Source: an uncultured Chitinophaga sp. | GTDB lineage: Bacteria; Bacteroidota; Bacteroidia; Chitinophagales; Chitinophagaceae | Direction of reading: 5' to 3' | Length of the DNA: 64,000 nt | Assembly: GCA_964386395.1 (NCBI GenBank) | Contig: CAYLRV010000001.1 | Coordinates: forward strand, 23,807 to 87,806 | In this document: positions 1 to 64,000 of the stretch, in pieces | Numbering within the stretch: position 1 is the stretch's first letter | How the letters are laid out: the number at the start of each line of letters is the position of its first letter | The notes under the pieces: generated by a model | Databases searched by the model: none | What the model was told of the DNA's origin: nothing | Seen by the model: only the letters and a program-made list of their open reading frames with translations | Program-made: the position numbers and the translations under genes

Positions 1-260
1 CTAAAAGTCCCTTGCTTAAAGAGACGAAACGGCTGGTAAGGGAAGTATTTGTGCCAGAAAAAAATATGCACCGTATCAGTTTTACACTTCCGCTGATTAA
101 TAAGGCCGCTAATGCAGCCTTCCTCGTTGCAGGTAAGGGCAAGGCTGCCATGCTGCAAACTATTTTGGGGCAAAAGAAAACGCAATTACCCGCAGCGCTG
201 GTTCACCCTGCCGGCAATCTATACTGGTTTCTTGACAAAGACGCTGCTTCACTCCTTTGA
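1..260 (+). CDS. pgl: 6-phosphogluconolactonase, C-terminal fragment (5' end outside window)
   Basis: The frame is open from the window edge to the stop at 258-260. The C-terminus RISFTLPLINKAANAAFLVAGKGKA...HPAGNLYWFLDKDAA resembles the DevB/SOL lactonase tail. Confidence 0.55.
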   Translation, partial: KSPLLKETKRLVREVFVPEKNMHRISFTLPLINKAANAAFLVAGKGKAAMLQTILGQKKTQLPAALVHPAGNLYWFLDKDAASLL

Positions 261-310
261 TACCTCCCGGCTTGCGCCATTCTGCCTATCTTAGGCTTAT
301 AATTTTTCGT

Positions 311-1855
311 ATGCGGTTATTGCTTTTATTCCTGCTTGCCCCGGCCTTTTGTTTTGCGCAACAACGCACCAATATTATTTATATCATGAGTGACGATCAT
401 GATGCAGATGCGATCAGCGCTTATAACAAAAAGTTTATTAGAACACCCAATCTTGATCGCTTAGCCAAAGAAGGGATGTTGTTCACCCGGAATTTTGTAG
501 CCAACTCCATCTGCGGGCCAGTACGGGCTACATTGATTACAGGACAACACTCACACAAGAATGGTATGAAGGATAACCGTACCCGTTTTGATTCATCGAA
601 ACTGACGATGCCGAAGATATTTCAGCAACATGGCTACCAGACAGCTATTGTGGGCAAGTGGCATCTCCACTCCTATCCCACCGGCTACGATTACTGGAAA
701 ATACTGCCGGGACAAGGTTTATATTTTGAGCCCCGCATTATTTCTATGAAGGGCGATACCAGCACCTATCATGGTTATGCTACAGACGTAATAACGGATG
801 AAGCCCTCAAATGGCTTGACAACCGTGCCCCTGATAAACCTTTTGTATTGCATATACACCATAAAGCGCCACACCGGTATTTTTTGGCACCGTTAAAATA
901 TATTGAACAGTACCATAGCAAAATATTTCCTGAGCCTCCGACATTGTATAATGATACGGTGGGGCATGGTACAGCCTGGCGTTTGCAAACCATGAGTATT
1001 CTGTACGACATGAAACTTTGCAGCGATTTGAAAGTTGACCCAAAATACCTGGCCGGTATTCCTGCTTTGAAACCAGATTCTGCTGAAGTGGCCTATTATA
1101 ATGCCATCTTCAACCGGATTCCGGAGCCAGACAGAAGCGCTATCAAAAAATTATATGAAGAAAGAGGAAAGCTGTTGCAGCAATTAAAACCATCGGGCAA
1201 AGAATTACTGAAATATAAATACCAGTGGTATATGCAGGACTACATGGCCTGTGTGGCTTCCGTAGATGAAAATGTGGGCAGAGTACTTGACTACCTCGAT
1301 AAAAACAAACTCACCAATAACACATTGGTCATGTACACCGGCGACCAGGGTATGTATTTAGGTGAAAACGGCTGGTTTGATAAGCGCTGGATGTATGATG
1401 TATCTATGAATGCCCCGCTGCTGGTACGCTGGCCCGGAAAAATCAAAGCCGGTTCTGTAAATGCCAACATGACGCAGACCATTGACTATGCCCCCACCCT
1501 TTTAGATGCTGCTAATATCAAAGTCCCGGATTTTATGCAAGGCATCAGCCTTGTTCCATCCATGACCGGGAAACAAAAAACGATTCCGCGGCATAGCCTC
1601 TATTACCATTTCTACGAAGACAAAGCTGATCATACTGTTTTAAAACACCTGGGTGTACGGAGCGAACGCTATAAGCTCATTTATTTCTATACCGTAGAAG
1701 AATGGGAATTATATGATTTGAAAAAAGATCCGCAGGAACAAAACAACCTGATCAAATCACCAAAACACCAGCAAATAATGGCTGATATGAAAAAGGAATT
1801 AAACCGGTTAAGGGATATCTATGATGATCATGAAAAGGCCGGATCACTTCAATAA
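311..1855 (+). CDS. Secreted sulfatase (formylglycine-dependent family)
   Basis: ORF 257..1855. The likely start is ATG 311 (MRLLLLFLLAPAFCFAQQ signal peptide). Contains IIYIMSDDHD and the CxPxR sulfatase signature SICGPVRATLITGQ. Confidence 0.85.
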   Translation: MRLLLLFLLAPAFCFAQQRTNIIYIMSDDHDADAISAYNKKFIRTPNLDRLAKEGMLFTRNFVANSICGPVRATLITGQHSHKNGMKDNRTRFDSSKLTMPKIFQQHGYQTAIVGKWHLHSYPTGYDYWKILPGQGLYFEPRIISMKGDTSTYHGYATDVITDEALKWLDNRAPDKPFVLHIHHKAPHRYFLAPLKYIEQYHSKIFPEPPTLYNDTVGHGTAWRLQTMSILYDMKLCSDLKVDPKYLAGIPALKPDSAEVAYYNAIFNRIPEPDRSAIKKLYEERGKLLQQLKPSGKELLKYKYQWYMQDYMACVASVDENVGRVLDYLDKNKLTNNTLVMYTGDQGMYLGENGWFDKRWMYDVSMNAPLLVRWPGKIKAGSVNANMTQTIDYAPTLLDAANIKVPDFMQGISLVPSMTGKQKTIPRHSLYYHFYEDKADHTVLKHLGVRSERYKLIYFYTVEEWELYDLKKDPQEQNNLIKSPKHQQIMADMKKELNRLRDIYDDHEKAGSLQ

Positions 1856-1861
1856 GGGGAT

Positions 1862-4483
1862 TTACAACTCCCTGTCACCATATTCACTAATCAGCTCTGC
1901 CACCAGGGCCGTCCATCCTGTTTGATGGCTTGCACCAATACCTTTACCGGTATCACCGTTGAAGTATTCATAAAATAATATAAGATGTTCATTGCCGGGT
2001 TGTCTATAAAACCAGTTGTACTCACCATTGAAACGGCGGTTGCCTTCCTCATCCCGCTCAAATAAACTAATCACCCGTCTCGTGAGCTCATATGCCACCT
2101 GCACCAGGTTCATTTTTACGCCTGAGCCAGTTGGATATTCCACCTGCAGATCATCACCATAGAATTCGCCGTAGTGCCGGAGCGACTGAATGATTAAAAA
2201 ATTAATCGGCATCCACATCGGCCCACGCCAGTTAGAATTACCACCAAATAAATCGGAGGTAGAATCACCCGGATCGTATTGAATAGTGTATGTTTGTCCA
2301 TCCATTCGTACGGAGTACGGATTTTGCTCATGGTATTTTGATAAGGCCCGGATACCGCTATCGGATAAGAACCCTTTTTCATCCAGCAGACGTTCGAGTA
2401 TTGAGACCAGCCTGTCTTTTGGTACTAACGATAAAAGAATTTCACCGTCCTTGCTTCGTTCTTCATTCGGCCAGAATTTATTATTCTTCAACCGGTAGTT
2501 TTCAAACCAGGTGATACGCTTTTTAAAATCAGGTAAGCTGTCCTGCCTCGCCTTGGATATGGTAGATACTGCATAGAGCGGGGCCACACCCACGATAGAC
2601 TGAATACGCAATGGTATGGGCGCAGCACCTGTCACACAAAGCACATCATAAAAGAACCGGTCTTCCTCATTCCACAAACCATGCTCATTGAGCGACTCGG
2701 CTATCAATACAAAGTGTTCAAAAAATTTAGTGGCTGTATCCTCAAAGGATTCATCGTGAATGGCAATTTCAATCGCCATATCCATCATATCAAGTGCGAA
2801 AGCACCCATCCAACTGGTGCCATCGGCCTGCTCCAGTTGTACTTCGCCAGTAAAGTGAAGGCTGCGGTTAAATACCCCGATATTATCCAGGCCAAGGAAA
2901 CCTCCCTCAAAAATGTTGTTGCCGTTTTTATCTTTCCGGTTTATCCACCAGGTAAAGTTGATAAGCAGCTTATGAAATACTTTCTTCAAAAAATTTATAT
3001 CACCGGAACCGCTTCTTCTTTTTTCAATCTGGTACACCTGCATTGCCGCCCATGCCTGTACCGGCGGGTTTACATCGCTGAAATTCCATTCATACGAGGG
3101 TAGTTGACCATCTGGCTTCATATACCATTCCCGCATAAGCAATAGTAACTGGTGTTTGGCAAAAGTGGGGTCTGCCACGGCCATTGAAATACACTGGAAA
3201 GCGAGATCCCAGGCCGCATACCAGGGATACTCCCATTTATCCGGCATCATAATGATGTCCTGGTTCTTCAGGTGCTGCCAGTCATTGTTGCGGCCTTTTT
3301 GTTTGCCCGGGTTTACCGGGGTGATTCCATCGCTTTTACCTATCCAGCGTTCCACATCAAAATGGTAAAACTGTTTGCTCCATAACATACCGGCCAATGC
3401 CTGGCGTTGTATACGTGCCACATCCTCATTCATTCCCTTTGGGAGAATAGCCGCATAATATTCATCCGCTTCTTGTTTGCGAAGTGTGAATACATCTTTC
3501 ACAATTTTTCCAAACGGCGCATCAAACAGTTCTGTACTGAGGCGGCAATAAATTGTTTTGGTAGCGCCACCGGCAATTTTCATTTTATATACCGGCGAAA
3601 ACTTAGTGCCCTTTTTTCGGGCGGCCAGCTCTTTTATATTCTTTCCTTCTATCACAGCATCATGAAAAGCGTCCTTTACAAAAATGTCTGCATTGGGTTG
3701 CCCGAGTATTTTTTCGTTGTTGGTTCGGTTATCGGTAAACAAGCAATTGTCTGCTGCCTGAAAATAGAAATAGTAATCACCAAGCCGTTCATGCTCCGCC
3801 CGTACCGTTGTTTTATCAATAAATTCAATACAAGGAAATTTTTTAAAGGCCTGGTAACTTTGCCTGTTATAAAACCAAAGGGTTGGCAGCACCGTTATTT
3901 CCGCTGCTTCTGTGTAGCGGTTGGTGATATCTATTTTGATAAAAATATCCTGCGCACTGTGTTTTGCATACGTAATCTGCACATCAAAATACTGGTTGTT
4001 ATCAAACACACCGGTATCTAATATTTCATACTCCGGCTCCAGCCTGTTGCGCTTCTTATTTTCGTCTTTCAGTTTTTGATAGGGAAATTCCTGCTGCGGG
4101 TATTTATATAAATACTCCATGTAGTAATGCGTGGGCAGGTTATCCAGGTAGTAGTATAGTTCTTTTACATCTTCTCCATGATTGCCCTGTGGATTGCTTA
4201 AACCAAAAAGCCTTTCCTTCAGAATTGGATCTTTACCATTCCATAAGGCCACTGCAAAACAGAGATTGCCAAAATAGTCGGTAATACCACCCAGGCCATC
4301 TTCGCCCCAGAGATAGCTGCGGCTATGGGCATGATCAAAAGGAAAATAATTCCAGGCATCTCCCCATTCCCCATAGTCTTCCCGCACGGTGCCCCATTGC
4401 CGTTCACTCAGGTAAGGCCCCCATTGCGCCAATGGAATTTCTTTGGTGGCGTTTACTGCCAGCCGTTGGTGTTCTGCTGTCAT
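1862..4483 (-). CDS. GH63-like / MGH1-like glycoside hydrolase
   Basis: 873-aa ORF. The size and W/Y-rich motifs (GGFLGLDNIGVFNRS, WRGPMWMPINF) recall YgjK / mannosylglycerate-hydrolase-type enzymes. The call rests on recollection of the family only. Confidence 0.5.
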   Translation of the reverse strand: MTAEHQRLAVNATKEIPLAQWGPYLSERQWGTVREDYGEWGDAWNYFPFDHAHSRSYLWGEDGLGGITDYFGNLCFAVALWNGKDPILKERLFGLSNPQGNHGEDVKELYYYLDNLPTHYYMEYLYKYPQQEFPYQKLKDENKKRNRLEPEYEILDTGVFDNNQYFDVQITYAKHSAQDIFIKIDITNRYTEAAEITVLPTLWFYNRQSYQAFKKFPCIEFIDKTTVRAEHERLGDYYFYFQAADNCLFTDNRTNNEKILGQPNADIFVKDAFHDAVIEGKNIKELAARKKGTKFSPVYKMKIAGGATKTIYCRLSTELFDAPFGKIVKDVFTLRKQEADEYYAAILPKGMNEDVARIQRQALAGMLWSKQFYHFDVERWIGKSDGITPVNPGKQKGRNNDWQHLKNQDIIMMPDKWEYPWYAAWDLAFQCISMAVADPTFAKHQLLLLMREWYMKPDGQLPSYEWNFSDVNPPVQAWAAMQVYQIEKRRSGSGDINFLKKVFHKLLINFTWWINRKDKNGNNIFEGGFLGLDNIGVFNRSLHFTGEVQLEQADGTSWMGAFALDMMDMAIEIAIHDESFEDTATKFFEHFVLIAESLNEHGLWNEEDRFFYDVLCVTGAAPIPLRIQSIVGVAPLYAVSTISKARQDSLPDFKKRITWFENYRLKNNKFWPNEERSKDGEILLSLVPKDRLVSILERLLDEKGFLSDSGIRALSKYHEQNPYSVRMDGQTYTIQYDPGDSTSDLFGGNSNWRGPMWMPINFLIIQSLRHYGEFYGDDLQVEYPTGSGVKMNLVQVAYELTRRVISLFERDEEGNRRFNGEYNWFYRQPGNEHLILFYEYFNGDTGKGIGASHQTGWTALVAELISEYGDREL

Positions 4484-4572
4484 TTACCGGTTTTATACTT
4501 TCCCATAACAGCAAGCAAAATCGTTGGAAAAGTGAAATTAGAAATTATAACGGAATTTAAGAAAGGATAAAG

Positions 4573-5406
4573 CTATTCGTATTTTTTACTAAGCTGGTAC
4601 AATACTTTCAGCTGCTGGTCATTTAATCCCTTCGTTGTATCCTGCAACCAATGACGTTTGAAACCAATAATGGCTGCATTACTGTCCTTTGTATCATATC
4701 CAATGATCCGCAAGGCATGCAAACGATTGAAATTTGCAGGTAGCTGCACATTCGCTATATCATCATACCAGTACCCGAATCCTTTCTCCGATAATTGCTT
4801 CCAGGGAAAGCGCCAGTTGGGATCATTTTTACGGGTGGGCGCTATATCGCCGTGGCCGATAAAATTGGCTGCTGGTATGGAGTACGCATTTTTCAAACGG
4901 CCAAGCAGGGTGATCAAGCTATTTATTTGTGCTTCGGAAAAAGGCTCAAAGCCATTATTATCAAGTTCGATACCAACTGAAGAGGAATTTAAGTCAGTAG
5001 CATTGCCCCATTTGCTTACACCGGCATGGTGTGCCCTTAATAAATCATTGAGCATATGGTGCACGGTACCATCCTTACAAATTACATAGTGTGCACTTAC
5101 TTCACGGTTGCCTTTCACGGTAAACGTTCTTAACGTTTCCTCACAACTTTTCTGGGCAGTATGGTGGATGATCACATAGTTAGGCCGGCGTATGGTGAAG
5201 TTGATAGTACCAGCCCAATCCGCAGCATAATTCAATCCCGCGGAATCCTGTAAAGGATATTCAGCCAACAACTTTGCATATGCTTTTACCTGTTGCTTAT
5301 AAATTTTATTCGTACCCGCATATTTCGATTGCGAACAACCACAGGCAATAATAAGGAAGGCAAGGGACAGGGAAATGAACAAGCGGCTTTTTAAAAAGGA
5401 TTTCAT
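4573..5406 (-). CDS. N-acetylmuramoyl-L-alanine amidase (amidase_2 / AmpD-like) lipoprotein
   Basis: Lipobox LIIACGCS. Motifs YVIIHHTA, SAHYVI, HHAG, NSSSVGIELDN and IGHGDIAPTRKNDP are typical of zinc amidase_2. Confidence 0.75.
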   Translation of the reverse strand: MKSFLKSRLFISLSLAFLIIACGCSQSKYAGTNKIYKQQVKAYAKLLAEYPLQDSAGLNYAADWAGTINFTIRRPNYVIIHHTAQKSCEETLRTFTVKGNREVSAHYVICKDGTVHHMLNDLLRAHHAGVSKWGNATDLNSSSVGIELDNNGFEPFSEAQINSLITLLGRLKNAYSIPAANFIGHGDIAPTRKNDPNWRFPWKQLSEKGFGYWYDDIANVQLPANFNRLHALRIIGYDTKDSNAAIIGFKRHWLQDTTKGLNDQQLKVLYQLSKKYE

Positions 5407-5424
5407 ACCACTAAAGTAAAGACC

Positions 5425-6366
5425 TTACTGGTACTTGCGGTACAATGCATAGATTATTTTACGCACGGTGGCATTCATGGCACCACCAGAGCCATCCCGC
5501 ATAAAGTGGCGCTTAAATGCCGAAACAGCCGATGAAGGGGAGGATATATCATAGCCGATTATACGCAGCGCCATCAGGTAGTCGAACTGATCCGGAACAA
5601 CCATATTCGTCGTATCACTCCACCACAGACCATAGCCCTTGTCGCTGAAGTGTTTCCAGGGAAAGCGGAAATTGGGATCCATTTTTCGTGTAGGTGCTAT
5701 ATCACCATGGCCAATAAAATTGGCATCCGGAATTTTATACGCTCTCTTCAGGCGGCCCAGTAATATTTCAAGGCTTTGCATTTGTGCGTCGGCAAAAGCT
5801 TCGTACCCGGTATTTTCCAGCTCGATGCCAATGCTTGCAGAGTTGAGATCGGTGGTATTCCCCCATTTACCATCACCAGCATGATGCGAACGAAGTAAAT
5901 CATTCAGCATGTGATACACGGTTCCGTCACGGCAAATAAGATAATGTGAACTGGCCTCCCGGCCACCTGGTTTTGTAAATTCTGCCAGCACTTCCCTGAA
6001 TCCCTGGGTGGCTGTGTGATGAATGATAACAAAGTTGGGACGGCGTATGCCCATATTGGGCGTACCCACCCACTCTGCTGCATAAGGCAAGCCGGCTGAG
6101 TCTTCCAGCGGAAATTCAGCAATCACCCTTGCCAGTGAATCAATCATTTTATAATACAACCGGTTTGCGTAAGCGTACCTGCCTGTTGGCATGTATCTGG
6201 CGCTATCTTTTAAAGCTGAATCCAATGGATTTTTTACGATCGGATTGGGGTATTCTGTAATAGGTTGTTCACCCGGTGGTTGTGCAGCAACTGCGCCACA
6301 AAAGAGAAGGGTGGCGATTGCGGAGAGAACAGTCAAATGTTTACATATTGTTAAGGGCTTGTACAT
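5425..6366 (-). CDS. N-acetylmuramoyl-L-alanine amidase, tandem paralog
   Basis: Shares the motif set of the neighbouring gene (FVIIHHTA, SSHYLI, HHAG, IGIELEN, IGHGDIAPTRKMDP) and has an extended N-terminus. Confidence 0.75.
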   Translation of the reverse strand: MYKPLTICKHLTVLSAIATLLFCGAVAAQPPGEQPITEYPNPIVKNPLDSALKDSARYMPTGRYAYANRLYYKMIDSLARVIAEFPLEDSAGLPYAAEWVGTPNMGIRRPNFVIIHHTATQGFREVLAEFTKPGGREASSHYLICRDGTVYHMLNDLLRSHHAGDGKWGNTTDLNSASIGIELENTGYEAFADAQMQSLEILLGRLKRAYKIPDANFIGHGDIAPTRKMDPNFRFPWKHFSDKGYGLWWSDTTNMVVPDQFDYLMALRIIGYDISSPSSAVSAFKRHFMRDGSGGAMNATVRKIIYALYRKYQ

Positions 6367-6384
6367 GGGGCTACACTATAACAG

Positions 6385-7680
6385 TTACCGCTTGTTTTTA
6401 TTGTTTGGATGACGATAAAAACGGCGTTGGGGTTTGCCAGCTCCGGCACTTCTTGTACGGGGTGTATAAGCAGGTACCGGGCCGAGTGAGGCCGGCACTT
6501 CTCCCTTATCCACTTCTTTTTCAATCAGTCTTTCTATAGCAGCGAATTTATTTTGTTCTTTCTCGCCCACCAATGTGTAGGCAACACCATCTGCTTCAGC
6601 CCTGGCTGTACGGCCAATGCGATGTACATAATCCTCTCCATCGCCCGGTACATCGTAGTTGATAACGAGATCGATAGTATCAATATCTATACCGCGGCTT
6701 AATATATCCGTAGCTACCAGCAGTGGAATTCTGCCGCTGGTAAATGCGGATAGTACATTTTCCCGCTGTGACTGCTCCAGGTCGCTATGTATTTCTTCTA
6801 TCGTAAAACCACCTTGCTTCAGTTCCCTGCGCAGCTGTTTTACTGTTTGCTTTTTACTGCAAAACACCAATGCATTTTTATATGGCGTTTCTTTCAGCAG
6901 CAGTTTTATCAGTGGCAGTTTTTGCGGATCATAAACTACAAAAGCTTTTTGTACCACTTTTGCCGGTGGTTTGGATATGGCAATATTGATTTCTGCCGGG
7001 TTTTGGAGAATACGGCGGGCCAGTTGCCTTATCTTATCCGGCATAGTGGCCGAGAACAAGAGGTTTTGTCTTTTTAACGGCAGCGCTTTGATAATTTTAT
7101 TAATGTCATCCTGGAAGCCCATGTCGAGCATACGGTCTGCTTCATCCAGTACAAGAAACTGCAGGCCCTTCATATTTACATAGCCCATGTTCAGGTGGGC
7201 AATCATACGGCCAGGTGTGCAAACGATTATATCAGCCCCCATTTGCAGGGCTTTTTTCTCAGCGATAAAATTATCGCCGCTGTTGCCACCATAAATGGCG
7301 ATAGAACTGAGATGGGTAAAATAAGAAAGCCCTTCAATATGTTGTGAAATCTGGATAGCCAGTTCACGGGTGGGAACCACGATCAATGCACCTGTTTGCC
7401 CGTCCACATGGTTCTTCAGCAGGCGGTTCATAACGGGAAGCAGGAAAGCTGCCGTTTTACCAGTGCCGGTTTGTGCGGAGGCAATCACATCCCTTCCTTC
7501 CAGAATAGGTGGTATAACCTGCTCCTGAACCGGGGTGGCGGTTTCGTAATTGGAGGCTTCAATGCCCTCTAAAACTTCTGGTAGAAAATCAAATTCGGTA
7601 AATCGCACTAGTTGCTCATTTTTAGGAAAGAGGCGAAGGTAGTTGAAAATAGTTTTAGCGGGGCAAGTAACCTTAATCAC
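6385..7680 (-). CDS. DEAD-box ATP-dependent RNA helicase (RhlE-like)
   Basis: Q motif TPVQEQ, Walker A AQTGTGKT, DEAD box VLDEAD, SAT, HRIGRTARA, and a basic C-tail. The true start is probably the in-frame GTG at 7608 (VRFTEFDF...). Confidence 0.9.
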   Translation of the reverse strand: MIKVTCPAKTIFNYLRLFPKNEQLVRFTEFDFLPEVLEGIEASNYETATPVQEQVIPPILEGRDVIASAQTGTGKTAAFLLPVMNRLLKNHVDGQTGALIVVPTRELAIQISQHIEGLSYFTHLSSIAIYGGNSGDNFIAEKKALQMGADIIVCTPGRMIAHLNMGYVNMKGLQFLVLDEADRMLDMGFQDDINKIIKALPLKRQNLLFSATMPDKIRQLARRILQNPAEINIAISKPPAKVVQKAFVVYDPQKLPLIKLLLKETPYKNALVFCSKKQTVKQLRRELKQGGFTIEEIHSDLEQSQRENVLSAFTSGRIPLLVATDILSRGIDIDTIDLVINYDVPGDGEDYVHRIGRTARAEADGVAYTLVGEKEQNKFAAIERLIEKEVDKGEVPASLGPVPAYTPRTRSAGAGKPQRRFYRHPNNKNKR

Positions 7681-8189
7681 AGCATTTGGAGCATTCCTTC
7701 AAACCGCCTCTTCATTTTCGCTCTCGAAAGCATGAAAAAATACAGGAAGAAAGGAGCCATCTGTAACAATATTATAGAAACATTAGAAAACCCCGTGTTA
7801 ACTATTTCGTACAGAGACAGCATACCAAGAATACCAGAGAGAAACAATAGCAAATAATTAGGACGGATGGTGATAGTAGTAATTGAACTTTCCGGTTCCT
7901 TACCAGCTTTTATACGACCTTCCAGTATAGCGAGGTGGCTCACGATTCCAAAAATTGCAAAATTGCCGAAGGTTATTTTTGGTTGCAGGATAAAGCTATT
8001 ATCATTCCTGAACCGGCCATAAAGATTAACCGACAAATCGTGCCAGGGTAAACTGATTAACTGCTTAATACCGGATTCAATACGCTCAACTGATCCATCG
8101 AGCGTATACTTATATTTTTTAGCTAAAAACAAGTGTCGGTTAAGATTACATATTCCGCCTGTACTGCCCCCCCACTTCATACAATGCAT
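7677..8189 (-). CDS. Hypothetical small membrane protein
   Basis: ORF only. It has a hydrophobic C-terminal half. Its 5' end overlaps the icmF stop region, so the real start is probably internal. Confidence 0.25.
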
Positions 8190-11100
8190 GTGTTATCTGC
8201 CCAAGCGAACAATACTTTACTGTTTCCATTAATTGTGCAAAGAGGTTTCCATTGTTGATGGCCACCCGCTTTAACTCTTTTAACTCCTTTTCACTCTTAG
8301 CTTCATTACGCTTCCAGAAAGCTTTTAAGGCCTCTATCTGCTGCTCCTTTTCTTCGGTGGTGCTGCGGATTACTTCGGAAGGGATTATTGTTGGTGAACC
8401 TTTTTTGTTCAGGAATGTATTCACACCAATCAAAGGCAATTCGCCGGTGTGTTTCTGGTGCTCATAGTACAGGCTTTCTTCCTGTATTTTATTCCGCTGG
8501 TACATTCTTTCCATGGCACCCAATACACCGCCTCTCTCGGTAATGCGGTCGAACTCGGCCAGCACTGCTTCTTCCACCAGGTCCGTCATTTCTTCAATAG
8601 CAAATGAACCCTGTGTAAAATTTTCTGTTTTGGCCGAACCCAATTCCCGGTTAATGATCAACTGTATAGCCATGGCCCGGCGCACACTTTCCTCTGTTGG
8701 TGTGGTAATCGCTTCATCATAGGCATTTGTATGCAGGGAATTGCAATTATCATATATCGCATATAAAGCCTGCAGCGTGGTGCGGATATCATTAAAATCT
8801 ATCTCCTGTGCATGTAAGCTTCTCCCCGATGTCTGAATATGGTATTTAAGCATCTGGCTGCGCTTGTTGGCTTTGTACTTATACTTCATTGCCTTCGCCC
8901 AAATGCGGCGGGCCACCCGGCCAATCACACTATACTCAGGGTCCATACCATTACTGAAGAAGAATGAGAGGTTTGGGGCGAAATCATCGATATTCATCCC
9001 CCGGCTGAGATAATACTCCACATAGGTAAATCCATTCGCCAGCGTAAACGCCAATTGTGTAATGGGATTAGCACCTGCCTCCGCAATATGATAACCACTG
9101 ATAGATACAGAATAAAAATTGCGGACTTTATTTTCAATAAAATATTCCTGCACATCACCCATCAGCTTCAATGCAAACTCTGTAGAAAATATACAGGTAT
9201 TCTGCGCCTGGTCTTCTTTTAATATATCTGCCTGCACCGTTCCCCTTACCTGTTGCAGGGCATCTGCTTTTATTTTGGCATATACATCAGCAGGTAACAC
9301 ATCGGCACCGGATAGGCCCAGCAACCGCAAGCCCAACCCGTTATTTCCGGCCGGTAGCTCACCATGCAGTTCACCTTTTTGCGGTATTACCGGTTTACCA
9401 TCCACACCAATATAGGTGGGCAATTCTCCGGCTTTATATTTTGCTTCAATAATTTTATTGACGTCCTCCCGCAGGTTATTCGCAATAATATATTTCTCAC
9501 ATTGCTGATCAATGGCTGCATTCATAAAAAAAGCAAGCAGCATCGGTGCAGGGCCGTTGATAGTCATACTTACCGAAGTCTTCGGATCGCATAAGTCAAA
9601 ACCACTGTATAATTTTTTGGCATCATCCACTGTGGCAATGCTCACGCCGCTGTTACCTACTTTACCATAGATATCAGGACGATGACCAGGATCTTCACCG
9701 TATAAAGTCACACTATCAAAAGCCGTGGATAAACGTTTGGCTGGCTGATCCACACTTACATAGTGAAAGCGCTTATTGGTACGTTCTGGTCCGCCTTCAC
9801 CCGCAAACATCCTCGTTGGATCCTCTCCTTCCCGCTTCAATGGAAATACACCGGCCGTAAAAGGGAAATGACCCGGCACATTTTCCTGTGCCTGCCATTT
9901 TAATATGTCACCCCAGTCTTTATATTTGGGCAATACCACTTTCGGGATTCTTGTACCGCTTAAACTGGTGCTCGTCATGGATTGTTTTATCACTTTATCC
10001 CTGACGGTGTATTCGTAAAAGTCTTTCTGGTATTCGGCTACTTTCTCCGGCCAGTTTGTTACCAGCTTGCGGCTTACCGGCGTAAGCTGCTCGGTATAAA
10101 AATCTATTTGCTCCTGTATTTGTGAAAGTAAAGACTGATCAGCCTTTTCTTTTAATACAACCAGCGAGCCATTCAACTGGTAAATTTTCGTGGCAATTGC
10201 AGCCTGGTCTTTTACCAGCTGATCATAATTACGGCTGGCCTCACTTATCTCACTCAGGTACCTGGTGCGGTTGGATGGAATAACAGCCGATGAAACCTTG
10301 GCCGTTTCCGCAAAATGAAATTCACCGAAACGGGTATTGGTCTTTGCTTCTATTTTCTTCAGCAACAGTTCAAAGAGATGGTTCACCCCGTCATCATTAA
10401 ACTTGCTGGCCATCGTTCCCACTATTGGCAATTCATCATCCTTCGCTGAAAACAACTGATGGTTGCGTTTATATTGCTTCTTTACATCAGCCAGTGCATC
10501 CAATGCGCCTGCTTTGTCAAATTTGTTGATGCAGACCAGGTCTGCATAGTCCAGCATATTGATTTTTTCTAATTGTGAAGCAGCCCCGTACTCCGGCGTC
10601 ATCACGTACATACTTACATCACAATAATCAAGGATACTGGCATCGCTTTGTCCCACACCGGCACTTTCCAGTATAACAAAATCAAAGCCCGCTGCTTTAC
10701 AAATATCAATGGCCTCCTGTACAGCACTGCTCAGTGCCGTATTATCTTCACGGGTGGCCAGGCTGCGCATATAAGCCCTGGGGTGGTTGATGGAATTCAT
10801 CCGTATCCTGTCACCCAATAAAGCGCCGCCTGTTTTTTTCTTGGATGGATCAACAGAGATTACGGCAATGGTTTTATCCGAAAAATTGTGCAGGAAGCGG
10901 CGTACAATTTCATCGGTTACCGATGATTTACCAGCGCCGCCTGTACCGGTAATACCGAGAACAGGAATCTTCCTGCCCTCAGCCGGAAGACCCGAAATTT
11001 CTTTAAGCTGGTTTGTATAATCACCTCCTTCCTCTGCAATACTGATTGCCCTTGCAATCCGCCGCACATCCTTCACTTCATCCAGTGGCAATTTTCCATT

Positions 11101-11547
11101 CCATTCTGCCGACTGCCTCATACCCGCTGCTGACTGATTAATCACATCCTCAATCATTCCTTCCAGTCCCATATGTCTTCCATCATCGGGCGAATAGATA
11201 CGGGTGATGCCGTAGTTATGTAATTCTTCTATTTCATCAGGTAAAATCGTACCGCCACCGCCGCCAAAGATTTTGATATGGCCGCAGCCGTTTTCTTCCA
11301 GCAAATCCTTCATGTATTTAAAAAATTCCACATGCCCGCCCTGGTAACTGGTAATAGCAATACCCTGCACATCTTCTTCAATAGCTGTTTCTACAATGTC
11401 TTTCACACTGCGGTTGTGCCCCAGATGGATGATTTCAGCCCCCTTACTCTGCATAATGCGCCGCATGATATTAATAGCGGCATCATGCCCGTCGAAGAGA
11501 CTGGCTGCTGTAACAATTCTAACCTTACTGACCGGGGTATAACTCAT
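8146..11547 (-). CDS. icmF: Fused isobutyryl-CoA mutase (B12-binding domain + MeaB-like GTPase + mutase domain)
   Basis: 1133 aa. N-terminal B12 motif [11 protein letters not shown], then P-loop [12 protein letters not shown], then a methylmalonyl-CoA-mutase-like catalytic domain. The domain order matches IcmF. Confidence 0.85.
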
Positions 11548-11817
11548 AAAAGCAATCTTAAGAAATGCAAATTTAGCTGATAAAGCTAATAACTGTTAGC
11601 TACAGGTTTTAGCCACGAATCACCCGAATTTCACGCATAATTCGATCCGGACCGGTATGTAATAGTTGTATCAAAAGATTTCCGGCATAGCACAGTTTTT
11701 TGATCCGAAAACAGCCCGTATGTTTTCCTGGCCTAACCGTTTTTAGTAAATAATCATTTGTGCGGTTCGTGGCATTCGTGGCCACCTCATTTGCGGCAGG
11801 TTATCTACATTTGCCAC

Positions 11818-13287
11818 ATGCAGCAAAAAACAGCATCCATTTCATCTTTATACACATCCTGGAAAGGCCAGGCCCCTGCATCGGTCGATCTGTTGCCTCA
11901 AAGTGGCAGCGAACGAAGATATTTCCGTTTACATGGCGGTGATGGCAGCACTGTTATCGGTACTTTCGGAGCCAACATACGTGAAAACGAAACGTTTATT
12001 TATTTCGCCCGCCAATTCACCAAACAAGGATTAGCGGCCCCTGAGATACTGGCTGTAAGCGACGACAAACAGTTTTACCTACAGGAAGATTTTGGTGATG
12101 TATCGCTGATCGATCACCTCGAACAAAAAGGCTATGTGCCTGAAGTTTATGAGTTGTTTAAAAAAAGCCTTGCTGCAATTGCCTTATTGCAGGTAAAAGG
12201 GGATAAAGGACTGGATTACAGCCAATGCCTGACCAATACCGAGTTTGGCAAACAGGCCATTATGGCCGACCTGCTATACTTCAAGTATTATTTCCTGGAC
12301 GCATTACGTAAGCCGTATGATAAACAAAAATTGATCGACGATTTTGAGGCGTTGAGCAATTACCTCACCCACACCGAATACAAATATTTCATGTTCCGCG
12401 ATTTTCAAAGCCGGAATATTATGATACGGGACGAACGACCCAATTTTATCGATTTCCAGGGGGGGATGAAGGGAGCACCTCAATACGATGTAGCGAGTAT
12501 GCTCTGGCAGGCAAGGGCCAACCTGCCCGATGACTGGAAAAACAATTTACTGGAAGATTATATTTCTGCATTTGAAGGGATAATAAAGCAGCCGGTTGAT
12601 CGTACCATATTCCGGAGCCAGTACAATGGGTATGTGCTGATTCGTTTATTGCAGGTCTTGGGCGCCTATGGTTTCCGTGGGTTGTTTGAACGTAAAGCAC
12701 ATTTTTTAACCAGCATACCATTGGCATTAAAAAACCTGAAAGAATTTTTTACCAGCAACAGTGTTGGTATTTCTGTCCCTGAATTTAAAAAAGTACTGGA
12801 TATCTGCGTAGCCGATGAAATCATTGCACAGTTTACACCTACACAGGCCACTGAACAAACACCTTTAGTAATAAAAGTTTGCAGTTTTTCCTATAAAAGC
12901 GGCGGTATTCCGACTGATGAATCGGAAAATGGTGGCGGCTTTGTTTTCGATTGCCGCGGTATTCTTAACCCCGGTCGTGTGGATAGTATGAAAACCCAAA
13001 CCGGCCGTGACAAAGAAGTAAAAGACTACCTCGAACAGCAAACGAAAATGCCCGAGTTCTTAAACAGTGTATTTGATATTGTAGATATTACTGTGGAGGA
13101 TTATATAAAACGTGGCTTTGGCAGCCTGATGGTGAGTTTTGGCTGTACCGGCGGACAACACCGCAGTGTATACGCAGCTGATGCCATGGCCCGGCATTTG
13201 AAAAATAAATTTAAAGTGAAGGTGGAGCTATCACATAAAATCCAGGATGCAAAAAACTGGCTGAACCCTTTACCTGACAAGAAATAA
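11818..13287 (+). CDS. APH-fold sugar kinase (AmgK-like) fused to a RapZ C-terminal-like domain
   Basis: Start at ATG 11818 (MQQKTASI). The N-terminal half has SERRYFRL and FRDFQSRNIM kinase motifs. The C-terminal roughly 150 aa has FVFDCRGILNPGR and GCTGGQHRSVYAADAMARHL, matching the RapZ C-terminal signature. Confidence 0.6.
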   Translation: MQQKTASISSLYTSWKGQAPASVDLLPQSGSERRYFRLHGGDGSTVIGTFGANIRENETFIYFARQFTKQGLAAPEILAVSDDKQFYLQEDFGDVSLIDHLEQKGYVPEVYELFKKSLAAIALLQVKGDKGLDYSQCLTNTEFGKQAIMADLLYFKYYFLDALRKPYDKQKLIDDFEALSNYLTHTEYKYFMFRDFQSRNIMIRDERPNFIDFQGGMKGAPQYDVASMLWQARANLPDDWKNNLLEDYISAFEGIIKQPVDRTIFRSQYNGYVLIRLLQVLGAYGFRGLFERKAHFLTSIPLALKNLKEFFTSNSVGISVPEFKKVLDICVADEIIAQFTPTQATEQTPLVIKVCSFSYKSGGIPTDESENGGGFVFDCRGILNPGRVDSMKTQTGRDKEVKDYLEQQTKMPEFLNSVFDIVDITVEDYIKRGFGSLMVSFGCTGGQHRSVYAADAMARHLKNKFKVKVELSHKIQDAKNWLNPLPDKK

Positions 13288-13324
13288 TTATTTACCGGGC
13301 TGCAGTACCCTGATTGGGCTTCCG

Positions 13325-13445
13325 TTGCGTCGCACACTTCAGCATCCTGTTCTCTAATCAACAATTTTCACCGCAGAGAAAAGAGAACGCTGAGTGTAAC
13401 GGAGAGGTCTCTGCAATTTTTTTACTCTTTTTCTCTGCGGTGACA
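13325..13445. repeat. Intergenic repeat: copy of the TTGCGTCGCACACTTCAGC element plus the CACCGCAGAGAAAAGAG inverted repeat
   Basis: The 19-mer at 13325-13343 recurs at 31167-31185 and inverted at 31338-31352. caccgcagagaaaagag (about 13369) and ctctttttctctgcggtg (about 13428) form an inverted pair. Confidence 0.6.
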
Positions 13446-13451
13446 AAAAAA

Positions 13452-14186
13452 ATGGGCATGCAAGCAATGATATTCAGCGCAGGATTAGGTACACGGTTTA
13501 AACCGTGGACTGATACACATCCAAAAGCATTGGCTATAGTCAATGGAAAGCCATTATTGCAACGCAATATTGAATACCTGCAGCGAAACGGTATTAAAGA
13601 TGTCATTGTCAACGTTCATCATTTTGCAGAACAAATAGAAGAAGCAATCGTTACCAACGACGGTTGGGGAAGCGATGTACTGGTAAGCGATGAAAGGGAT
13701 ATCGTATTAGAAACCGGCGGAGGTCTATTAAAAGCTAAAGATCTTTTTAACCCGGACGAACCTTTTATAACATGTAATGCAGATTTCTTAACCGACCTCG
13801 ATATCAATAAACTGATAGCATATCATAGTCAACAAAAAGCACTTATCAGCTTTGGCGTTACCAGCCGCAAATCTTCCCGCAACTTGTTATTCAATGCAGA
13901 CTACCGCCTGGTTGGCTGGAAAAACAACAGTACCGGAGAAACAAAAATTGCCATACCCGCAGAACCGGTTGCACATGAGCTGGCCTATAGCTGTGTGGTG
14001 GTGTTTGATTACCGCATTTTTGAACTGATGGAGCAATACGGCTTCAGTGGTAAATTCTCTTTGATAGACGTATATCTCAAACTTGCACCCGATCATCGGA
14101 TCATGGGCTACGAGCATACTGGCGACAAGCTGGTAGATGTGGGCAAACCGGAGAGTGTGGCAATAGCTGAAGCTTTATTCGAATAG
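13452..14186 (+). CDS. Sugar-1-phosphate nucleotidyltransferase (MurU-like)
   Basis: Start at ATG 13452. N-terminal IFSAGLGTRFKPWTDTHPKAL nucleotidyltransferase motif. Lies directly downstream of the AmgK-like kinase. Confidence 0.65.
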   Translation: MGMQAMIFSAGLGTRFKPWTDTHPKALAIVNGKPLLQRNIEYLQRNGIKDVIVNVHHFAEQIEEAIVTNDGWGSDVLVSDERDIVLETGGGLLKAKDLFNPDEPFITCNADFLTDLDINKLIAYHSQQKALISFGVTSRKSSRNLLFNADYRLVGWKNNSTGETKIAIPAEPVAHELAYSCVVVFDYRIFELMEQYGFSGKFSLIDVYLKLAPDHRIMGYEHTGDKLVDVGKPESVAIAEALFE

Positions 14187-14390
14187 GCAAGTGGCAAGAA
14201 GCTAGTGGGGGGTTACCATTCAACGGTTACACATCACCCCCTATTTTTTGCACCTCGCTACTTACATCAACCCCTACTCGCCACTTCCCACTTGCTACTA
14301 GCCTCTCCCTAAAGAAATGCAAATACCCTCCCCGCGGTACAGCCCTTGCAGCCTTTTGGCTTATCTTTCAATCCTAAAATAAAAAGACTG

Positions 14391-16352
14391 ATGAAGTACT
14401 TTCTTTCTTCCCTGCTGGGAATTCTATCCGTTACCATTTCCTTCTCACAAGTTTCGAAATATGACCATAAAGAAGCGTTTAACCCGAAGTTTTACCCATA
14501 CCCGGGCAATGATTACCGGAGTGCCAGCGGTGAGCCAGGGCCCAAATACTGGCAGAACCGAGCCGATTACGCCATCAACTGCACACTCGATACGGGTAAA
14601 CATACCGTAAGCGGCGACGTTACGATTACCTATACCAACAACAGCCCTGATAACCTGAAGTTCGTCTGGCTGCAGATGGATCAGAATATTTATAAGAAAG
14701 ACAGTAAAGGATCTGCAACTACGACTGAAACAGGCGGGCGTTGGGCCAATGGTGCTTTTACTGAGGGATATGTTACCTCCGGGTTGCAGATAAGTACTAA
14801 AGGATCCAGCTATAGTGATGCAAAAGTAATAACCAGTGATACCCGTATGCAGGTTTGGTTGAAAGAACCCCTGCGGAGTGGTGAAAAAGCAACCATCAAA
14901 ATGAACTATAGTTTCACTGTGCCTGAGTACGGTACAGATCGCATGGGGAGATTGAAAACAAAAAATGGAGTTGTATACGAAGTAGCACAATGGTTTCCCC
15001 GGCTCGCAGTATACGATGACATACAGGGATGGAATACCCTCCCCTATGTTGGCGCCGGAGAGTTTTATTTGGAGTATGGCGATATCAGCTTCAGCATTAC
15101 CGCCCCCGCTGATATGATTATCGTTGGTTCTGGTGAATTACAAAATCCGGCTGATTGTTATACCCCCGAACAAATGACCCGTTGGGCACAGGCGAAAAAC
15201 AGCGACAAAACAGTTATCATTCGCAGCGCTGCAGAAGTAAAAGATAAAAAAAGCCGTCCTTCAACTGCAAACATTACATGGAAGTTTAATATTACGAATA
15301 CCCGTGACGTTGCCTGGGCAGCAAGCAAAGCCTTTGTACAGGATGCAGCTAAAATTAATTTACCCAGCGGTAAAAATTGTATGGCCATCAGTGTCTATCC
15401 GGCTGAAAGTATTGTAAAAAATGGCTGGCAGCGGAGTACAGAATTCACTAAAGCAAGCATTGAACACTATTCTAATAAATGGTTTGAGTTTCCCTATCCC
15501 GCTGCAACCAATGTAGCTGGTATCGTTGGAGGCATGGAGTACCCGGGTATTGTATTCTGCAGTTCCGGTGCATCCGGTGGCGATTTGTGGGGGGTTACCG
15601 ATCATGAATTTGGCCATACCTGGTTCCCGATGATTGTAGGCAGCAATGAACGCAAATATGCCTGGATGGATGAAGGCTTCAACACATTCATCAATGATTT
15701 TTCAACTGCTGCATTTAATAAAGGCGAGTTTAAAGATCAGAGCTATTTCAGCGATCCCAACTCCTCCTTTATGATCAATTATACATTTGGCGAAACAATG
15801 GATGGGCTGTATAACGCACCTGACGTTATCCAGCAAAATAACCTTGGTATTGCCGCCTATATGAAGCCTGCACAAATGCTTCACCAGTTAAGAAATACAG
15901 TTATTGGTGCCGAACGTTTTGATGCAGCTTTCAAAGAATATATAAACCGGTGGGCGTTTAAACACCCCACTCCATGGGACTTTTTCCATACCATGGAAAA
16001 TGTAAGCGGGGAAGACCTCGGCTGGTTTTGGCGTGCCTGGGTGCTGAATACCTGGAAACTGGATATGGCCGTACGAACTGTGGAATATGAGGAGGAAAAT
16101 AAACCAGAAAAAGGTGCCCTTGTTACGATAGGCCTGGTGGAAAAAATGCCTATGCCGGTAACTGTTGTGGTTATAGAAACCAATGGCAAGCAACATACCT
16201 TTAATATGCCTGTGGAAATATGGCAGCGTACCCCCAACTGGACATTTGGTGTACCGAGTACCAGTGAAATTAAAGAAGTAATAATAGACCCCGACAATAA
16301 ACTGCCAGATGCTGACCGGGCAAACAATACCTGGAAGAAAAAAGGATTCTAG
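14391..16352 (+). CDS. M1-family zinc metallopeptidase, secreted
   Basis: Start at ATG 14391 (MKYFLSSLLGILS signal). HEXXH motif in VTDHEFGHTWF, with a downstream WMDEGF glutamate. Confidence 0.8.
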   Translation: MKYFLSSLLGILSVTISFSQVSKYDHKEAFNPKFYPYPGNDYRSASGEPGPKYWQNRADYAINCTLDTGKHTVSGDVTITYTNNSPDNLKFVWLQMDQNIYKKDSKGSATTTETGGRWANGAFTEGYVTSGLQISTKGSSYSDAKVITSDTRMQVWLKEPLRSGEKATIKMNYSFTVPEYGTDRMGRLKTKNGVVYEVAQWFPRLAVYDDIQGWNTLPYVGAGEFYLEYGDISFSITAPADMIIVGSGELQNPADCYTPEQMTRWAQAKNSDKTVIIRSAAEVKDKKSRPSTANITWKFNITNTRDVAWAASKAFVQDAAKINLPSGKNCMAISVYPAESIVKNGWQRSTEFTKASIEHYSNKWFEFPYPAATNVAGIVGGMEYPGIVFCSSGASGGDLWGVTDHEFGHTWFPMIVGSNERKYAWMDEGFNTFINDFSTAAFNKGEFKDQSYFSDPNSSFMINYTFGETMDGLYNAPDVIQQNNLGIAAYMKPAQMLHQLRNTVIGAERFDAAFKEYINRWAFKHPTPWDFFHTMENVSGEDLGWFWRAWVLNTWKLDMAVRTVEYEEENKPEKGALVTIGLVEKMPMPVTVVVIETNGKQHTFNMPVEIWQRTPNWTFGVPSTSEIKEVIIDPDNKLPDADRANNTWKKKGF

Positions 16353-16355
16353 ATT

Positions 16356-16386
16356 AAAAACCCTCTGTACTTCCAGAGGGTTTTTA
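16356..16386 (+). terminator. Rho-independent terminator
   Basis: ccctctg-tacttc-cagaggg hairpin (16361-16380) followed by ttttt. Confidence 0.75.
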
Positions 16387-16489
16387 ATAACAGCAAATGG
16401 GTTTTATCACCCTTTGTCTGTTATTGAACAGCTACTATCTTTACATCGATTGTAGCAATTTTATTAATTGAGGCTTTAACTTACTCCAC

Positions 16490-17323
16490 ATGAAACAAAA
16501 ACACTTTTTCTTTTACCTGTTCTTTACATTTATCAGTACCCTTGTTTTTGCGCAAAGCTCACCCTTCATCGGTACCTGGCAAGGAGAAATCCGCGGGTTT
16601 GATGACGATCTGTCACTGATTTGGCGGGCAAAAATAAAAGTAACGAGTTCAACCAGTGCTGAATTATTGTTGTATGATGATAATAAAGGCACTTATGTAT
16701 CCTATCTTACAGACAGCCGTTTTTCCGGACAAAAAAGAAAAGTAAGTTTTATCTCAAGCGGTATTACCGCCTCGCTGGTATTAAGTTATGAAAGCAGTAC
16801 GATGACCGGGCAGTCTGTATATAATATGCTTTATGATAGTAAAACGCAAATGGCCTCTGTTCTATGGAGCAATATGCATTCGGATATGACCGAATATTCC
16901 AAAGTGCTTGGCTATGGCGATTTCACGTCGGATAATAGCCCCGTCTACAGCGGCAGCAAACTGTTAGTAGGGGGTCAGTCCTATAGCTATATCAAGATTG
17001 ACAAAATCGCTGTGTCGGACCAGCAGACAGCCGTTACTTTTACTATTACCAATAATTCGGGCGAAGATATCAATGGCACATTTCATGAACCGGGCCACCC
17101 GACGGCTTTCTACATTACGAATGCAGACCGATCTGTAAAATACAAGCTGCGCTCAGCCGATAAAAGTTTACCCAAGGGTATAAAAATTGAACCAGGGAAA
17201 TCATTCACCATTACGCTCTATTTTGATCCTACTCCAAAATCAATGAAAGTGATGAATATTTTTGAAGGCGGCGACCCGACGACTGAACTCTGGAAATTTT
17301 TTGATATTGTGCTGAAAGACTAG
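16490..17323 (+). CDS. Hypothetical secreted protein
   Basis: ORF with a signal peptide (FFFYLFFTFISTLVFAQS). No recognisable motifs. Confidence 0.4.
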   Translation: MKQKHFFFYLFFTFISTLVFAQSSPFIGTWQGEIRGFDDDLSLIWRAKIKVTSSTSAELLLYDDNKGTYVSYLTDSRFSGQKRKVSFISSGITASLVLSYESSTMTGQSVYNMLYDSKTQMASVLWSNMHSDMTEYSKVLGYGDFTSDNSPVYSGSKLLVGGQSYSYIKIDKIAVSDQQTAVTFTITNNSGEDINGTFHEPGHPTAFYITNADRSVKYKLRSADKSLPKGIKIEPGKSFTITLYFDPTPKSMKVMNIFEGGDPTTELWKFFDIVLKD

Positions 17324-17334
17324 CAACACAAACC

Positions 17335-18435
17335 TCATAATGATAAATCAGACAGGGGGCTGCTTTCGAGCGGCTCCCTGCCTTTTTGGGCCGACCATTT
17401 CACCAGTCGTATCTCGCCGCCCTCAATTTCAATACCAGTAATATCTCCATCGCTGAAACAACAACACCCTGAATTAAAATAAGAGGGTTTCATCTGCATA
17501 TAGTCGACTGAAACAGAGGTAAAATCTTTCTCCCGCAGTCGTATCTCTTTTCGCACCGCATCCTGTTGGGCTTTATCGTCCCGCTTTATTGCATCCAGCA
17601 ATTGCTTATATAACCTTTCTAAATGTGTGAGTGAAGCAAAAACAGGCTGGTGCGTATGGCCGGTGATTAACACCAGCTTTTGCTGTTCACTGCTCCATTG
17701 GTACATGATATCATTATGCAGGGTTTTCCGCTCAGCATCGTAGGCAGGTGTATTCGGATTAATACGCAGGTAAGCCTGCAGTGGCGCCCATATCTTAGCA
17801 ACAAAAAACTTACTGAACCAGTTACCATCACTGCTTGCATCACCCTGATGCCCATGCGTTAAAAAAATAGTCAATGGCTTACTGCCTGCTGCAGACTGCT
17901 GACCGGAAGCTGAAGACTGTAGAACCACTCCCTCATACACCTTCACCTTTTGCCCGAAAATACTTTTCAATTGCCACCAGGCAAACGGATCATTATCCCA
18001 GAACAAATCGTGATTGCCGAATACTTTTATATATCGGTCTGCTGCTAAAAATTTCTTTTCCAGGTCAAAATTTTCCTTGTTATACTTCTTTACAGGCCAG
18101 AGACTGTTTTCCCATAATTCCTCGCTGTCACCCAAATTGATAAACGTGTACCCTTTCTCATAATAATATGCTAACGCTGCCATATAGTTTGGCTCAGCAA
18201 GCTTAAAATCATCTGCCCCGTTCTTTTTTCCTTTATGCTGATCAGAGAATATGATAAATTTTCCCGTTTGGCTGTCAAACGAAATAACCGGCCCCCGTTT
18301 ACCTGGTTCCGCATGAATGCTTTTATATAAATTATCTAAGGCAGTAAATATTCTTTCTTTCTTAGGCCTGGAAGAAAATTTAGCAGCCGCCCAAAGTATA
18401 GGCTTCAGCAATATGAACCGGAGAATTCTGCGCAT
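17335..18435 (-). CDS. Calcineurin-like metallophosphoesterase
   Basis: SDQHKG, GDSEELW, GNHD, THGHQGD and GHTH motifs appear in the order expected for the family. Confidence 0.65.
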   Translation of the reverse strand: MRRILRFILLKPILWAAAKFSSRPKKERIFTALDNLYKSIHAEPGKRGPVISFDSQTGKFIIFSDQHKGKKNGADDFKLAEPNYMAALAYYYEKGYTFINLGDSEELWENSLWPVKKYNKENFDLEKKFLAADRYIKVFGNHDLFWDNDPFAWWQLKSIFGQKVKVYEGVVLQSSASGQQSAAGSKPLTIFLTHGHQGDASSDGNWFSKFFVAKIWAPLQAYLRINPNTPAYDAERKTLHNDIMYQWSSEQQKLVLITGHTHQPVFASLTHLERLYKQLLDAIKRDDKAQQDAVRKEIRLREKDFTSVSVDYMQMKPSYFNSGCCCFSDGDITGIEIEGGEIRLVKWSAQKGREPLESSPLSDLSL

Positions 18436-18521
18436 GGATATTCCACAATATAATTATTCGGTACAAAATAAAAGTCCCGCCGGTTTGGCGGGACTTGGTT
18501 ATAATTAATTCCGAATACTAC

Positions 18522-21500
18522 TTATCGTATATGAACCTTCCCTTCTGCTAAGCGCTTGCCGGATGCATCGCCCACCACCAGGAGGTAAAGGCCAGTTCCC
18601 AGATGCGGCACAGTTACCGGCACTATGGTATAAGGTCCGCTCACGGCAAATTTGCTGTTATAAACCAGGGCACCTTTCGAATCGAATATGGTCATAGTGC
18701 GCTGAACAGAAGCACCACCAGGATTGTAATAGGAAACAGAGAAGTTACCATCGTTTGGAGATGGATAGATAAACAGTCTTGGGCTTACCGCTGCATCAAT
18801 ATTTAACACCTGTGAAAGCGCAGAGCAGAATAAACCTGAAGGCCATGTTTCCCGTACCTGTACCTGGTAAGCACCCGTATTGCCCACATTTACTACGTAG
18901 CTGTTACCTGTTACCGCCAGCGGATTTGTATTGTAGGTCCAAACAGTACTGAATGTACCCCCTGTTGATGCGCTCGTTGCCGCAGTAAGCGTCGTAGTTT
19001 GTCCCGGCAACAATGAAGTAAGTACCGGCGATTGGGTTAATGTAACAGTTGGCGTTAACCGTACCGTCAGCAAAGCTGCATTTGAAATGGTTGGTGCAGT
19101 GCAGGTTGCATTTGACACGAGAACACGATAACGGTTATTATTCATAACAATCAAAACACCGGGGACTGTCAACGTTGCTCCTGTTCCACCTGCCACGTTG
19201 GTCCATGTAGTACCACCATCTGTGCTAACCTGCCACACATAATTGATCGCTTCTGTACTATTGCCGGCTACTGTAAATGAAGCAGTAGTGCCGGAGCATA
19301 CTTCCGCATTCGAGGGCTGTGTGGTAATACTCACAGGTGCTACAACTGTAAGCACTGCTGCTGTCGTTGTGGCTGCCGGAGAACAAGTGCCGGCTACTAT
19401 ACAACGATAACGATAACCATTCATGCTAACCGTCACAGCAGAGACAGTATACGTTGAACTCGTCGCCCCGCTGATATTACTATACGTGACACCACCATCG
19501 GTACTCAACTGCCATTGATAAGTAATTGCTGTTCCGGTAGCTGTTACACTGAACGTACTACCAGCGCCAGCACAAAGCGTAACACTCTGCGGGTTGCTTG
19601 TTATGGCCGGCAACCTGTTTACGGTAAGTGTGGCCGCATTCGATGTGCCCGGTGTAGGGCATACACCGTTTGACACGATACAACGGTATTGGTTATTATT
19701 CAGAGCAACTGTTGCACCCGCAATACTATATGCAGAACTGGTTGCTCCGCTTATATTACCCCAGCTTGTGCCGCCATCAGTACTTAATTGCCATTGATAA
19801 CTCAGCCCTGCGCCACTGGCCCCTACCGTAAAGTTGGCATTACCCCCCTCGCAAACTGTCTGACTAACGGGTTGCGTGGTAATGGTAACGGAAGAAACAA
19901 CAGTGATTGTTGCACAGTTTGATGTGACAGTACCGCCGCAACCACCGCTCGCCGAAACTTTACAACGATAGGCGGCATTTGCAGACCCGGTTATAGTTAA
20001 ACAATTGCTGGTTGCGCCCGCTACATTCGTAAATGGCGCAGCACAGTTGGGCGCAGATTCCCATTGGTAGGTAAGTCCATTACCCGTTGCTGTAACACAA
20101 AGTGTAGTTGTTTGTCCCGTACAAACAGTAGCATCGCCGGGATGATTGGTAATAGTAGCCCCGGTATTCACAGTAAGTAACGCCGGGTTAGAATTTGTGC
20201 TGGCACATATATTACTTACCACACAGCGGTATTGATTGCCATTCATGCCTGCTGTTACTGCAGAAAGGGTTAAGGTTGAGGTTGTGGCTCCGCTGATATT
20301 TGCCCAGGTAGTACCGCCGTCTGTGCTTACCTGCCACTGGTACGTGCCAGTAGCCGTCACACTGAATGTTGCATTCGCACCAGCACAAACTGTTTGTGGC
20401 TGGGGCTGTACGCTAATCACTGGCCCTGTTCCGGGATTGATGGTAAAAGTAACAGTAGCTGTCTGTGTAACGCTGCCTGCCACACCTTGTATAGTTGCGG
20501 TATAGGTACCTGCCCCAAGTGTATTAGCATTATTCAGTGTTACAGTTGTGCTGTTACCTGGTGTAATAGAGGAAGGTAATACCGAAACGTTTAAACCTGC
20601 TGGGTTTGTTGATAATACGGTCAAGGAAATAGGTGTGGAGAATCCGCCCGTTGAAACCGTGGGCAATACCACATTCATTGTGGCAGGTGCAGGACAAGTA
20701 ACAGTGGTTGGTGTGGTGGCACCAAAAGTAAATCCTGATGCACCAGGAATAGTGGCTGTCCATATACCACGGCCGTGTGTACCCGCTGCAATAGTACGAT
20801 CAGATGAACGGTACTTGATCATGTCTGTTCTCACATTCGGGAAAGTAGTGTTCGGAGTCCACACTGTACTGGCACCATTCAATTGTTCTGTTTCCCATAC
20901 ACCGGTCTCGGTTGCGATAAATGCTTTCGTATCGCTATCAGGATGAAATAAGGCCCAGCGAACCGGCATATCAGGTAAGTTACCATCACTGGCAGCCCAT
21001 GTAGTACCACCATTCGTACTCACCCATACATTCGTTACACCGTAACTGGAGTAAGTAGCTATAAGATTATTGTCAGATGATCCGGTTACTATACTGTTCA
21101 AATAACCTGTTGCACCCGGAGGAGTAATGATAGTACTTGTAGGGGTTGCTGTATTCGCTGCATCCACTCTTACAAGCCTGTTGGTTCCACCACTTACGCC
21201 GAAGTATACACGGTGGGCTGTATAGGGTGATACGTGCACGGCTGAGACCTGCAGGCCGCCAAAATCTGTTATTGCAACCACGCTGGTCGTATTACCTGTT
21301 TGCGGATTATCCCAAAGCATATAATTGCCGGCTCCGCTGCATGCATAAATTTTGTTGTTGATATTATCGTAGTCCCAGGGGTTAACAAAACGCCCGGTAC
21401 TTTGATTATTCACCGGCGTTGTCCAGGTAGCTCCGTTATTTACACTACGCCGATAAACATTATAAACATACGACCCGAACTGAAACTGCGGTTCGTCCTG

Positions 21501-23069
21501 ATCAATAGCACTATAGCAACCATCACCGCCCACCACTTCCTGCGAGCTATCAAGGCCCGGGTGATTTAATTTGTGCATACCATTATCCTGTGTACCACCT
21601 ATAAAATGATTGGTTGAAGTAGGGTGTATTGCTACAGAATAAAACTGCTTTAACCGGAGTCCCTGGTTCCTGTCCGCCATCGACGTGCCTCCGTTGGTAG
21701 AATAGTGCACCCCGCCATCGCAGGCAAAGAGTAGTTTAGAACCCCCGTCCCACCATTGAATATTGTGCTGGTCAGCATGGATGTAAAAACCTGTTACGGC
21801 AGTGGCCCATCCGGATATTTTTACCCAGGTCAAACCACCATTGGATGTTTTGAAACAATCCAGACCGCCTACGATACACTCATCAGGATTAGCCGGATTT
21901 ATACCGCAGGACAATGAATACCAACCCTGCCCGCTCGCCCATCCGCTGGTAGGTTGTGTGGTAGTGGCCGCCCAGTTGATACCACCGTCGGTTGATTTAT
22001 ATATTGTCGGCACATTATTATTCGAATTATTTACCGGCAGGGCATATAGCCTGTCGCCCATTACGGCTATCTCGCATCTTTCATTAAATGTAGGAAATGC
22101 GGTGGCAGGTGCATTCCACCCGGCTGCGGTTGTAACGGTGGCAGGTATATCCGTATAGCGATAGGTTTGTGCTGAGCCAATACCTGTTACCATATGCAAT
22201 CTTGCTGGACCGGAGGTAGAACTGATTTCTAAATCACAAATACTTTGACTGGGCACACCTGCAGGTGTAATATTCGTCCAGCTTGTGCCACCATCTGTTG
22301 AGCGGTACAAGCCTCCGGGTGCACCGGCAGAGTTACGGGTAGCGAGATAGACATTGCCCTCGAAATCGCATACAATGCGGGTACATAGTATATGGGTACT
22401 GGTGCTGGACAAGAAATTCCAGGTGGCACCACCATCAATACTTTTAAATACACCGACCCCTCTCACTGCATCTGCGTTTCGGAATGATTCACCCGTACAG
22501 AAGTACATGATATTTTGAAAACCGGGGCGAGGATCCTGGCAAATAGCAGAGACTGCAAGATTACTCAGGTAGTCATTTACTAAAGTCCATGGCGAAGGGT
22601 TTACGGTAATATCCGTAGTTTTCCATAAACCTCCGTCCACACCACCGGCCCATACTGTTTTATGTGTCGGGTCTGTTGAGTCTACCATCAATGCCCGTAT
22701 CCTTCCGGATGTTTGCTGGCCTGTTGGCCTCGGGTTACCACCTACAGTAAAGTCACCTGTAGGGCCACGCTCCTGCCACGACAGGGCTTCCATAAAATCG
22801 GGTGTATTTCTACGGGCAGCTTTTGCCTGCTCTGTAAATTCTTTTGCCAGCCACAAACGGTTTGTTGGTACTCTGCCTGTGGCCGGATCCTTAGTCCGCT
22901 CCATTTCAAACAGCATAGCTAACTCAATACCATCGTAGCCATCCCTTCCCTCTTCTTCTTCATAGGCATATGCTGATTTATTGTTTTTGCCCTGGTTACA
23001 GGCGGCAAACAACAATACAAAAAAGGCTGCGGCAAGCAGCCAGAAACGATTTCTCAAAAATAATTGCAT
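18522..23069 (-). CDS. Giant T9SS-secreted protein (BNR/propeller-like N-terminal region, about 6 Ig-like repeats, Por C-terminal sorting domain)
   Basis: 1515 aa with a signal peptide. STDGG.TW / S.DGG..W propeller-like repeats, then repeated YQWQ.STDGGTTW...NQYRC.VSN modules. The C-terminus ...GTGLYLLVVGDASGKRLAEGKVHIR is typical of T9SS CTDs. Confidence 0.7.
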   Translation of the reverse strand: MQLFLRNRFWLLAAAFFVLLFAACNQGKNNKSAYAYEEEEGRDGYDGIELAMLFEMERTKDPATGRVPTNRLWLAKEFTEQAKAARRNTPDFMEALSWQERGPTGDFTVGGNPRPTGQQTSGRIRALMVDSTDPTHKTVWAGGVDGGLWKTTDITVNPSPWTLVNDYLSNLAVSAICQDPRPGFQNIMYFCTGESFRNADAVRGVGVFKSIDGGATWNFLSSTSTHILCTRIVCDFEGNVYLATRNSAGAPGGLYRSTDGGTSWTNITPAGVPSQSICDLEISSTSGPARLHMVTGIGSAQTYRYTDIPATVTTAAGWNAPATAFPTFNERCEIAVMGDRLYALPVNNSNNNVPTIYKSTDGGINWAATTTQPTSGWASGQGWYSLSCGINPANPDECIVGGLDCFKTSNGGLTWVKISGWATAVTGFYIHADQHNIQWWDGGSKLLFACDGGVHYSTNGGTSMADRNQGLRLKQFYSVAIHPTSTNHFIGGTQDNGMHKLNHPGLDSSQEVVGGDGCYSAIDQDEPQFQFGSYVYNVYRRSVNNGATWTTPVNNQSTGRFVNPWDYDNINNKIYACSGAGNYMLWDNPQTGNTTSVVAITDFGGLQVSAVHVSPYTAHRVYFGVSGGTNRLVRVDAANTATPTSTIITPPGATGYLNSIVTGSSDNNLIATYSSYGVTNVWVSTNGGTTWAASDGNLPDMPVRWALFHPDSDTKAFIATETGVWETEQLNGASTVWTPNTTFPNVRTDMIKYRSSDRTIAAGTHGRGIWTATIPGASGFTFGATTPTTVTCPAPATMNVVLPTVSTGGFSTPISLTVLSTNPAGLNVSVLPSSITPGNSTTVTLNNANTLGAGTYTATIQGVAGSVTQTATVTFTINPGTGPVISVQPQPQTVCAGANATFSVTATGTYQWQVSTDGGTTWANISGATTSTLTLSAVTAGMNGNQYRCVVSNICASTNSNPALLTVNTGATITNHPGDATVCTGQTTTLCVTATGNGLTYQWESAPNCAAPFTNVAGATSNCLTITGSANAAYRCKVSASGGCGGTVTSNCATITVVSSVTITTQPVSQTVCEGGNANFTVGASGAGLSYQWQLSTDGGTSWGNISGATSSAYSIAGATVALNNNQYRCIVSNGVCPTPGTSNAATLTVNRLPAITSNPQSVTLCAGAGSTFSVTATGTAITYQWQLSTDGGVTYSNISGATSSTYTVSAVTVSMNGYRYRCIVAGTCSPAATTTAAVLTVVAPVSITTQPSNAEVCSGTTASFTVAGNSTEAINYVWQVSTDGGTTWTNVAGGTGATLTVPGVLIVMNNNRYRVLVSNATCTAPTISNAALLTVRLTPTVTLTQSPVLTSLLPGQTTTLTAATSASTGGTFSTVWTYNTNPLAVTGNSYVVNVGNTGAYQVQVRETWPSGLFCSALSQVLNIDAAVSPRLFIYPSPNDGNFSVSYYNPGGASVQRTMTIFDSKGALVYNSKFAVSGPYTIVPVTVPHLGTGLYLLVVGDASGKRLAEGKVHIR
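19130..20470 (-). repeat. Tandem Ig-like coding repeats, period about 280 bp
   Basis: The reverse complement of the YQWQ/YVWQ codons recurs near 19231, 19509, 19788, 20062 and 20330. Confidence 0.6.
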
Positions 23070-23247
23070 AGTCTTGTTTTGAATAGTTAGGACACTAGTC
23101 CCTGAAGTCAGCGAAAGTAATCAAAAAAAGAGGTTAATTGCAAATCCGCCCTCAAGGATAACCACCTATAAATACCAGCGGGACAGAGTATAATTTTCAG
23201 TCATATATCGGGTAGGTAAGACGACATACGAATATGTATAGCAGGGA

Positions 23248-23628
23248 TTATTTCACCGCTATCATACTGATTTCCACATTTACAAACTTTGGCAGGGCGC
23301 CGGCTTGTACCGTTTCCCTGGCAGGAAAATCACCTTCAAAATATTTTCCGTACACTTCATTTACTTCAGAAAAACGGTGCATATCTGTAAGAAAGATGGT
23401 CGTCTTAACCACATTGCTGAAATCCATACCGGCTTCATGCAGTATTGCTTTCAGGTTGTGCATCACCTGATGTGCTTCTTCCTGGATATCCTTATTTTTT
23501 AAAGAGCCGGTAGCAGGATCAATACAAATTTGACCGGAAATAAACAGCATGCCGCCCGTAAGCACGGCCTGGTTATAAGGGCCAATAGGTGCAGGTGCCT
23601 GTGTTGTATTTATGATGGTTTTACTCAT
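23248..23628 (-). CDS. ridA: RidA family reactive-intermediate deaminase
   Basis: Start at ATG 23628 (MSKTIINTTQAPAPIGPYNQAV...). Full-length YjgF/RidA-like sequence of 126 aa. Confidence 0.85.
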   Translation of the reverse strand: MSKTIINTTQAPAPIGPYNQAVLTGGMLFISGQICIDPATGSLKNKDIQEEAHQVMHNLKAILHEAGMDFSNVVKTTIFLTDMHRFSEVNEVYGKYFEGDFPARETVQAGALPKFVNVEISMIAVK

Positions 23629-23701
23629 TTGTTTATGATTATAATAAATAGTGCAGACGAAATTAGGTTTATACGTTTTCTTTGCAAAAAATAACACCTG
23701 C

Positions 23702-24325
23702 ATGATAGCGGTAATAGCAGATGCACTGCAACAAAAGGAGCTGGCGGGATATGGTATCACTGAAGATCAACCCATTATCTGGTTGACAGCACCTGCAACG
23801 CATAATGCCGCAACGGTGTATATAGACCTGCGTTATGATGGCAGTAAGGAGCGGATCGAATTACTCCGGCAACTGCCTGCCGAATGCATTATCATCAATG
23901 ATGTGGCTGGCAGCCTGCGGGATTTGCCTGCTAATTTTGCTCGTTTCAACGGCTGGCCCGGCTTTTTACAACAAGCTGCCGTTGAGTGTGCCGTGGCAAA
24001 TGAAATACTCAAACCGGTTGTAGAAGAAACCTTTGCTATTTTCTCCAGGAAAGTTGTATTTACTCCCGACACACCCGGTTTTATCAGTGCCCGCATTATC
24101 GCTATGATTATTAATGAAGCTTATCTTGCAGCAGCAGAAGGTGTGAGCATAAAGCCGGAAACTGATACGGCTATGAAAATGGGAACAAATTATCCATACG
24201 GACCATTTGAGTGGGCCGAAAAAATCGGGTTGCAAAACCTGCACGCACTACTGGTAGCAATGGCCGATACCAATAAGCGTTATACACCGGCGCCTATGCT
24301 CACGCATGAAGCCACTACAACATGA
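23702..24325 (+). CDS. 3-hydroxyacyl-CoA dehydrogenase-family protein (C-terminal domain type)
   Basis: PGFISARIIAMIINEAYLAAAEGV...MKMGTNYPYGPFEWAEKIGL matches the HBD C-terminal domain. The N-terminus lacks a clear Rossmann GxGxxG. Confidence 0.5.
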   Translation: MIAVIADALQQKELAGYGITEDQPIIWLTAPATHNAATVYIDLRYDGSKERIELLRQLPAECIIINDVAGSLRDLPANFARFNGWPGFLQQAAVECAVANEILKPVVEETFAIFSRKVVFTPDTPGFISARIIAMIINEAYLAAAEGVSIKPETDTAMKMGTNYPYGPFEWAEKIGLQNLHALLVAMADTNKRYTPAPMLTHEATTT

Positions 24326-24990
24326 GTTATATTTTAAATATAGATACGGCACTGGAAACTGCCTCCATCTGTTTAGCAAAGAATGGCGAGACAGTTGCTT
24401 ATGCAGAGAACCACACGCAAAAAGATCATAGTACGTGGTTGCATTCAACTATTAAAACTGTCTTAGAAAAAAATGATTGCCAGCTAAGTCAACTTGAGGC
24501 TGTCAGTGTGAATAATGGGCCGGGGTCTTATACAGGTATTCGTATCGGCCTGTCTGCTGCAAAAGGTCTATGTTATGCATTACAAAAACCTTTACTAACC
24601 GTTACCAGCCTTGAACTGATTGCATTTACCGCTAAGAATATTGCATCCGGACTTATTTGTCCTGTTGTTGATGCCCGCAGGATGGAAGTATATTATGCTG
24701 TATATTCAAACGACATGGCATTACAACAAGAGCCTGCAGCACATATTATAACCGAAAATAGTTTTACCGATTTGTTACAATCAGGGCCAGTATTGTTTTG
24801 TGGTACGGGTTGCAAAAAACTGCAAACGGCTATACATCACCCCAATGCATCCTTCCATCCCATTAACGGAACTGCGAAGGAAATGAGCCCGATCAGTTTT
24901 AGAAAGTTCGAAAATGGAGAAACTGCACCGCTTGTGCAAACCGATCCTCTTTATATTAAAGATTTTTTTACTTTTGTCCAAAAGGCTTAA
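24322..24990 (+). CDS. tsaB: tRNA t6A biosynthesis protein TsaB
   Basis: MSYILNIDTALETASICL...GPGSYTGIRIGLSAAKGL is typical of YeaZ/TsaB. Confidence 0.8.
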   Translation: MSYILNIDTALETASICLAKNGETVAYAENHTQKDHSTWLHSTIKTVLEKNDCQLSQLEAVSVNNGPGSYTGIRIGLSAAKGLCYALQKPLLTVTSLELIAFTAKNIASGLICPVVDARRMEVYYAVYSNDMALQQEPAAHIITENSFTDLLQSGPVLFCGTGCKKLQTAIHHPNASFHPINGTAKEMSPISFRKFENGETAPLVQTDPLYIKDFFTFVQKA

Positions 24991-25096
24991 ATCTTTCTTC
25001 CGTCTTAGAGTAGAGCATAAAAAGATCATCAATAATTTTTATTAACGGGAATAGAAAATTAATTTTACTACCTATCCTCAAACAACGACCTGATCC

Positions 25097-25435
25097 ATGA
25101 ACAATTACTCGCTTACATTGAACAATGCCAAGGGAGGAGGTACGCCATTACAACTCGACCTCCTCAATCTGAAAAAAGCCGCACTTACGTTGCGTGCCGT
25201 TAATCACAAACTGCGGCAACAAATCCTGAAGATGATTGATGACCATGGTAAAATGACTGTAACAGAATTATATGTAAACCTCAGGTTAGAACAATCTGTT
25301 ACTTCCCAGCACCTGGCCATCCTGCGAAAAGCCGGTTTTGTAAAAACTACCCGTGATGGTAAGTTTATATATTACGCGGTAAACGCACCCCGTATTGAAG
25401 AACTGAACAGGTTTGTAAACCAGCTGCTCAACTGA
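25097..25435 (+). CDS. ArsR/SmtB-family transcriptional regulator
   Basis: 112 aa winged-helix protein (LRAVNHKLRQQILKMI...VTSQHLAILRKAGFV). Lies upstream of the MBL-rhodanese gene. Confidence 0.75.
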   Translation: MNNYSLTLNNAKGGGTPLQLDLLNLKKAALTLRAVNHKLRQQILKMIDDHGKMTVTELYVNLRLEQSVTSQHLAILRKAGFVKTTRDGKFIYYAVNAPRIEELNRFVNQLLN

Positions 25436-25451
25436 TTGTGGTCAAGCTTTT

Positions 25452-25481
25452 AAAGCCCTGTTTACTTAACAGGGCTTTTTA
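25452..25481 (+). terminator. Rho-independent terminator
   Basis: aaagccctg-tttacttaa-cagggcttt hairpin followed by a T-run. Confidence 0.7.
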
Positions 25482-25522
25482 TTTATTTGTGGTATTTTTG
25501 CTGCACAAATCAGCTATCACCT

Positions 25523-26932
25523 ATGTATATCAAACAATTATACACCGGCTGCCTGAGTGAGGCGGCTTATTATATAGAAAGTAACGGGGAGGCGGCCATT
25601 ATTGATCCGCTCAGAGATATTGATGTGTACCTGCAGCTGGCCAATGAAAGAAAAGCGAAAGTCAAGTATATATTTGAGACCCATTTTCATGCAGACTTTG
25701 TAAGCGGGCATATTGACCTTGGCAATGCCACTGGTGCTCCCATTGTGTATGGCCCGGGCACCATCACAAAATTTCCGGTACATGTGGCAAAAGATGGTGA
25801 AACGTTTTCTATCGGCGCACTCACCATTAAAGTATTGCATACACCCGGCCATACACTCGAATCAACCTGTTACCTATTGAAAGATGAAAACAACAACGAC
25901 CATTGTGTTTTCACCGGCGACACATTGTTTGTAGGCGATGTGGGCCGGCCCGATTTAGCACAGAAAGGGGAAGAATTGACGATGAATGACCTGGCAGGCA
26001 TGATGTATGACAGCATACAGAATAAGCTATTTCCCCTTGCCGATCATGTGATTGTATATCCTGCTCATGGCGCCGGCAGCAGTTGCGGCAAAAACCTGGG
26101 CAGTGAAACCTTCAGTACGATTGGTGAACAGAAAAAACATAACTATGCCCTGCAGGCTGCCAATAAGGAAGAGTTTATTAAGGCAGTAACGGACGGAATC
26201 AGCGCCCCGCCCCAGTATTTCCCTATCAATGCAAAAATTAACAAAGAAGGATACGACAGCATTGATGAAGTATTGAACAAAGGCATGCGGGCACTGTCGG
26301 TAGAAGAATTTAAAAAAGAAAACACAGATAATACTATTATACTGGATACACGTCATGCCGCTGTATTTACACAAGGATTTGTTCCGGGATCTATCAGCAT
26401 TGGATTAGAAGGCAGGTTTGCTGAATGGGCGGGAAGTGTGCTGCCCTTTTCACAACCCATTCTGCTTATAACAGAGGAAGGAAAAGAAAAAGAAACGATT
26501 ATTCGTCTTGCACGAGTTGGCTTTGATAAAATGATTGGATACCTCCAGGGCGGATTTGAAGCGTGGCAAAATGCCGGCGAACCTATCGATCTCATTATAG
26601 ATGTGGAAGCAGATGAACTGATCATGGATATTCCGCATGATCCTAAACTGGTAGTGGTGGACGTGCGCCGGGAAACAGAATATGCCGACGGCCATTTAAA
26701 AAACGCCATCAACCTGCCGCTGAACGAAATGAATGACCCCGCGATGATGGCCAGCCTTGAAGAGGATCAGAACATCTATGTGCATTGCGCCGGAGGATAC
26801 CGCAGCGTAATCGCTTCATCTATGTTGAAAAGACAAGGCATTCACAATATTCGTAACGTAGTCGGTGGCTGGTCTGCAATAAAAGAGCAGGAAAAAGCTG
26901 AGATAGTTAAAGAAACAAGTGTACTGAACTAA
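25523..26932 (+). CDS. MBL-fold persulfide-dioxygenase-like domain fused to two rhodanese domains
   Basis: Start at ATG 25523. THFHADFVSGH metallo-beta-lactamase motif. C-terminal rhodanese active-site loop HCAGGYRS. Confidence 0.8.
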   Translation: MYIKQLYTGCLSEAAYYIESNGEAAIIDPLRDIDVYLQLANERKAKVKYIFETHFHADFVSGHIDLGNATGAPIVYGPGTITKFPVHVAKDGETFSIGALTIKVLHTPGHTLESTCYLLKDENNNDHCVFTGDTLFVGDVGRPDLAQKGEELTMNDLAGMMYDSIQNKLFPLADHVIVYPAHGAGSSCGKNLGSETFSTIGEQKKHNYALQAANKEEFIKAVTDGISAPPQYFPINAKINKEGYDSIDEVLNKGMRALSVEEFKKENTDNTIILDTRHAAVFTQGFVPGSISIGLEGRFAEWAGSVLPFSQPILLITEEGKEKETIIRLARVGFDKMIGYLQGGFEAWQNAGEPIDLIIDVEADELIMDIPHDPKLVVVDVRRETEYADGHLKNAINLPLNEMNDPAMMASLEEDQNIYVHCAGGYRSVIASSMLKRQGIHNIRNVVGGWSAIKEQEKAEIVKETSVLN

Positions 26933-26952
26933 TAAACAGTTCTCCAAATTAT

Positions 26953-26983
26953 AAAGCCCTGTCATTTCTCATGACAGGGCTTA
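26953..26983. terminator. Bidirectional terminator between convergent genes
   Basis: aagccctgtcat-ttctc-atgacagggctt perfect 12-bp stem. Confidence 0.7.
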
Positions 26984-27003
26984 TTATTTAACTGCAGGTA
27001 TGC

Positions 27004-27711
27004 TTACATTTTTGATTTAATCCAGGCATCCAGTTCTGGTGAACTTTCTGTACTGATGATAGCTGCATACCTTGATTTTGTACCATTGTGTACCCCAACA
27101 TGCCAGAGTCGTTGAGAATCTACCACAAAGTGTGCACCTTTTGGCATCGGCACCCTCGCTTCTGATTCTTTAATAGGCAGGTTATTTTCATCACTATCGT
27201 AAAGCAGCATATAACTATCCGGATTGTCGGTAAGTTCTATCCACATGCGCACTACCCAACCTTCACCTTCCGGGTTCAGGCGGTTATTATCATCACGGTG
27301 TACAGATCGTATAGCCTGGTCATGTGTTTGTGGTTCAAGGCGTATGATACGCACCCTTCCGAAGTTGGCCGGAATCGATTTAATATATTCCATCAGTTTC
27401 GGGCAACCTTCAGAATTGGGTGTGAAGATGGCATCCTTATCTGTTTTACCATTTTCCCAAAACCCTTTGCATTCATTGGTGCCATCACAGGACGCCAGTG
27501 GTGCAAAGTTGGTATCGCCACCGCTTTTCCAGTCCATATACACTAAGTTTTCCCATTCAGATGCGGGAATATGCGATATGTCAAGCGTTTTCATAATAAC
27601 ATATCCTTTCTCTTCCATTACCGGCATGCGGTAGTGGTTTGTTTTGGCAGGAATTTTTACCGACCAATGCTCGCTATGCGGCCAGAAAATAGCAGGTGCA
27701 GGTGATGACAT
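27004..27711 (-). CDS. Hypothetical protein, possibly a cupin / 2OG-oxygenase-like fold
   Basis: ORF with good coding appearance. HRDD ... WHVGVH spacing is reminiscent of an HxD...H facial triad. No firm assignment. Confidence 0.3.
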   Translation of the reverse strand: MSSPAPAIFWPHSEHWSVKIPAKTNHYRMPVMEEKGYVIMKTLDISHIPASEWENLVYMDWKSGGDTNFAPLASCDGTNECKGFWENGKTDKDAIFTPNSEGCPKLMEYIKSIPANFGRVRIIRLEPQTHDQAIRSVHRDDNNRLNPEGEGWVVRMWIELTDNPDSYMLLYDSDENNLPIKESEARVPMPKGAHFVVDSQRLWHVGVHNGTKSRYAAIISTESSPELDAWIKSKM

Positions 27712-27727
27712 ATAAAATGATTAATGA

Positions 27728-29011
27728 TTGATTTTAAAATTCAAGGGCAAATTAATAAATAATCAGGTCCCCCCGCCTGATCTTCATCAAATTCCCCATC
27801 CGGCCTGTTGGTCTTTTATTTACCTTTCGGCAACAAAGACTGCCGTGAATCAACGCTTTTATTCCCTCGATGTATTCCGTGGTGCCACTGTTTGCCTGAT
27901 GATATTGGTAAATAATCCCGGCAGCTGGGGCCATATATATGATCCACTGGAGCATGCACCCTGGCATGGCCTCACTCCCACCGATTTGGTTTTCCCTTTT
28001 TTCCTGTTTGCCGTAGGCAATGCGATGGCTTTTGTGATGCCTAAACTGGAGCAGGCCGGAGATGCCTTGTTTTGGAAAAAAGTGATCAAAAGAAGTTTGC
28101 TGATTTTTGCGATTGGTCTATTTCTCGCCTGGTGGCCATTTTTTAAATGGAGTGGCGATTCATTGGTGTTCAAACCCTGGGAATACAGGGATGATAAAGG
28201 CAACCTGCAAGGTATTCGCATCATGGGGGTGCTTCCACGTATAGCTATTTGTTACTTCTTTGCGGCAATAATTGTATACTACTTGAAATTACGTAAGGCT
28301 TTTTATGTGGGTATGCTCATGCTTTTGTTGTATTGGGTACTTTCTGCTTTGTTAGGCGCAAAAGGAGATCCGTACAGCATTACCGGCTGGTTCGGCACCC
28401 GGGTGGATATTGCGGTACTGACGAAGGCCCACATGTACAAGGGGGAAGAACTGAACGGTATTAAGTACCTGTTTGATCCCGAAGGCCTGATGAGTACAAT
28501 GCCGGCAATTGTACAGGTAATCTTTGGGTATATAGCAGGTGACTATATTATAAAGAAGGGCAAAAACTATGAGATGGTGACAGGGCTTTTTGTAAGTGGT
28601 ATAGGTCTATTACTTGCCGGTTTTTGCTGGGATATGGTATTCCCCATCAATAAAAAAATATGGACAAGCTCTTATGTAGTATATACAACTGGTTTGGCGA
28701 TGATTACTATAGCCACCATGATATATATGATTGAATTCAAAAATGTAAAAGGGGGTCTGGCACGGTTCTTTGATGTATTTGGCAAGAATGCTTTGTTTGT
28801 ATTTGCGCTCAGCGCCTTTTTACCCAAGGGCCTTGCCCTTATCCGGTTGGGCGATGGGGTGAATCCATGGAACTGGTTGTACAAAAAAGTACTTGTCTAT
28901 ACACCCGGTCCCAAAGAAAATGGCTCACTATTATATGCTATATGTGTTATCATCTTTATGTGGGCCATTTGCTGGTGGATGGATAAGAAGAAAATATATG
29001 TGAAAGTGTAG
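27728..29011 (+). CDS. Heparan-alpha-glucosaminide N-acetyltransferase-like membrane acyltransferase (DUF1624/DUF5009 type)
   Basis: Polytopic membrane protein. LDVFRGATVCLMILVNNPGSW...WHGLTPTDLVFPFFLF matches the family N-terminus. The real start is probably GTG 27845. Confidence 0.6.
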   Translation: MILKFKGKLINNQVPPPDLHQIPHPACWSFIYLSATKTAVNQRFYSLDVFRGATVCLMILVNNPGSWGHIYDPLEHAPWHGLTPTDLVFPFFLFAVGNAMAFVMPKLEQAGDALFWKKVIKRSLLIFAIGLFLAWWPFFKWSGDSLVFKPWEYRDDKGNLQGIRIMGVLPRIAICYFFAAIIVYYLKLRKAFYVGMLMLLLYWVLSALLGAKGDPYSITGWFGTRVDIAVLTKAHMYKGEELNGIKYLFDPEGLMSTMPAIVQVIFGYIAGDYIIKKGKNYEMVTGLFVSGIGLLLAGFCWDMVFPINKKIWTSSYVVYTTGLAMITIATMIYMIEFKNVKGGLARFFDVFGKNALFVFALSAFLPKGLALIRLGDGVNPWNWLYKKVLVYTPGPKENGSLLYAICVIIFMWAICWWMDKKKIYVKV

Positions 29012-29104
29012 CCGGTTTCATTAACAATGTTTTAAACAAAAGCAGTAGTTGTGGGTTGTGTAGTCAATCTTCCAATTGCATCTATTAGCTGTAAAACTAA
29101 AATT

Positions 29105-29533
29105 ATGAAATCACTACATGTAATAGTTGCAGCGACGATGCTGGTTATAGCATCTTCCTGCTCCGCTCCTAAAACAGTTGTCGCAGAAGCACCGGCTGCC
29201 TCCCTGTATGACACAAAATGGTCTTTAAAGAAGATTTATGCCGATGGTGTGGTGCAGGACGTAGATACCAAGGCATTTATCCGTTTTGACAAAGAAAAAA
29301 ACAGTGCCGGAGGAAACGGCAGTTGCAATAGTTTTGGCAGCACGACCACCATCAATGGCAGCAGTGTAAGTCTTAAAAATATCTTCTCAACAAAAATGTT
29401 TTGCGAAGCAGTACAGAAAACAGAGGATAGTTTTTTCAGCCAGTTGGGAAAGGTAACTACTTACACGATAAAAGGTAAAACATTACAGTTGCTGGCCGAC
29501 AATACAGTGTTACTGGAGTTTATAGCAGAGTAA
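29105..29533 (+). CDS. META-domain (HslJ-like) lipoprotein
   Basis: Start at ATG 29105, lipobox VIASSCS. TKWSLKKI...FDKEKNSAGGNGSCNSF...MFCE pattern. Confidence 0.7.
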   Translation: MKSLHVIVAATMLVIASSCSAPKTVVAEAPAASLYDTKWSLKKIYADGVVQDVDTKAFIRFDKEKNSAGGNGSCNSFGSTTTINGSSVSLKNIFSTKMFCEAVQKTEDSFFSQLGKVTTYTIKGKTLQLLADNTVLLEFIAE

Positions 29534-29551
29534 ATAATCTTCTTCTTATAT

Positions 29552-29578
29552 AAAAGCCCGGTTTAGAACCGGGCTTTT
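29552..29578. terminator. Bidirectional terminator
   Basis: aaaagcccggtt-tag-aaccgggctttt. Confidence 0.7.
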
Positions 29579-29583
29579 GTTAT

Positions 29584-31035
29584 TTACTCTCCTACAACCT
29601 CCTCGCTTCCTTTCTTTCGCCAGGATCTATGTTTAGCCCCGTCCATTTTTACAATCTTCGGGGTAAACTTACCGACCACATCCACCAATGCCTTCTGTGA
29701 TTGCATCACAACATTAATATCCTTGTAGGCAAAAGGTGATTCATCCAGTCCGCCACCCAGCAGTTTTACGCCAAACTTATCCAGTTCGTCTTTCATCTGC
29801 TTATCGGTAACAGAAGCGATGGCCCTTGTACGGCTCATCTTCCGTCCGGCACCATGCGAGGCAGAGTTGACAGATGCGGATTCGCCTTTACCTTTTACAA
29901 TAAATCCATCGGCGGTCATTGAGCCCGGTATAATACCCAATACATCTTTACCTGCAGGTGTTGCGCCTTTACGGTGAACGATCACATCCTTACCTTCCCA
30001 TTTTTCTTTCCAGGCAAAATTGTGGTGATTCTCCACCATCTTCACTGGTTTACGTCCCAGTTGCTTCGCAATTTTGGCATGTATTACATGGTGACAGGCG
30101 CTGGCATAATCACCAGCCAGGTTCATTGCATTCCAATACTCTATGCCTTCTTCTTCATCCAGCAAAAGCCAGGCAAGATTTTTTGATTCCTGCGGCAAAC
30201 GCCTTTTGCTGATAGCCAGTTTAGTATAGTGGTTCGCTATGTTAGCACCTAGTGCCCGAGAACCGGAGTGAGTAAGAAAACCAATGTACTTACCAGCTTC
30301 TATACCCAATACCTGATCTTCTTCTGCAATATCCACGACGCCAAATTCGGCGAAGTGGTTACCCGACCCGGATGAACCTAACTGCTTCCACACACGGCCA
30401 TGCAATTTTTTCAGCATCGGTAGTTGAAAAAATAATTCATGCTCCATCACTTCGTGGTTAGCCGCCCGATCGAATTGTGCGCCGCTGCCAAACAATGTAG
30501 CCTCATTGATTTCACGGGCAAAATATGATTCCCGGTCCGTCAGATCTTTTGGGTTGATATCGAATACACTCAGGCACATACGGCATCCGATGTCTACTCC
30601 TACTCCGTAAGGGATAACAGCATTCTCGGTTGCCAGTACGCCACCGATTGGCAATCCATACCCGCTATGTGCATCTGGCATCAAGGCGCCGGCCACACTC
30701 ACCGGCAATTTAGCTGCCTGGTACATCTGGTGCATAGCGCCTTCTTCGATATGTTCCTGTCCAAATACATTAAACTGTATGCCGGTTTGGTTCAGCGAAA
30801 TTTCTGCCCCTTCCGTTTCTTTCTTTGGTATCAGCTGTTCTGCTATCAATGCAAGTACTGCGTCATTGCTGTACTCGATTGGATTGGCCAATACTTTTTG
30901 TAATAGTTCCATCACTTCCTCCTTTCCATGATGCTTATATTTTTTTTGCATCACATCCATTGCTATGCTAATTACCGGTCCTTCCGGGTAGCCAATAGTC
31001 CTTAGTTCTTTTCCTGTTATTTTTAGTTTACTCAT
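29584..31035 (-). CDS. rtcB: RNA 3'-phosphate/2',3'-cyclic-phosphate to 5'-OH ligase RtcB
   Basis: Start at ATG 31035 (MSKLKITG). Diagnostic blocks MPDAHSGYGLPIGGV, GVDIGCRM, GSGNHF, HSGSR, NHHNFA and SASHGAGR. The roughly 90-aa N-terminal extension is not found in E. coli RtcB. Confidence 0.9.
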   Translation of the reverse strand: MSKLKITGKELRTIGYPEGPVISIAMDVMQKKYKHHGKEEVMELLQKVLANPIEYSNDAVLALIAEQLIPKKETEGAEISLNQTGIQFNVFGQEHIEEGAMHQMYQAAKLPVSVAGALMPDAHSGYGLPIGGVLATENAVIPYGVGVDIGCRMCLSVFDINPKDLTDRESYFAREINEATLFGSGAQFDRAANHEVMEHELFFQLPMLKKLHGRVWKQLGSSGSGNHFAEFGVVDIAEEDQVLGIEAGKYIGFLTHSGSRALGANIANHYTKLAISKRRLPQESKNLAWLLLDEEEGIEYWNAMNLAGDYASACHHVIHAKIAKQLGRKPVKMVENHHNFAWKEKWEGKDVIVHRKGATPAGKDVLGIIPGSMTADGFIVKGKGESASVNSASHGAGRKMSRTRAIASVTDKQMKDELDKFGVKLLGGGLDESPFAYKDINVVMQSQKALVDVVGKFTPKIVKMDGAKHRSWRKKGSEEVVGE

Positions 31036-31039
31036 TGTT

Positions 31040-31130
31040 TTGTTTTTTGAAACACGGTGACAGAGAGACAGGGGCGGCACAGTGTTTTTCGGTGTTGCCC
31101 TGTGTCGTTATGCCTTTGTGGTTCTATTTT
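31040..31130. repeat. GAACCACRRAG-type repeat arm (family shared with the GxxExxY cassette flanks)
   Basis: The reverse complement reads gaaccacaaaggcataacgacacagggcaac.... Compare gaaccacggagacacaaggacaggg at 38937. Confidence 0.45.
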
Positions 31131-31166
31131 TTGTTTACCAGCGACAGTAACTCCGGTCATCTTATG

Positions 31167-31352
31167 TTGCGTCGCACACTTCAGCTGCATATCCCTAATC
31201 ATCATAATCCCACATAATTTACCCTTTATTTAGATTCTCAAGCGCATCAATAAACTGTGCAACCCTTTCATCTTCTGACTCCTTGATAATAAAATCTAAC
31301 CGTTCAAAAGTATTTTCCAATAGAATTACAACAGTACAAGTGTGCGACGCAA
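31167..31352. repeat. Perfect 15-bp inverted repeat (TTGCGTCGCACACTT) bracketing about 150 bp
   Basis: 31167-31181 is the reverse complement of 31338-31352. The left arm is also found at 13325. Confidence 0.7.
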
Positions 31353-31383
31353 GGGACGATGATAGAAGCAATACAGCCTGTAA

Positions 31384-31425
31384 CATAAAAACATAAAACA
31401 TCCGGTACCGTTATAATACCGGATG
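31384..31425 (-). terminator. Rho-independent terminator after the SPFH gene
   Basis: 9-bp stem catccggta/taccggatg (31399-31425). On the minus strand it is followed by TTTTATGTTTTTATG. Confidence 0.75.
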
Positions 31426-31429
31426 TATA

Positions 31430-32527
31430 TTATTTACTTACCAAAATCTGCTTCAACTGCTCTAATAGCTGACCGTTACCGCCTACGCTGATATTGCTGA
31501 TTTTGTCGGCAATTTTCTCCACGTATTCCATTTCCTTCAGCTTCCAAAGCATGGCATTTTCTTCCATCAGTTTGGCTGTGTTCAGCAGGCTACGGGTGCT
31601 GGCAGTTTCTTCACGACGCATAATGGTGTTGGCCTGCGCCTTCTTTTCTGCCACCAGTACCTGGTTCATAATCTCTTTCATATCACCTGGCAGTATGATA
31701 TCACGAATACCAAAACCATTCACCGCAACACCCAATGCTTCTGCTTTTCCTTTCACACTTTGCAGGATAAAAGGAGCAATGGCTTCCTTCTTTTCCAGCA
31801 ATTCATCAAAGCCGAATCCGGCAATGTATTCACGCAGGGCCAGTTGCAGCGCCACGTACAGTTGCTTATCGTATTCTTTGTTCAGCACCATAGCTATTTC
31901 AAGGTCTGTTACGTTGTACTGTGACCAGGCATTGATACGCAATGCAGCCTTATCACGGGTCAGTATTTCCTGACCGTTGATTTCCAGTTGTTGCTGACGC
32001 ATATCTGCTTTCGCTACATGGATAGTGATACTGTTCTTCCACCAATAGTAGGTACCTGCATCCAGTTGCTTTACAAACTTACCATCTATGAACAACACCG
32101 CTTTCTCATAGCTTTGCACCTCGTAGTTACGCACCCAGTTGCTCACCGGTGCTTTTACCAGTACGGCACGGTCGATAGCCGTATCGATTTCAACCTGGCT
32201 GATATCAGCCCGAACGAAATCATTTTGCACAACAGATTTCCAGAATGCATAACGGCCGGCCGCCAGCACCTGCTTCAACAGGCCATTTTCGTATTGCAAC
32301 ACTATTTCTGTGTCTTTCACTTCCACTACCTGCAGTATAGCAGCCAGCTCCTTGTCCTGCAACAGGATGTTTAGTTCTACCGGTGCAGTGAATTGTTTGG
32401 TAATATCATAGATATATACCTGTTCGTTTTTCCAGAACCAGTAATTACCAGTCAGCAGCAGGCGCTTGTAGGCGCCATCTTTGAACACCAAACCAACCTG
32501 CCATGCGTTAATTTTTACTTTTTTCAT
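31430..32527 (-). CDS. SPFH/band-7 (slipin-like) domain protein with a duplicated N-terminal beta-rich region
   Basis: Start at ATG 32527 (MKKVKINAWQVGLVFKDG). C-terminal SPFH-type block IRDIILPGDMKEIMNQVLVAEKKAQANTIMRREETA. The N-terminal half contains two similar YWFWKN / YYWWKN segments. Confidence 0.7.
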   Translation of the reverse strand: MKKVKINAWQVGLVFKDGAYKRLLLTGNYWFWKNEQVYIYDITKQFTAPVELNILLQDKELAAILQVVEVKDTEIVLQYENGLLKQVLAAGRYAFWKSVVQNDFVRADISQVEIDTAIDRAVLVKAPVSNWVRNYEVQSYEKAVLFIDGKFVKQLDAGTYYWWKNSITIHVAKADMRQQQLEINGQEILTRDKAALRINAWSQYNVTDLEIAMVLNKEYDKQLYVALQLALREYIAGFGFDELLEKKEAIAPFILQSVKGKAEALGVAVNGFGIRDIILPGDMKEIMNQVLVAEKKAQANTIMRREETASTRSLLNTAKLMEENAMLWKLKEMEYVEKIADKISNISVGGNGQLLEQLKQILVSK

Positions 32528-32839
32528 TTTACTTGTTTTGCCCGTCAATAAACATTTATTTACTGTCAGCATGATTAATTAAAATAAAGCCGTGCTTGCC
32601 GCCACCAGTTACTACGGAATGAGATTAATACAACCCAGTTTCGTACAGTTCTTCACTCCCTCATCAGCTATACGTATATAACAAACTATGAGTGACGAAG
32701 TATAGTCAACTTCATTATACGCTTCTTATTTCGGGTAGCTGCCCGGCTGTATTGGTACAGGCTGCTTTAGCGTCCCGACCAATTACAGGCAACAAACCCG
32801 GCTTTTATCGGTCACCATTTTTTGAGAAGTGGTGTACTT

Positions 32840-33020
32840 CTTTGATACAAGCATCCTAAGTGCTTTGCGTTTACCATTTCCGCCATTTCCCCTTTAGAGG
32901 GAAAGCGGGATTCGAACCCGCATATTGTCTGTTGCTCTGTCCACTAAGCTACCGGGCCCATTGCCCGGATGGGATTCGAACCCATGACCCACAGGTTGTG
33001 GTGATATATGTATCAGTGAA
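32840..33020 (-). ncRNA. Structured RNA with two tandem, circularly permuted tRNA-like modules (YrlA / Y-RNA-like)
   Basis: Minus-sense order is: GATAC ATAT [ATCACCACAA] CCTGT GGGTC; T-arm1 ATGGG-TTCGAAT-CCCAT (32969-32985); loop-closed acceptor hairpin CCGGGC-AATGG-GCCCGG; TA; D-arm1 GCTT-AGTGGACA-GAGC; A; ACAG ACA ATAT G; T-arm2 GCGGG-TTCGAAT-CCCGC (32905-32921); hairpin TTTCCCT-CTAAA-GGGGAAA; TG; D-arm2; anticodon-like arm AAGCA-CTTAGGA-TGCTT; GTATC. The outer segments GATAC/GTATC, ATAT/ATAT and CCTGT/ACAG are complementary. The ends of the RNA are uncertain. Confidence 0.5.
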
Positions 33021-33163
33021 ATAATAGCATACAGATAGCTATTGCGTCTGCACTGCCATGCTTGTTAAACATGTACCTGGTTTATTTTCAACAGGCATAT
33101 ATCATCTTGCCGTTAAGCAAGCCATTACGTTGATGTTTTCGCATCAACAATATTGTAAAGAGC

Positions 33164-34240
33164 TTAATTCATCAATGTCTCCGGCAGGCGAAACCCAATT
33201 ATCTCGGTCTGCTTTACTTCCTGCTGCTTTTCATGCGGGTTGGCGATCTCCGCTATTGTCATCGGACCGGTTATTGTTTTATCATATCCCAAATGTTCGC
33301 TTAGCCGCTGCGCTTTTTCTTTACTGAGCTTTCCGAATTCATAACGGGCTATCAACCTTCCTTTCCGCAACAGGGCACTGTCAATGGCTGTCAGTGAACT
33401 GTTGAATGTGCATATCAATTGCACATTCAGGAAGTCGGCCAGCAGACCATCTGATATATTCAGCAGGTTACTCACCGCTGAACTGCTGTTTTGCTTCCTG
33501 TCCATGATAATATTCTCGGCATCTTCAATTATCAAGACTGTATTCGGGTTATTGATCAGCAGTTCGATAAACTCAGGGTTCATCAGGTTTCCCGCTACCG
33601 ATGGTGAAAGGAATAAAACCCTTTTCTTTACCTTACCCACCAGGTACCGTAAATAGGTTGTCTTTCCTGTACCCGGTAAACCATGCAGCAGTACAATACC
33701 TTTGTCATTCTTTTGCCTGAGCCTTTTTTGTATGACCGTATCCACATCTTTAAAATCGTCTTCGTAAAAAAGTCCCAGATCCAGCTTTGTCCGTTTTATT
33801 TCCATCGCCCGCAGATCCATCGAATTCCGGCTTTGCACAATCAGGTTGATCTCCAATGGCTGCCGGCGTTGCCTTTCTTTAAACTGAAGGGCAATGGCAA
33901 CAATCGCTTTTACCAGTTCCCCGTCACTGCCATCGTGGAGTATTTCGCAATAGTCATCCTCCAGCTCCACAATACAGTTTTGTTGCAACACAATAAGCGT
34001 TTTATCAAACTGAAATTTCTTCTTTTTACGCTTGTACCAGGTCGTCCGATGAATGTTCTTTATTGATTGCGCAAATTTCTCCTGCAATACAGCAAACACC
34101 TTCTCCCCTTCCACATCGCTGATAAAATTGATGTTTGGCAGTGCGTTAAAACTGTACAGGTACAACATCTTTGCGTCCAGGAAAGAGTCGCCAAACACAT
34201 TGTTTGCGTTTATAACTTTCTGACTGTATAGATTTTCCAT
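33164..34240 (-). CDS. AAA+ ATPase (classical AAA clade, Bcs1-like architecture) with an uncharacterised N-terminal domain
   Basis: Walker A HGLPGTGKTT, Walker B VLIIEDAE, second region of homology with RKGRL. The N-terminal roughly 190 aa carry no recognisable motifs. Confidence 0.8.
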   Translation of the reverse strand: MENLYSQKVINANNVFGDSFLDAKMLYLYSFNALPNINFISDVEGEKVFAVLQEKFAQSIKNIHRTTWYKRKKKKFQFDKTLIVLQQNCIVELEDDYCEILHDGSDGELVKAIVAIALQFKERQRRQPLEINLIVQSRNSMDLRAMEIKRTKLDLGLFYEDDFKDVDTVIQKRLRQKNDKGIVLLHGLPGTGKTTYLRYLVGKVKKRVLFLSPSVAGNLMNPEFIELLINNPNTVLIIEDAENIIMDRKQNSSSAVSNLLNISDGLLADFLNVQLICTFNSSLTAIDSALLRKGRLIARYEFGKLSKEKAQRLSEHLGYDKTITGPMTIAEIANPHEKQQEVKQTEIIGFRLPETLMN

Positions 34241-34341
34241 TGTCTTACATTTTAGCTGTTCCGTTGCCGGTAACAGTGTTCCTATTAATTTTTCGTTCCT
34301 TTCCTAATCTCCCGCCCGCAGGCAGGAGACCGAAAAGGTTG

Positions 34342-34848
34342 TTACTGTACCACTTTATTTGCACAGCTGGAGCTGGCAAAAGCTTCCGGTTTAGCCTTGA
34401 AAGCAAAACCCCTGCCTGTCCGGCAGGCAGGCATTCCCATGATATAGCCCATAGCTTCCTTCAGGGCATCGTTACTTTTAAAGTTTGGGTTGGTGTTGAT
34501 GTCCGCATGCACTTCCATATCCACACTGTAGCGGCTGAATATGTTGCACAGTGCATAGGCTACTTCGATACTTTTCTGTACTTCCATCAACATCCGTTCT
34601 TTAATCGTCATACGCTGGCGGGTTGTTTCATTATGGATATACATGAAACCACCTTTCCCTTTCCGGATGAATACGATTACCGTGGCAAACTCAGTCACCC
34701 TGGCTTTCACCTGGCTATCGGTACCAATGCAGACTTTCAATTCATGTCCATTCTCTTTTTCCTGCATCAATACACGGCTTACCTCTTCCGCAATCGGGAT
34801 TTGAATCCGTTCACCGGTCAATTTTCTCCATTGTTGTTCCTGTTCCAT
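34342..34848 (-). CDS. YkuK/DUF458-family RNase-H-like protein
   Basis: 168 aa. KVCIGTDSQ, FATVIVFIRKGKGGF and KPEAFASS resemble the DUF458 family. Carries the 21-nt palindrome in frame at 34411-34431. The start codon lies 30 nt downstream (minus sense) of the last tRNA-like element. Confidence 0.55.
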   Translation of the reverse strand: MEQEQQWRKLTGERIQIPIAEEVSRVLMQEKENGHELKVCIGTDSQVKARVTEFATVIVFIRKGKGGFMYIHNETTRQRMTIKERMLMEVQKSIEVAYALCNIFSRYSVDMEVHADINTNPNFKSNDALKEAMGYIMGMPACRTGRGFAFKAKPEAFASSSCANKVVQ

Positions 34849-34877
34849 TGTTTTTGTTTTTCAATGTTGTGCTGCAT

Positions 34878-34943
34878 AAGTACAAGGATTCGATCCACCT
34901 CCGGTGGATTGTAAGCCATTATGCTACCGTTACATCATACTTG
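34878..34943 (-). ncRNA. Degenerate tRNA-like element A (66 nt)
   Basis: Acceptor-like pairing AAGTATG/TGTACTT plus A73. The interior has a CTTACAA loop-like segment, the hairpin TCCACC-GGA-GGTGGA, and TCGAATCC, but no canonical T-stem. Confidence 0.3.
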
Positions 34944-34950
34944 CTTTTGT

Positions 34951-35022
34951 GGACAAAACAGGATTCGAACCTGTACTGCTGCGGCTTCAACGCAGTGCTC
35001 TGCCATTGGAGCTATTTGTCCT
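34951..35022 (-). tRNA. tRNA-Phe(GAA)
   Basis: GGACAAA TA GCTC-CAATGGCA-GAGC A CTGCG-TTGAAGC-CGCAG CAGT ACAGG-TTCGAAT-CCTGT TTTGTCC A. A fully canonical cloverleaf with no encoded CCA. Confidence 0.9.
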
Positions 35023-35116
35023 TTTGTTTGTACCTGCACTGGCTGATCTTTTACACTTCATCACCGAATTGTGTTGCACAAACTCTGTCTTCCCGCCATA
35101 GCGGAATTATCATTGC

Positions 35117-35204
35117 GGAGAGTAAAGGATTCGAACCTTTGTACCGTTGTGAACGACAGCCCAAGCTTAGCAGGCTGGCACATTACCACTCTGTCAACCC
35201 TCCT
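35117..35204 (-). tRNA. tRNA-Ser(GCU), class II
   Basis: GGAGGGT TG ACA-GAGTGGTAA-TGT G CCAGC-CTGCTAA-GCTTG, long variable arm GTCGTT-CAC-AACGGT, AAAGG-TTCGAAT-CCTTT ACTCTCC G. There is one C.U mismatch in the anticodon stem. Confidence 0.75.
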
Positions 35205-35208
35205 TTGT

Positions 35209-35292
35209 GTGATTAATAAGATTCGAACTTATTCAGCCCGAAGGCAACGGTTTTACAGACCGTTACGACTCTCCGTCTTCGTCGTACTCACC
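35209..35292 (-). tRNA. tRNA-Tyr(GUA), class II
   Basis: GTGAGTA CG ACGA-AGACGGAGAG-TCGT A ACGGT-CTGTAAA-ACCGT, variable arm GCC-TTCG-GGC, ATAAG-TTCGAAT-CTTAT TAATCAC A. Has C8 instead of U8 and one G.A mismatch in the acceptor. Confidence 0.8.
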
Positions 35293-35303
35293 AAAATTTC
35301 AGC

Positions 35304-35380
35304 GGATGAAGAAAGGGTCGAACTTTCAACCATCGGCTTAACATCCGCCACTGGCGGACTGCCATTGAGCTATTCATCCA
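35304..35380 (-). ncRNA. tRNA-like element E (perfect acceptor and T-arm, non-canonical core)
   Basis: GGATGAA TA GCTC AATGGCAG [TCCGCC-AGT-GGCGGA] TGTTAAGCCGATGGTT GAAAG-TTCGACC-CTTTC TTCATCC G. It has no D-stem partner and no 5-bp stem with a 7-nt anticodon loop. ATGTTAA could be a GUU (Asn) loop only with a poor stem. Confidence 0.4.
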
Positions 35381-35384
35381 TTGT

Positions 35385-35458
35385 TGTCCCGGTGAGATTC
35401 GAACTCACAACCCCCCGGTTAAAAGCCGGGTACATCTTCCAGTTGAGCTACGAGACAT
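35385..35458 (-). tRNA. tRNA-Lys(UUU) with a weak D-stem
   Basis: TGTCTCG TA GCTC-AACTGGAA-GATG TA CCCGG-CTTTTAA-CCGGG GGGTT GTGAG-TTCGAAT-CTCAC CGGGACA A. U1-A72 pair. Only 2 of 4 D-stem pairs form. Confidence 0.65.
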
Positions 35459-35464
35459 TTTTGT

Positions 35465-35556
35465 TGCGGCTACCGGATTCACTGTCTGCCGACAGGCAGG
35501 GAACCAGTAACTCCTGCCATGTAAAAACAGCTTTCTCCCATTGAATTAAGCCGCAC
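35465..35556 (-). tRNA. tRNA-Val(UAC)-like with a 20-nt T-loop insertion
   Basis: TGCGGCT TA ATTC-AATGGGA-GAAA G CTGTT-TTTACAT-GGCAG GAGTT ACTGG-TTC[CCTGCCTGTCGGCAGACAGT]GAAT-CCGGT AGCCGCA A. The insertion occupies plus 35482-35501. Confidence 0.6.
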
Positions 35557-35573
35557 TGCTTCATAAGGTTTGT

Positions 35574-35645
35574 GATGGTTGACAGATTCGAACTGTCAGC
35601 CGCTATCGTATCAGGATAGTACTCTGCCATTGAGTTAAACCATCA
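35574..35645 (-). tRNA. tRNA-Ile(GAU)
   Basis: GATGGTT TA ACTC-AATGGCA-GAGT A CTATC-CTGATAC-GATAG CGGCT GACAG-TTCGAAT-CTGTC AACCATC A. Canonical cloverleaf. Confidence 0.9.
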
Positions 35646-35649
35646 TTGT

Positions 35650-35721
35650 TGCGGCTGCCAGATTCGAACCAGCATTTGAAGCTTATGAGACTTCTGAGTT
35701 AGCCATTACGCTAAACCGCAA
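35650..35721 (-). tRNA. tRNA with CAU anticodon (Met or Ile2; cannot be distinguished here)
   Basis: TGCGGTT TA GCGT-AATGGCTA-ACTC A GAAGT-CTCATAA-GCTTC AAAT GCTGG-TTCGAAT-CTGGC AGCCGCA A. One D-stem mismatch and a G.U-rich T-stem. Confidence 0.7.
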
Positions 35722-35730
35722 TTAATATGT

Positions 35731-35804
35731 AAGCCTGGTGAGAATCGAACTCACACTACATGGCTTCTAAGGCCATTGCCTCTCCCAATTGGGCTACAAG
35801 CTTA
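35731..35804 (-). tRNA. tRNA with Leu anticodon UAG on a class I (short variable loop) body
   Basis: AAGCTTG TA GCCC-AATTGGGAG-AGGC A ATGGC-CTTAGAA-GCCAT GTAGT GTGAG-TTCGATT-CTCAC CAGGCTT A. Confidence 0.7.
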
Positions 35805-35814
35805 TTTCATTTGT

Positions 35815-35887
35815 CGGCCAGACTGGATTCGAACCAGTAACCTTTTGCGTATAAGGCAACTGCTCACACCGTTGAGCTACAGGCCGC
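35815..35887 (-). tRNA. tRNA-Ile(UAU)
   Basis: CGGCCTG TA GCTC-AACGGTGT-GAGC A GTTGC-CTTATAC-GCAAA AGGTT ACTGG-TTCGAAT-CCAGT CTGGCCG A. One U.U mismatch in the acceptor. Confidence 0.8.
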
Positions 35888-35895
35888 TTGTTTGC

Positions 35896-35988
35896 TGACT
35901 CAGAAAGATTCCCTGCCAGTCGGCAGACAGGGAACTTTCATCTCCTCATTCGTAGTGAGGTGTTCTTCTCCATTGAACTATAAGTCAT
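35896..35988 (-). tRNA. tRNA-Arg(ACG) with a 20-nt T-loop insertion
   Basis: TGACTTA TA GTTC-AATGGAGAA-GAAC A CCTCA-CTACGAA-TGAGG AGAT GAAAG-TTC[CCTGTCTGCCGACTGGCAGG]GAAT-CTTTC TGAGTCA G. The insertion occupies plus 35913-35932. All four stems are otherwise good. Confidence 0.7.
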
Positions 35989-35993
35989 CATTG

Positions 35994-36110
35994 TACGGCT
36001 TCAGGAATTCCTGCCTGGCCGGCAGCCAGGGAACCTCTGCAACGATCACCTGCTATTTTCCTCTCAGAAAGAAAGGGAGGTGATTATGTTTCCATTACAA
36101 CAAGCCGTAT
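35994..36110 (-). tRNA. Aberrant tRNA-like gene (possible Gln-CUG) with a T-loop insertion and an elongated anticodon arm
   Basis: Acceptor ACGGCTT/AAGCCGT (or TACGGCT/AGCCGTA). Outer stem CACCT/AGGTG encloses CCC TTTCT-TTCTGAG-AGGAA AATAGC. T-loop TTC[CCTGGCTGCCGGCCAGGCAG]GAAT (insertion at plus 36012-36031). The T-stem is weak. Confidence 0.4.
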
Positions 36111-36113
36111 TGG

Positions 36114-36186
36114 GTGCACTGCGGGGCTCGAACCCTGTTCTCCCGATGCACAGTCGGGCACTTTACCAAATAAGCTACAGCCACCA
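36114..36186 (-). tRNA. tRNA-His(GUG) with encoded G-1
   Basis: G(-1) GTGGCTG TA GCTT-ATTTGGTA-AAGT G CCCGA-CTGTGCA-TCGGG AGAA CAGGG-TTCGAGC-CCC.. CAGTGCAC C. G-1 lies opposite C73. The 3' acceptor strand has TG where C is expected, giving a 1x2 internal loop. Confidence 0.7.
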
Positions 36187-36191
36187 TCTGT

Positions 36192-36283
36192 TACCCGGCT
36201 CAGACTCCCTGTCTGCTGACAGGCAGGGAACTGAGAATACCAGACTCAAATTCTGGTGTGTTGCCAATTACACCACCCGGTAA
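36192..36283 (-). tRNA. tRNA-Gln(UUG) with a 20-nt T-loop insertion
   Basis: TACCGGG TG GTGT-AATTGGCA-ACAC A CCAGA-ATTTGAG-TCTGG TATT CTCAG-TTC[CCTGCCTGTCAGCAGACAGG]GAGT-CTGAG CCGGGTA A. The insertion occupies plus 36209-36228. Confidence 0.7.
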
Positions 36284-36287
36284 TCGT

Positions 36288-36335
36288 GCAGCATGAGTGA
36301 ATCCCTGTCTGCAGACTGGAAGTGAACATGCAGCC
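36288..36335 (-). ncRNA. Acceptor-stem-like hairpin enclosing a short copy of the palindrome, flanked by AGTGAA direct repeats
   Basis: gcagcatg (36289-36296) pairs with catgcagc (36328-36335) with one mismatch. The interior is agtgaa-tccctgtctgcagactgg-aagtgaa. The 3' side is followed by CGAT, like the CAAT trailers of the array. Confidence 0.3.
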
Positions 36336-36455
36336 TTCCGCCGCGGCGGATATCCGGCCAATCGAAATGCTCCTATATTTTGCTCAAAGAACTTTTGGAA
36401 AAGCATCCCCGCTGCACCTGCGGGGAGCTTTGTCCCTCCTTCTGCACATAATCTG

Positions 36456-36593
36456 TTAACGCAGTTCATATTCTGCAGGGTGACGAACTTTGCAGTTGGT
36501 CATTCCTTTGTGATGAACATTGCTTTTATTTTCTTTCTTTATCAGCACTTTCACTATAAAGTGAATGGCCAGTACTATCAGTAAAAATTTCAT
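36456..36593 (-). CDS. Small hydrophobic peptide (45 aa), possibly a leader or toxin-like ORF
   Basis: MKFLLIVLAIHFIVKVLIKKENKSNVHHKGMTNCKVRHPAEYELR. The ATG at 36593 is preceded by GAAAGGAGGTAGCT, a strong SD-like AGGAGG that is unusual for this genome. Confidence 0.35.
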   Translation of the reverse strand: MKFLLIVLAIHFIVKVLIKKENKSNVHHKGMTNCKVRHPAEYELR

Positions 36594-36712
36594 AGCTACC
36601 TCCTTTCTATTAACTGCATTTTTTATTTCCGCACTCTTCACCAATTGATTTCCTAACACTTCAACGACGGGAAATCTTTGTGGCAACCCACCTTCGCCAA
36701 AGCTTCGGTGGG

Positions 36713-36749
36713 TAAATAAAAAAACCCGGTCGTTTTTAGCGACCGGGTT
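36713..36749 (-). terminator. Rho-independent terminator (minus strand)
   Basis: aacccggtcg-tttttag-cgaccgggtt hairpin (36723-36749). In minus sense it is followed by TTTTTTTATTT. Confidence 0.75.
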
Positions 36750-37080
36750 TCCTGGCAAGCACAATTGTACTTACCTATGGATTGTCCGGTCGCCGATGGT
36801 GATCATTCTCATTACCTATGGGCACAATACTCCTGTTCGCTTGCGCAGAGCAATAGCATATGGCTGATAGTTGATCATTCATCGTTTGACTAAATCGTTT
36901 ATGTCGTAATAGTTTCAGCATTCTTTATTTTTCGGTTACAATAGATTCAAAACTTTTCCGATTACATAACTATTTTTCTTGTCCACTTACACTGAAGCTT
37001 GGGATTATCGCTTTCGCTTGCGCTGTGGGTAACACTTCTTCGCCGGCGGGTAACCCACCTTCGCTAAAGCTACGGTGGGT

Positions 37081-37109
37081 AAATAAAAAGCCCCGACGTT
37101 TGCCGGGGC
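37081..37109 (-). terminator. Rho-independent terminator after the Dabb gene (minus strand)
   Basis: gccccg-acgtttgc-cggggc hairpin. In minus sense it is followed by TTTTTATTT. Confidence 0.7.
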
Positions 37110-37331
37110 CTGTATTTCATTGAATTCGTTAGTATAACTTATCCTGGCAAAATACATGCCCCACAAACAGTGTAGTCTCCCTTGGGACTAAACCAATTCG
37201 CTGATTCAATATGTAATTTTATGCGTAGCATGTTTTTGTTTTGCAGTGCAAAGATGAATTTATTTTTTTGATGTTGCCAAATTTTTCTTGAAGAATTTTT
37301 AAAAATTATTTTTTTGCGCACAATTCCTATT

Positions 37332-37739
37332 TCAAATATCAACTGAATCATACACTATTACTTTACTCCACAAATGCGAATATTCCTCAATGAAAAGCAG
37401 GTGAATGGGATCAGTTTGATAACTCGCATGGTCTGCATCATTTTCAAAATACACCAGCCAGGATACAGCATAGCCTCTTTCAATTACTTCACGATTAGTA
37501 TCAGCCGGTTTACCAATCCGGAAACTTTTTATCGTTTTTACTTTCGATAATTTATGCAAACCTTCCACTAATTTTTCCCTGTCAGCAAGATTGTCCGTAT
37601 TCTTTAACCAGAAGAATACATGATGAATAAATGCAGCCTTCTTTTTGCCAGTTGATTTTGTTCCTGAAAAAGAAGATAACCCTGTTACGAGTGCGGCTGC
37701 ACCTGCTTTATTGATAAATTGTTTGCGGGTTTGTTTCAT
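37332..37739 (-). CDS. Dabb (stress-responsive A/B barrel) family protein with a Tat-like signal
   Basis: Start at ATG 37739 (MKQTRKQFINKAGAAALVTG). FIHHVFFWLKN...ASYQTDPIHLLFIE is typical of Dabb domains. Confidence 0.65.
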   Translation of the reverse strand: MKQTRKQFINKAGAAALVTGLSSFSGTKSTGKKKAAFIHHVFFWLKNTDNLADREKLVEGLHKLSKVKTIKSFRIGKPADTNREVIERGYAVSWLVYFENDADHASYQTDPIHLLFIEEYSHLWSKVIVYDSVDI

Positions 37740-37800
37740 GATGCCTGTATTTTCGGCATAAGGTAATGCAAAATTAAATGCCGGCAATCGCAGACCTGTT

Positions 37801-38910
37801 TCAAAACAACCTCCCCTGCCCGCCCGGTACCTGGAACTTACTCCTGTCAAGGCTCCATTCCTCCGCATTCATGCCGTATAGCTTACCGTATTTTTTATAC
37901 TGCATCGCTACCATCTCTGCGATATTCCCTTCGCCACGCATGCGTACGCCCCATCGGGTATCATTTACTTTTCCATCGTGGCTTTGTTCGATCAGGTGCC
38001 ACACTTTATCTGCCCTGTCGGGAAAGTTCTTATATAACCAGTCGTGAAATAGAAATTTTATCGCCCCGTTGAGCCGTATGAATGTATACGCTGTAAAGGT
38101 TGCGCCGTTGTCCTTCGCTGCTTTCATGATACGCTGCATTTCATGTTCATTCAGGCCCGGTATCATCGGCCCCATCATGATGCCCATCCGTACTCCTGCG
38201 CTGCTTAACTCGTTTATCACTTTCAGTTTTTGCTTAGCTGTGGTGGTGCGTGGCTCCATTGCCCTTCGCAGATCTTCATTGAAGGATGTAATGGATACCA
38301 TGGCTGACACAATCTGTTTCTTGCCCATTTCCTGCAGCACATCCTTGTCCTTCAGTATCCAGGAGTTTTTGGTGAGTATACCTACCGGCTGGTTAAATTC
38401 ATTGCAGACTTCCAGTAATCCTCTCGTCAGCCGGTATTTTTGTTCGGCAGGCTGGTAGCAATCGGTATTGCCACTGAGCATGATCGGCGTGGCATCCCAA
38501 TCCTTTTTCATCAGGAATTTTCGCAGCAGTTGTGGTGCATTTTTCTTGACAATTATTTTTCGCTCAAAATCCAGCCCGGCACTGTAACCCCAGTATTCAT
38601 GCACATTTCTTGCATAGCAATAGATGCAGCCATGCTCGCACCCGGCATACGGGTTCATGCTGTACATCATTCCCACATCCCTGCTCTCTACTTTGTTTAC
38701 GATGGTTTTTGATTCCTGTTCCATGTAAATAGTTGGCACATTTGATTCTTCCCAGTCGTCAATGCCTTCAATGTGCTCTCTTGTTGTTTCATTTTTTAAA
38801 AACCGGTTCTTTGTATTGAACTGGGCACCGCGACCGGCGAGGTAGGGCTTTGTTTCTTCAGGTTGCTTCACTTCTACTTTGAAATGATCTTGTTGCAAAT
38901 CCTTGCTCAT
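37801..38910 (-). CDS. Radical SAM protein (PA0069 / SplB-like COG1533 family)
   Basis: CxxxCxxC cluster motif in AGCEHGCIYCYARN. The length and remaining sequence fit the PA0069-type family. Confidence 0.75.
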   Translation of the reverse strand: MSKDLQQDHFKVEVKQPEETKPYLAGRGAQFNTKNRFLKNETTREHIEGIDDWEESNVPTIYMEQESKTIVNKVESRDVGMMYSMNPYAGCEHGCIYCYARNVHEYWGYSAGLDFERKIIVKKNAPQLLRKFLMKKDWDATPIMLSGNTDCYQPAEQKYRLTRGLLEVCNEFNQPVGILTKNSWILKDKDVLQEMGKKQIVSAMVSITSFNEDLRRAMEPRTTTAKQKLKVINELSSAGVRMGIMMGPMIPGLNEHEMQRIMKAAKDNGATFTAYTFIRLNGAIKFLFHDWLYKNFPDRADKVWHLIEQSHDGKVNDTRWGVRMRGEGNIAEMVAMQYKKYGKLYGMNAEEWSLDRSKFQVPGGQGRLF

Positions 38911-38929
38911 GCAATTGTTTTAAATAGTG

Positions 38930-39482
38930 ATTATTTTGAACCACGGAGACACAAGGACAGGGAGATGCACAGATATACACATACTGCCGGGAGACAGTCA
39001 CGGTGAGCTGGCGACAGGGAGAAGCACAAAAGCCGTGCTTATTTTTAAAGAATCATCCTTTTAATGCCATCTTTCATAAGCGGTGCGTGAAAATTTAATA
39101 CATAGCCAAGCCGCTTTTGTGTAAGGCGCAGGTAACTTAATAGCTGGGCATCCCAAACGGGATGATAGTTATCCTGCGCTTTCAATTCAACAATTATTAA
39201 ATTGTCAATCAATATATCAATCCGAAGACCATCACTAATGATCAATTTATCGTATACCAGTTCTACATTTTTTTGAACAACAAACGGAATATCCCTTTTG
39301 GTCAATTCATAACAGAAGCATTTTTCATACACACTTTCAATTAAGCCCGGACCGAGAAACCTATGGATCTTTATAGCAATATCCATTATTTGATATGTCA
39401 GCCATATTTCCCTTTCGGTTAAAGGTTTATGCTTTTTTTCTGTGCCGCTCCGTGCCGTCATGCCGCTGTGGTTCAAAATATA
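38930..39482. mobile_element. GxxExxY gene cassette bounded by GAACCAC...GTGGTTC inverted repeats
   Basis: Left arm gaaccacggagacacaaggacaggg (about 38937). Right arm ...ccgtcatgccgctgtggttc (about 39455-39474). The gene sits between them. Confidence 0.5.
39045..39461 (-). CDS. GxxExxY protein (PD-(D/E)XK-like family)
   Basis: Eponymous motif GPGLIESVYEKC (G-x-x-E-x-x-Y). The likely start is ATG 39461. Confidence 0.8.
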   Translation of the reverse strand: MTARSGTEKKHKPLTEREIWLTYQIMDIAIKIHRFLGPGLIESVYEKCFCYELTKRDIPFVVQKNVELVYDKLIISDGLRIDILIDNLIIVELKAQDNYHPVWDAQLLSYLRLTQKRLGYVLNFHAPLMKDGIKRMIL

Positions 39483-39483
39483 A

Positions 39484-40095
39484 TCAGAATAACTCCCCCT
39501 GCTTCGTTGCAACCGGCAGGTTCTGGAATTGGAATGTTGCTGCAATACGATATTTCATTTCCCCCACCGGCCGTTTGAGCAAAGTCATGCCATCAGCAAT
39601 AAACCGACCGGTAAAATGCTTTTGACTATACTCCAGCCAGCCCTTTTCATACTGCCAGGGCTTTAATTTCCGGGCAATGGTCAGGTGGGGCTCCATGATA
39701 AAATGCGGTTTATTATCCTCGTTCAGTTTCATCAGGCGCTGGCTTTCTGTACGGATGCTTTTTACCAGGCCTTGTACCGGTAATTTGCTGGTTACATTGA
39801 TATAAATAGTATGCGCCGGAAAACTGCCAAAATCTTTCAGCTCCACTTTAAATGGCGGGAAGCCCATGGCCACATTCCGCAGCCGGTTTAGTATCCGTTC
39901 TTCCAGCATGGCATGCTGCACAAAATTGACCAGCGTAATATGCGGCTTGCCCCATCTTGCATGATCCGATTTGTACGCAGTAGCAAAATCCTCCTTCACT
40001 TTCATTATCCTTTTCCATAGCTCTTCGTGCGGACTAAGCACCAATAAGTACTCATATTCCCGGTAGCCCGGGATCGTGTTGATAATACTTTCCAT
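39484..40095 (-). CDS. 2H-phosphoesterase superfamily protein (LigT / ThpR-like 2'-5' RNA ligase family)
   Basis: Two HxT motifs at the expected spacing: KPHITLVNF and EPHLTIARK. Confidence 0.7.
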   Translation of the reverse strand: MESIINTIPGYREYEYLLVLSPHEELWKRIMKVKEDFATAYKSDHARWGKPHITLVNFVQHAMLEERILNRLRNVAMGFPPFKVELKDFGSFPAHTIYINVTSKLPVQGLVKSIRTESQRLMKLNEDNKPHFIMEPHLTIARKLKPWQYEKGWLEYSQKHFTGRFIADGMTLLKRPVGEMKYRIAATFQFQNLPVATKQGELF

Positions 40096-40247
40096 AACCC
40101 ACCCATTTAGGAATTGAAAAAATACTTACCCATTTTATTAGCATAAATTTACTAAATTATTTAGCTTTACCAAAAATTACCCCATTAAATTTTTGAAATA
40201 ATTTTTTCACCCCAGCCGGCACAGCCGGCAGGATAAACTGATTAACT

Positions 40248-40685
40248 ATGGACGGAGAAGATTTTTTTGGGGCCGCATATAAGGGCTCAAAGCAGTTCAA
40301 GCAACAGGAAGTAAAAACAGCGAACGCCACCGGCTTTGGCGCTGCCGCCGATGATTATATGGAACGGGGTATTGATTTGAATGAGCAACTGATACGAAAC
40401 AAGCCCGCCACCTTCTTCTTCCGCATGAAAGGCGACGCTATGCAGGAAGCAGGTATTTTTGACGGCGATACGCTTATTGTAGATCGCTCTATAAAACTGG
40501 CTAACGGAAAAATAATCGTAGCCATTCTTAACGGAGAATTACTGGTACGCCGGTTCCATAAAAACTTTTCTTCCGCTTTCCTGATTGCCGAAAACAACCG
40601 GTATAAAAATATCAACCTGGCCGAGTTCAGCAACTTCGCTGTGTGGGGGGTGGTGACGTATACGATACACCCCGTCGGCGGTTGA
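40248..40685 (+). CDS. umuD: UmuD-like S24-family protein lacking the Ser/Lys catalytic dyad
   Basis: Collinear with E. coli UmuD (DYMERGIDLNEQLI..., DGDTLIVDRS...). GDSM is replaced by GDAM, and the TVKK lysine region reads LVRR. Confidence 0.7.
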   Translation: MDGEDFFGAAYKGSKQFKQQEVKTANATGFGAAADDYMERGIDLNEQLIRNKPATFFFRMKGDAMQEAGIFDGDTLIVDRSIKLANGKIIVAILNGELLVRRFHKNFSSAFLIAENNRYKNINLAEFSNFAVWGVVTYTIHPVGG

Positions 40686-41371
40686 AAACCCGGCGGGGTT
40701 CGCTTACTAATAAAATTAATTTGTATGGATATTCAACCGATAATCGAAGGCCAGTACTTCCATATTTACAATCGTGGTGTAAACAGCGAAGATATTTTTA
40801 AAGAAAAAAAGAATTACTACTATTTTCTTAAACAGTACAGCTTTTATTGCAATACGGTACTGGATACACTGGCGTATTGCTTATTGAAAAATCATTTTCA
40901 TTTACTCGTGTATGTCAAAGAAAATGTGGAAGTACCCCGCACTGACGGAAAAGAAGGCAGCTTTCGTCTGCATGCATCCAAACAACTGGGGCATTTTTTC
41001 AACTCCTACGCCCAATCCATCAATAAGGCCTATAAACGTACGGGACAACTTTTCGAATCCCCGTTTGAAAGAAAACTGGTGGACGATGAAAGTTATATGA
41101 TGTCCCTGATCTATTACTGTAATCAAAACGCCGTACATCATGGCTTCGTTAAGAGCACAAATGACTGGGAATTTTCTTCCTACCACGCTGTAATAAAAAA
41201 CGATAAAAGCCTTGTGGCTGTAGACCAGGTACTAAAGCGATTTGGCGATATTCAGCGATTTAAAGAAGCGCATACAACTAATAGCATAAAAGAAAAAGAG
41301 CAACAATATATTATAGACTATTAATCACTCTCCTATTTTAAACTACCGTCGGGGCCTACAGCCGCCGACGG
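40672..41371 (+). mobile_element. Y1-transposase-like cassette inserted between umuD and umuC, bounded by a 13-bp inverted repeat
   Basis: accccgtcggcgg (about 40669-40681, overlapping the umuD stop) versus ccgccgacggagt (41362-41374). 12 of 13 positions are complementary. Confidence 0.5.
40725..41324 (+). CDS. IS200/RAYT-like Y1 (HUH) transposase-family protein
   Basis: YFHIYNRG, the HUH-like NHFHLLV motif, and the C-terminal tyrosine helix LIYYCNQNAVHHGFV. Confidence 0.65.
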   Translation: MDIQPIIEGQYFHIYNRGVNSEDIFKEKKNYYYFLKQYSFYCNTVLDTLAYCLLKNHFHLLVYVKENVEVPRTDGKEGSFRLHASKQLGHFFNSYAQSINKAYKRTGQLFESPFERKLVDDESYMMSLIYYCNQNAVHHGFVKSTNDWEFSSYHAVIKNDKSLVAVDQVLKRFGDIQRFKEAHTTNSIKEKEQQYIIDY

Positions 41372-41383
41372 AGTTTGCCGAAG

Positions 41384-42667
41384 ATGATGAAAGCAATCGT
41401 TGACTGTAATAACTTCTACTGTTCCTGCGAAAGGTTGTTTAAACCGGCGCTGGAGAATAAACCCGTTGTTGTACTGAGCAACAATGACGGCTGCATCATT
41501 TCACGCAGTAACGAAGCAAAAAAACTGGGCGTTGAAATGGCCGGGCCCTTCTTTATGGCCAGGCCCCTGATTAAAAAATATGATGTCGCTGTTTTCTCGT
41601 CTAATTACAATTTGTATGGCGACCTGAGCTGGCGGGTAATGGAAACCCTGCGGATACTATTGGGGGAAAATAATGTAGAAGTTTATTCGGTAGATGAAGC
41701 CTTCCTTGATCTGGATATTTTTCCGGTGAATGATCTGCAGGCCATCGGAGAAAAAATAAAAACCACAGTTGAAATGTGGACAGGTATTAAAGTATCTGTT
41801 GGTGTGGCTCCTACCAAGGTATTGGCCAAAGCAGCTAACCGCCTTGCAAAAAAGAACCCGGAGAAATACCAGGGCGTAATGGTGCTGCACAATGAAGAAG
41901 AAATTATATCGGCACTGCGGCAAACACAAATAGACGATATATGGGGTGTGGGCAGGCAGTATGCCCAGAAACTGAAAGAGCAGTATTGCATTTATGACGC
42001 CCTGCAGTTAAGCCGGATGAGTGAAGAGTTTGGAAGAACACAGTTAGGCGGTGTCACCGGCGTCCGCCTCCTGAAAGAACTGAAAGGAGAACCTGCGAAA
42101 GATATGGAAGATGAACTGGTGGTAAAAAAAATGATTGCCACTACCCGTATGTTCGGCAGCCCTGTGGGCGATATCGCATCTATCAAAGAAGCCGTAGCCA
42201 CTTATGCATCGAGGGCCGCTGAAAAATTAAGAAGGCAACATAGTGCGGCAAAAGTGATCAATGTCTTTGTCGTAACCAAAGAGGAGAACCACAATGTAGA
42301 TTTCCGGGGCGCCACCAACGGAACGTCCGTTATACTGCCCGCTGCTACGTCCGCTACCAATGAACTGATAAAACCGGCGGTGGCACTGGTTGACAAGTTA
42401 TTTGAAGCAGGAAAACTATATAAAAAAGCAGGCGTAATGCTGAGTGGCATTGTGCCAGACAACTCTATACAGGGTAATCTCTTTCTCCCCGGCACCAAAA
42501 ACTGCGAACGAAAACTGATGGACATGATTGATAACGTCAACTTCAGCCAGCGGGATGATGTTTTAAAATTTGCGGCCAGCGGTACTACCCGCAACTGGAA
42601 GATGCAGCAGAATTTTATCAGCGATCGTTATACCAGCCGTTGGAATGAATTGTATGAAGTAAGCTGA
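41384..42667 (+). CDS. umuC: Y-family DNA polymerase (UmuC, Pol V catalytic subunit)
   Basis: MMKAIVDCNNFYCSCE..., SNNDGC, YSVDEAFLD, KVLAK. The ORF-track start at 41375 is a TTG, so ATG 41384 or 41387 is more likely. Confidence 0.85.
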   Translation: MMKAIVDCNNFYCSCERLFKPALENKPVVVLSNNDGCIISRSNEAKKLGVEMAGPFFMARPLIKKYDVAVFSSNYNLYGDLSWRVMETLRILLGENNVEVYSVDEAFLDLDIFPVNDLQAIGEKIKTTVEMWTGIKVSVGVAPTKVLAKAANRLAKKNPEKYQGVMVLHNEEEIISALRQTQIDDIWGVGRQYAQKLKEQYCIYDALQLSRMSEEFGRTQLGGVTGVRLLKELKGEPAKDMEDELVVKKMIATTRMFGSPVGDIASIKEAVATYASRAAEKLRRQHSAAKVINVFVVTKEENHNVDFRGATNGTSVILPAATSATNELIKPAVALVDKLFEAGKLYKKAGVMLSGIVPDNSIQGNLFLPGTKNCERKLMDMIDNVNFSQRDDVLKFAASGTTRNWKMQQNFISDRYTSRWNELYEVS

Positions 42668-44923
42668 TTAGAACCCCTTGATTTCTTCATCGTTGTCCAT
42701 GGCTATTTTATAAGCCTTAATAAACAAAGCGCCGAGGTTTTTATACGGTGGGGTGTAGTCTTCTATTTCAGACTCATAAGAGCATGCCACCATCTCCTTC
42801 CAAAATGGCACCCAATCTACATTTTTTCCAGCCAGCATTTTGTCCGTCAGTACCTTCAAAAAACATTTATTAATCCCAGTGGCACCAATTTGTTTGGTGG
42901 ATACAATATGGGCATCTGAGGAAACCTCTAATACATCCTTTATCAGATGATATCCGCCGCAAGAACCAAGAAACACAATTTTGGAAGATGGTGCCATCTG
43001 CTGAATCGTTGATTCGGCATAATAACTATGACCACGGTGAACCGTTACAGTCGGATATAATTTATTTTTTACCAGGTATTCACCCAGCTCCTTTTGTGCC
43101 TTTTCATCTTCGCCGCCTTCTTCAGGCAGGGCCCGGTTGGCATAGATAGTAACCGGCTTTCCTTTTACCGAACGGACTTCAATCCATTTTTCCTTCGGTA
43201 TAATTTTCCAATTGCTGTTGGAGAACTGTTTTACAAACCCATTGAACACACCCATGCCATCCTTATCGCCATAGAAAAACTGCTGCATGATCACCCGGCC
43301 GCTGTCATTGGCCAGCGCTTTGAAGGGCACTTCATATACTGGCGGTATACCCAGTTCCTTTGTTAAATCAATATTCTTTGTGCTATCCGCGGAAAGAAAC
43401 AGGTAGTTCAATATTTTATATATCGCTATGCCCGTTTTGTTATTTGCTTCCGTATTACGCTGGTAGTTCTCCTGAACATTTTTCAGCATTTCATCAGCCA
43501 GTGGCTTTAATGTTTCGGCAATACTGGCATAGGAGTCGGCCACATCCACGGCATCTTCCGGACCATCGGATTTCTCCAGATTCTTCACAAACGATTTCAT
43601 CAGCACTTCGGCATCACTGGCCTCGCCCGGACTGCGCCGTGGCGGAAAGGACGCAAGGAATATACCCAGTGTATTATAACCCGCTGCCATTTTTATCAGC
43701 TTACGGTATTTATCAAAATGAACAGCCACCAACAGCGAATCGCCCCTGTTATTTATTTTTTTCATCATCAGGGGGAATACACCTTTTACAAAACTGGATG
43801 TATAGATGGACCCGTCTGATGACACAGCCAGATAATACAGTTCTTCCGCGGTTAAAGGTTGTATTGATTTGAACCGCACCTCTGCACTTTCATTATGAAG
43901 TCCGTTGATTACATTGACAAAATTTTCTTTTGCTTTTTTCTCCAGTCGCTTAGTCAGTTCTTTATATTCAAAAGCTGTGTCTTTGTTGTGCAGGCGTTCT
44001 ACATAGTCGATCTGTGTCTTTACGAGCAGACGATAATATTTCAGGGAATCGTCCTTTGCCGCATCAATATCTGCCAGTGTCATTTTGCCCCGGAAGATAT
44101 TATCAAAGAAAGGAAAGTACTGCATCCCGTTCTTGCTGCGGGCCATATCGGATATGGTCTTTATAAAAATGTCGTCTTTGATATTACGTATGACTGTACT
44201 TAGCTTACTGTTGGATTGTGCATAATCATACAATTGTTTGGGGTATCGCTGTGCCACAAGTCTTACCACACTGTCTGCAAAAGGCATATCCGGGTTATCG
44301 TACAATGTCCGCAGTGCTTTGGCCGGATAGGCCAAACAATACTTGAGTATTACTGTTTGCTTGCTTTCTGTATAACCTGCATTTTTTACGAACGTTACAT
44401 GGCTGCCATCCACCAGCGAGAGGGCTGTTTCATAAGGATAGGTTTTTATAACATCGGCAATTGATTTTCCGGCCCTGTCCAATGCATACATTTTCTCATA
44501 AGCGCTGATAATGTCTGGCAGGCGGAGCTTGCTGATTTTACCTGCCCGGGCATTTGCTATGTATGACCGCAGCTGGTTTTCTATTCCTTTCAGGTATTTC
44601 TTCTTTACCTGGTCGCCCATAGTGCTGTCCGTTTCAATCTGGCACTGCAGTGCATCAATGCGCTGAGTAGCAGCTTGTGTGAGCATAAAATTCACTTCTT
44701 CATTGGCCGAGGGTGTAAACTTATCGTCGGCTTTACCGTCAATACCAAGAATATTTTTTTGCTGTGTATCAACGTAGTCATGAAACAGTGACCGCTTGAA
44801 ATCAGGCTTACAGCCAGGTGCCGCAGTTGTGCTGCTCGACGCAAAAGATAGTTGTGCTGTGCTTTTTAAAACCAGCAATATAGAACTCGCTGCAAGGACC
44901 AGGTATCTCATTGATGTTGTCAT
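42668..44923 (-). CDS. Large hypothetical secreted protein
   Basis: 751-aa ORF with a signal peptide. The C-terminal TVHRGHSYY...VFLGSCGGY spacing is compatible with a His/Cys (clan CD-like) dyad, but no family was recognised. Confidence 0.4.
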   Translation of the reverse strand: MTTSMRYLVLAASSILLVLKSTAQLSFASSSTTAAPGCKPDFKRSLFHDYVDTQQKNILGIDGKADDKFTPSANEEVNFMLTQAATQRIDALQCQIETDSTMGDQVKKKYLKGIENQLRSYIANARAGKISKLRLPDIISAYEKMYALDRAGKSIADVIKTYPYETALSLVDGSHVTFVKNAGYTESKQTVILKYCLAYPAKALRTLYDNPDMPFADSVVRLVAQRYPKQLYDYAQSNSKLSTVIRNIKDDIFIKTISDMARSKNGMQYFPFFDNIFRGKMTLADIDAAKDDSLKYYRLLVKTQIDYVERLHNKDTAFEYKELTKRLEKKAKENFVNVINGLHNESAEVRFKSIQPLTAEELYYLAVSSDGSIYTSSFVKGVFPLMMKKINNRGDSLLVAVHFDKYRKLIKMAAGYNTLGIFLASFPPRRSPGEASDAEVLMKSFVKNLEKSDGPEDAVDVADSYASIAETLKPLADEMLKNVQENYQRNTEANNKTGIAIYKILNYLFLSADSTKNIDLTKELGIPPVYEVPFKALANDSGRVIMQQFFYGDKDGMGVFNGFVKQFSNSNWKIIPKEKWIEVRSVKGKPVTIYANRALPEEGGEDEKAQKELGEYLVKNKLYPTVTVHRGHSYYAESTIQQMAPSSKIVFLGSCGGYHLIKDVLEVSSDAHIVSTKQIGATGINKCFLKVLTDKMLAGKNVDWVPFWKEMVACSYESEIEDYTPPYKNLGALFIKAYKIAMDNDEEIKGF

Positions 44924-45143
44924 AAGGATGATTGTGCAAAGGTAACAAGCATACAGTATAAATAAACCAAATGCTTTGCCCTGATACAGACTGGTTTACA
45001 CATAAAAAGGCTGTCCCGGCCCTCATATTTATTTTCATCCATCAAAATGGATGTATTAACTTATCATTAAGTCTCTGTAAACAAGACCACAGATATTTCA
45101 TTGACATTCATTTAACAAGTAGGTTTGCGAAAATTTTTCCCTG

Positions 45144-45842
45144 ATGGAAAATTCCAAAGGAATCCATTCTGACAAGGCCCGGAAAGTACTAATAGCAGAC
45201 GATGAGCCGGATATTTTGGAGATTTTAAAGTACAACCTCGCAGCGGAAGGCTATGATGTGGTAACGGCCAAAGATGGTGATGAGGCCTTGGAAAAAGCCC
45301 GCCGTAACCAGCCCGACCTGATTGTTCTTGACGTAATGATGCCTAAAAAAACCGGGGTGGAAGTTTGTGGACTTTTGCGTGCCCAGGCCGCTTTTAAGGA
45401 CACCCTTATCATTTTCCTGACTGCACTAAATGATGAAAATACACAGATTAAGGGCCTGGAAACCGGTGCCGACGATTATATCAGCAAACCGATTAGTCCG
45501 AAAGTGTTTATTTCCCGGGTAAATGCACTTTTCCGCAGGCTGAATAAAACCGAAGCCCGCATCCTCACTATCGAAAATATGGTCATCGACCCCGAACGTT
45601 TTATCGTTACCGTGGGCGACCAGGAAATTGTACTGGCCAAAAAAGAGTTTGAGCTTTTATACCTGCTGGCGATTAAACCTGGCCGGGTTTTCCTCCGGCA
45701 TGAAATATTGAACCAGGTTTGGGGCAATGATGTGATTGTTGGCGACCGCACTATCGACGTACATATCCGTAAAATACGGCAGAAACTGGGCGTGGATTGT
45801 ATTACCACTGTAAAAGGTGTTGGCTATAAGTTTGAGCTCTGA
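45144..45842 (+). CDS. OmpR/PhoB-type response regulator
   Basis: Receiver domain (DDEPDI...DVMMPK) plus a winged-helix C-terminus (TVKGVGYKFE). Confidence 0.9.
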   Translation: MENSKGIHSDKARKVLIADDEPDILEILKYNLAAEGYDVVTAKDGDEALEKARRNQPDLIVLDVMMPKKTGVEVCGLLRAQAAFKDTLIIFLTALNDENTQIKGLETGADDYISKPISPKVFISRVNALFRRLNKTEARILTIENMVIDPERFIVTVGDQEIVLAKKEFELLYLLAIKPGRVFLRHEILNQVWGNDVIVGDRTIDVHIRKIRQKLGVDCITTVKGVGYKFEL

Positions 45843-45918
45843 CAAAAAGTTCAGGGCGCAAGCCTCTTATTAAATGAAGTTACTGGTCGCTGCAGCCCTG
45901 TATCTTGTTCCTTGATCC

Positions 45919-46983
45919 ATGTACCTTCGCAATATGTTCTCTACGAAAAACATTTCCCCTAAACAAATTGCCTTTTTTACAGCCCTGGTACTCGCTATAC
46001 CTGAGAGCCTGCTGGTATATATCGTGGAGAAAAAATGGTTGTGGGCAGTGGGTTCTTTTGTCATCTTCTTTACAGGCAGTTATTTCCTGGTTGCTTTCAT
46101 GCTCGAACGTTTTATTTACCGTAAAATAAAACTGATCTATAAGTTCATCAATAAAACGAAAGCCACCAGGCGGGAGGAAACCTTTTACAAATATGTATTG
46201 CCACAGAAAAGCATCGACGAAGTGCGGGAAGATGTAGAAAAATGGGCAGCCGAAAATGAAAAAGAACTGGAACTGCTGCGGCAAAACGAACAGTTCAGGC
46301 GTGAATTTTTGCAAAACCTTTCGCATGAGTTTAAAACACCGGTTTTTGCTATACAGGGATATGTAGATACCCTGCTAAATGGCGCATTGGCCAACCCGGA
46401 GGTAAACAAAAAATTCTTAGAAAAGACTTCCAAAAACGTCGACCGGCTTACCCACCTGCTTAGCGATCTCGATGAAATATCCAGCCTGGAAAGAGGGGAG
46501 CTGGTTTTATACAAACAGAATTTTATTATACAGGAGGTTGCGCGGGATGTTTTTGAAAGCCTGTCAGTAAAGGCGGAGGCGCAAAACATTACCTGTACTA
46601 TTAAGAAGGGCTGTGAGTCGCCACTCACCGTTTTTGCTGATAAAGAAAAAATAAGACAGGTTTTTACCAATCTTGTAGAGAACTCAGTTAAGTATGGAAA
46701 GATGCATGGAACAATCACCGCCAGTATGTATAAGACTGACGGCAAACGCATACTGATAGAAATTACTGATGATGGAATTGGTATTGGCGAAAAACACCTG
46801 CCCCGTTTGTTTGAACGGTTTTACCGTACGGATGAAGGCCGGAGCATTGATGTCAGCGGCAGTGGCCTGGGATTAGCTATTTGCAAACATATTATCGAAG
46901 CACACGGGCAAACAATACATGTGCGCAGCACCGCCGGCGTGGGCACCACGGTTGGGTTTACACTGGATGTGAAAAAAGACTAA
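45919..46983 (+). CDS. Sensor histidine kinase
   Basis: Two TM segments, H-box LSHEFKTP, N box NLVENSVKY, G boxes DDGIGI and GSGLGLAI. Confidence 0.85.
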   Translation: MYLRNMFSTKNISPKQIAFFTALVLAIPESLLVYIVEKKWLWAVGSFVIFFTGSYFLVAFMLERFIYRKIKLIYKFINKTKATRREETFYKYVLPQKSIDEVREDVEKWAAENEKELELLRQNEQFRREFLQNLSHEFKTPVFAIQGYVDTLLNGALANPEVNKKFLEKTSKNVDRLTHLLSDLDEISSLERGELVLYKQNFIIQEVARDVFESLSVKAEAQNITCTIKKGCESPLTVFADKEKIRQVFTNLVENSVKYGKMHGTITASMYKTDGKRILIEITDDGIGIGEKHLPRLFERFYRTDEGRSIDVSGSGLGLAICKHIIEAHGQTIHVRSTAGVGTTVGFTLDVKKD

Positions 46984-47393
46984 TACCAGCTTTTCCCCTC
47001 ACCAAGACTTTTCAGAAAATCAACTGCTTCGTTGCTCATTTCCGTACTCATGACTTTATTGTCAAGGTCAAAAGAGAAATGTTTACAATCATTTTCACTG
47101 AACTTAAATACAACAGGCAGTACCTGCTGGCCGTTGCGGAAGAACAGCATATTCCCGTCGTATCCGCATTTATATAATGCCGAAGCCTTTCCGTTCAGAA
47201 ATTTAGCCATACGTTGAATAGCCTTGGTATCAGTCGTACTCACCATTTTTATTACAGAATCGCTGTTGGGTGCATTGAAGTTAATCACCATGCTATCGCA
47301 GCCCTTTAATTTCTTACCTATTGCTGAATTGTTACAACTGCATAAAAACAGGACAACGCTTACCGGGATAAAGAGTTTGGAGAAGTGCTTCAT
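46980..47393 (-). CDS. Hypothetical lipoprotein
   Basis: Lipobox LFLCSCNN. No other motifs. Confidence 0.4.
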   Translation of the reverse strand: MKHFSKLFIPVSVVLFLCSCNNSAIGKKLKGCDSMVINFNAPNSDSVIKMVSTTDTKAIQRMAKFLNGKASALYKCGYDGNMLFFRNGQQVLPVVFKFSENDCKHFSFDLDNKVMSTEMSNEAVDFLKSLGEGKSWY

Positions 47394-47434
47394 ATTCCAA
47401 ATATAATTATCCGCCCAAACATTTTCATCTGTTT

Positions 47435-48532
47435 CTACCGGACAGATAAAGGAGGTGCCGCTTCCCCAATTTCATATTCCTCGCCCACCACCCATGCAAT
47501 CGTCTTCGCCAGTTGTGCTGTGTATTGCTGTTCCTTGTCTGTTATTTCACCCAGCGGGTGAATACCAGGTCCCAACAACGCTGCCCATGTTTGCGATGAT
47601 CCACTTATAAACCGGCCATGTGCATCCCAACGTTTTGTTTTATTTCCCCTGCCATGATCGGTGGTGATAATAAACGTGGTGCTATTCTTATATCCCGGTG
47701 TACTCTGAACCAGTTGCCACAGCTCAGCAATCATACGGTCTGCTTCGGCTGCTTTCTGCAAGTAAAGATCGTAGCGGCCTTCATGTGCATATTCATCTGT
47801 TTCGCCAAGGCCCAGGAATACAACCCTCGGCTGCTGCGTCTTTATATATTCTTTGGCGGTAAGAAAAGTAAGCATATCCTGCCTCGTGCTGTGCCTTTCC
47901 CTGGTTATCTTTTCCTGCACAGCATTAATGTACCGCTGTTCGGCTGAAGCATTATTGACCATATTCATATACCCGCTATTTACCGGCAGTGCATTTCGTT
48001 CCGTATTTAGAATATACGGAAATACATCCCATGATGTAAAAGCCACCACCTCACCTGCAAAGCCCGGACGTGCCGCAATATGCTCCAGCACATTGATATT
48101 GGGGTTCTCAATTTTCCGGTTGGAAGATATACGCGGATCGGCATGGCCTGTGAGCATCTCATTGTAACCCGGGTATGATATAGCATAGCTATTCGCCACA
48201 TTTAGTTTATTACCTGCATCCCGGTTACCCAGCAATTGTCCCTTCGTTGCTATTACATTCCAGAAAAATGGAAGTAACTTCTTTCGTCGTTCTTCCGCAG
48301 TTGACCCACCATATAAAAGCATGGCTGTTTCACTATCAGGTGTGCATTCGTCATCCAGCAGCAGCGATGAGTCGGCACCCCTGTACAACTCCTGCCAGCG
48401 AAAACCATCCAGTGTAATAATGAAAAGATTTTTAGTGGGTGTAATAGCAGGTTCCGCTGCAGGTGCCCAGGTTTTTGAGCCCGGTGATTGAATGATGGCC
48501 AGGCACACGAGTGGCCCGATCAGTTTTTTCAT
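47435..48532 (-). CDS. Alkaline-phosphatase-superfamily metalloenzyme (ENPP / phosphodiesterase-like)
   Basis: Start at ATG 48532. FIITLDGFRWQE, GETDEYAH and ITTDHGRG motifs. Confidence 0.6.
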   Translation of the reverse strand: MKKLIGPLVCLAIIQSPGSKTWAPAAEPAITPTKNLFIITLDGFRWQELYRGADSSLLLDDECTPDSETAMLLYGGSTAEERRKKLLPFFWNVIATKGQLLGNRDAGNKLNVANSYAISYPGYNEMLTGHADPRISSNRKIENPNINVLEHIAARPGFAGEVVAFTSWDVFPYILNTERNALPVNSGYMNMVNNASAEQRYINAVQEKITRERHSTRQDMLTFLTAKEYIKTQQPRVVFLGLGETDEYAHEGRYDLYLQKAAEADRMIAELWQLVQSTPGYKNSTTFIITTDHGRGNKTKRWDAHGRFISGSSQTWAALLGPGIHPLGEITDKEQQYTAQLAKTIAWVVGEEYEIGEAAPPLSVR

Positions 48533-48612
48533 TGTGTAACGGTTTTGCAAAGGAACAACGGCAGTTTAAACCCAGTTTTATGCAAACGTTACGGTTAGGT
48601 TATATCACCAGG

Positions 48613-49182
48613 TCAATGCTGGTGACCATGACCTGCAGTTATCCATGCACTGATCTTATTTCGTTCCTGCAATGGCAGCAGGCCAGTCTGCGGCATGGGT
48701 GAAGGATTGCCATCAACTGCCCTCGCTTTTATCCGATCCCAGTTATTGAGTATGTCACAGCTGCGTGTCCAATCATGGCCTGCCTGTGGGTTTACTCCGC
48801 TATGGCAGGAAAGGCAATTTGCTGCAAGCAATGATTTAACGGCAGTAAATAAAGTCCCTGCATTGCTTTCAGGTATTATTATTGATGATGTGTATTCACA
48901 TCCACCGTTATCTCTTGCCACTACTTTATACGTACCCGGTAGCAAAGAAGAGAAAACGGGTGAGGATTGAAAAGCGCTGTTTCCAATCTTGTATGAGATC
49001 CCATTACCAACCGGAGAAGTAATGCTGATGCTGCCGCCAGCCACACATGGATGTGATGATGCAGTATCCGCTGTAATAACCAACGCCGGGCAATTGGCGG
49101 GTGATGTGGCATTTTTTGAACAACTTATCAAATAAGAAAGTATTGCCAGCAGGGCGATATAAATTCTTCCACAGCTTGCCAT
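48613..49182 (-). CDS. Lipoprotein with a C-terminal c-type haem-binding motif
   Basis: Lipobox YLISCSKN. One CxxCH motif (CLSCH). Confidence 0.5.
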   Translation of the reverse strand: MASCGRIYIALLAILSYLISCSKNATSPANCPALVITADTASSHPCVAGGSISITSPVGNGISYKIGNSAFQSSPVFSSLLPGTYKVVARDNGGCEYTSSIIIPESNAGTLFTAVKSLLAANCLSCHSGVNPQAGHDWTRSCDILNNWDRIKARAVDGNPSPMPQTGLLPLQERNKISAWITAGHGHQH

Positions 49183-49183
49183 A

Positions 49184-50992
49184 TCAATACACTTGACGTT
49201 TATCAGTCAGCGATTGCATGAACGAAACAATTGCCCTTTTTTCATTTACGTTTAATGTCAGTGAATCAAACGGCAGCGACTGGTAAGGCAAATCGATTCC
49301 GAGCCCCACACCTCCACCCTTGTGGTAAAACTCGACTACTTCATCCAACGTCCCATAAACCCCATTATGCATATACGGGGCTGTCATTGCCGCATTGCGA
49401 ACAGTGGGCGTTTTAAATGCGTATAACAATTCGTTGAGCTGATTAATACGGTAACGGCCCGAATCACGGTCAATCACTGCACCCCGCCAAACCGGTTTTG
49501 CCGGCACACCAATAATTTCTGACTCTGACTTCGTAAACCACGGGGGTATGTTGCCGTTAAACAAAGGAACAAAATGGCAGGTGGCACATTTTGCTTTACC
49601 TGCAAAGAGGTTAAACCCATTTTTCTCTTCTGCACTCAGTGCATTATTGTCGCCTTGCATATATTCATCAAAACGGGAGGAGAATGGGTTCAGTGAACGG
49701 ACAAAGGCAGCCAGTGCATTTCTCACTTCATATCCGCCGATAGTGTCAATGCCGGGGAAAGCTTCAAAAAAAAGATTCCTGTAGCCTGTATCCCTGCTGA
49801 GCTTATTAGCTATACCAGATGAGCTGAATGCAAACTCCTGGTGGTTCTTCATCACCTCATTTGCCTGATCTTCCAGTGTAACCGCCCGCAGATCGTAGAA
49901 TTGATGACTTTGTAAAGAAGCGTAATAGAGGCCGGGTGTATTTCTTTCCAGTAATCCGCCATGTACCAGATTACCGGCCTTTTCTTTTCCGTCTGTAAAG
50001 AATTTATCCGGCTGATGGCAACTGCCACAACTTATCTTACCCGAGAGCGAAAGCGATTTGTCGAAGAATAGTTTTTTACCGAGGCTTGTTTTTTCTGCGC
50101 TGGTGGTAGCAGACGCATAGCCAGCATAATAATCCGGATTCAATCCATTGCCTTCCAGCAAATCGGCTAAAGTCCCATCAAATACCTTTATTGCCAGGCT
50201 GTCGGTATCCGTCTTCTTATCCTCATTCACCAGCATTTTACTAAGCGGTGCCAGGTAATGCCGCATAAAAGTGAGCCTGTCAAAGGAATCGAAATCGGTG
50301 TGCCGGTCAAGATACTCTATGCACTTGTTAAAATTAGTACCCCATCTATCATTACCAGTTTCACCAAAATATAAATGGCTAAAGGACGCCACACCTTGCA
50401 GCGCCGCCCTGGCCTCCGGCAGTGATTGCTTGCTCAAGGGTGCATCGAAGCCCGTAATGCCCTGTGTAGCTATGCGTATCAGCTCATGTTGAATAATTTC
50501 CCGGGCATGTTGTGGCAATATTGTGGTTTGCTCCATGGAAGTTTTAATAAACCGCAGATCTGTTTGGAGCAATTTTATTTCGTTGGACACAACAGGGGCC
50601 AATGAATCGTGGTAGCTGATATACAAATATTGCTCTATTACCTGGAACCCATGGGGCGGCCATACCTGGCCGTCCTCCGTTTTCACATCCGGTAATGCCG
50701 GCCCGTTCACCCGTTTCATCAATCCCTGGAAATAATATTCAGTTATACCCTCAGTTTGTTTGTATAACAATCTAGCTTTACCAAACTGATTTTTAAGTTC
50801 GGTTGCGGGACGCTTTCCCTGTGCGGCCTTACTGAGTTCATCCAGTTGTGCAAGCAGGGAATCTGTCTGTCTGTTGAAATATTCTTTCACCACAGGTTCG
50901 CCATACTGCTTATTATTTATCCGGCAACTCTGGATCAACACATAGCCCGTAGTAATAATGAATGCCAGTAAGCCAGTGACTTTTTGTTTCAT
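49184..50992 (-). CDS. Di-haem cytochrome c peroxidase family protein
   Basis: Two CxxCH motifs (CGSCHQ and CATCHF) with CCP/MauG-like surrounding sequence (PTVRNAAMTAPYMHNG). Confidence 0.8.
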   Translation of the reverse strand: MKQKVTGLLAFIITTGYVLIQSCRINNKQYGEPVVKEYFNRQTDSLLAQLDELSKAAQGKRPATELKNQFGKARLLYKQTEGITEYYFQGLMKRVNGPALPDVKTEDGQVWPPHGFQVIEQYLYISYHDSLAPVVSNEIKLLQTDLRFIKTSMEQTTILPQHAREIIQHELIRIATQGITGFDAPLSKQSLPEARAALQGVASFSHLYFGETGNDRWGTNFNKCIEYLDRHTDFDSFDRLTFMRHYLAPLSKMLVNEDKKTDTDSLAIKVFDGTLADLLEGNGLNPDYYAGYASATTSAEKTSLGKKLFFDKSLSLSGKISCGSCHQPDKFFTDGKEKAGNLVHGGLLERNTPGLYYASLQSHQFYDLRAVTLEDQANEVMKNHQEFAFSSSGIANKLSRDTGYRNLFFEAFPGIDTIGGYEVRNALAAFVRSLNPFSSRFDEYMQGDNNALSAEEKNGFNLFAGKAKCATCHFVPLFNGNIPPWFTKSESEIIGVPAKPVWRGAVIDRDSGRYRINQLNELLYAFKTPTVRNAAMTAPYMHNGVYGTLDEVVEFYHKGGGVGLGIDLPYQSLPFDSLTLNVNEKRAIVSFMQSLTDKRQVY

Positions 50993-51053
50993 AGAAATAA
51001 AAATATCCCCCCGCTAATAAGGCAAGGGGGATGTTATAATTGCTGATAGTATT

Positions 51054-52478
51054 TTAACGGGGAACGCCTCTTAACAACAATGTTTGTCCACCTGATTTAT
51101 ATGCCTGCACGGAAGTAGCCCGGCTTGGATTCAGGAACCTGTCTCCTTCCACCCATGAATGGGCATGTATATTTATGATGAATGTATTCGGCTCTCCAAT
51201 AATATCAGAGATGTCAAGCATAGCACCATGCTCCCACAAGGCAAAGCGCTGATCATTGGTTGGGTTATAAACAGTAGAACCCAGTGTTTTATTCTTCAAA
51301 TCAATCATACGCTTCTTCGTACCTGTGGCAATATCATATTGCCATATCAGTGAATTGTGCGAAGCGCCGGGGAAGAATGAGTCGCCGTCTTCCTGTATGT
51401 ACACATAGTTCTGTGTTACGCAAAGGTTATCGGGGTTGATAATTTCATTACCTGGATTTAAATCGCCATCTTCAACAATATCAAGCTTACCTGTCAATGG
51501 ATTAGCGGCATCCATTTTCAAACGGTACACACGGCCCCAGTATGTTTTTTCAGGCTGGCCGCTTACACCTGTTGCAACAAAATACACTTCGCGGCTGTTG
51601 GCACCACCGCCCTTACGGTAATCCAGATCTTCCACCCGGGCAAACTGTATAGACTTCAGTGAACTGTTCAGGTTTTCAATCTCAGCACCCGTCAGGTTTT
51701 TAGCATTGGGCACTTCCACAAATTCCACATCGTACACATTGCCTTTGGTCATGTTTGTTTCGATCTGGTTCTGGTTGGTCCTTCTGAGCACATACAGTTT
51801 ACCATTATCCAAATCACCGGGTGTATTGGATACATACAGATACACCTGTCCGTTACCGGCATCTTCGCCAAGGATAATTACTGTTTTACCAGCGTATGCA
51901 TCTTTTGCTAATGGCACTGCGTTCTCCCCGCTGAATTTACCCAAGGCTGGCTTTACCCGTGACTGATTAGCTGCGTCTGCCGGAGCAATTGGATCAATTG
52001 CATGTGTCATAGCGTTTACATTGCTCTCGCCTGTGGAAAGGAACATCGGTTTAGGAAATCCGTGTTCTTCCGGCGTGGCCAAAGTTCCGGAGCAAAGGCG
52101 GAACATACCACCATCTGTATTGACAATATACTCCCCTTTAACCGGGTTCAGTTTTTTATCAAGATAAACCCTGGATATGGCGTAGGTATTCTCATGATTG
52201 GTAACCATGATATAACCGCTTCCGTCGGGATTCTTTAGGAAACCTTGTCCATCCGGCGCACCACCATACACAAAATTGGGATAACCGGGAATAGTGTCAC
52301 TGCTGCTTATCAATGTGTAAGCACTTACACCGGAAAACGCCGGATCAATGGTGACAAAAGATTCTGCATTTGACCGGTTTTTAAACTCAGGCTTTTCTGC
52401 CGGTTGGTCATTTTTGTTTTTCTTGCAGCTGGCAAAAAAGATAGCGGCTACAGCGGTTAAGGTTACAATTTTTCTCAT
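51054..52478 (-). CDS. Hypothetical lipoprotein
   Basis: Lipobox FFASCKK. Beta-rich sequence with no diagnostic motifs. Confidence 0.4.
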   Translation of the reverse strand: MRKIVTLTAVAAIFFASCKKNKNDQPAEKPEFKNRSNAESFVTIDPAFSGVSAYTLISSSDTIPGYPNFVYGGAPDGQGFLKNPDGSGYIMVTNHENTYAISRVYLDKKLNPVKGEYIVNTDGGMFRLCSGTLATPEEHGFPKPMFLSTGESNVNAMTHAIDPIAPADAANQSRVKPALGKFSGENAVPLAKDAYAGKTVIILGEDAGNGQVYLYVSNTPGDLDNGKLYVLRRTNQNQIETNMTKGNVYDVEFVEVPNAKNLTGAEIENLNSSLKSIQFARVEDLDYRKGGGANSREVYFVATGVSGQPEKTYWGRVYRLKMDAANPLTGKLDIVEDGDLNPGNEIINPDNLCVTQNYVYIQEDGDSFFPGASHNSLIWQYDIATGTKKRMIDLKNKTLGSTVYNPTNDQRFALWEHGAMLDISDIIGEPNTFIINIHAHSWVEGDRFLNPSRATSVQAYKSGGQTLLLRGVPR

Positions 52479-52694
52479 CGGGATTTTGTTGAATTGTGTT
52501 TCAAATAATATATATCATCTGCTGATTTCGCTGCAAAACTGCCATGTCAATGTTACCTTCCTGTTAGCCAAAGTTTACCAGATTATGAAATGAATTGTTG
52601 CCGTGGATAATTTGCAGAAGTGATTTCGTTTATACATATAAAAAAAGCCAGTCCTCCAAGAGGAGGACTGGCTTTTCAAACTACAATTACCTGA

Positions 52695-55600
52695 TTACTG
52701 CTTAACGAATTTCTGCGAACTGCCATCTGCAAAACGCAGCAGGTAATAACCGGCAGCTAACTGTGAAATGTTTATGGTTGTTGATTGATTGCTGATTCGT
52801 ATTGATGATAATTGGCGCCCCTGCATATCATGCAATTGCACAGTAGTGTTTTGAAGTGCTGCAGGAACAGTCAAAACAATCACATCACTCGACGGGTTGG
52901 GATAAAGCGTAATCAGTCCTTCGCCGGTGGTACTCAGTTTCATCACTGCAGAATAACCAGAACGTCCGCTAAATTCAACCTGCCTGATACGGAAGAAGGC
53001 AGTACCGGTAAGGCGTACGGGTTGAGTAAACGTATAGCTGTTTTCACCATTACCGCTGCTGCTTACGGTGCCAATGAGGGTGTAGTTTATTCCATCCTCA
53101 CTTCTTTCAATTTCATAACGGGCAATGTTTGATTCCTGTACTTTCCATTTTATAACTGGCTGTTTCAAACTGTTGAGGCTACCAGCAACAGTTAACCAGT
53201 TCAATGGTAATGTACTGCCGATTGATTTAATAAAGAACCCGCTGAAGCCCGTTACATCAAAACTGATTTCCCAGCGATTGTCAACATTGTTCCATACAAT
53301 ATCGGCGTCGTTCGGGTTTATTGTTTCCGGTGCCCCGGGATAGGAGGCCGGCAGACCTGAACCATCACTGCTTGTACCACCTCTTTTTTCAACCAGCAGG
53401 TTAGCCTTACCAGCAGCGTCACCGGGATTTTGTGGTAACAGTGCTGTGTTCAATGCATTGAAATCATCAAAATCTTGTTGTGTAAAGAATAAGGTAATCC
53501 GCCCTGTTGAAGTAGCAGGGTTTGTAACAGGTGTTATTTCGTAATGTCTTTTTACAAATTCGGCAGGAGGCGTGCTTTCAATCCAAACTTCTGCATCCAC
53601 TTGCCCGGTTACAGGGCTTGCACCGGCCTGTGCCAGGTTTGCAATAAGACTGGTACAGGTGCCAAATGAGGTAACAGTACCTTGTGTGGTCTGCACTGCA
53701 ACATTTGTCATAGCCAGGGAAGATGAAATAAGGCTAAACTCATATATCGTTACAGTCCGGCTTACTTCGGCAGTAGCAATCACCAATGCCCTTCCGGTTG
53801 GGCTTTGATTGGCGGGTACAAATAACAATCCCTCCACACCCAGGTCGGCAGGATGATCAATGTATTGCAGGAACACGGGTGCAAGCGGGTTGCTGATATC
53901 ATAAACAAAAATATCACCGGTACGTTCACTACCTACGAATGCATACAATACACCATTTACTGTTCCGGTGGTAACCGCTTCTACTTCTGGTCCTTTATTA
54001 TCGCTACGTGTATCAAAACTTGCTGATGTACCATCGGAGTTGAATACCGTTGGGTTTTGTTGTGCGGAAATTTGCTCTAACTGATCGCCACTGTCAAACA
54101 CCTGTGTATAGCTGCTGTTCCAGATGCTGAATGAACGTGCACCCAAGGCATGTATCTGATCGTAATCACCATCAGTATCTGTATCACCAGTAGCGCTTGT
54201 CAGTTGCAGACGGCCCAGGTTCTGGTTTAATTTTAAAGTGGCTGCATTTGGAAATACAGTCGGATCCAGTGTATATCCACCAGCACCTACCCTTATTTCT
54301 TCTGAAAAACCTGTCCAAGCCCTTGCATCACCTTCGTTGGCTGTTATATAGTAAGTATTGCCTCCAACAGTAAAGCTGCCAATGGCATCCGGCTGGTACA
54401 TCCCAAATACCGGCCAGTTTTGAATATTAATAGCACCTGTGCTGAAGCCCGGTGCCAAATCACGGTCACTGGCATCAAGGCCGTTGCCGGCCAGGTTATG
54501 ATTTTTTAATCCGAGTGGAACAATCTGTGTTACGGTAGCTGATGCAATATCCACTTCTGCCAGTGCATTATTCTCCTGTAAGGTTACGATTGCTTTTGTA
54601 CCGTCACCGGAGAAGGTGATATATTCCGGTTCCAGGTCCTGTGCTACGGTAGCACCAGGACCATAGATGCGTACACCGGCTGCCCGCAGGGCAGCAATTT
54701 GCGGATTGAAACTCGCAAAGCCTGCGGTTTGTACGGTTGCGGCTAATACACCTCCGGATATATCAATGATGGAAACAGAACCTTCCGGATCAAATGAATT
54801 GCCTTGTCCATAACTATTGGGTTCCCCTTCGTTGGCCGTCAGTACTTTTGTTCCGTCTGGTGAGAAGGTAACCATATCCGGCAGATAGCCTACAGTTACA
54901 TGGTTGATATACGCACCGGTAGCTGCTGTATAGAAAGCAACAATACCCTGTTCTTGTGCACTGCTGCTGTTATTTACAATCGCATAGCCTACGGCAACGA
55001 TACCATTTCTTATTGCAACACTATTGGGCAGCGCCGTGGTGCCGCCGGGTGCACTAAACCCGAATGGGAGGTTGGTTGGGCCACCGATTGTGCCTGTATT
55101 ACTTACAGTATAATATTCCATAGCAGGGCCTGCGACGGTATAAATTCGTAACGAAGCCGCATCGAATGCTGAAATCTCTGCACCATTTGCACTCGTTCCT
55201 GTTGATTTATGAATAAGTACCTGGCAGGTATTATCTGCAATGGTTATATTTTGTGAAACGGGTGAACCCAATATGACACCCGCAGAGGGGTTGCTGATGG
55301 TTAGTACAGCCGTTTCAGCTCCTTCCGTCGCTGCATCATTTCTTATTGTAAATGTTACCGTACCTGTGGTTTGTCCGTTCAGGATAGTGATAGTAGTACC
55401 GGATAATATATAATCACCCGCTGTAATACCCGTGCCGTTTACAGCCAGGTTCACTGTTTGATTCCCCGATACCGGTGCGGATGCGGTAGCCGTTACGGTA
55501 ATGGAGGTAGCAGCCGCTTCACTACCTGCGTTGCTGCTCACAGACAGGTTCACTGTTGGTAAAGCCACATCATTATCGGTGATATCTACGTTCTGGGAAA

Positions 55601-56597
55601 GAGTAGAGCCCAATATAATACCTGCTGATGGGTTGCTGATGGTTAATACCGCTGTTTCCAGGCTTTCGATTACAGCATCATCTACAACGGTAAACGTGAC
55701 CGTACCCAGGGTAGCTCCGTTCGGAATGGTTATCGTCGTGTTCGATAAATTATAATCACCTGCTGTAATATTTGTCCCGCTTACACCAAGGCTTACGGTC
55801 TGATCACCTGTAACTGGTGCTGATGCTGTAGCTGTTACCGTAATACTTGTAGCCGCTGCCTCGCTGCCAGCATTGCTGCTTACAGAGAGTGACACGGATG
55901 GGGTTGCTGCTATATCTGTGCCGCTTACTGTCACCATATCAAAACGCCAGGTACCTGAGCCTGCATAACTGCTGCCTGAATTGGAAGGTGCATAGGCTGA
56001 AGTAGAAGGCGCAAAAACCGATACGATACGGAAAGCGAAATTGGGGTTATTGTTAACCGCAGTTACTGAACTCAAATCAATAGTACGCTGGTTAAACCAG
56101 GTATCGCCGGCATTGCCATCGAAGGGAGCGCCGAAGTCAACAAAGGTTGATCCGTTGGTACTGTACTGAAACTGTTCGTAGCGGCTGGATGTGTTACTAT
56201 GCCGCAAATCATAACGGATAATAATATTTTGCTTTCCTGCTGTACTTACATTGTATTGGGTACCCGCAGTTTTGTTGGCTGCTCCCACAGCCGGATACGT
56301 GGTCGTACCCCAGCCATAGTTGGGCGGGCTGGTAGTTACCGGGTCACTTGAGCCACCATTGGATACACCACTTGCATACGAAGCGGTTGCGCCCCCAATT
56401 AATGCCGCAGTCCCAGTACCTGTAGCAGGGGTAGGTGCGGTGGTGCCTCCGGGAACAGTGCTGGTGGACGTCCCGTTAAAATTCCATTGTGTAATCACTG
56501 TTTGTGCTTGCATCACAGGGCCAATCGCCATGAGCAACAAAACCATAGAAGTTGTCAAAAAACCGTAAACACTTTTTTGCGTATAACTTTTTCTCAT
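52695..56597 (-). CDS. Giant T9SS-secreted protein with two Calx-beta-like repeats and a propeller-like central region
   Basis: The likely start is ATG 56597. Two near-identical roughly 110-aa modules (SVSSNAGSEAAATSITVTATASAPV...TAVLTISNPSAG). C-terminal Por sorting domain (LYPNPSSDVIVL...GYYLLRFADGSSQKFVKQ). Confidence 0.7.
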   Translation of the reverse strand: MRKSYTQKSVYGFLTTSMVLLLMAIGPVMQAQTVITQWNFNGTSTSTVPGGTTAPTPATGTGTAALIGGATASYASGVSNGGSSDPVTTSPPNYGWGTTTYPAVGAANKTAGTQYNVSTAGKQNIIIRYDLRHSNTSSRYEQFQYSTNGSTFVDFGAPFDGNAGDTWFNQRTIDLSSVTAVNNNPNFAFRIVSVFAPSTSAYAPSNSGSSYAGSGTWRFDMVTVSGTDIAATPSVSLSVSSNAGSEAAATSITVTATASAPVTGDQTVSLGVSGTNITAGDYNLSNTTITIPNGATLGTVTFTVVDDAVIESLETAVLTISNPSAGIILGSTLSQNVDITDNDVALPTVNLSVSSNAGSEAAATSITVTATASAPVSGNQTVNLAVNGTGITAGDYILSGTTITILNGQTTGTVTFTIRNDAATEGAETAVLTISNPSAGVILGSPVSQNITIADNTCQVLIHKSTGTSANGAEISAFDAASLRIYTVAGPAMEYYTVSNTGTIGGPTNLPFGFSAPGGTTALPNSVAIRNGIVAVGYAIVNNSSSAQEQGIVAFYTAATGAYINHVTVGYLPDMVTFSPDGTKVLTANEGEPNSYGQGNSFDPEGSVSIIDISGGVLAATVQTAGFASFNPQIAALRAAGVRIYGPGATVAQDLEPEYITFSGDGTKAIVTLQENNALAEVDIASATVTQIVPLGLKNHNLAGNGLDASDRDLAPGFSTGAINIQNWPVFGMYQPDAIGSFTVGGNTYYITANEGDARAWTGFSEEIRVGAGGYTLDPTVFPNAATLKLNQNLGRLQLTSATGDTDTDGDYDQIHALGARSFSIWNSSYTQVFDSGDQLEQISAQQNPTVFNSDGTSASFDTRSDNKGPEVEAVTTGTVNGVLYAFVGSERTGDIFVYDISNPLAPVFLQYIDHPADLGVEGLLFVPANQSPTGRALVIATAEVSRTVTIYEFSLISSSLAMTNVAVQTTQGTVTSFGTCTSLIANLAQAGASPVTGQVDAEVWIESTPPAEFVKRHYEITPVTNPATSTGRITLFFTQQDFDDFNALNTALLPQNPGDAAGKANLLVEKRGGTSSDGSGLPASYPGAPETINPNDADIVWNNVDNRWEISFDVTGFSGFFIKSIGSTLPLNWLTVAGSLNSLKQPVIKWKVQESNIARYEIERSEDGINYTLIGTVSSSGNGENSYTFTQPVRLTGTAFFRIRQVEFSGRSGYSAVMKLSTTGEGLITLYPNPSSDVIVLTVPAALQNTTVQLHDMQGRQLSSIRISNQSTTINISQLAAGYYLLRFADGSSQKFVKQ
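55230..55905 (-). repeat. Tandem duplication encoding the two Calx-beta-like modules
   Basis: Blocks starting near 55545 and 55890 are highly similar at the DNA level (gcagccgcttcactacctgcgttgctgct versus gtagccgctgcctcgctgccagcattgctgct). Confidence 0.6.
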
Positions 56598-56808
56598 ATC
56601 CAGTAATAGTTTGCGCAAAGAAACCTGTGCGGCATGATGTATATGTTACCGCTATGTTACCAGAATATTATCATGGTCCGGTTGAATTCATCATACTATC
56701 AAAACAAGCGTTACTTAACATTTACATAATAGCAAAGTCATGGTAATTTAAACTTACCGTCTCATTCAGGTAACAAACAGTTGTGTTCTTTGCCAAACCC
56801 CTGTACAC

Positions 56809-57654
56809 TTGAAAAAAAGAAACCTTGGCGTTGTTGTTATCTCCGATGTTCACCTGGGCACATATGGTTGCCATGCCGGGGAACTGGTCAACTACCTCCG
56901 CAGCATCAGTCCGCAAATACTTATCCTGAATGGTGACATCATTGATGGCTGGCAGTTCAGCAAACGGTACTTTCCTCCCACGCATTTACAGGTAATAAAA
57001 GAAGTGCTGAATATGCTTAGCAACGGTACCCGTGTTATCTATATCACCGGCAACCATGATGAAATGATGCGCCGGTACTGCGACTTACAACTCAGCCATT
57101 TTCAGCTTACAGATAAGCTGGTTATGGAAATCAATGGGAAGACAACCTGGATATTTCATGGCGATGTGTTTGACAACACCACAAAAGGCAGTGCTAAATT
57201 CTTCGCAAGGCTTGGTGGCCACGGGTACGACTGGCTGATACTGCTGAACCGTTTTGTAAACTGGTCGCTGAAGAAAATGGGCCGGCCGAGAATGAGTTTT
57301 AGCAAAAAGATAAAAGATGGAGTAAAGAAAGCCGTAAAGTGGATTGCTGATTTTGAGCAGACGGCTGCTGAACTGGCTATTGAAAAAAAATATGACTATG
57401 TCATCTGCGGGCATATCCACCAGCCGCAAAAGCGGGTCATTGAAACAGCCAATGGCAAAGTTATTTACCTGAACAGCGGCGACTGGGTGGAGAACCTCAC
57501 TGCGCTGGAGTACAATGACAATGAATGGACGATTTACCAATATAAAGAAGAGCATTATGAAGCAGCTCCAGTTATTCCGCTCGACAAGAAGTTACCAGTG
57601 CTGAATGTGGTAACAGATGAAATAAACCTGTTTATAAATTCACTCGGAACCTAA
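56809..57654 (+). CDS. UDP-2,3-diacylglucosamine diphosphatase-like metallophosphoesterase (LpxH family)
   Basis: VVISDVHLG, LNGDIIDGW, GNHDE and CGHIH motifs. Confidence 0.7.
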   Translation: MKKRNLGVVVISDVHLGTYGCHAGELVNYLRSISPQILILNGDIIDGWQFSKRYFPPTHLQVIKEVLNMLSNGTRVIYITGNHDEMMRRYCDLQLSHFQLTDKLVMEINGKTTWIFHGDVFDNTTKGSAKFFARLGGHGYDWLILLNRFVNWSLKKMGRPRMSFSKKIKDGVKKAVKWIADFEQTAAELAIEKKYDYVICGHIHQPQKRVIETANGKVIYLNSGDWVENLTALEYNDNEWTIYQYKEEHYEAAPVIPLDKKLPVLNVVTDEINLFINSLGT

Positions 57655-57663
57655 ATCCAACGT

Positions 57664-58707
57664 ATGAAGATATTCTACGCCGTACAGGCCACGGGCAATG
57701 GCCATATCAGCCGGGCCATGGAATTATTACCGCACTTGCAGCAACATGGCACAGTGGATGTTTTTTTAAGCGGCAACAACAGCCATCTTGAACCCAATTT
57801 GCCGGTAAAATTCAGAAGTAAGGGCCTCAGCCTGTATTATAATTGTAAAGGCGGGCTTAGCTACTGGAAAATGCTGAAAGACTTCCATCCCTTCCGAATA
57901 AGACAGGAGATAAAAGACTTACCGGTGGAAAACTATGATTTGGTACTGAATGATTTTGATTATATCACTTCCGCAGCCTGTGCGGCAAAGAAAGTACCAT
58001 CGGTACATTTTGGCCACCAGGCCAGTTTTCAATCAGCGGACACTCCACGCCCTGCATCTGTCAGCCAAACCGGTGAATGGTTGCTGAAGAACTATGTGAA
58101 AGCTACGCATCATGTGGGCATTCACTTTAAACGCTATGCTGATTTTATTTTCCCTGCCGTGGTAAAGAAGGCTATTTTACTGGCCGAGCCAGTTGATAAG
58201 AACTATGTCACGGTTTATCTTCCTTCCTATTGTGAAAAGCAACTGACCGCTATCCTGCATGGCCTGCCGGACTTTCGTTTTGAAGTATTTTCCCGTGAGG
58301 CAAGTGCAGTAAGAACAGAAAAAAACATAACTTTTATTCCCATTCAAAAAGATCGGTTTACGGAGAGCCTGATCAATTGTACCGGTATTATTTCCGGTGG
58401 TGGTTTTGAAACACCTGCGGAGGCATTGCATTTAGGTAAACGCATAATTGCCATACCTATCCGCGGGCAGTATGAGCAGCAGTGTAATGCGGCGGCATTG
58501 GCGGGCACTGGTGCGCTATGCCTGGACAAGATAGACGACCAATTCCCAAACTTATTTCACCAATGGATAAGCGGCCCGGCCCCTGCTGCCTGCAATTATA
58601 ATGGCGCTGCTGAAGCCTGTATTGAGTATATCCTTTCACTCCAACTCCATCGTCGCCCTCACTACGCATATCCTGCCACAGCAGACAATGGAGGAAAGGC
58701 GGCATAA
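57664..58707 (+). CDS. Glycosyltransferase (GT-B, MurG/GT28-like family)
   Basis: MKIFYAVQATGNGHISRA N-terminus and a C-terminal GGGFETPAEALHLGKR nucleotide-sugar-binding block. Confidence 0.65.
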   Translation: MKIFYAVQATGNGHISRAMELLPHLQQHGTVDVFLSGNNSHLEPNLPVKFRSKGLSLYYNCKGGLSYWKMLKDFHPFRIRQEIKDLPVENYDLVLNDFDYITSAACAAKKVPSVHFGHQASFQSADTPRPASVSQTGEWLLKNYVKATHHVGIHFKRYADFIFPAVVKKAILLAEPVDKNYVTVYLPSYCEKQLTAILHGLPDFRFEVFSREASAVRTEKNITFIPIQKDRFTESLINCTGIISGGGFETPAEALHLGKRIIAIPIRGQYEQQCNAAALAGTGALCLDKIDDQFPNLFHQWISGPAPAACNYNGAAEACIEYILSLQLHRRPHYAYPATADNGGKAA

Positions 58708-58897
58708 AAAAACCATCCCGGAGAACCGGAATGGTTAACTGCTTGAGAAAAATCGGGAATTTACGCTAACGGTAAGCGCAGCTGTTATGCAACCTGATCA
58801 AGAACTGGTGCAAAATTGACGGCTGCTTGTTACCAGTTTATTTCGTTGTGGTTAAGCTATCGTTACGTTATTCAGTGCCTGGCTTTCACAAACGAGT

Positions 58898-58952
58898 TAT
58901 AGGCATACTATAGGCGAATTATAGGCATATTATAGGCGTACTATAGGCAAAC
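58898..58952. repeat. Five tandem 11-bp repeats TATAGGCNNNN
   Basis: TATAGGC starts at 58898, 58909, 58920, 58931 and 58942. Two TATAGAT motifs follow. Confidence 0.85.
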
Positions 58953-59047
58953 ATCGCTATAGATGCTGTATAGATATTGTACTGATATGGTAGCTGTCAC
59001 CGATAGTTTAACAGTCATTAAGTTGTTGTTATCGTATTTATTCCTGC

Positions 59048-60862
59048 TTAGTTTGATTTCTTTTTCATGGCGGCATTTTCTGCTTCCAGTTTTTCCAGGC
59101 GCTTGTTCATCTCAATCATATGCAGGGTCATTTCTTCAATTTTCTTCAGGAGTACCGCCTGCCCGTCACCAAGATCAAGGCCTTCTTTTTCTATTTCTTT
59201 TGCAGAGGGAACGCCGGGCAGGTGACTATTGGCTTTTATGAACTGTTCTGTTTCAGGGAGGGTTGGCAGGTTGTAACTGGGCTTAAATACATAATCAGGC
59301 CAGATGCTTGACTGCAATTTTACCCTTACCTTTTCAGCAATAACATTGCCTGCTACTGCCAGTTTGTAATTGCCTGTGGCAGGAAAAGTAGTGACAGCAC
59401 CAATACTAACTTCTCCGTTAAGATGCGTGGTGCCGCTTACAGCCAGCTTGTATGCCGGCGTAGTGACACCTATACCTACATTTCCACTATTGTAATATAT
59501 ATCAGAACCGGTTGTTGTCCATTGGCTGCTACCACCACCGCTACCTACTGCAGACCAGCCTGAGGATTTATATTGATAGAGCCCTTCAGTGCCATCTGTT
59601 TGGTAGACTACTAAGCCTGTGGCAGGACTGCTGATGGCAGAACGTTGTGTTGCTGTCATACGGGGTGGCAGGAAACCCTTTGTTGTGGAATTGGCTGTTA
59701 GTACTGCACTCGATGCAATACCGCCGTCTCCAAATGATCCATTACCGTAACTATAAAAATCACCATTCCCATAAAATATATGGGTAGTCGGGCCGGAGAA
59801 GGTTGGCACATTTATGCCAATATCACCCGAGGAGTTAATGATGCCAATTCCCCTGGATATCACACCACTTAAGTCGAGTGTCAACGATGGACGTATATTA
59901 TCCCTGATCTGTATACCAGCATTACCACTGCTTGTTTCTGTTACCAGAGATGTGGCTGCGCCAGTATACAGGTATGATGTGGCGGTTGCAGAATAAGACA
60001 GCATGGACACATTACCTGTAAATCGGCCAGTACCATTCACATCAAGTTTATAAGCTGGCGATGTGGTTCCAATACCAAGGCGGCCAGCATCATCAAAGAA
60101 GGCGGTGGTGATTGCATTGGCACCGATAGATAATGTTGTTGTACCGGGCCTGGCTCTTGTATTAATAGCATTTGGAGTAAGTTCAAGCCCATCCAATCCA
60201 TCGTTATCAGAATTGATTCGCAGTTTTCTTTTTAATATGACATTGTCGTTTTGCCCGCCATCGTGTTTACCCATTAAATATAGCGGGCCGTTATTGGCTA
60301 CCAGCATACCTCCAGAAGCCCGGTACGAATACAGCGCATCTATCTCCGCACCATCCGGGTTAATTACCCACCCGTATGAACTGCTGTTACCAAAAATAGC
60401 TTTGCCGGTACCGCGAATAGTGCCATCAACTTCCAGTTTATGAGCCGGGCTGGTGGTGCCAATACCCACATTACCATCGGAAGCAACCCTGAACCTTGCC
60501 AGGCTGTTTGTATAAATCGTATAATTGGCATTTTCATAACCGTACAAATAAAGATCGTTGCTATTATTTGCCCCATATCCAAAATTCCAGCCACCGCCTG
60601 CATTGGTAGATTGCTTCAGGTGCATCACCAGCTGTCCTGTTTGGGCCGTACTGCCGAAATGAAAACTGGGTCCCCCCACTTTTAAACTACCGTTTACATC
60701 CAGCCTTACCGTTGGGTTGTTGGTGCCGATACCTACATTACCCAGTTGAGTATTATAGATATCATCGCTGGTGCTGCCTACAGAAGACCAGAGTGCCTGT
60801 GCATTGGCCATACTTGCTGACAGCAAAGCAACTGCCAGGATCATTACTTGTATTATTCGCAT
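59048..60862 (-). CDS. Secreted repeat protein with tail-fibre-like repeats and a C-terminal coiled coil
   Basis: Signal peptide. Repeated GNVGIGT..P..KL.V.G blocks. C-terminus WPDYVFKPSYNLPTLPETEQFIKANSHLPGVPSAKEIEKEG... followed by heptad-rich sequence. Confidence 0.55.
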   Translation of the reverse strand: MRIIQVMILAVALLSASMANAQALWSSVGSTSDDIYNTQLGNVGIGTNNPTVRLDVNGSLKVGGPSFHFGSTAQTGQLVMHLKQSTNAGGGWNFGYGANNSNDLYLYGYENANYTIYTNSLARFRVASDGNVGIGTTSPAHKLEVDGTIRGTGKAIFGNSSSYGWVINPDGAEIDALYSYRASGGMLVANNGPLYLMGKHDGGQNDNVILKRKLRINSDNDGLDGLELTPNAINTRARPGTTTLSIGANAITTAFFDDAGRLGIGTTSPAYKLDVNGTGRFTGNVSMLSYSATATSYLYTGAATSLVTETSSGNAGIQIRDNIRPSLTLDLSGVISRGIGIINSSGDIGINVPTFSGPTTHIFYGNGDFYSYGNGSFGDGGIASSAVLTANSTTKGFLPPRMTATQRSAISSPATGLVVYQTDGTEGLYQYKSSGWSAVGSGGGSSQWTTTGSDIYYNSGNVGIGVTTPAYKLAVSGTTHLNGEVSIGAVTTFPATGNYKLAVAGNVIAEKVRVKLQSSIWPDYVFKPSYNLPTLPETEQFIKANSHLPGVPSAKEIEKEGLDLGDGQAVLLKKIEEMTLHMIEMNKRLEKLEAENAAMKKKSN

Positions 60863-60972
60863 ACCTGTTGGTTTTAGTTATGTTAATTCTTTTTTATTGT
60901 AAAAAAACTACTCTTAAATAAATGCCACCCACGCTGTTCTGAGTTTGCAACTCAGGACACGACACTCACATA

Positions 60973-61548
60973 CTATATTAATACAACTTCCAGCAATCCG
61001 CACTTCTTTCCAAACGCATAATCCCTGCCGCTGCTATACAAATAATCTTCGGGCTTGAGTACTATCCATGCTTCCACAGGATTATTATGAATATAGTTCA
61101 GCTTTTGTACAGTAAACCCTGAACTAAAAAGCTCTTTTGGCTGATTATCTTGCCTCCAGAACTGGTAGTTACTATTCCGGCTGTTGCACTCTCCCGCTTT
61201 TCTAAATATTTCCAGCATCCATTCCCTCCTGCTTTCTTTTTTATTTTCCTGTATAGCTTTTATAATTTTTTTACTGGTAAACTTCTTAAAGTCCCTTAAT
61301 ATCTCACTTGTATCATTGCTTTTGGCCGCCACTACCATATGGATATGGTTGCTCATCAAGCACCATGCATATAACACCAATCCCTTTTCTGCCTGGCAAT
61401 ACCTGATACTTTCCAGCACGATGTCCCTGTATTCCTTTCTTGTAAACACGTCCACCCATTCGACTACGGCAAATGTTATAAAATGAATACCTTCTTTGTT
61501 TCGTATTTTATAACCTCCGTCATTGATATTTTCATCCGTTTGCTTCAT
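60973..61548 (-). CDS. REP-associated tyrosine transposase (RAYT) / IS200-like Y1 transposase-family protein
   Basis: IHFITFAVVEW, the HUH motif NHIHMVV, and the tyrosine helix YIHNNPVEAWIV. Confidence 0.7.
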   Translation of the reverse strand: MKQTDENINDGGYKIRNKEGIHFITFAVVEWVDVFTRKEYRDIVLESIRYCQAEKGLVLYAWCLMSNHIHMVVAAKSNDTSEILRDFKKFTSKKIIKAIQENKKESRREWMLEIFRKAGECNSRNSNYQFWRQDNQPKELFSSGFTVQKLNYIHNNPVEAWIVLKPEDYLYSSGRDYAFGKKCGLLEVVLI

Positions 61549-61760
61549 TTTTACAGATAGCCTTAGTTGTTAACTAAAACAAATAATATTCCTTTTTACT
61601 TTAGCAGCATATACTGCTGTCTATTTTTACGGCTTTTACAAAGCCGGTACTGAGACACAGTCTCAGCACAGCCTTTCAACATTTTTTTACGACTTCATCG
61701 TTTCCTGTTGATTTTATCGTTCTCCCTTTTTTGCCGAACACTACGGACAGCGGGGGAACA

Positions 61761-62210
61761 TTACCACACTCCTATGAACTTTGTTTCCTTTTGATAAACA
61801 ATTGTCTCCAAAGCTTCAAAAAAATTACGCCCAATTTCAAAAATTGCATCATCGTCAGCTATAAAAAAAACTCCTGAATAAGATACTAATAATAATCCTG
61901 AATAGAAATGTACACACCCAACAGCTATTATTTTATCCTGAATCAAAAGCTCACATTTCTTTATAGCTTTTTTGTCAACGCCCAACCCATAATCTATATT
62001 TAGCTTGATATTGCTAAACTGGCCATCCGGCGTTTTAAACTCCAATTCAATATTCCAAAATTCTGTTAATAAACTTGCAATCAATTGATTGGGCAGATTG
62101 TATCCTCTCTTATTCAGGTCCTCAATCATATAATCTATTTCAATCTTTCGGCCAGGGTACCATCCAGATTCTTCTAAAATTTCTCTTATCTGATTATTCA
62201 TTAGTTTCAT
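61761..62210 (-). CDS. SUKH-family immunity protein (SUKH-3-like)
   Basis: 149 aa. N-terminal ILEESGWYPGRKI. Lies immediately downstream of the RHS toxin C-terminus. Confidence 0.55.
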   Translation of the reverse strand: MKLMNNQIREILEESGWYPGRKIEIDYMIEDLNKRGYNLPNQLIASLLTEFWNIELEFKTPDGQFSNIKLNIDYGLGVDKKAIKKCELLIQDKIIAVGCVHFYSGLLLVSYSGVFFIADDDAIFEIGRNFFEALETIVYQKETKFIGVW

Positions 62211-62222
62211 CGTAATAATTTT

Positions 62223-64000
62223 TTAATTCCCTTTTGTTCCTTTTAGAGTTTGAACACAATTGGCACATGCTGGAACTGCTTTAATCGGGTTAGGCTTAAT
62301 ATAGTCTAAAGTAATTGGGCTATTTCCCCTATAGCTAAATCCGCTTTTTAAAGTAAATGAACTTGAATATATCGTTGCCTCATCAGTAACTAGTAGCGCT
62401 TGTGAAACTGTAATATTTCTCTTTTTTATTCCCAAATTTAAAAGTGTATTTATTGCTTTTGGCTCTGCGCACTGCAATGCTGGCCTTCCACTTTTCATCA
62501 AACTCACCAATGGAGCTTTCAGGTTTCTATTAATATTCATTGGATAATGACTTCCATTAACTCCAACAGAAACAAAGCCATTCCCTTCAGCTGCTGATAC
62601 TACTTGAATACCTTTATTATTAATTGGAGCTAAATGTGTCATCTTGAGAATAGCATAATCATTTGCAGCCATTTGAGCAGTATATTTTGCAGCAGGAGCA
62701 GATGCGATTTTTATACCACTGGAGATCTTCGAAGTATAACCTGGGGCTAGGAAAGCAATTCCATTCTCCAAGGTTTGAGGATTTTTGAGAGCATTCCATG
62801 AGTCCTCTAATTGTACTCCAAATGGAGTGTTCCAGGTATAATTCCATGAGCTTACGACACTATTGTTAATACCACTACTTATAACATTTAACTCATCAGC
62901 CAAATCAGCAAAAAAAGTTCCATTCTTAATACTATTTACGCCTTTGATGGTTCCATTCGTAAAATCCACAACTGTCCAATTCCATGCTTTTATTAGTCCA
63001 TTAGGCACCGCACTTAACCAGTCTACAAGATTTCCTTGCTGAGGAATTGTACGAACATATCCTACATATGGAATATCATTAGCTGTCTTAGGATCTGCGC
63101 ATTCTCCGCTATGTTCTTTTCCGCAGACCGGGCAATTCCCACCGGCATGGTCACCATTCACATCAGATAAAAGAACTGGATTCCCTGCAAAACATAAATA
63201 AGAACTTTCATATTCTTTAACTATCGGGTCCACATTCCACCTCCTCACAATCCTTGCATCATACTGCCAGAACTCTGCAGTTGTACTATTAGCTCCAATT
63301 TCCGGCGTTTTCTCCTGCCCGTTTATTGAGTACCGGTAACTGCTGCCCGCCTGCTCAAATTTCCGGCCCGGCATTTCCATACCACCACTGTAGCCGTCAA
63401 CGGCTGTAGCCACATCAGCCGTGTAATATGCTACCGTTGTATTGTTGGTACTCACCTGTATCTTCCTGTCACTCACCGTTACCAGCACATTCCCTAAATG
63501 GTTACTCAGCTCATACACCGTACTGCCCCTTTCAAAACTGTAGATACCTATTGTATTTGCAACCGGGTTCTCCACATTTACATCGCGGTTCACAATACCG
63601 AGACGACTGCTGCCATAGAGGTGTACTTCGGCTTGTATCAAATCCTTCATCGAGCCACCAATTACATCCGAAGGCAATGGCAGCTTTTCATATACACTCA
63701 TTACATTACCACTGGCATCACGCACATAAATAGTGGTGCTGGGGCCGCCCGTTGCTATAGGAGGAGTTACCACTTTGCTGATACGATTACCACCTGCATC
63801 ATAGGTATAAGCAATCGTAGTAGTTTCACCACTCTTCACTTTAGTTATGCTGCTTATTTTTCCATATACATTCCACTCAATATTAGTAATACCTTCTTTT
63901 ATATCTTTTACCAGGTTACCAATCTCATCGTACTCATAATTATCATCTGCCTGGTTGTCTATATCTTCCTGGTAGTTAGCATCGCCTATGGCATCTTTTA
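62223..64000 (-). CDS. RHS/YD-repeat polymorphic toxin, C-terminal part (N-terminus outside window)
   Basis: The frame is open to the window edge (...YEYDEIGNLVKD...IEWNVYGKI...YTYDAGGNRISK). The core ends at NPVLLSDVNGD (PxxxxDPxGL-like). A variable C-terminal domain of about 310 aa follows. Confidence 0.8.
   Translation of the reverse strand, partial: KDAIGDANYQEDIDNQADDNYEYDEIGNLVKDIKEGITNIEWNVYGKISSITKVKSGETTTIAYTYDAGGNRISKVVTPPIATGGPSTTIYVRDASGNVMSVYEKLPLPSDVIGGSMKDLIQAEVHLYGSSRLGIVNRDVNVENPVANTIGIYSFERGSTVYELSNHLGNVLVTVSDRKIQVSTNNTTVAYYTADVATAVDGYSGGMEMPGRKFEQAGSSYRYSINGQEKTPEIGANSTTAEFWQYDARIVRRWNVDPIVKEYESSYLCFAGNPVLLSDVNGDHAGGNCPVCGKEHSGECADPKTANDIPYVGYVRTIPQQGNLVDWLSAVPNGLIKAWNWTVVDFTNGTIKGVNSIKNGTFFADLADELNVISSGINNSVVSSWNYTWNTPFGVQLEDSWNALKNPQTLENGIAFLAPGYTSKISSGIKIASAPAAKYTAQMAANDYAILKMTHLAPINNKGIQVVSAAEGNGFVSVGVNGSHYPMNINRNLKAPLVSLMKSGRPALQCAEPKAINTLLNLGIKKRNITVSQALLVTDEATIYSSSFTLKSGFSYRGNSPITLDYIKPNPIKAVPACANCVQTLKGTKGN

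Follow-up and report, generated by a model that had tools for sequence, protein, structure and literature searches.

A tRNA array in an RNA-repair gene module of Chitinophagaceae, with tRNA genes probably damaged by a short palindrome

The tRNA array

The window (the whole stretch of 64,000 nt analysed here, from an uncultured Chitinophaga sp.) carries an array of 16 tRNA-derived units on the minus strand, at 36376-34875. According to our own unit table, 15 units are located inside 34878-36283 as originally predicted (about 15 close-packed tRNA or tRNA-like genes), and a degenerate 16th unit lies upstream at 36376-36287. The units are listed below, with PAL for the palindrome described in the next section and RF00005 for the covariance-model score (gathering score, 29 bits).

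36287-36376, minus: U0, degenerate first unit; the orthologue is the tRNA-Pro(UGG) that opens related arrays
36191-36282, minus: U1, tRNA-Gln(UUG) with PAL at 36208-36227 between nt 56 and 57
36113-36185, minus: U2, tRNA-His(GUG) with G-1; one G is bulged out of the acceptor 3' strand
35994-36108, minus: U3, tRNA-like and conserved; the anticodon arm is long, with the loop UUUCUGA (UCU)
35895-35987, minus: U4, tRNA-Arg(ACG) with inverted PAL at 35912-35931 between nt 56 and 57
35814-35886, minus: U5, tRNA-Ile(UAU); ARAGORN; RF00005 64.2 bits
35730-35803, minus: U6, Leu anticodon UAG on a class I body without long variable arm, 74 nt; ARAGORN; RF00005 59 bits
35649-35720, minus: U7, anticodon CAU (Met, or Ile if lysidine-modified); ARAGORN; RF00005 49.8 bits
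35573-35644, minus: U8, tRNA-Ile(GAU); ARAGORN; RF00005 65.8 bits
35464-35555, minus: U9, tRNA-Val(UAC) with PAL at 35481-35500 between nt 56 and 57
35384-35457, minus: U10, tRNA-Lys(UUU); ARAGORN; RF00005 53.5 bits
35303-35379, minus: U11, tRNA-Asn(GUU)-derived, with mismatches; RF00005 33.2 bits
35208-35291, minus: U12, tRNA-Tyr(GUA), class II; ARAGORN at relaxed threshold; RF00005 38 bits
35116-35203, minus: U13, tRNA-Ser(GCU), class II; ARAGORN; RF00005 52.8 bits
35022-35115, minus: non-tRNA spacer of 94 nt between the Ser and Phe units, read directly from the sequence
34950-35021, minus: U14, tRNA-Phe(GAA); ARAGORN; RF00005 63.5 bits
34875-34944, minus: U15, degenerate last unit, orthologues Trp(CCA)-like; RF00005 23.6 bits

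The arrangement agrees with the original prediction in several respects. The gaps between units are 4-17 nt, with the 94-nt spacer as the single exception; the sequence of this spacer is kept in the related arrays L278, L279, L280 and L048. The discriminator is never followed by CCA (0/16 units). The CAA trailer was found in 11 of the 15 units in 34878-36283, and the other four trailers, CAG (2), CAT (1) and CTG (1), also begin with C. The nucleotide pair U1-A72 starts the Gln, Arg-ACG, Met, Val and Lys units. The claim that only Phe, Ile-GAU, Ile-UAU and Tyr look standard was too pessimistic. Seven tRNAs (Phe, Ser-GCU, Lys, Ile-GAU, Met, Leu-UAG and Ile-UAU) were detected by ARAGORN with default settings. 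Nine units reached the RF00005 gathering score in the scan of the whole window, and ten of the 16 did so with laxer filters (33.2-65.8 bits). The ten include the Tyr, His and Asn-derived units; the His unit scores 36.3 bits and is found by ARAGORN at the relaxed threshold only. U1, U4 and U15 are below the threshold (17.9-26.2 bits), and U0, U3 and U9 were not reported by the covariance-model scan. At the position of U15, whose own fold is weak, L279 has a Trp-CCA tRNA according to ARAGORN, and L278 an odd unit with CCAA.

A palindrome in the T loops

A canonical cloverleaf with a 7-nt T loop is absent from U0, U1, U3, U4 and U9. The A/U-rich, mismatched stems noted in the original prediction are a minor factor here; the main cause of the non-canonical units, which it had missed, is short palindromic hairpin inserts of 20-21 nt in these five T loops. 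The consensus of the insert (PAL), CCTGCCTGCC-GGCAGGCAGG, is a perfect palindrome of 20 nt, and the copies are located exactly between nt 56 and 57. The copies of U3 (21 nt, 36010-36030) and U4 are inverted with respect to those of U0 (decayed, 36304-36323), U1 and U9. With the insert, U1 and U4 score 17.9 and 26.2 bits, respectively, and U9 is detected neither by ARAGORN nor by RF00005. When the insert (20 nt in U1) was deleted in silico, ARAGORN identified Gln-UUG, Arg-ACG and Val-UAC at the default threshold, and the three units became perfect cloverleaves. The PAL-bearing units are predicted to fold into cloverleaves with an extended T arm, as in U1, where the T-arm hairpin is long. Most non-canonical members of the array are ordinary tRNA genes that have suffered damage in their DNA.

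A second hairpin type, TCCGCC..GGCGGA, replaces arms in U0 and U11. In U0 the anticodon arm is exchanged for the hairpin TCCGCCGCGGCGGA (36337-36350, PAL3 match), and the acceptor 3' strand is degenerate. The assignment of this unit is based on alignment by eye with L279, L280 and L276, in which ARAGORN finds Pro-UGG. In U11 the hairpin TCCGCCAGTGGCGGA (35344-35358, PAL3 match) takes the place of the 3' D-stem and 5' anticodon-stem strands. The orthologues of U11 are intact Asn-GUU in L020, L115, L278 and L279; L048 has PAL in the T loop, and L017 a different hairpin. The long anticodon arm of U3 is also present in L115, L278 and L280. Among the orthologues of U3, PAL is found in L115 and L279, and the site is empty in L278 and L280. 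For Arg-ACG, L020 has PAL at the same site and L017 in the D loop, whereas the site is empty in L278-L280. Between the Arg-ACG units of the window and L020, both with PAL, compensatory pair differences are observed in the acceptor and anticodon stems. Together with the perfect cloverleaves of U1, U4 and U9 after deletion of PAL, this could mean that these genes are still under selection, and functional despite PAL or after its removal.

A motif search allowing at most 3 mismatches gave six matches in the window, five of them within the array, against 0.38 expected from shuffles; two of the matches overlap one copy, and the 21-nt copy of U3 was missed owing to its indel. The sixth copy, first flagged by a terminator scan, is located outside the array:

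34411-34431, minus: PAL of 21 nt, CCTGCCTGCCGGACAGGCAGG, in frame within the YkuK-like gene and translated as PACRTGR

According to the protein alignment, this 7-aa insertion is present in P0001, P0002 and P0004 and absent from P0010, P0013, P0023, P0051 and P0008. Precise filled and empty sites are seen at the DNA level as well. The six copies differ from a common variant by 1-4 private changes or by a 1-nt insertion. The other 62 kb of the window contain no copy; all six are located within 1.9 kb of the RtcB module, a clustering that random selfish insertion does not explain.

The surrounding gene module

The array is located in a string of genes on the same strand, in the order LigT/2H, radical SAM, Dabb, array, YkuK-like RNase H-fold, AAA, Band-7 and RtcB.

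39484-40095, minus: 2H phosphoesterase (LigT / RNA 2',3'-cyclic phosphodiesterase-like), opens the module; Pfam, NCBIfam
37801-38910, minus: PA0069-family radical SAM protein, upstream of the array; Pfam, NCBIfam
37332-37868, minus: Dabb-domain protein, upstream of the array; Pfam, NCBIfam
34342-34848, minus: YkuK-like RNase H-fold protein (PF04308), immediately 3' of the array; Pfam, E=2e-34
33164-34240, minus: AAA ATPase; Pfam, synteny
31430-32572, minus: SPFH/Band-7 protein; Pfam, E=5e-27, synteny
29584-31080, minus: RtcB RNA 3'-phosphate ligase; Pfam, E=3e-81, synteny

Using the island proteins as tblastn queries, the same order was found in L048, L115, L020 and L017, and the synteny is also seen in the gene tables of L276-L281. 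The YkuK-like gene adjoins the array in L020, L048, L115 and L276-L281. The 2H phosphoesterase occupies the identical position in L279 and L017, which also share the order of the Dabb and radical SAM genes. In L279 even the outer flanks match, with a META protein on one side and an S24 peptidase and a Y-family polymerase on the other. To judge from these comparisons, the module is conserved in Chitinophagaceae MAGs, and the conserved synteny and flanks argue for vertical descent within this family. The arrays themselves vary: those of relatives contain from 5 to 14 ARAGORN tRNAs, different units are disrupted, and Pro, Glu, Asp and Trp also occur.

PAL in other genomes

PAL was found at more than 270 loci in many bacterial phyla and in phage contigs. 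They comprise at least 120 genome loci (Patescibacteria, Bacteroidota, Bdellovibrionota, Elusimicrobia, Omnitrophota, Planctomycetota and Proteobacteria), 35 viral contigs and at least 120 metagenome contigs. Isolate and complete genomes are represented (L015, L027, L032). In an unbiased sample, most sites lie between genes and have no connection with tRNAs or RtcB. At the T-arm sites elsewhere (n=104), the common asymmetric variant lies in one direction in 10 cases and in the other in 6. Orthologous sites in Asp, Asn and Arg-ACG units and in the YkuK-like gene are precisely filled or empty, with no target duplication, and copies at orthologous sites are common to independent assemblies. An intact copy of the same arm is present at most 400 nt upstream of 36 of 103 T-arm sites, and, of the 154 tRNAs at these loci, 37 have behind them a second copy of their 3' end that carries PAL. 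In the complete genome L032, a displaced 3' half of tRNA-Arg carries PAL, and PAL also occurs within dead tRNA 3' fragments. No earlier report of the palindrome was found in the literature searched.

As judged from these features, PAL behaves as a self-contained, selfish palindrome at the DNA level, because it is inserted in both orientations without target duplication, is polymorphic in presence, and is spread over many phyla and phage contigs. Where it survives in a protein gene, it does so only in a 21-nt form that keeps the frame, which points the same way. If PAL were the empty TIR-TIR form of a transposon, complete copies carrying cargo between the two PAL halves would be expected; credible half-site pairs of this kind were absent from 155 loci and the window. 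Mobilisation by RayT is unsupported, since every RayT-like gene examined (in the window, L061, L166, L176 and L282-L292) is flanked by its own hairpin, different from PAL. The window has two such genes (40725-41324 and 60973-61548), and a RayT-like gene lies within about 100-310 nt of PAL at 3 of 120 random PAL loci.

PAL resembles REP/REPIN elements with their RAYTs in being a short extragenic palindrome of many copies, with RayT-like genes in the window. However, it lacks a GTAG-type head, is perfectly palindromic, enters tRNA loops and coding sequence, and does not flank the RayT-like genes. REP-like elements do not usually keep a 20-mer almost unchanged from phylum to phylum, as is seen for PAL. 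The Rickettsia palindromic elements are selfish palindromes of about 100-150 nt inside genes. Like them, PAL is found in RNA genes and in frame in a protein gene, with presence/absence polymorphism; unlike them, it is 20 nt long, occurs in many genera and needs an extra base to keep the frame. As size and sequence are unrelated, the likeness is one of behaviour and not of membership. In the intervening sequences of 23S rRNA and in non-canonical archaeal tRNA introns, an extra hairpin replaces the terminal loop of a structured RNA, as the PAL hairpin replaces the T loop. PAL lacks a bulge-helix-bulge motif, however, and occurs in both orientations and in non-RNA contexts; the continuous predicted helix and the two orientations led us to reject an archaeal-type intron.

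Discussion

Long tRNA arrays (L-arrays) with rtcB in the neighbourhood are described in seven phyla, Bacteroidetes among them, and are reported to spread horizontally and to stay silent until translational stress (2021, PMC8421152). Compared with that description, the window array shows tRNA genes in the same orientation with very short spacers, most amino acids, pseudogenes, and rtcB and RNA-processing neighbours. The tandem run has 16 units with gaps of 4-17 nt and one of 94 nt, and RtcB, the 2H phosphoesterase and the YkuK-like protein are in the gene string. It differs from L-arrays as portrayed there in belonging to a fixed operon-like module at a chromosomal position conserved in the family, and is not obviously a transferred element. 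A keyword search of PMC8421152 retrieved no palindromic inserts and no mention of 'T-loop'. In a second system, the RtcB gene adjoins those for a Band-7 protein and for "b7a-tRNA", an RNA with a strong likeness to tRNA (Burroughs and Aravind 2016, via bioRxiv 10.1101/312249). By the definition cited there, the same adjacency is found here, with RtcB at 29584-31080, Band-7 at 31430-32572 and the array as the tRNA-like gene. The differences from the cited description are 16 units versus one, and the AAA ATPase, YkuK-like protein, radical SAM protein and 2H phosphoesterase as fixed partners. By analogy, the array would occupy the place of the single tRNA-like gene of RtcB/Band-7 systems. Since it lies within such a module, it may be regarded as an accessory tRNA set of the L-array type in a known RNA-repair system.

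The original prediction of a foreign, phage-like origin was not supported. Phage tRNA clusters are dense, without encoded CCA, with U34/G34 anticodons and an Ile-UAU gene, and the array resembles them. The BLASTN search against phages gave weak matches to single phage tRNAs only, with no phage DNA similarity beyond them, and phage or integrase genes were not found nearby. The G+C content of the array is 0.48 versus 0.44 for the window, which is no compositional anomaly, and the flanks are those of an ordinary Bacteroidota chromosome, with the context kept in L279 and the module and flanks conserved in other Chitinophagaceae genomes. A phage or mobile-element cluster of recent acquisition is thus very improbable, and by these comparisons the array is chromosomal. 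Still less credible is that the array is the housekeeping set or that the palindromes are artefacts of assembly or sequencing. Many PAL loci do come from metagenome-assembled genomes, but the six window copies are diverged, copies are shared at orthologous sites across independent assemblies, isolate and complete genomes contain PAL, and we know of no adapter sequence that it matches. As for a housekeeping role, three essential isoacceptors are interrupted, and the content of the arrays varies among relatives, from 5 to 14 tRNAs.

Two further explanations assign a function to the hairpins. PAL may be a mini intervening sequence that RNase III, the YkuK-like protein or another endonuclease of the module excises, with RtcB rejoining the halves into functional tRNAs. 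The genes flanking the array include those for RtcB, the 2H phosphoesterase and two proteins with nuclease folds, precise removal gives canonical tRNAs, the PAL-bearing units keep intact cloverleaves with compensatory changes in orthologues, and all six window copies are restricted to the module. The position 56/57 coincides with a site also used by non-canonical archaeal introns. If true, bacteria would have a tRNA splicing pathway catalysed by proteins, which would account for the joint retention of the array, nucleases, 2H phosphoesterase and RtcB and for the presence of all six window copies in one transcription unit. In the predicted folds, however, the junctions are part of one uninterrupted helix (TTC/GAA plus PAL) and show no bulge-helix-bulge, and the insert occurs in both orientations, mostly in intergenic DNA, and even in dead tRNA 3' fragments. 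The YkuK-like gene copy kept 21 nt and is translated, as expected if it is not removed from the RNA, and T-arm sites outside arrays nearly always have an intact copy nearby (cf. 36/103 and 37/154). We therefore regard excision as improbable. Slightly better placed, though also unlikely, is that the hairpin units are purposeful tRNA mimics, serving as nuclease decoys or sensors or as RtcB cofactors in the way proposed for b7a-tRNA or YrlA; blocking the T loop would bar entry to the ribosome, and the anticodon arm would still serve as bait. For the RtcB/Band-7 and Rsr/YrlA systems a tRNA-like RNA component has been proposed, related arrays repeatedly have arms replaced by stable hairpins (PAL, TCCCGA-N6-TCGGGA, TCCGCC..GGCGGA), and the odd long-anticodon-arm unit U3 is conserved across genomes. 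Yet the unit affected varies by genome and most orthologues are plain tRNAs, which looks like damage rather than design, and the same palindromes occur in unrelated intergenic DNA, phage contigs and coding sequence.

The likely explanation, in our opinion, is an accessory 16-unit array in a Chitinophagaceae RNA-repair module, with the odd units being ordinary tRNA genes damaged by PAL. The accessory part of the original prediction is supported indirectly, because the indispensable isoacceptors Gln-UUG, Arg-ACG and Val-UAC are interrupted here, because the content of relatives' arrays varies widely, and because an RtcB/Band-7 repair module surrounds the array. The array would be co-transcribed with the module, and the transcript would be cut into tRNAs by RNase P and RNase Z; as the spacers start with C-A-A and not C-C-A, CCA must be added after processing. 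PAL-bearing units would yield tRNA-like RNAs with a hairpin of 14-16 bp in place of the T loop. Most likely, such RNAs take no part in translation and are tolerated because the array is redundant. For the organism, the array may provide a spare set of tRNAs that is nearly minimal for decoding (Gln, His, Arg, Ile, Leu, Met, Val, Lys, Asn, Tyr, Ser and Phe), charged and used against ribotoxins, with RtcB resealing the tRNAs that they cut.

The tRNA array and its neighbourhood

The window is a Bacteroidota-type chromosome; its genes are of ordinary kinds, such as those for type IX secretion-tail proteins and methylmalonyl-CoA mutase. The tRNA array is embedded in a string of minus-strand genes running from 40095 to 29584.

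Genes of the string
39484-40095, minus strand, 2H phosphoesterase
39045-39545, minus strand, GxxExxY / PD-(D/E)XK_3 gene of a GxxExxY nuclease cassette
37801-38910, minus strand, PA0069-family radical SAM protein
37332-37868, minus strand, Dabb protein
34875-36376, minus strand, tRNA array
34342-34848, minus strand, YkuK-like RNase H-fold protein
33164-34240, minus strand, AAA ATPase
31430-32572, minus strand, Band-7 protein
29584-31080, minus strand, RtcB

The order of this module, from the phosphoesterase to RtcB, and homologous arrays recur in metagenome-assembled genomes of Chitinophagaceae (loci L017, L020, L048, L115 and L276-L281). The outer flanks are common to the window and L279, with a META protein past RtcB, and an S24 peptidase and a Y-family polymerase past the phosphoesterase. 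The related arrays are ordered Pro, Glu, Asp, Gln, His, an odd unit, Arg-ACG, Arg-UCU, Ile-UAU and Leu, followed by Met, Ile-GAU, Val, Lys, Asn, Tyr, Ser, Phe and a Trp-like unit, and 5 to 14 tRNAs are detectable in each.

The window array comprises 16 units (U0-U15) from 36376 down to 34875, all on the minus strand. The original prediction, made on 34878-36283, described a dense tRNA-like array with short gaps, no encoded CCA and conserved CAA trailers, and this description is correct. Fifteen of the 16 units lie within that range. According to the unit table, the gaps are 4-17 nt with the single exception of 94 nt, and CCA follows the discriminator in none of the 16. All 15 trailers in the range start with C, 11 of them with CAA, and several units start with U1-A72. 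The number of standard units was set too low. ARAGORN calls seven (Phe-GAA, Ser-GCU, Lys-UUU, Ile-GAU, Met-CAU, Leu-UAG and Ile-UAU), and in the whole-window scan the Rfam tRNA model places nine above its gathering score, or ten with laxer filters, adding Tyr-GUA, His-GUG and an Asn-derived unit. Three further units have sub-threshold scores of 17.9-26.2 bits. An Rfam search of the window and 20 palindrome-bearing loci found no RNA family besides tRNA, and a known RNA family for the odd units was therefore rejected.

Several details of the array were also recorded. The unit with the Leu anticodon UAG (35730-35803, minus strand) has a class I body without a long variable arm, and its orthologues in L280 and L278 have the anticodon CAG. 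U3 (35994-36108, minus strand) is tRNA-like with a long anticodon arm, in which an asymmetric internal loop of 8 nt separates a 7-bp outer stem from an inner stem whose loop is UUUCUGA; the unit is conserved in L115, L278 and L280. Since U3 is kept across genomes whether the palindrome described below is present or absent, it may be a non-standard RNA with a function. Ser-GCU and Phe-GAA are separated by the 94-nt spacer (35022-35115, minus strand), which is not a tRNA; its sequence is conserved in L278, L279, L280 and L048, and in the window it also contains a TTCCGC-TATG-GCGGGAA hairpin. A GC-rich hairpin with a T run, TCCCCGCAGGTGCAGCGGGGA TGCTTTT (36406-36426, minus strand), lies directly upstream of the first unit and is also found in L017, L048 and L276. 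A possible function of this hairpin is that of a terminator or attenuator governing entry into the array.

A palindromic insert in the T loops

In five units, the T-loop sequence GTTC...GA(A/T)TC, read on the minus strand, is split by about 20 nt.

Palindromic inserts in the array units
36304-36323, in U0
36208-36227, in U1
36010-36030, in U3 (21 nt)
35912-35931, in U4
35481-35500, in U9

All five inserts have the same parent sequence, CCTGCCTGTCGGCAGACAGG, with one to four private changes each, and those of U3 and U4 are oriented opposite to those of U0, U1 and U9. A motif search allowing up to three mismatches gave six matches in the window, five of them in the array; 0.38 are expected from shuffled sequences. 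When the inserts were deleted in silico, three undetected units became tRNAs for ARAGORN at its default threshold.

Units detected by ARAGORN after deletion of the insert
36282-36190, Gln-UUG
35987-35894, Arg-ACG
35555-35463, Val-UAC

The predicted fold of the insert-bearing U1 and U4 is a cloverleaf whose T arm forms a hairpin of 14-16 bp and lacks a T loop. Two units are damaged by another hairpin. In U0, TCCGCCGCGGCGGA replaces the anticodon arm, and in U11, the Asn-GUU orthologue, TCCGCCAGTGGCGGA replaces the 3' strand of the D stem and the 5' strand of the anticodon stem. The tRNA finders fail on a third of the array because of the inserts. A widespread and apparently undescribed 20-bp palindromic insertion explains the non-canonical units; no description of this sequence, or of palindromes in tRNA T loops, was found in the literature searched.

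Probable insertion into DNA

Several results point to insertion of the palindrome at the DNA level, as judged by comparison of sequences: both orientations occur, filled and empty sites are precise, and an in-frame copy in the YkuK-like gene is translated. Among the matches listed, asymmetric variants have one orientation relative to the tRNA strand in 10 cases and the other in six, and both are present in the window. Orthologous genes provide exact filled and empty sites, and no target-site duplication was found at any of these pairs.

Filled and empty sites in orthologous tRNA genes
Asp-GUC: filled in L017; empty in L020, L048 and L278
Asn-GUU: filled in L048; empty in L020, L115, L278 and L279
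Arg-ACG: filled in the T loop (window, L020) and in the D loop (L017); empty in L278-L280

The sixth copy in the window (34411-34431, minus strand, 21 nt) lies in frame within the YkuK-like gene and encodes PACRTGR, placed between GYIMGM and GFAFKAK. Five YkuK-like orthologues are without the insert and three have it. The insert variants are PACR(T/S/A)GR, and the orthologue P0005 carries a different 9-aa insert.

The palindrome might alternatively be removed from RNA. At the YkuK-like gene it is evidently not removed, because it survives there only as a version lengthened by one base, which is translated. In locus L197 (3380-4140), the palindrome breaks a Y1/HUH transposase-like frame right before the HUH motif, and removal of 20 nt reopens the frame. 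An intron in protein-coding genes was rejected, as L197 is a disrupted Y1 transposase and the YkuK-like copy is translated; the case of L248 is a coding coincidence (CopA ...AGRQV). For the tRNA units, the opposite possibility is that those bearing the palindrome are purely junk. Against this, the interrupted tRNAs remain perfect cloverleaves, the Arg-ACG orthologues of the window and L020 differ by compensatory pairs, and the six copies in the window are all found within 1.9 kb of the RtcB module. Because of these same three features, we retain a small probability that the palindrome is removed at the RNA level with RtcB, and likewise a small one that the units have a decoy role.

The palindrome in other genomes

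A scan of a genome collection for the insert in its T-loop context gave at least 120 loci. The matches listed include Patescibacteria, Bacteroidota, Bdellovibrionota, Elusimicrobia, Omnitrophota, Planctomycetota and Proteobacteria, and the consensus of their insert sites is a perfect palindrome with the halves CCTGCCTGCC and GGCAGGCAGG. Isolate genomes with palindrome sites include those of Algoriphagus sp. D3-2-R+10, Mucilaginibacter lappiensis ANJLi2 and Ca. Velamenicoccus archaeovorus LiM. Removal of the palindrome yields a tRNA at just nine of the 88 T-loop-context sites among the matches listed. Most such sites are incomplete copies of the 3' portion of a tRNA gene that is itself intact and lies directly upstream.

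Unbiased scans with the bare 20-mer gave 35 viral contigs and at least 120 metagenome contigs. Among the metagenome matches listed, none of the 127 sites is in a TTC^GA T loop, and tRNA D arms or T stems account for about six. These results indicate that the genome scan gave T-loop contexts because its search pattern required them. Among the matches listed, the great majority of GTTC^GA matches are T arms and not random hexamers, 104 being oriented with a paired T stem; thus, T arms are preferred by the palindrome, or preferentially tolerate it.

Most of the viral and metagenome sites are intergenic; the stop-free span around them has a median of 21 codons, versus 72 at random positions. Flanking direct repeats are enriched at these sites (9.8% versus 1.6%), and are imperfect and variable in length. 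Neither a conserved flanking motif nor an enriched flanking k-mer was found around them, and a longer conserved element containing the palindrome was rejected accordingly. A general preference for hairpin loops was also rejected, the enrichment being weak (stems of at least 7 at 5.5% versus 1.8% of random positions).

In many phyla, an intact tRNA gene has, 20-300 nt after it, a duplicate of its own 3' half with the palindrome in the T loop; this was observed at L001, L034, L042, L076, L091, L108 and about 30 other genome loci, and at L032 (380-1020). The tRNAs concerned are often Arg, Pro, Gly-CCC, Ala-CGC or Glu-CUC. Tandem arrays of palindrome-bearing tRNA fragments, each with a terminator hairpin, are present in L075, L120 and L036. 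Ca. Velamenicoccus archaeovorus, whose genome (L032) is complete, has a palindrome-bearing copy that retains the native downstream flank of the tRNA, and other tRNA fragments lie between this copy and the intact gene, which suggests an old attachment-site remnant. Integrated islands as the source of this arrangement were rejected, since the downstream genes are ordinary housekeeping genes without an integrase.

Other palindromes and the mobilising enzyme

At least two more palindrome families, TCCCGA-N6-TCGGGA and TCCGCC..GGCGGA, behave similarly. The former, also a perfect palindrome, replaces T arms in L115, L276 and L280, and occurs in 46 viral contigs (L295-L340). One example is TCCCGATAGCTATCGGGA, and T arms or D loops are replaced by this family in related arrays (L115 3630-3660, L276 5300-5317, L280 4765-4782 and 5402-5421, L017 and L020). 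One viral contig has both the second hairpin of U0, TCCGCCGCGGCGGA, and the T-loop palindrome within loops of a hairpin that is itself repeated. The GC-rich viral contig IMGVR_UViG_3300037242_000417 (L141 2560-3080, 8850-9080 and 10380-10760; L149 1-140) has at least six copies of the palindrome and four of CTTGTCCGCCGCGGCGGACAAG, whose core is identical to the U0 hairpin; both are nested within loops of the repeated hairpin GACCCAYCCTYG..CRAGGRTGGGTC. Older copies containing a nested palindrome were observed in L125, L143, L147 and L032.

We know of no mobilising enzyme for the palindrome. Two RayT-like genes are present in the window, at 40725-41324 (plus strand) and 60973-61548 (minus strand). 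The former, 4.4 kb from the array, matches the NCBIfam REP-associated tyrosine transposase with E=5e-12, under the family cut-off. RayT-like genes are somewhat enriched near the palindrome, one lying within about 100-310 nt at three of 120 random palindrome loci. The palindrome was not found flanking a RayT-like gene, as each gene examined has its own distinct hairpin, and its interpretation as the REP of a RayT transposase was rejected as unsupported. Likewise, no full-length element with palindrome halves as its ends was found, and the empty form of a larger terminal-inverted-repeat element was rejected for lack of separated half-sites.

Inverted repeats AC(C/T)CCGTCGGCGG(T/C)TG flank the RayT-like gene at 40725-41324, which has the S24 peptidase (40248-40685) on one side and the Y-family polymerase (41375-42667) on the other; in L279 the slot of this gene holds a different Y1 transposase (PF01797). 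The gene at 60973-61548 is flanked by CTGAG-N7-CTCAG hairpins. The GxxExxY cassette (38933-39479, minus strand) is enclosed by perfect inverted repeats of 12 nt, ATTTTGAACCAC and GTGGTTCAAAAT, and is inserted between the 2H phosphoesterase and radical SAM genes; the corresponding spacer of L279 is free of genes. The cassette arms contain many CACGGAG / CACAGA-type words, which also flank the palindrome in the metagenome loci L225, L270 and L123.

Origin and role of the array

The original prediction regarded the array as accessory or phage-like. The first term is reasonable. A phage origin was rejected, since only single tRNAs match any of 50,697 phage records at the DNA level, and the array shows no compositional anomaly relative to the window. 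Long tRNA arrays adjacent to rtcB are described in seven phyla, Bacteroidetes among them, and in Anabaena translational stress induces such arrays, whose regulation is shared with rtcB (PMC8421152). Burroughs and Aravind predicted RtcB beside a Band-7 protein and a "band-7-associated tRNA", as cited in bioRxiv 10.1101/312249. Compared with the system as outlined there, the window has a whole array in the slot otherwise occupied by one tRNA-like RNA, and thus combines the two arrangements. The array itself is of known kinds, an L-array inside an RtcB/Band-7 system, and what is added here is the explanation of its non-canonical units.

The palindrome is almost identical across candidate-phyla-radiation bacteria, Bacteroidota, predatory bacteria, Planctomycetota and phage contigs, and its insertion sites include tRNA loops and dead tRNA fragments, as well as other hairpins and even a coding sequence. 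Wherever it occurs, annotation pipelines would under-count tRNA genes.

The array would serve as a near-minimal spare set for decoding, its anticodons having U34 or G34. The tRNAs that anticodon nucleases usually attack (Lys, Gln, Arg, Tyr, His and Asn) are among its members, which may act beside the ligase resealing cut tRNAs. On this reading, an RtcB/Band-7 "RNA repair" system can carry an entire spare decoding set in place of one tRNA-like RNA, in a fixed operon retained in the family. This gives a testable model, in which repair (RtcB and the 2H phosphoesterase) and replacement (the spare tRNAs) would jointly counter tRNA-cutting toxins.

Follow-up and report, generated by a model that had tools for sequence, protein, structure and literature searches.

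A recurring palindromic DNA cassette overwrites parts of spare tRNA genes in an RNA-repair operon of Chitinophagaceae

Short TCCGCC-type hairpins are scattered through the tRNA array of this locus, which raises the question of whether they form a true sequence family and what they make of the tRNA genes that carry them. The window (the whole stretch of DNA analysed, 64 kb) contained the exact pattern TCCRCCNNNGGYGGA twice, at 34894-34908 and 35344-35358, against an expectation of 0.02; widening the loop to 2-6 nt added a third copy at 36337-36350 (TCCGCCGCGGCGGA). For this wider pattern, the three copies observed compare with a simulated mean of 0.027 and an analytic expectation of 0.036. All three (two exact, one with a 2-nt loop) were confined to a 1.5 kb minus-strand tRNA array. 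Plain 6-bp hairpins numbered approximately 100 in the window, and the non-random feature is the common sequence of the copies, not the presence of a hairpin as such. An earlier note on this DNA had listed four hairpin copies, with every coordinate one base too high; three of them fit the pattern with loops of 2-6 nt, but the fourth (35091-35107 in that numbering) does not. No copy was found outside the operon in the remaining ~53 kb of the window, and restriction of the cassette to the operon locus is suggestive but not established, because the sampling outside the operon amounts to ~53 kb of one genome.

The copies differ slightly from one another. The copy at 35344..35358, TCCGCC-AGT-GGCGGA, is a perfect 15-nt palindrome around a central G. 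That at 34894..34908, TCCACC-GGA-GGTGGA, differs from TCCGCC/GGCGGA by one change per arm and pairs over 7 bp (ATCCACC/GGTGGAT). The copy at 36337..36350, TCCGCC-GC-GGCGGA, is a perfect 14-nt palindrome; folded as RNA, it has a CGCG loop on a stem of 5 bp. The related locus L094 carries the identical 14-mer in this slot.

The accessory tRNA array (34875..36376, minus strand) holds approximately 18 slots in 1.5 kb, as delineated with ARAGORN, the Rfam tRNA model, and synteny; ARAGORN called 7 tRNA genes and the Rfam model added further matches. The slots run Pro/Gly relic, Gln, His, X, Arg, Ile(tat), Leu(tag), Met, Ile(gat), Val, Lys, Asn (element E), Tyr, Ser(gct), a conserved 65-nt element, Phe, and Trp (element A), with T-loop cassettes in Gln, X, Arg, and Val. 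This order matches that of 160 related Chitinophagaceae loci, which were located using as an anchor the PF04308 (RNase H-like) gene that immediately follows the array (34342..34848, minus strand). The operon, conserved in Chitinophagaceae, comprises LigT-like, radical SAM, Dabb, array, PF04308, AAA, YrlA-like RNA, SPFH, and RtcB. A family-like hairpin with a T-run lies upstream of the array at 36406-36426. With its long co-oriented run of tRNA genes, short spacers, block order common to dozens of loci, and flanking RtcB and LigT-like genes, the array qualifies as a bacterial long tRNA array (L-array). In L-arrays, tRNA genes of one orientation with short spacers are accessory to the housekeeping set, include some pseudogenes, and have neighbours enriched in RNA-processing genes including rtcB (PMC8421152). 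Unlike the L-arrays of that paper, the array carries palindromic cassettes in a large share of its slots and is set in a fixed LigT…RtcB gene order with a YrlA-like RNA. The L-array paper contains no occurrence of the word "hairpin" and does not describe cassette insertions, and we could not find an earlier description of the same cassette striking the same spots in related genomes.

Because the pattern had been fitted to the window itself, the 160 related loci (1.25 Mb) served as an independent and therefore fair test set. TCCGCC-N2-4-GGCGGA occurred 26 times in them against 0.46 expected, and at least 12 of the 26 copies lay inside tRNA-derived elements of homologous arrays. GC-rich perfect hairpins were 3 times denser in array zones, and TCCCG-type hairpins 17 times denser. 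With three copies in the array against 0.03 expected and this excess in relatives, the proposal of the earlier note that the copies form a true sequence family is borne out; so is its rejection of random decay, as far as point-mutational decay is concerned. Chance-level frequency without conservation in relatives, which the earlier note had named as the result that would refute its reading, was not what we observed, because the motif was found again in relatives above expectation.

The cassette recurs at the same junctions of Pro, Asn, Lys, Asp, and Trp genes in non-sister genomes and in either orientation, and at each tRNA slot the same 5-16 native bases are replaced in genomes that are not closest relatives. 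The Pro junction CTCCG|cassette|AGAGG was shared by L007, L094, L112, and L123, while the window Pro copy had the cassette without the flanking CTCCG and AG. The window shared the Asn junction GGCAG|cassette|TGTTA with L104 and L112, and L009 had a TCCCGCC variant of it. At the Lys junction CTTTTA|cassette|TGTGAG, L009 and L027 carried the AGTT form and L095 the reverse orientation (AACT). The Asp slot was occupied in L095 and L103, and the Trp slot in the window and L017. Identical 16-mers stood in non-homologous contexts, namely the Lys genes of L009, L027, and L095, the Pro gene of L123, and the RtcB coding sequence of L002. In-frame coding cassettes were present in the RtcB linker of L002, L016, and L028, the TCCGCC cassette being translated in frame in L002; it was also found in intergenic DNA. 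In many copies the palindrome extended across the loop, which was GC, AGCT, AATT, CCGG, or centred on a single base, and some genomes repeated the same variant (twice in L040, L046, and L045, three times in L020). Two comparisons point to recent events: in L017 compared with L019, 23 nt with the cassette take the place of 47 nt of tRNA-Trp, and L044 and L041, also very close relatives, differ in cassette presence.

For each carrier, the nearest locus with an intact slot was closer than any other carrier, the L112/L123 Pro pair being the exception, and L009 and L112 had linked variants in common. Repeated gain and horizontal spread of whole alleles cannot be separated in these sequences, because the carrier phylogeny is that of one 168-aa protein and the arrays are mosaic. 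Acceptor pairs were retained at 7/7 in 12 of the 14 carriers inspected, and the Lys T-loop alleles showed compensatory changes in the acceptor, anticodon, and T stems. Together with the T- and D-loop-only insertions of the sister classes described below, this looks like continued selection on the RNAs.

Element E (35303..35379, minus strand) was identified by synteny and alignment to 34 Asn genes as the array tRNA-Asn(GUU) ortholog with a cassette. It scored 33.2 bits against Rfam RF00005, above the gathering threshold of 29, and had an MFE of -29 kcal/mol (z -3.4 relative to shuffled sequence). As the earlier note had stated, E keeps a perfect 7-bp acceptor stem (GGATGAA/TTCATCC) and an intact T arm (GAAAG-TTCGACC-CTTTC). 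It has no canonical D arm, 6 nt interrupt the D-stem 3' strand, and 3 bp of the old anticodon stem are left, with a loop (TGTTAA) of 6 nt, one base short. ARAGORN did not call E by default and called it "Thr(agt)" at -ps80. In this relaxed fold the hairpin takes the anticodon-arm position, with stem GUCCG/CGGAU and loop CCAGUGG, and the sister allele in L104 folds likewise; a canonical anticodon arm has a 5-bp stem and a 7-nt loop with U33 and no 32-38 pair, whereas this alternative arm has C at position 33, and its CC/GG loop ends zip to a triloop. The earlier note's statement that the hairpin replaces the anticodon arm of E is correct structurally but not historically. Compared with the 34 orthologous Asn genes, TCCGCC, the left arm, was inserted behind G22 of the D stem; the right arm coincides in part with GGCGG, the native 5' strand of the anticodon stem; and the old anticodon loop (TGTTAA, GUU) persists just past the hairpin.

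The clean anticodon-arm replacement is instead the copy at 36337-36350, which had been placed upstream of the array but by synteny falls within its first element, at the tRNA-Pro anticodon-arm position. There, CCCCG-TTTGGAT-CGGGG became TCCGC-CGCG-GCGGA. This element (36287..36376, minus strand) fuses the 5' part of tRNA-Pro(TGG) to the 3' end of tRNA-Gly(TCC), as identified against intact Pro genes (L005, L006, L008) and the 3' end of the L013 Gly gene; it has no acceptor pairing, a fold z of -0.4, and a decayed CCTG-type cassette in its T loop. Element A (34875..34944, minus strand) is a tRNA-Trp(CCA) relic by alignment to 10 Trp genes and L001. Its anticodon has changed from CCA to ACA, and 12 nt (ACCGGAGGTGGA) stand in place of 13 nt that ran from the end of the anticodon-stem 3' strand through the variable loop to the 5' strand of the T stem. 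With them CAAGG, that T-stem strand, is gone; two acceptor pairs are lost (C·A, G·U), the RF00005 score (23.6 bits) is below the gathering threshold, and the fold z is -0.9. Excision from E or A restored no ARAGORN tRNA in 81 variants each. E has the minihelix half (contiguous acceptor and T arm), which A and the Pro/Gly relic lack, and no CCA is encoded.

A wider cassette set, TCC(C)G…C(G)GGA and CCTGCCTG…CAGGCAGG, lies mostly in T and D loops. In the window, a CCTGCCTG…CAGRCAGG cassette occupies the tRNA-Gln T loop (36208..36227), and its excision restores tRNA-Gln(ttg). The conserved element that separates His from Arg has a CCTG-type cassette in its T loop (36010..36030), and mismatched ones were found in the T loops of tRNA-Arg(ACG) (35912..35931) and tRNA-Val(TAC) (35481..35500). 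A further 21-nt copy (34411..34431) lies in frame in the PF04308 gene and encodes PACRTGR, seven extra residues found only in the window and the non-sister locus L009. Precise excision of sister-class cassettes restored the synteny-expected tRNA in 27 of 83 trials, all at T- or D-loop sites, and clean single-cassette insertions numbered 12 in T loops, 11 in D loops, and 0 in anticodon loops. The site at 35090..35106 (array strand TTCCGCTATGGCGGGAA), TTCCGC-TATG-GCGGGAA, folds into a stem of 6 bp, with a single G bulged out, and a loop of 4 nt. It is best read as a decayed copy of the TCCCGC-nnnn-GCGGGA class, by comparison with L027 2997 (TCCCGCTAAGGCGGGA) and L003 2715, and lies in spacer DNA outside tRNA remnants, in ~30 extra nt 5' of a conserved ~65-nt non-tRNA element between tRNA-Ser(GCU) and tRNA-Phe. 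By inspection, the decayed copies (the window CCTG copies and the 35090 site) show C·A or T·T mismatches or a bulge, with no G·U bias. The TCCGCC cassette is one sequence class among the 14-21 nt palindromic cassettes of the array and RNA-repair operon.

The TCCGCC hairpin is genuine: a palindromic DNA cassette of 14-16 bases, found repeatedly, has overwritten parts of spare Pro, Asn, and Trp tRNA genes. That a copy-and-paste DNA palindrome would thereby turn accessory tRNA genes into non-decoding relics is our preferred explanation, one we hold with as much doubt as confidence. The cassette stands at non-homologous places, in five tRNA slots, in frame in the RtcB linker, and in intergenic DNA. 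Its spread may be a DNA-level process of short-patch templated repair, in which another copy serves as the template for gene conversion or template switching. Microhomology of native sequence with the ends of the cassette (TCCG…CGGA, TC…GA) would seed the repair. Candidate seeds are the anticodon stems of Pro (CTCCGCC…CGGAG), Asn (GGCGG), and Lys (TCCGG…CCGGA) and the T-loop centre TTC|GAA. Copies would persist only where the host tolerates them, in redundant array tRNAs, protein linkers, and spacers. In the window, Pro, Asn (E), and Trp (A) would be left without a usable anticodon arm and could no longer decode; E would retain its acceptor/T-arm half only because that half escaped the cassette, and the 35090 copy would be an old, decaying spacer cassette. 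We infer the templated repair from the junctions only. Against the explanation stand the genome-wide copies to be expected of a purely selfish or neutral element, the signs of continued selection on the RNAs noted above, and the conserved TCCGCC stem sequence.

Several known elements share features with the cassettes. Rickettsia palindromic elements are palindromic, insert in frame into protein genes, where they are tolerated in surface and linker regions, and also enter RNA genes; they are ~100-150 bp long and dispersed genome-wide. The cassettes are alike in palindromy and in coding and RNA-gene insertion, but are 14-21 nt long, replace native bases, re-use junctions, and have been seen so far in one operon only. 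REP/REPIN sequences, which RAYT transposases mobilise, are short GC-rich imperfect palindromes whose sequence in a given genome is specific to the family; hundreds of REP copies lie outside genes, with a conserved GTAG-type tetranucleotide at the 5' end. The short GC-rich palindromes and genome-specific variants are common to both. The distinguishing REP features are nevertheless not seen in the DNA covered: copies lie within tRNA genes and coding sequences, have no constant flank, and are missing from the other ~53 kb of the window; no HUH or RAYT domain was found among the operon ORFs scanned. Fungal mitochondrial GC-cluster/hairpin elements and quasi-palindrome mutagenesis give perfect short palindromes near inverted repeats, including in RNA genes, and resemble the cassettes in DNA-level palindromy and junction microhomology. 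Quasi-palindrome template switching normally perfects a local palindrome, whereas in the present loci a single foreign sequence turns up at unrelated sites and in different genera.

The data also leave room for a functional RNA role of the cassette carriers. A protein-recognition hairpin may have been grafted repeatedly onto accessory tRNAs, yielding non-decoding tRNA-like RNAs whose acceptor/T-arm half is intact and that could act, beside the YrlA-like RNA, as ligands, decoys, or sponges for the nuclease-like PF04308 protein, the AAA ATPase, RtcB, or tRNA-targeting toxins; we regard this as possible but rather doubtful. YrlA is likewise a tRNA-derived non-decoding RNA in an RtcB-linked operon (Rfam RF02553, PMC4201824). 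The YrlA-like locus at 32927-32993, 2.3 kb downstream of the array, gave a partial, sub-threshold match to RF02553 positions 23-88 (39.2 bits; gathering threshold 69), and the closed acceptor-like stem of this RNA is itself TCCGCC…GGCGGA in L094, L113, and L114. This use in a YrlA-like RNA and the conservation of the TCCGCC stem sequence beyond mere pairing would suit a protein-recognition element. The conserved operon, the acceptor pairs kept in most inspected carriers, the TCCGCC-class events, all of which knock out the anticodon arm but leave the acceptor and T arms alone, the stable fold of E, and the sponge roles proposed for L-array tRNAs (PMC8421152) point the same way. However, the identical cassette is translated in RtcB of L002 and present in spacers, it occurs in both orientations at a single slot, and its palindromy runs through the loop, which serves no purpose in RNA. 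Nor do the carriers form a single clade, so that conservation over the long term is not demonstrated. The phylogenetic point apart, the same observations, together with the loss of the T-stem 5' strand and two acceptor pairs in A and of acceptor pairing in the Pro/Gly relic, neither of which retains a minihelix half, leave the deliberate remodelling into minihelix-like ligands suggested in the earlier note unsupported. YrlA is a permuted tRNA-like module of T arm, closed acceptor-like stem, and D arm; E and A were rejected as YrlA RNAs, being non-permuted and without an RF02553 match (the sole YrlA hit in the array scored 19 bits), and no Ro60/TROVE gene was found among the ORFs scanned.

A bacterial tRNA-remodelling system with the cassettes as its RNA-level modules is unlikely. 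In such a system, T- and D-loop cassettes would project from the tRNA elbow, to be excised and religated by RtcB or used as handles, and the TCCGCC cassette would cap the anticodon arm to give non-decoding tRNA mimics. If this were true, the mimics might be recognised by the PF04308/AAA/SPFH/RtcB machinery or soak up tRNA-targeting toxins, and the repeated same-site acquisition would be adaptive parallelism.

Protein-dependent bacterial tRNA splicing, with an endonuclease cutting intron-like cassettes from the RNA and the neighbouring RtcB rejoining the exons, is very improbable. In Thermoproteales, related 12-30 nt non-canonical introns occupy many tRNA positions including D and T loops, their transposition between tRNA genes has been proposed, and RtcB is the ligase of the pathway. 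The sister cassettes are likewise short related insertions whose excision restores tRNAs, with intact cloverleaves, and the conserved operon also encodes RtcB and a 2H phosphoesterase. Unlike archaeal introns, the cassettes have no bulge-helix-bulge, the T-loop cassettes continuing the TTC/GAA helix without staggered bulges, and they reside in a bacterial host. Native bases were replaced by the TCCGCC class in E and A as well as in the Pro, Lys, and Asp slots, and excision of this class restores no tRNA; the reading frame is preserved in coding copies, which fits translation and not splicing, and no EndA-like domain was found among the operon ORFs with Pfam and NCBIfam.

Even harder to credit are 14-16-bp operators of a dimeric repressor silencing a cryptic array, or pause or terminator hairpins. 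Dyad symmetry is perfect including the centre, a family-like hairpin and T-run precede the array (36406-36426), and L-arrays are repressed through promoter repeats (PMC8421152). Nevertheless, the copies lie inside tRNA genes and destroy them, vary in position between genomes, are present in coding linkers, and have no T-run after them within the array. Coincidence, that is, unrelated GC-rich hairpins produced by ordinary decay of tRNA pseudogenes whose stems were already GGCGG- or CCGGA-like, can practically be dismissed: 6-bp hairpins are common in the window and each hairpin is built in part from bases already there (GGCGG in the Asn stem, TCC in the Trp stem), but the count in independent loci, the identical 16-mers in non-homologous contexts, and the identical junctions across genomes contradict it.

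Two exact matches to TCCRCCNNNGGYGGA were found in the window, at 34894-34908 and 35344-35358 (expected 0.02). When loops of 2-6 nt were allowed, a third copy was recovered at 36337-36350, giving three observed against 0.03 expected. The earlier note had reported four copies, each at coordinates one base too high. The fourth (true position 35090-35106) falls off the pattern; it forms a bulged 6-bp hairpin that, judged by its sequence, resembles a decayed TCCCGC-nnnn-GCGGGA unit. Hairpins of 6 bp as such are common in the window, and the non-random signal is the common sequence of the hairpins.

These units lie in a minus-strand tRNA array (34875-36376) that was annotated with ARAGORN and the Rfam tRNA model alone. 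ARAGORN returned seven genes (Phe, Ser(gct), Lys, Ile(gat), Met, Leu(tag), and Ile(tat)). The Rfam model added a Tyr-like gene (35208-35291), a His-like gene (36113-36184), element E in the Asn slot (35303-35379; 33.2 bits, threshold 29), and sub-threshold hits including element A in the Trp slot (34875-34944; 23.6 bits). The Tyr(GUA)-like gene, which ARAGORN missed, scored 38 bits and has a long variable arm and an acceptor mismatch; the variable arm of the Tyr gene at the related locus L003 is a TCCGCCGCGGCGGA unit. Genes for a 2H/LigT-like phosphoesterase, a PA0069-family radical SAM protein, and a Dabb-domain protein precede the array on the same strand, and genes for a PF04308 RNase H-like protein (34342-34848), an AAA ATPase, an SPFH protein, and RtcB follow it. 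An exact-protein lookup gave no record for the PF04308 protein of the window, and PDB and NCBIfam searches returned nothing useful on PF04308 function. The array is set in a Chitinophagaceae chromosome, and a phage origin was rejected after megablast with 5 kb of sequence found no match among 50,697 phage records.

Related loci were collected with the PF04308 protein as anchor, 80 from reference genomes (all Chitinophagaceae or close relatives) and 80 from metagenomes. The closest locus was at most 88% identical to the window in the anchor protein, so the set gives no short-timescale view of how elements E and A evolved. A homologous array lay directly upstream of the PF04308 gene in approximately 100 of the 160 loci, and its slots followed a recognisable order: … Pro, Glu, Asp, (Gly), Gln, His, a conserved non-tRNA slot, Arg(acg), Ile(tat), (Leu), Met, Ile(gat), Val, Lys, Asn, Tyr, Ser(tga), Ser(gct), (Cys), Phe, and Trp. 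The order LigT, rSAM, Dabb, array, PF04308, AAA, SPFH, RtcB was widely conserved, and loci that had no array also had no adjacent AAA, SPFH, or RtcB genes.

The TCCGCC pattern occurred 26 times in these 160 independent loci against 0.46 expected and recurred in the homologous arrays, confirming the earlier proposal that the hairpins form a family beyond chance; this family is conserved in relatives. Sites recurred as well. In the Pro slot, units were present at L094 (the same 14-mer as in the window), L112 (AGCT loop), L123 (AACT), and L007 (a variant), all between CTCCG and AGAGG. Asn-slot units followed GGCAG(AG) at L112, L104 (TCCGCTTGGAGCGGA), and L009 (TCCCGCC-ATT-GGCGGGA), and Lys-slot units were flanked by CTTTTA and TGTGAG at L009, L027 (AGTT), and L095 (AACT, reverse complement). 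Further units were found in the Asp slot (L095 and L103), in the Trp slot of L017, where 23 nt replace 47 nt of the gene as compared with its close relative L019, in the variable arm of class II tRNA genes (L003 and L019), in intergenic DNA after PF04308 (L087 and L112), in the closed acceptor-like stem of a YrlA-like element (L094, L113, and L114), and in frame in the RtcB coding sequence of L002, where translation of the 16-mer gives …SPPTGGG… within a variable linker. A 16-mer scan of viral contigs gave more than 120 matches, which is consistent with chance at that collection size and uninformative. The sample of this genome outside the operon was approximately 53 kb.

Comparison with 34 intact Asn genes identified element E as a tRNA-Asn(GUU) ortholog with a TCCGCC insertion after G22 in the D stem. 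On its right side, the hairpin shares sequence with the native 5' strand of the anticodon stem (GGCGG), the old anticodon loop follows as TGTTAA, one base short, and the acceptor stem and T arm are unaltered. The predicted fold consists of the acceptor stem, a long central arm (the hairpin plus UGGCA/UGUUA and GCU/AGC), and the T arm (-29 kcal/mol, z -3.4). The earlier note had the hairpin replacing the anticodon arm; this describes the fold that ARAGORN gives at relaxed threshold and a tRNA-Pro(tgg) call at L104, but not the history of the gene. The L104 Asn-slot gene (2069-2146) carries TCCGCTTGGAGCGGA, and the CUUGGAG loop of this unit can be read as the anticodon loop of tRNA-Pro(UGG); in the ARAGORN call, what is left of the former Asn anticodon becomes a 15-nt variable region. 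Judged by its sequence, this gene may encode a chimeric tRNA whose anticodon has been switched.

Element A is a tRNA-Trp ortholog in which the anticodon CCA has become ACA and ACCGGAGGTGGA stands in place of 13 nt that run from the last part of the anticodon stem through the variable loop and the 5' strand of the T stem. The upstream copy belongs to the first gene of the array, a tRNA-Pro(TGG) ortholog in which TCCGC-CGCG-GCGGA replaces the native CCCCG-TTTGGAT-CGGGG (or CTCCG-CCTGGAA-CGGAG). This gene is also joined to a tRNA-Gly 3' end, and its acceptor strands are unpaired because of that fusion.

Besides the TCCGCC class, these arrays contain several palindromes related to it: TCCCGAT-AGCT-ATCGGGA, TCCCGAA-AGCT-TTCGGGA, TCCCGCA-GAAT-TGCGGGA, TCCCGCC-nnn-GGCGGGA, and CCTGCCTG-CCGG-CAGGCAGG, the first family noted in the window. 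Relative to the flanks, array zones had 3 times the density of GC-rich perfect hairpins and 17 times that of TCCCG-type hairpins. Many units have a palindromic centre (GC, AGCT, AATT, or CCGG), and the same variant tends to repeat inside one genome. When a single cassette was excised, 27 of 83 trials gave back the tRNA that synteny predicts, the tRNA-Gln of the window among them, and the restoring junctions lay solely in T loops (12, between TTC and GA) or D loops (11). Hairpins of the form CCTGYCTG…CAGRCAGG (20-21 nt) interrupt T loops exactly between TTC and GA at 36208-36227 (Gln), 36010-36030 (His/Arg slot), 35912-35931 (Arg(ACG)), and 35481-35500 (Val(TAC)). Among relatives, the perfect palindrome CCTGCCTGCCGGCAGGCAGG was present in the T loops of L016 Asn, L001 Phe, and L056 Cys and in the D loop of L003 Arg.

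The conserved His/Arg slot, a gap of approximately 100 nt in most related arrays, holds a tRNA-like element in the window (35986-36112, minus strand) with acceptor ACGGCTT/AAGCCGT, a D arm, a long arm TCACCT…CCTCCCTTTCTTTCTGAGAGG…AGGTGA where an anticodon arm is expected, and the cassette in its T loop. A conserved non-tRNA element of approximately 65 nt (35022-35085, minus strand) separates tRNA-Ser(GCU) from tRNA-Phe in many related arrays, and the hairpin at 35090-35106 lies within some 30 extra nucleotides ahead of it. Its consensus is TTGTTTG…GAATTCGATGATGAGGAAA…ATCAGTCAAT…CAAACAA, with an outer stem GTTTG/CAAAC, and its internal GATGATGA motif recalls a C box or kink-turn. At L005 and L012, this element is interrupted by a CCTG cassette. 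Descent from tRNA-Cys was also considered for the 94-nt gap here; five Cys genes aligned with it unconvincingly, and the gap consists of the conserved element and the 30 extra nucleotides.

Cassettes also occur in coding sequence. A 21-nt CCTG cassette at 34411-34431 adds PACRTGR in frame between GM and GF of the PF04308 protein. The same insert is present in the non-sister locus L009 and absent from L034, the 94%-identical sister of L009; L119 has another insert, of 9 residues, at this site, and L012 has a unit near the N-terminus. In RtcB, the variable linker that joins the N-terminal part to the catalytic part (approximately residues 88-92 of the window protein) is a repeated landing site for in-frame cassettes, with VSPPTGGGDLEG at L002 (8828), APPSDPDFN at L016 (9574), and VSPLGGDLEG at L028. 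A palindrome at 40058-40073 in the LigT-like gene codes for the conserved IPGYRE; it is no insertion and was rejected as a cassette.

Fourfold degenerate sites of PF04308 were 43-61% identical between carriers, indicating that the carrier genomes are old relatives. On a tree built from this one short protein, the carriers of each slot were scattered, and every carrier had a locus with an intact gene in that slot nearer than any other carrier, except the L112/L123 Pro pair. Very close pairs (L017 and L019; L044 and L041) differed in presence or absence; L044 is Niastella populi and has a cassette of a sister class. The arrays are mosaic, because linked variants common to L009 and L112 are missing from L034. 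Either same-junction replacement was repeated, or cassette-bearing patches moved between lineages. Cassette ends share microhomology with native sequence: CTCCG…/…CGGAG in Pro, GGCGG in Asn, CCGGA in Lys, and T-loop TTC and GAA, which match TC…GA. An evenly balanced case can be made for DNA-level short-patch gene conversion or template switching, in which another cassette copy would serve as template and host tolerance would filter which copies remain. Copying at the DNA level is suggested because a defined sequence occurs at unrelated sites, both orientations are present, centres are palindromic, native bases are replaced and not simply interrupted, coding copies survive in frame, and decayed copies exist.

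A doubtful alternative is that cassette-bearing transcripts are non-decoding tRNA-like RNAs with a role. In its favour, clean insertions avoid anticodon loops, acceptor stems are perfect in almost all carriers, Lys T-loop alleles across genomes show compensatory differences in three stems, the stem is conserved in sequence beyond pairing, element E has the fold described (z -3.4), and the operon already has a tRNA mimic. The mimic is a partial YrlA match at 32927-32993 on the minus strand (RF02553 model positions 23-88, 39.2 bits, E 3.4e-6; gathering threshold 69). This permuted tRNA-like module between the AAA and SPFH genes comprises a T arm, a closed acceptor-like stem CCGGGC-AATGG-GCCCGG, and a D arm, and a second T arm lies beyond it (32905-32951). 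No Ro60/TROVE gene was found among the ORFs scanned. Element E is 86% identical to its L112 counterpart by inspection against 49% at fourfold sites; long-term conservation as proof of function was abandoned because the carriers do not share a single origin on the tree and intact Asn genes show just as much conservation. The purposeful minihelix design proposed earlier is unsupported. Splicing of the TCCGCC class from RNA is unlikely, as excision yields no tRNA, the bulge-helix-bulge is absent, and coding copies are in frame; for T- and D-loop cassettes, splicing is conceivable.

To our knowledge, bacterial tRNA genes are regarded as being without short insertions, and accessory arrays as simple spare sets. 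Here, array tRNA genes have been overwritten repeatedly, at fixed positions and family-wide, by a few palindromes of 14-21 nt. If the process is mutational, it would be an unusually clean natural case of sequence-specific, microhomology-guided short-patch conversion and a new class of ultra-small palindromic element, and it would lead tRNA finders to false negatives and odd calls (for example, an Asn gene called as Pro(tgg)). If the hairpin RNAs are used, bacteria would have tRNA-like decoys, or even protein-dependent tRNA splicing, beside RtcB, and the role of bacterial RtcB operons would become directly testable. Comparison systems are Rickettsia palindromic elements, REP/RAYT elements, archaeal intron transposition, and quasi-palindrome mutagenesis. 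Full-text literature searches found no description of cassettes of this kind. The nearest work concerns YrlA RNAs (PMC4201824) and L-arrays, which are co-regulated with rtcB, contain some pseudogenes, and have a proposed sponge role (PMC8421152); the word "hairpin" is absent from the L-array paper.

Upstream of the array, a terminator-like hairpin, TCCCCGCAG-GTG-CAGCGGGGA, is followed by a T-run (36406-36426, minus strand) and then by a conserved AAGTTCTTTGAG…AAAATATAG motif that abuts the first array gene (36376-36405, minus strand). The same arrangement was present at L005, L006, and L096, and it looks like the array's own Bacteroidetes-type promoter. Further upstream, two composite repeats (36686-36760 and 37046-37111) each consist of ACCCACCTTCGCyAAAGCTwCGGTGGGTAAATAAAAA followed by a GC-rich terminator hairpin.

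Follow-up and report, generated by a model that had tools for sequence, protein, structure and literature searches.

A 20-nt palindrome in the T-loops of a Chitinophagaceae tRNA array: probable copies of a widespread miniature DNA element

Several genes of a tRNA array in the 64-kb stretch of DNA analysed here (the window) carry the same 20-nt palindrome in the T-loop, and the question raised by this locus is whether the insert is a feature of the RNA or a visitor in the DNA. An earlier note had offered three answers: a site-specific mini-element entering at TTC^GAA, a functional RNA extension at the tRNA elbow, or an intron removed with RtcB as the ligase. We consider it reasonably probable that each insert is a copy of PAL20, a miniature palindromic DNA element that is widespread and non-autonomous and is tolerated here in redundant array tRNAs. 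The same palindrome turns up, dispersed, in phages and in bacteria of very different kinds, which makes it resemble a mobile element and not a bacterial tRNA intron.

The inserts, their host genes and the array

The palindromes, their hosts and the neighbouring genes are listed below (all on the minus strand; palindromes are given in tRNA sense).

34875-36376, minus: accessory tRNA array, ~17 tRNA or tRNA-like genes
35463-35555, minus: tRNA-Val(UAC) host, 73 nt plus the 20-nt insert, called by ARAGORN only with the 20 nt deleted
35481-35500, minus: palindrome copy 1 (PAL20), in tRNA-Val(UAC), CCTGCCTGTCGGCAGACAGT, between C56 and G57
35894-35987, minus: tRNA-Arg(ACG) host, ARAGORN default call after deletion of 20 nt
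35912-35931, minus: palindrome copy 2, in tRNA-Arg(ACG), opposite orientation, CCTGTCTGCCGACTGGCAGG
35994-36108, minus: 115-nt tRNA-like host, ARAGORN call at relaxed threshold only
36011-36030, minus: palindrome copy 3, the most diverged, in the 115-nt tRNA-like gene, CCTGGCTGCCGGCCAGGCAG
36190-36282, minus: tRNA-Gln(UUG) host, ARAGORN default call after deletion of 20 nt
36208-36227, minus: palindrome copy 4, in tRNA-Gln(UUG), CCTGCCTGTCAGCAGACAGG
36283-36376, minus: decayed first tRNA of the array, with orthologs at L121 4715-4787 and L292 ~3880-3952
36304-36323, minus: palindrome copy 5, degenerate and ambiguous, ACTTCCAGTCTGCAGACAGG, in a GTTC^GATT context
36337-36350, minus: second palindrome family (pal2), TCCGCCGCGGCGGA, standing where the decayed first tRNA would have its anticodon arm
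35344-35358, minus: pal2, TCCGCCAGTGGCGGA, where the D and anticodon arms of an Asn(GUU)-like tRNA (35303-35379) meet
29584-34848, minus: genes downstream of the array, comprising the four that follow
34342-34848, minus: DUF458/YkuK RNase H-like gene
33164-34240, minus: AAA ATPase gene
31430-32572, minus: SPFH/Band 7 gene
29584-31080, minus: RtcB gene

The 20-nt near-palindrome stands exactly between T-loop C56 and R57 (TTC^GA) in the Val, Arg and Gln genes and in the tRNA-like gene. The earlier observation of the same imperfect palindrome in T-loops at 56/57 is thereby confirmed, and a fifth, degenerate copy is added, part of which aligns in MAFFT to the 3' strand of its own tRNA, CCTGTCTGC. 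The sequences of the copies had been read correctly, and their coordinates were each 1 nt too high. Both orientations are present, as had been proposed: reverse-complementing the Arg copy yields the Val sequence or the Gln sequence but for 2 differences in each case. All five copies share one T-loop position and one asymmetric sub-family; they differ mutually by 2-3 substitutions, and the T-stems of their hosts are of unrelated sequence. The motif, with three or fewer mismatches, matches 5 times in the 64-kb window (one match being an offset overlap of the Gln copy), always inside the tRNA array, where shuffles expect 0.02. Across three related loci, 11/11 PAL20 copies were within ~4.5 kb of array and 0 in ~82 kb of flanking DNA.

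Removal of exactly 20 nt restored three canonical tRNAs (Val-UAC, Arg-ACG and Gln-UUG) under the default settings of ARAGORN, with perfect cloverleaf stems, including the acceptor, D and anticodon stems. These three of the 'four different tRNAs' named previously stand; the 'Gln-CUG-like' host is a tRNA-like gene and no canonical tRNA: its acceptor is ACGGCTT/AAGCCGT, its T-arm is weak, and a long hairpin is inserted internally. ARAGORN at very relaxed thresholds was too noisy for host classification. The Rfam tRNA model, at permissive thresholds, did not bridge the insert and is therefore neutral on the T-loop boundaries; no Rfam family spans the hairpin.

Compensatory acceptor and T-stem changes were read in the Arg host from its alignment with the L121 and L292 orthologs. 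The palindrome stems carry mutations without compensation, G20U in the Val copy and A14U in the Arg copy.

As in accessory long tRNA arrays, the tRNA genes stand in tandem, some of them are degenerate, and RNA-repair genes (rtcB) are linked to them. A 2H/LigT phosphoesterase is also encoded beside it, together with RtcB and the RNase H-like DUF458 protein. The DUF458-AAA-Band7-RtcB arrangement is syntenic in L121, L282, L288 and L292. These genes are the genomic context of the array, and any action of theirs on the palindrome is putative.

Orthologous arrays and dispersed copies

Two syntenic Chitinophagaceae loci, L121 and L292, provided the comparison arrays, and their orthologous tRNAs were aligned to those of the window with MAFFT. 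The alignments showed clean 20-nt gaps between TTC and GA. An empty site is present in the tRNA-Val(UAC) ortholog L121 5556-5627, and both arrays hold empty-site orthologs of tRNA-Arg(ACG) and of tRNA-Gln(UUG). Empty TTCGAA sites, which the earlier note had suggested looking for in orthologous arrays, are thus found for the same tRNAs in syntenic Chitinophagaceae, and the hand-drawn T-loop boundaries, which it had flagged as open to error, were right because the gaps are clean. The presence or absence of the insertion distinguishes orthologous genes, and its length in the tRNAs is exactly 20 nt. The pal2 copy at 35344-35358 is missing from the ortholog L121 5712-5783.

The comparison arrays carry PAL20 at other sites. 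In the L121 array it occupies D-loop position 18/19 of an Ile-GAU-like tRNA and two sites between genes; in the L292 array it occupies position 53/54 of tRNA-Asp and position 56/57 of tRNA-Phe, the latter host showing a decayed T-arm and an acceptor mismatch. The ortholog of the 115-nt host (L292 4277-4351) is a 75-nt acceptor-plus-T-arm minihelix gene with the palindrome at 53/54. The PAL20 insertions in L121 and L292 are independent events. The same RtcB operon and array occur without any insert in L122-L126 and L282-L291.

The PAL20 consensus is CCTGCCTGCCGGCAGGCAGG, and the window copies belong to an asymmetric sub-family, CCTGTCTGCCGACAGGCAGG, that is frequent in Bacteroidota and propagates as one unit in either orientation. 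A genome scan with the consensus gave at least 120 loci across distant phyla, with the exact consensus in 77/120 among the matches listed. The phyla represented among these listed matches were Patescibacteria (CPR), Omnitrophota, Bacteroidota, Planctomycetota and Proteobacteria. The exact 20-mer was recurrent in metagenomes (among the matches listed), 35 viral contigs matched, and the same 20-mer is dispersed over hundreds of unrelated loci. A search of the literature by sequence and topic returned nothing on the palindrome or on bacterial T-loop mini-insertions; an identical 20-mer across phyla with repeated T-loop targeting appears to be undescribed.

T-loop placement was seen in 13 of the 116 C/G-flanked copies, against ~0.9 expected by chance, and the 56/57 site is used again in unrelated phyla. 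Among flank-unconstrained copies it was seen in only 1 of ~164, at 53/54, and that set showed no significant general preference for hairpin loops (7.4% versus 5.1% in controls). None of the ~25 tRNA-associated copies is in an anticodon loop; the variable loop is among the sites used, and truncated tRNA fragments are among the hosts. The combination of a second palindrome at the D/anticodon junction with PAL20 at 56/57 occurs in three phyla (the fifth host of the window, L022 and L032). Open frames of at least 60+60 codons contain 39 of 136 copies (29%).

The proposed TTC^GAA mini-element is therefore upheld in part: a DNA-level mini-element is supported by the empty orthologous sites, the two orientations and the dispersal of the repeat, whereas strict site-specificity is not supported, given the single T-loop placement among flank-unconstrained copies and the copies at 53/54, at D-loop 18/19, between genes and, in large number, in ORFs. 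The earlier note had set a common REP without site preference against its own proposal; half of that picture applies, since the repeat is scattered yet its T-loop placements are far above chance.

PAL20 lies in frame in the essential genes ProRS, TopA, MnmA and PBP1A, where homology resumes in the same frame; it is thus translated there and not spliced, and it puts 7-residue peptides such as LPAGRQG into conserved proteins. In ProRS it forms a clean 7-aa (21-nt) in-frame insertion, which orthologs at 72-84% identity lack. The insertion measures 20 nt in tRNAs but comes to a net 21 nt in two coding sequences, so that the inserted unit is not yet precisely defined. A frame-phase test of 20-nt ORF interruptions, in which phase +2 seemed enriched (15/36), was discarded because most of that set proved on inspection to be neighbouring genes or spurious open frames of high-GC contigs.

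Mobility and comparable repeats

All-against-all clustering of the 2,044 ORFs within 1.5 kb of copies (~275 loci) revealed no enriched family and no transposase that might act as a mobilising gene; the largest cluster of neighbour proteins, an ABC transporter, was present at 8 of ~275 loci. No consistent target-site duplication was observed, with flanking direct repeats of at least 7 nt in only 3 of 162 copies, and the flank composition contained no GTAG/CGTC tag. A Y1_Tnp gene adjoins one syntenic locus and is only a lead.

A sequencing adaptor or assembly artefact was rejected on the point mutations, the stable asymmetric sub-family and the in-frame copies in conserved genes. PAL20 is found in an isolate genome as well as in assemblies of many origins, and we know of no match to common adaptor or linker sequences. 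The idea that the palindrome arose when a tRNA 3' segment folded back was also rejected; the first tRNA has CCTGCCTGC or CCTGTCTGC, a 9-nt match within estimated chance.

Rickettsia palindromic elements (RPE; ~100-150 bp, one genus only) are, like PAL20, palindromic selfish DNA surviving in frame in protein genes and in RNA genes; PAL20 differs in its 20-nt size and in crossing phyla. REP/REPIN sequences (RAYT, Y1 HUH) likewise are short imperfect palindromes in many copies without target duplication, but PAL20 lacks their GTAG/CGTC tag, is not extragenic and is not lineage-specific. The neighbour clustering showed no RAYT enrichment near PAL20 copies. Elhai et al. (2008, Genome Res 18:1484) reportedly described the SDR of Nostoc/Anabaena as 'very small mobile repeated elements'. 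SDR are reportedly hairpin-forming, ~20-27 nt and dispersed, and can nest within other repeats (PMC3116915). They are like PAL20 in reportedly varying in presence between orthologous sequences, with no enzyme and no obvious target duplication; PAL20 itself has empty orthologous sites in tRNAs and in ProRS and no consistent target duplication. SDR are described within cyanobacteria, whereas PAL20 is identical across phyla and in viral contigs and lies in T- and D-loops and in ORFs.

Explanations of the inserts

The tolerated-element reading would have PAL20 enter array DNA where the T-arm has its dyad centre (TTC^GA), in one orientation or the other. The proposed route is trans-acting, hairpin- or dyad-directed copy-and-paste or short-patch conversion, with no enzyme encoded by the element. 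The transcript would retain the insert, TTC would pair with GAA, and the T-arm would become a ~16-17-bp rod without a T-loop; such tRNAs may be severely impaired in canonical steps that depend on the elbow, and open to decay. The copies would persist because array tRNAs are presumably redundant, as published work on long accessory arrays (L-arrays) suggests; L-arrays hold tandem tRNA genes, including pseudogenes, co-regulated with rtcB (PMC8421152). The window array resembles L-arrays in its many tandem tRNA genes and its RtcB link, which give host context and likely redundancy; it differs in its Chitinophagaceae setting and DUF458-AAA-Band7-RtcB cassette, and palindromic T-loop insertions are not described for L-arrays in PMC8421152. 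Against this reading, the cross-phylum identical 20-mers are unlike ordinary lineage-specific REP families, and the perfect cloverleaf stems of the Val, Arg and Gln hosts are equally compatible with retained function. The lack of an enriched mobilising gene near the copies, the non-significant hairpin-loop preference in the flank-unconstrained set and the 20-nt versus 21-nt lengths also count against it.

The confinement of the window copies to the array, all five at one position and of the same asymmetric sub-family, could also reflect a single primary insertion followed by spread within the array through short-patch gene conversion. Since the T-arm flanks GGTTC/GAATCC are common to all and near-palindromic, one copy could serve as donor for the conversion of further genes at exactly 56/57 in either orientation; TTCGAA is also symmetric about its centre. 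We regard this as not very likely, as the copies are 2-3 substitutions apart in unrelated T-stems, 56/57 recurs in unrelated phyla, and the related arrays hold copies at 53/54, at 18/19 and between genes, which T-loop conversion is unable to yield.

The Arg and Gln hosts retain their cloverleaf in minimum-free-energy and centroid folds, with the T-arm predicted as one long helix, running from T-stem through TTC/GAA to palindrome, with a single 1-nt bulge and the junctions directly opposite. Because TTC pairs with GAA in these folds and the T-loop is lost, they argue against a functional extension at the tRNA elbow. The hairpin might instead be a selected RNA feature, the rod-T-arm tRNAs being functional mimics kept out of translation by their blocked elbow, such as decoys for, or sensors of, tRNA-targeting nucleases in the context of RtcB repair. 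The perfect acceptor, D and anticodon stems of the Val, Arg and Gln hosts fit this proposal, as do the sparing of anticodon loops in all ~25 tRNA-associated copies, the repeated use of two elbow positions (56/57 and 18/19) and the architecture of PAL20 plus a second palindrome in three phyla. It is nevertheless unlikely given the uncompensated stem mutations, the occurrence of both orientations, orthologous arrays that work without the insert, at least one decaying host (L292 Phe) and the same element in ORFs and intergenic DNA, outside any tRNA logic.

Excision from the pre-tRNA by an endonuclease, perhaps the DUF458 protein, with the exons joined by the adjacent RtcB, would account for the RtcB, 2H/LigT phosphoesterase and DUF458 genes beside the array and for the canonical tRNAs obtained by removing exactly 20 nt. 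Archaeal bulge-helix-bulge tRNA introns at non-canonical positions are joined by RtcB (PMC4090602, PMC3239211), and the PAL20 hosts share with them a short T-loop insert and, in the window, an RtcB neighbour. PAL20 differs in lacking a bulge-helix-bulge (absent from the predicted folds at the insert junctions of the Arg and Gln hosts, which form a continuous helix) or, among the neighbours scanned, a recognised splicing endonuclease, in its two orientations, in its translation in ORFs and in having no RtcB linkage at other loci. As to the gene set expected of an intron, RtcB is present beside the array and the EndA family had no matches among the scanned neighbours; neither RtcB nor DUF458 was found within ~8 kb at any of 275 palindrome-selected loci. 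Excision of a 20-mer would break the frame in the four conserved proteins, the RtcB operon and array exist without inserts in L122-L126 and L282-L291, and the element also sits at 53/54, at 18/19, in the variable loop, between genes and in truncated tRNA fragments. The intron proposal is unsupported on these grounds, and we consider it highly improbable.

A bolder version, which we think distinctly improbable, is that PAL20 is a pan-bacterial, enzyme-less 20-nt mobile hairpin that crosses phyla, possibly via phages, and is maintained at the tRNA elbow as elbow-blocked mimics, either decoys or regulators in tRNA cleavage-repair conflicts or new substrates of RNA-level processing.

For annotation, ARAGORN and the Rfam model overlook tRNA genes with such inserts, as happened here with three. 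For tRNA biology, a tempting claim of bacterial T-loop introns is left unsupported. If the tolerated-element reading is confirmed, few mobile-like DNA elements known would be as small as PAL20. It differs from REP, SDR and RPE in being one 20-nt sequence across the phyla named above and phage contigs, in essential proteins and in tRNA genes, and it directs attention to the machinery that would copy so short a palindrome in hosts so diverse.

Palindromic inserts in the tRNA array

The earlier note's observation of a 20-nt palindrome at the T-loop of four tRNA genes was confirmed, and a fifth, degenerate copy was found. The coordinates first given for the copies were 1 nt too high; corrected positions are listed below.

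Palindrome copies (sequence matches) and their hosts in the window
34875-36376, minus strand: tRNA gene array (7 genes by ARAGORN; 12 by the Rfam tRNA model, including weak ones)
35463-35555, minus strand: tRNA-Val(UAC) host, ARAGORN default call once the 20 nt are removed
35481-35500, host on minus strand: copy in tRNA-Val(UAC)
35894-35987, minus strand: tRNA-Arg(ACG) host, ARAGORN default call once the 20 nt are removed
35912-35931, host on minus strand: copy in tRNA-Arg(ACG)
35994-36108, minus strand: third host, non-canonical; tRNA-like, 115 nt long, acceptor stem present, T-arm weak
36011-36030, host on minus strand: copy in the third host
36190-36282, minus strand: tRNA-Gln(UUG) host, ARAGORN default call once the 20 nt are removed
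36208-36227, host on minus strand: copy in tRNA-Gln(UUG)
~36283-36376, minus strand: fifth host, non-canonical and decayed
36304-36323, host on minus strand: fifth copy, degenerate

Allowing ≤3 mismatches, the motif had five matches in 64 kb, all within the array (0.02 expected); one of the five overlapped the Gln copy at an offset. Read in tRNA sense, all copies had GTTC and GA(A/G/T)T as their two flanks. The Arg copy was the reverse complement of the Val and Gln copies, as had been proposed, with two differences from each, and base changes in the palindrome stems were uncompensated. The Val, Arg and Gln(UUG) hosts were upheld as tRNAs by the deletion test; the supposed Gln-CUG-like gene was not, being the 115-nt third host. 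As the Rfam tRNA model was unable to span the insert, the boundaries rest on this deletion test and on orthologs. The array also contains a tRNA with a UAU anticodon, rare among bacteria (35813-35886, minus strand; Ile-UAU by ARAGORN), and low-scoring tRNA-like genes at 34875-34944, 35208-35291 and 35303-35379.

Homologous arrays were present in two syntenic Chitinophagaceae loci (L121 and L292/L293). MAFFT alignment showed the empty sites that the earlier note had suggested looking for: the Arg-ACG, Gln-UUG and Val-UAC orthologs had intact TTCGAA T-loops, and the gap in them was cleanly 20 nt long and fell exactly between TTC and GA. Differences between the window Arg gene and its orthologs in the acceptor stem and T-stem were compensatory, so the body of this tRNA has been under structural constraint. 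In L121, one copy interrupted an Ile-GAU-like tRNA between G18 and G19, and two others were intergenic. L292 carried copies at 53/54 in tRNA-Asp(GUC) and in the ortholog of the third host, and at 56/57 in a tRNA-Phe(GAA) whose T-arm and acceptor stem were decayed. No copies were found in the other related arrays (L122-L126, L282-L291). The palindrome is thus placed differently or absent among related arrays: the inserts were gained, or lost, independently and at the DNA level within an array that these loci share. Across the window, L121 and L292, 11/11 copies lay inside ~4.5 kb of array and none in ~82 kb of flanking DNA.

Distribution of the palindrome

When 185,579 species genomes were scanned, the pattern CCCTGYCWGYYRRCWGRCAGGG matched at least 120 loci, where we estimate a chance expectation of the order of ten. 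The 120 loci listed included Saccharibacteria and other Patescibacteria, Omnitrophota, Bacteroidota, anammox Planctomycetota, Ignavibacteria, Proteobacteria and others. Of these matches, 77 were the exact palindrome CCTGCCTGCCGGCAGGCAGG and 21 more were a single asymmetric variant, CCTGTCTGCCGACAGGCAGG, counted in both orientations, from which the window copies derive. The exact 20-mer was also present in metagenome contigs, among the matches listed, and in 35 viral contigs.

Among flank-unconstrained copies, flank preferences were weak, only one copy lay in a T-arm (at 53/54), and the palindrome was about two-fold rarer in open frames than controls (29% vs 56%). No consistent target duplication was found (flanking direct repeats of ≥7 nt in 3/162 copies), and no gene family was enriched and no transposase seen among genes near copies. 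Some copies (L012, L040, L269, L087) were enclosed by much longer perfect palindromes of CCTG/CCCTG units, such as CTGCCCTGCCTGCCCTGCCTGCC followed by GGCAGG, which suggests that the palindrome is able to extend outward. The palindrome flanks at L018, L064, L111, L063, L010, L053 and L186 contained another repeat found across phyla, with the form GTCATTCTGAGC..CGAAGAATC or GTCATTGCGAG..CGAAGCAATC. The outer stem of this repeat covaries (ATTCT/AGAAT, ATCCT/AGGAT, ATTGC/GCAAT); the repeat also lies within ORFs, read as ..IASS..SRND.., and harbours nested copies of the 20-nt palindrome.

In a Patescibacteria ProRS, the element formed a clean seven-residue block (SAGRQGS, between HLVSL and GH), missing from orthologs at 72-84% identity, with a net gain of 21 nt; a within-gene comparison at L053 gave the same net gain. 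In TopA, MnmA and PBP1A, homology to solved structures ran through the element without a change of frame. None of the palindrome's reading frames contains a stop codon, and its copies inside these genes are translated. In-frame continuation across the element indicates that only in-frame outcomes were kept by selection in ORFs.

When C/G flanks were forced, the GTTC^GA context occurred in 13/116 copies (~0.9 expected), about 10 of the 13 with T-stem complementarity. These copies sit in partial or tandem duplicate tRNAs that directly follow an intact version of the tRNA concerned (e.g. L006, L022, L026, L032, L034), tRNA-Arg being 6/9 of the duplicate hosts. At L006, L013, L022, L026, L032, L034, L101, L103 and L161, the palindrome-bearing duplicate lay 10-100 nt downstream of the intact tRNA, which often had an identical sequence. 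D-arm copies were seen at L026, L199 and L278, and no anticodon-loop insertion among the tRNA-associated copies examined. Phage-encoded tRNAs carried the palindrome in viral contigs (L271 2284-2303, variable region of tRNA-Met(CAU); L248 8616-8635) and at L278 515-534, the sites including the D-loop/D-stem boundary of a Lys(UUU)-like tRNA. A second, GC-rich palindrome family of 14-16 nt, TCCGCC..GGCGGA, recurs at the D-stem/anticodon-stem junction of array tRNAs (window 35344-35358 and 36337-36350; L121 4808-4823; L032 ~3972; L022); duplicate tRNAs from two other phyla combine it with the 20-nt palindrome in the T-loop.

Gene neighbourhood of the array

The array is followed downstream, on its own strand, by genes for DUF458/YkuK (RNase H-like), an AAA ATPase, an SPFH/Band 7 protein and RtcB. 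Genes for radical SAM, Dabb-domain and PD-(D/E)XK_3 proteins and for a 2H/LigT phosphoesterase are found upstream of it. Co-regulation of long tRNA arrays with rtcB is already known (PMC8421152). Together with the array, these genes form a conserved Chitinophagaceae cassette (29584-40095, minus strand) that resembles an island for RNA repair or tRNA replenishment. The DUF458 protein had homologs of 80-88% identity in Chitinophagaceae and other Bacteroidota. Gene content differs among relatives: in L122-L125, Band 7 is followed by a Fic protein and by a restriction-modification gene of the MmeI type, in the region where the window has RtcB. A GC hairpin (CCCCGC..GCGGGG type) immediately upstream of the first array gene was conserved in 3/3 syntenic loci (window 36397-36435; L121 ~4600-4625; L292 ~3825-3850) and may either terminate transcription of the unit before it or regulate the array. 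At L292/L293 1-69, a Y1 transposase gene of the IS200/RAYT-like kind (PF01797), running off the locus, adjoins the Peptidase_S24-LigT end of this syntenic locus. No counterpart was detected at the equivalent window position, where ORF 40725-41324 had no Pfam hit; as a candidate mobiliser it is only a lead.

Origin of the inserts

The best-supported reading is that the palindrome is probably a DNA-level miniature insertion element tolerated in redundant tRNA genes. The earlier note had thought such an element plausible, and the empty orthologous sites and dispersal across phyla agree with it. Strict specificity for TTC^GAA was not supported, given copies at 53/54, at 18/19, in intergenic DNA and in ORFs, and the single T-arm copy in the flank-unconstrained set. 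The note's concern that the motif is a common repeat without site preference was half right: it is scattered over at least 120 loci in several phyla, but T-loops were matched far above chance among C/G-flanked copies. Spread by T-arm gene conversion seems unlikely, and a selected tRNA-mimic function of the palindrome-bearing tRNAs somewhat less likely again.

Intron-like removal with RtcB as the ligase is very improbable. Excision of the 20-mer would frameshift ProRS, TopA, MnmA and PBP1A, which excludes general RNA-level excision for those hosts, and none of 275 palindrome-selected loci had an RtcB, DUF458, Band 7 or AAA homolog. Predicted folds of the Arg and Gln hosts kept the acceptor, D and anticodon arms; TTC paired with GAA, joining T-stem, T-loop and palindrome into one helix of ~16-17 bp, interrupted by a single bulged nucleotide. 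This would remove the T-loop motif that the elbow requires, and the continuous helix argues against both a bulge-helix-bulge intron and the functional elbow extension put forward earlier.

No description of this palindrome was found in the searchable literature. It is best classed as a new variant among small dispersed palindromic repeats of the REP, SDR and RPE kinds, and is unusual in its size, cross-phylum identity and recurrent use of tRNA T-loops. T-loops are hit far above chance, so far always in spare tRNA copies, a pattern that fits targeting plus survivorship and proves neither.
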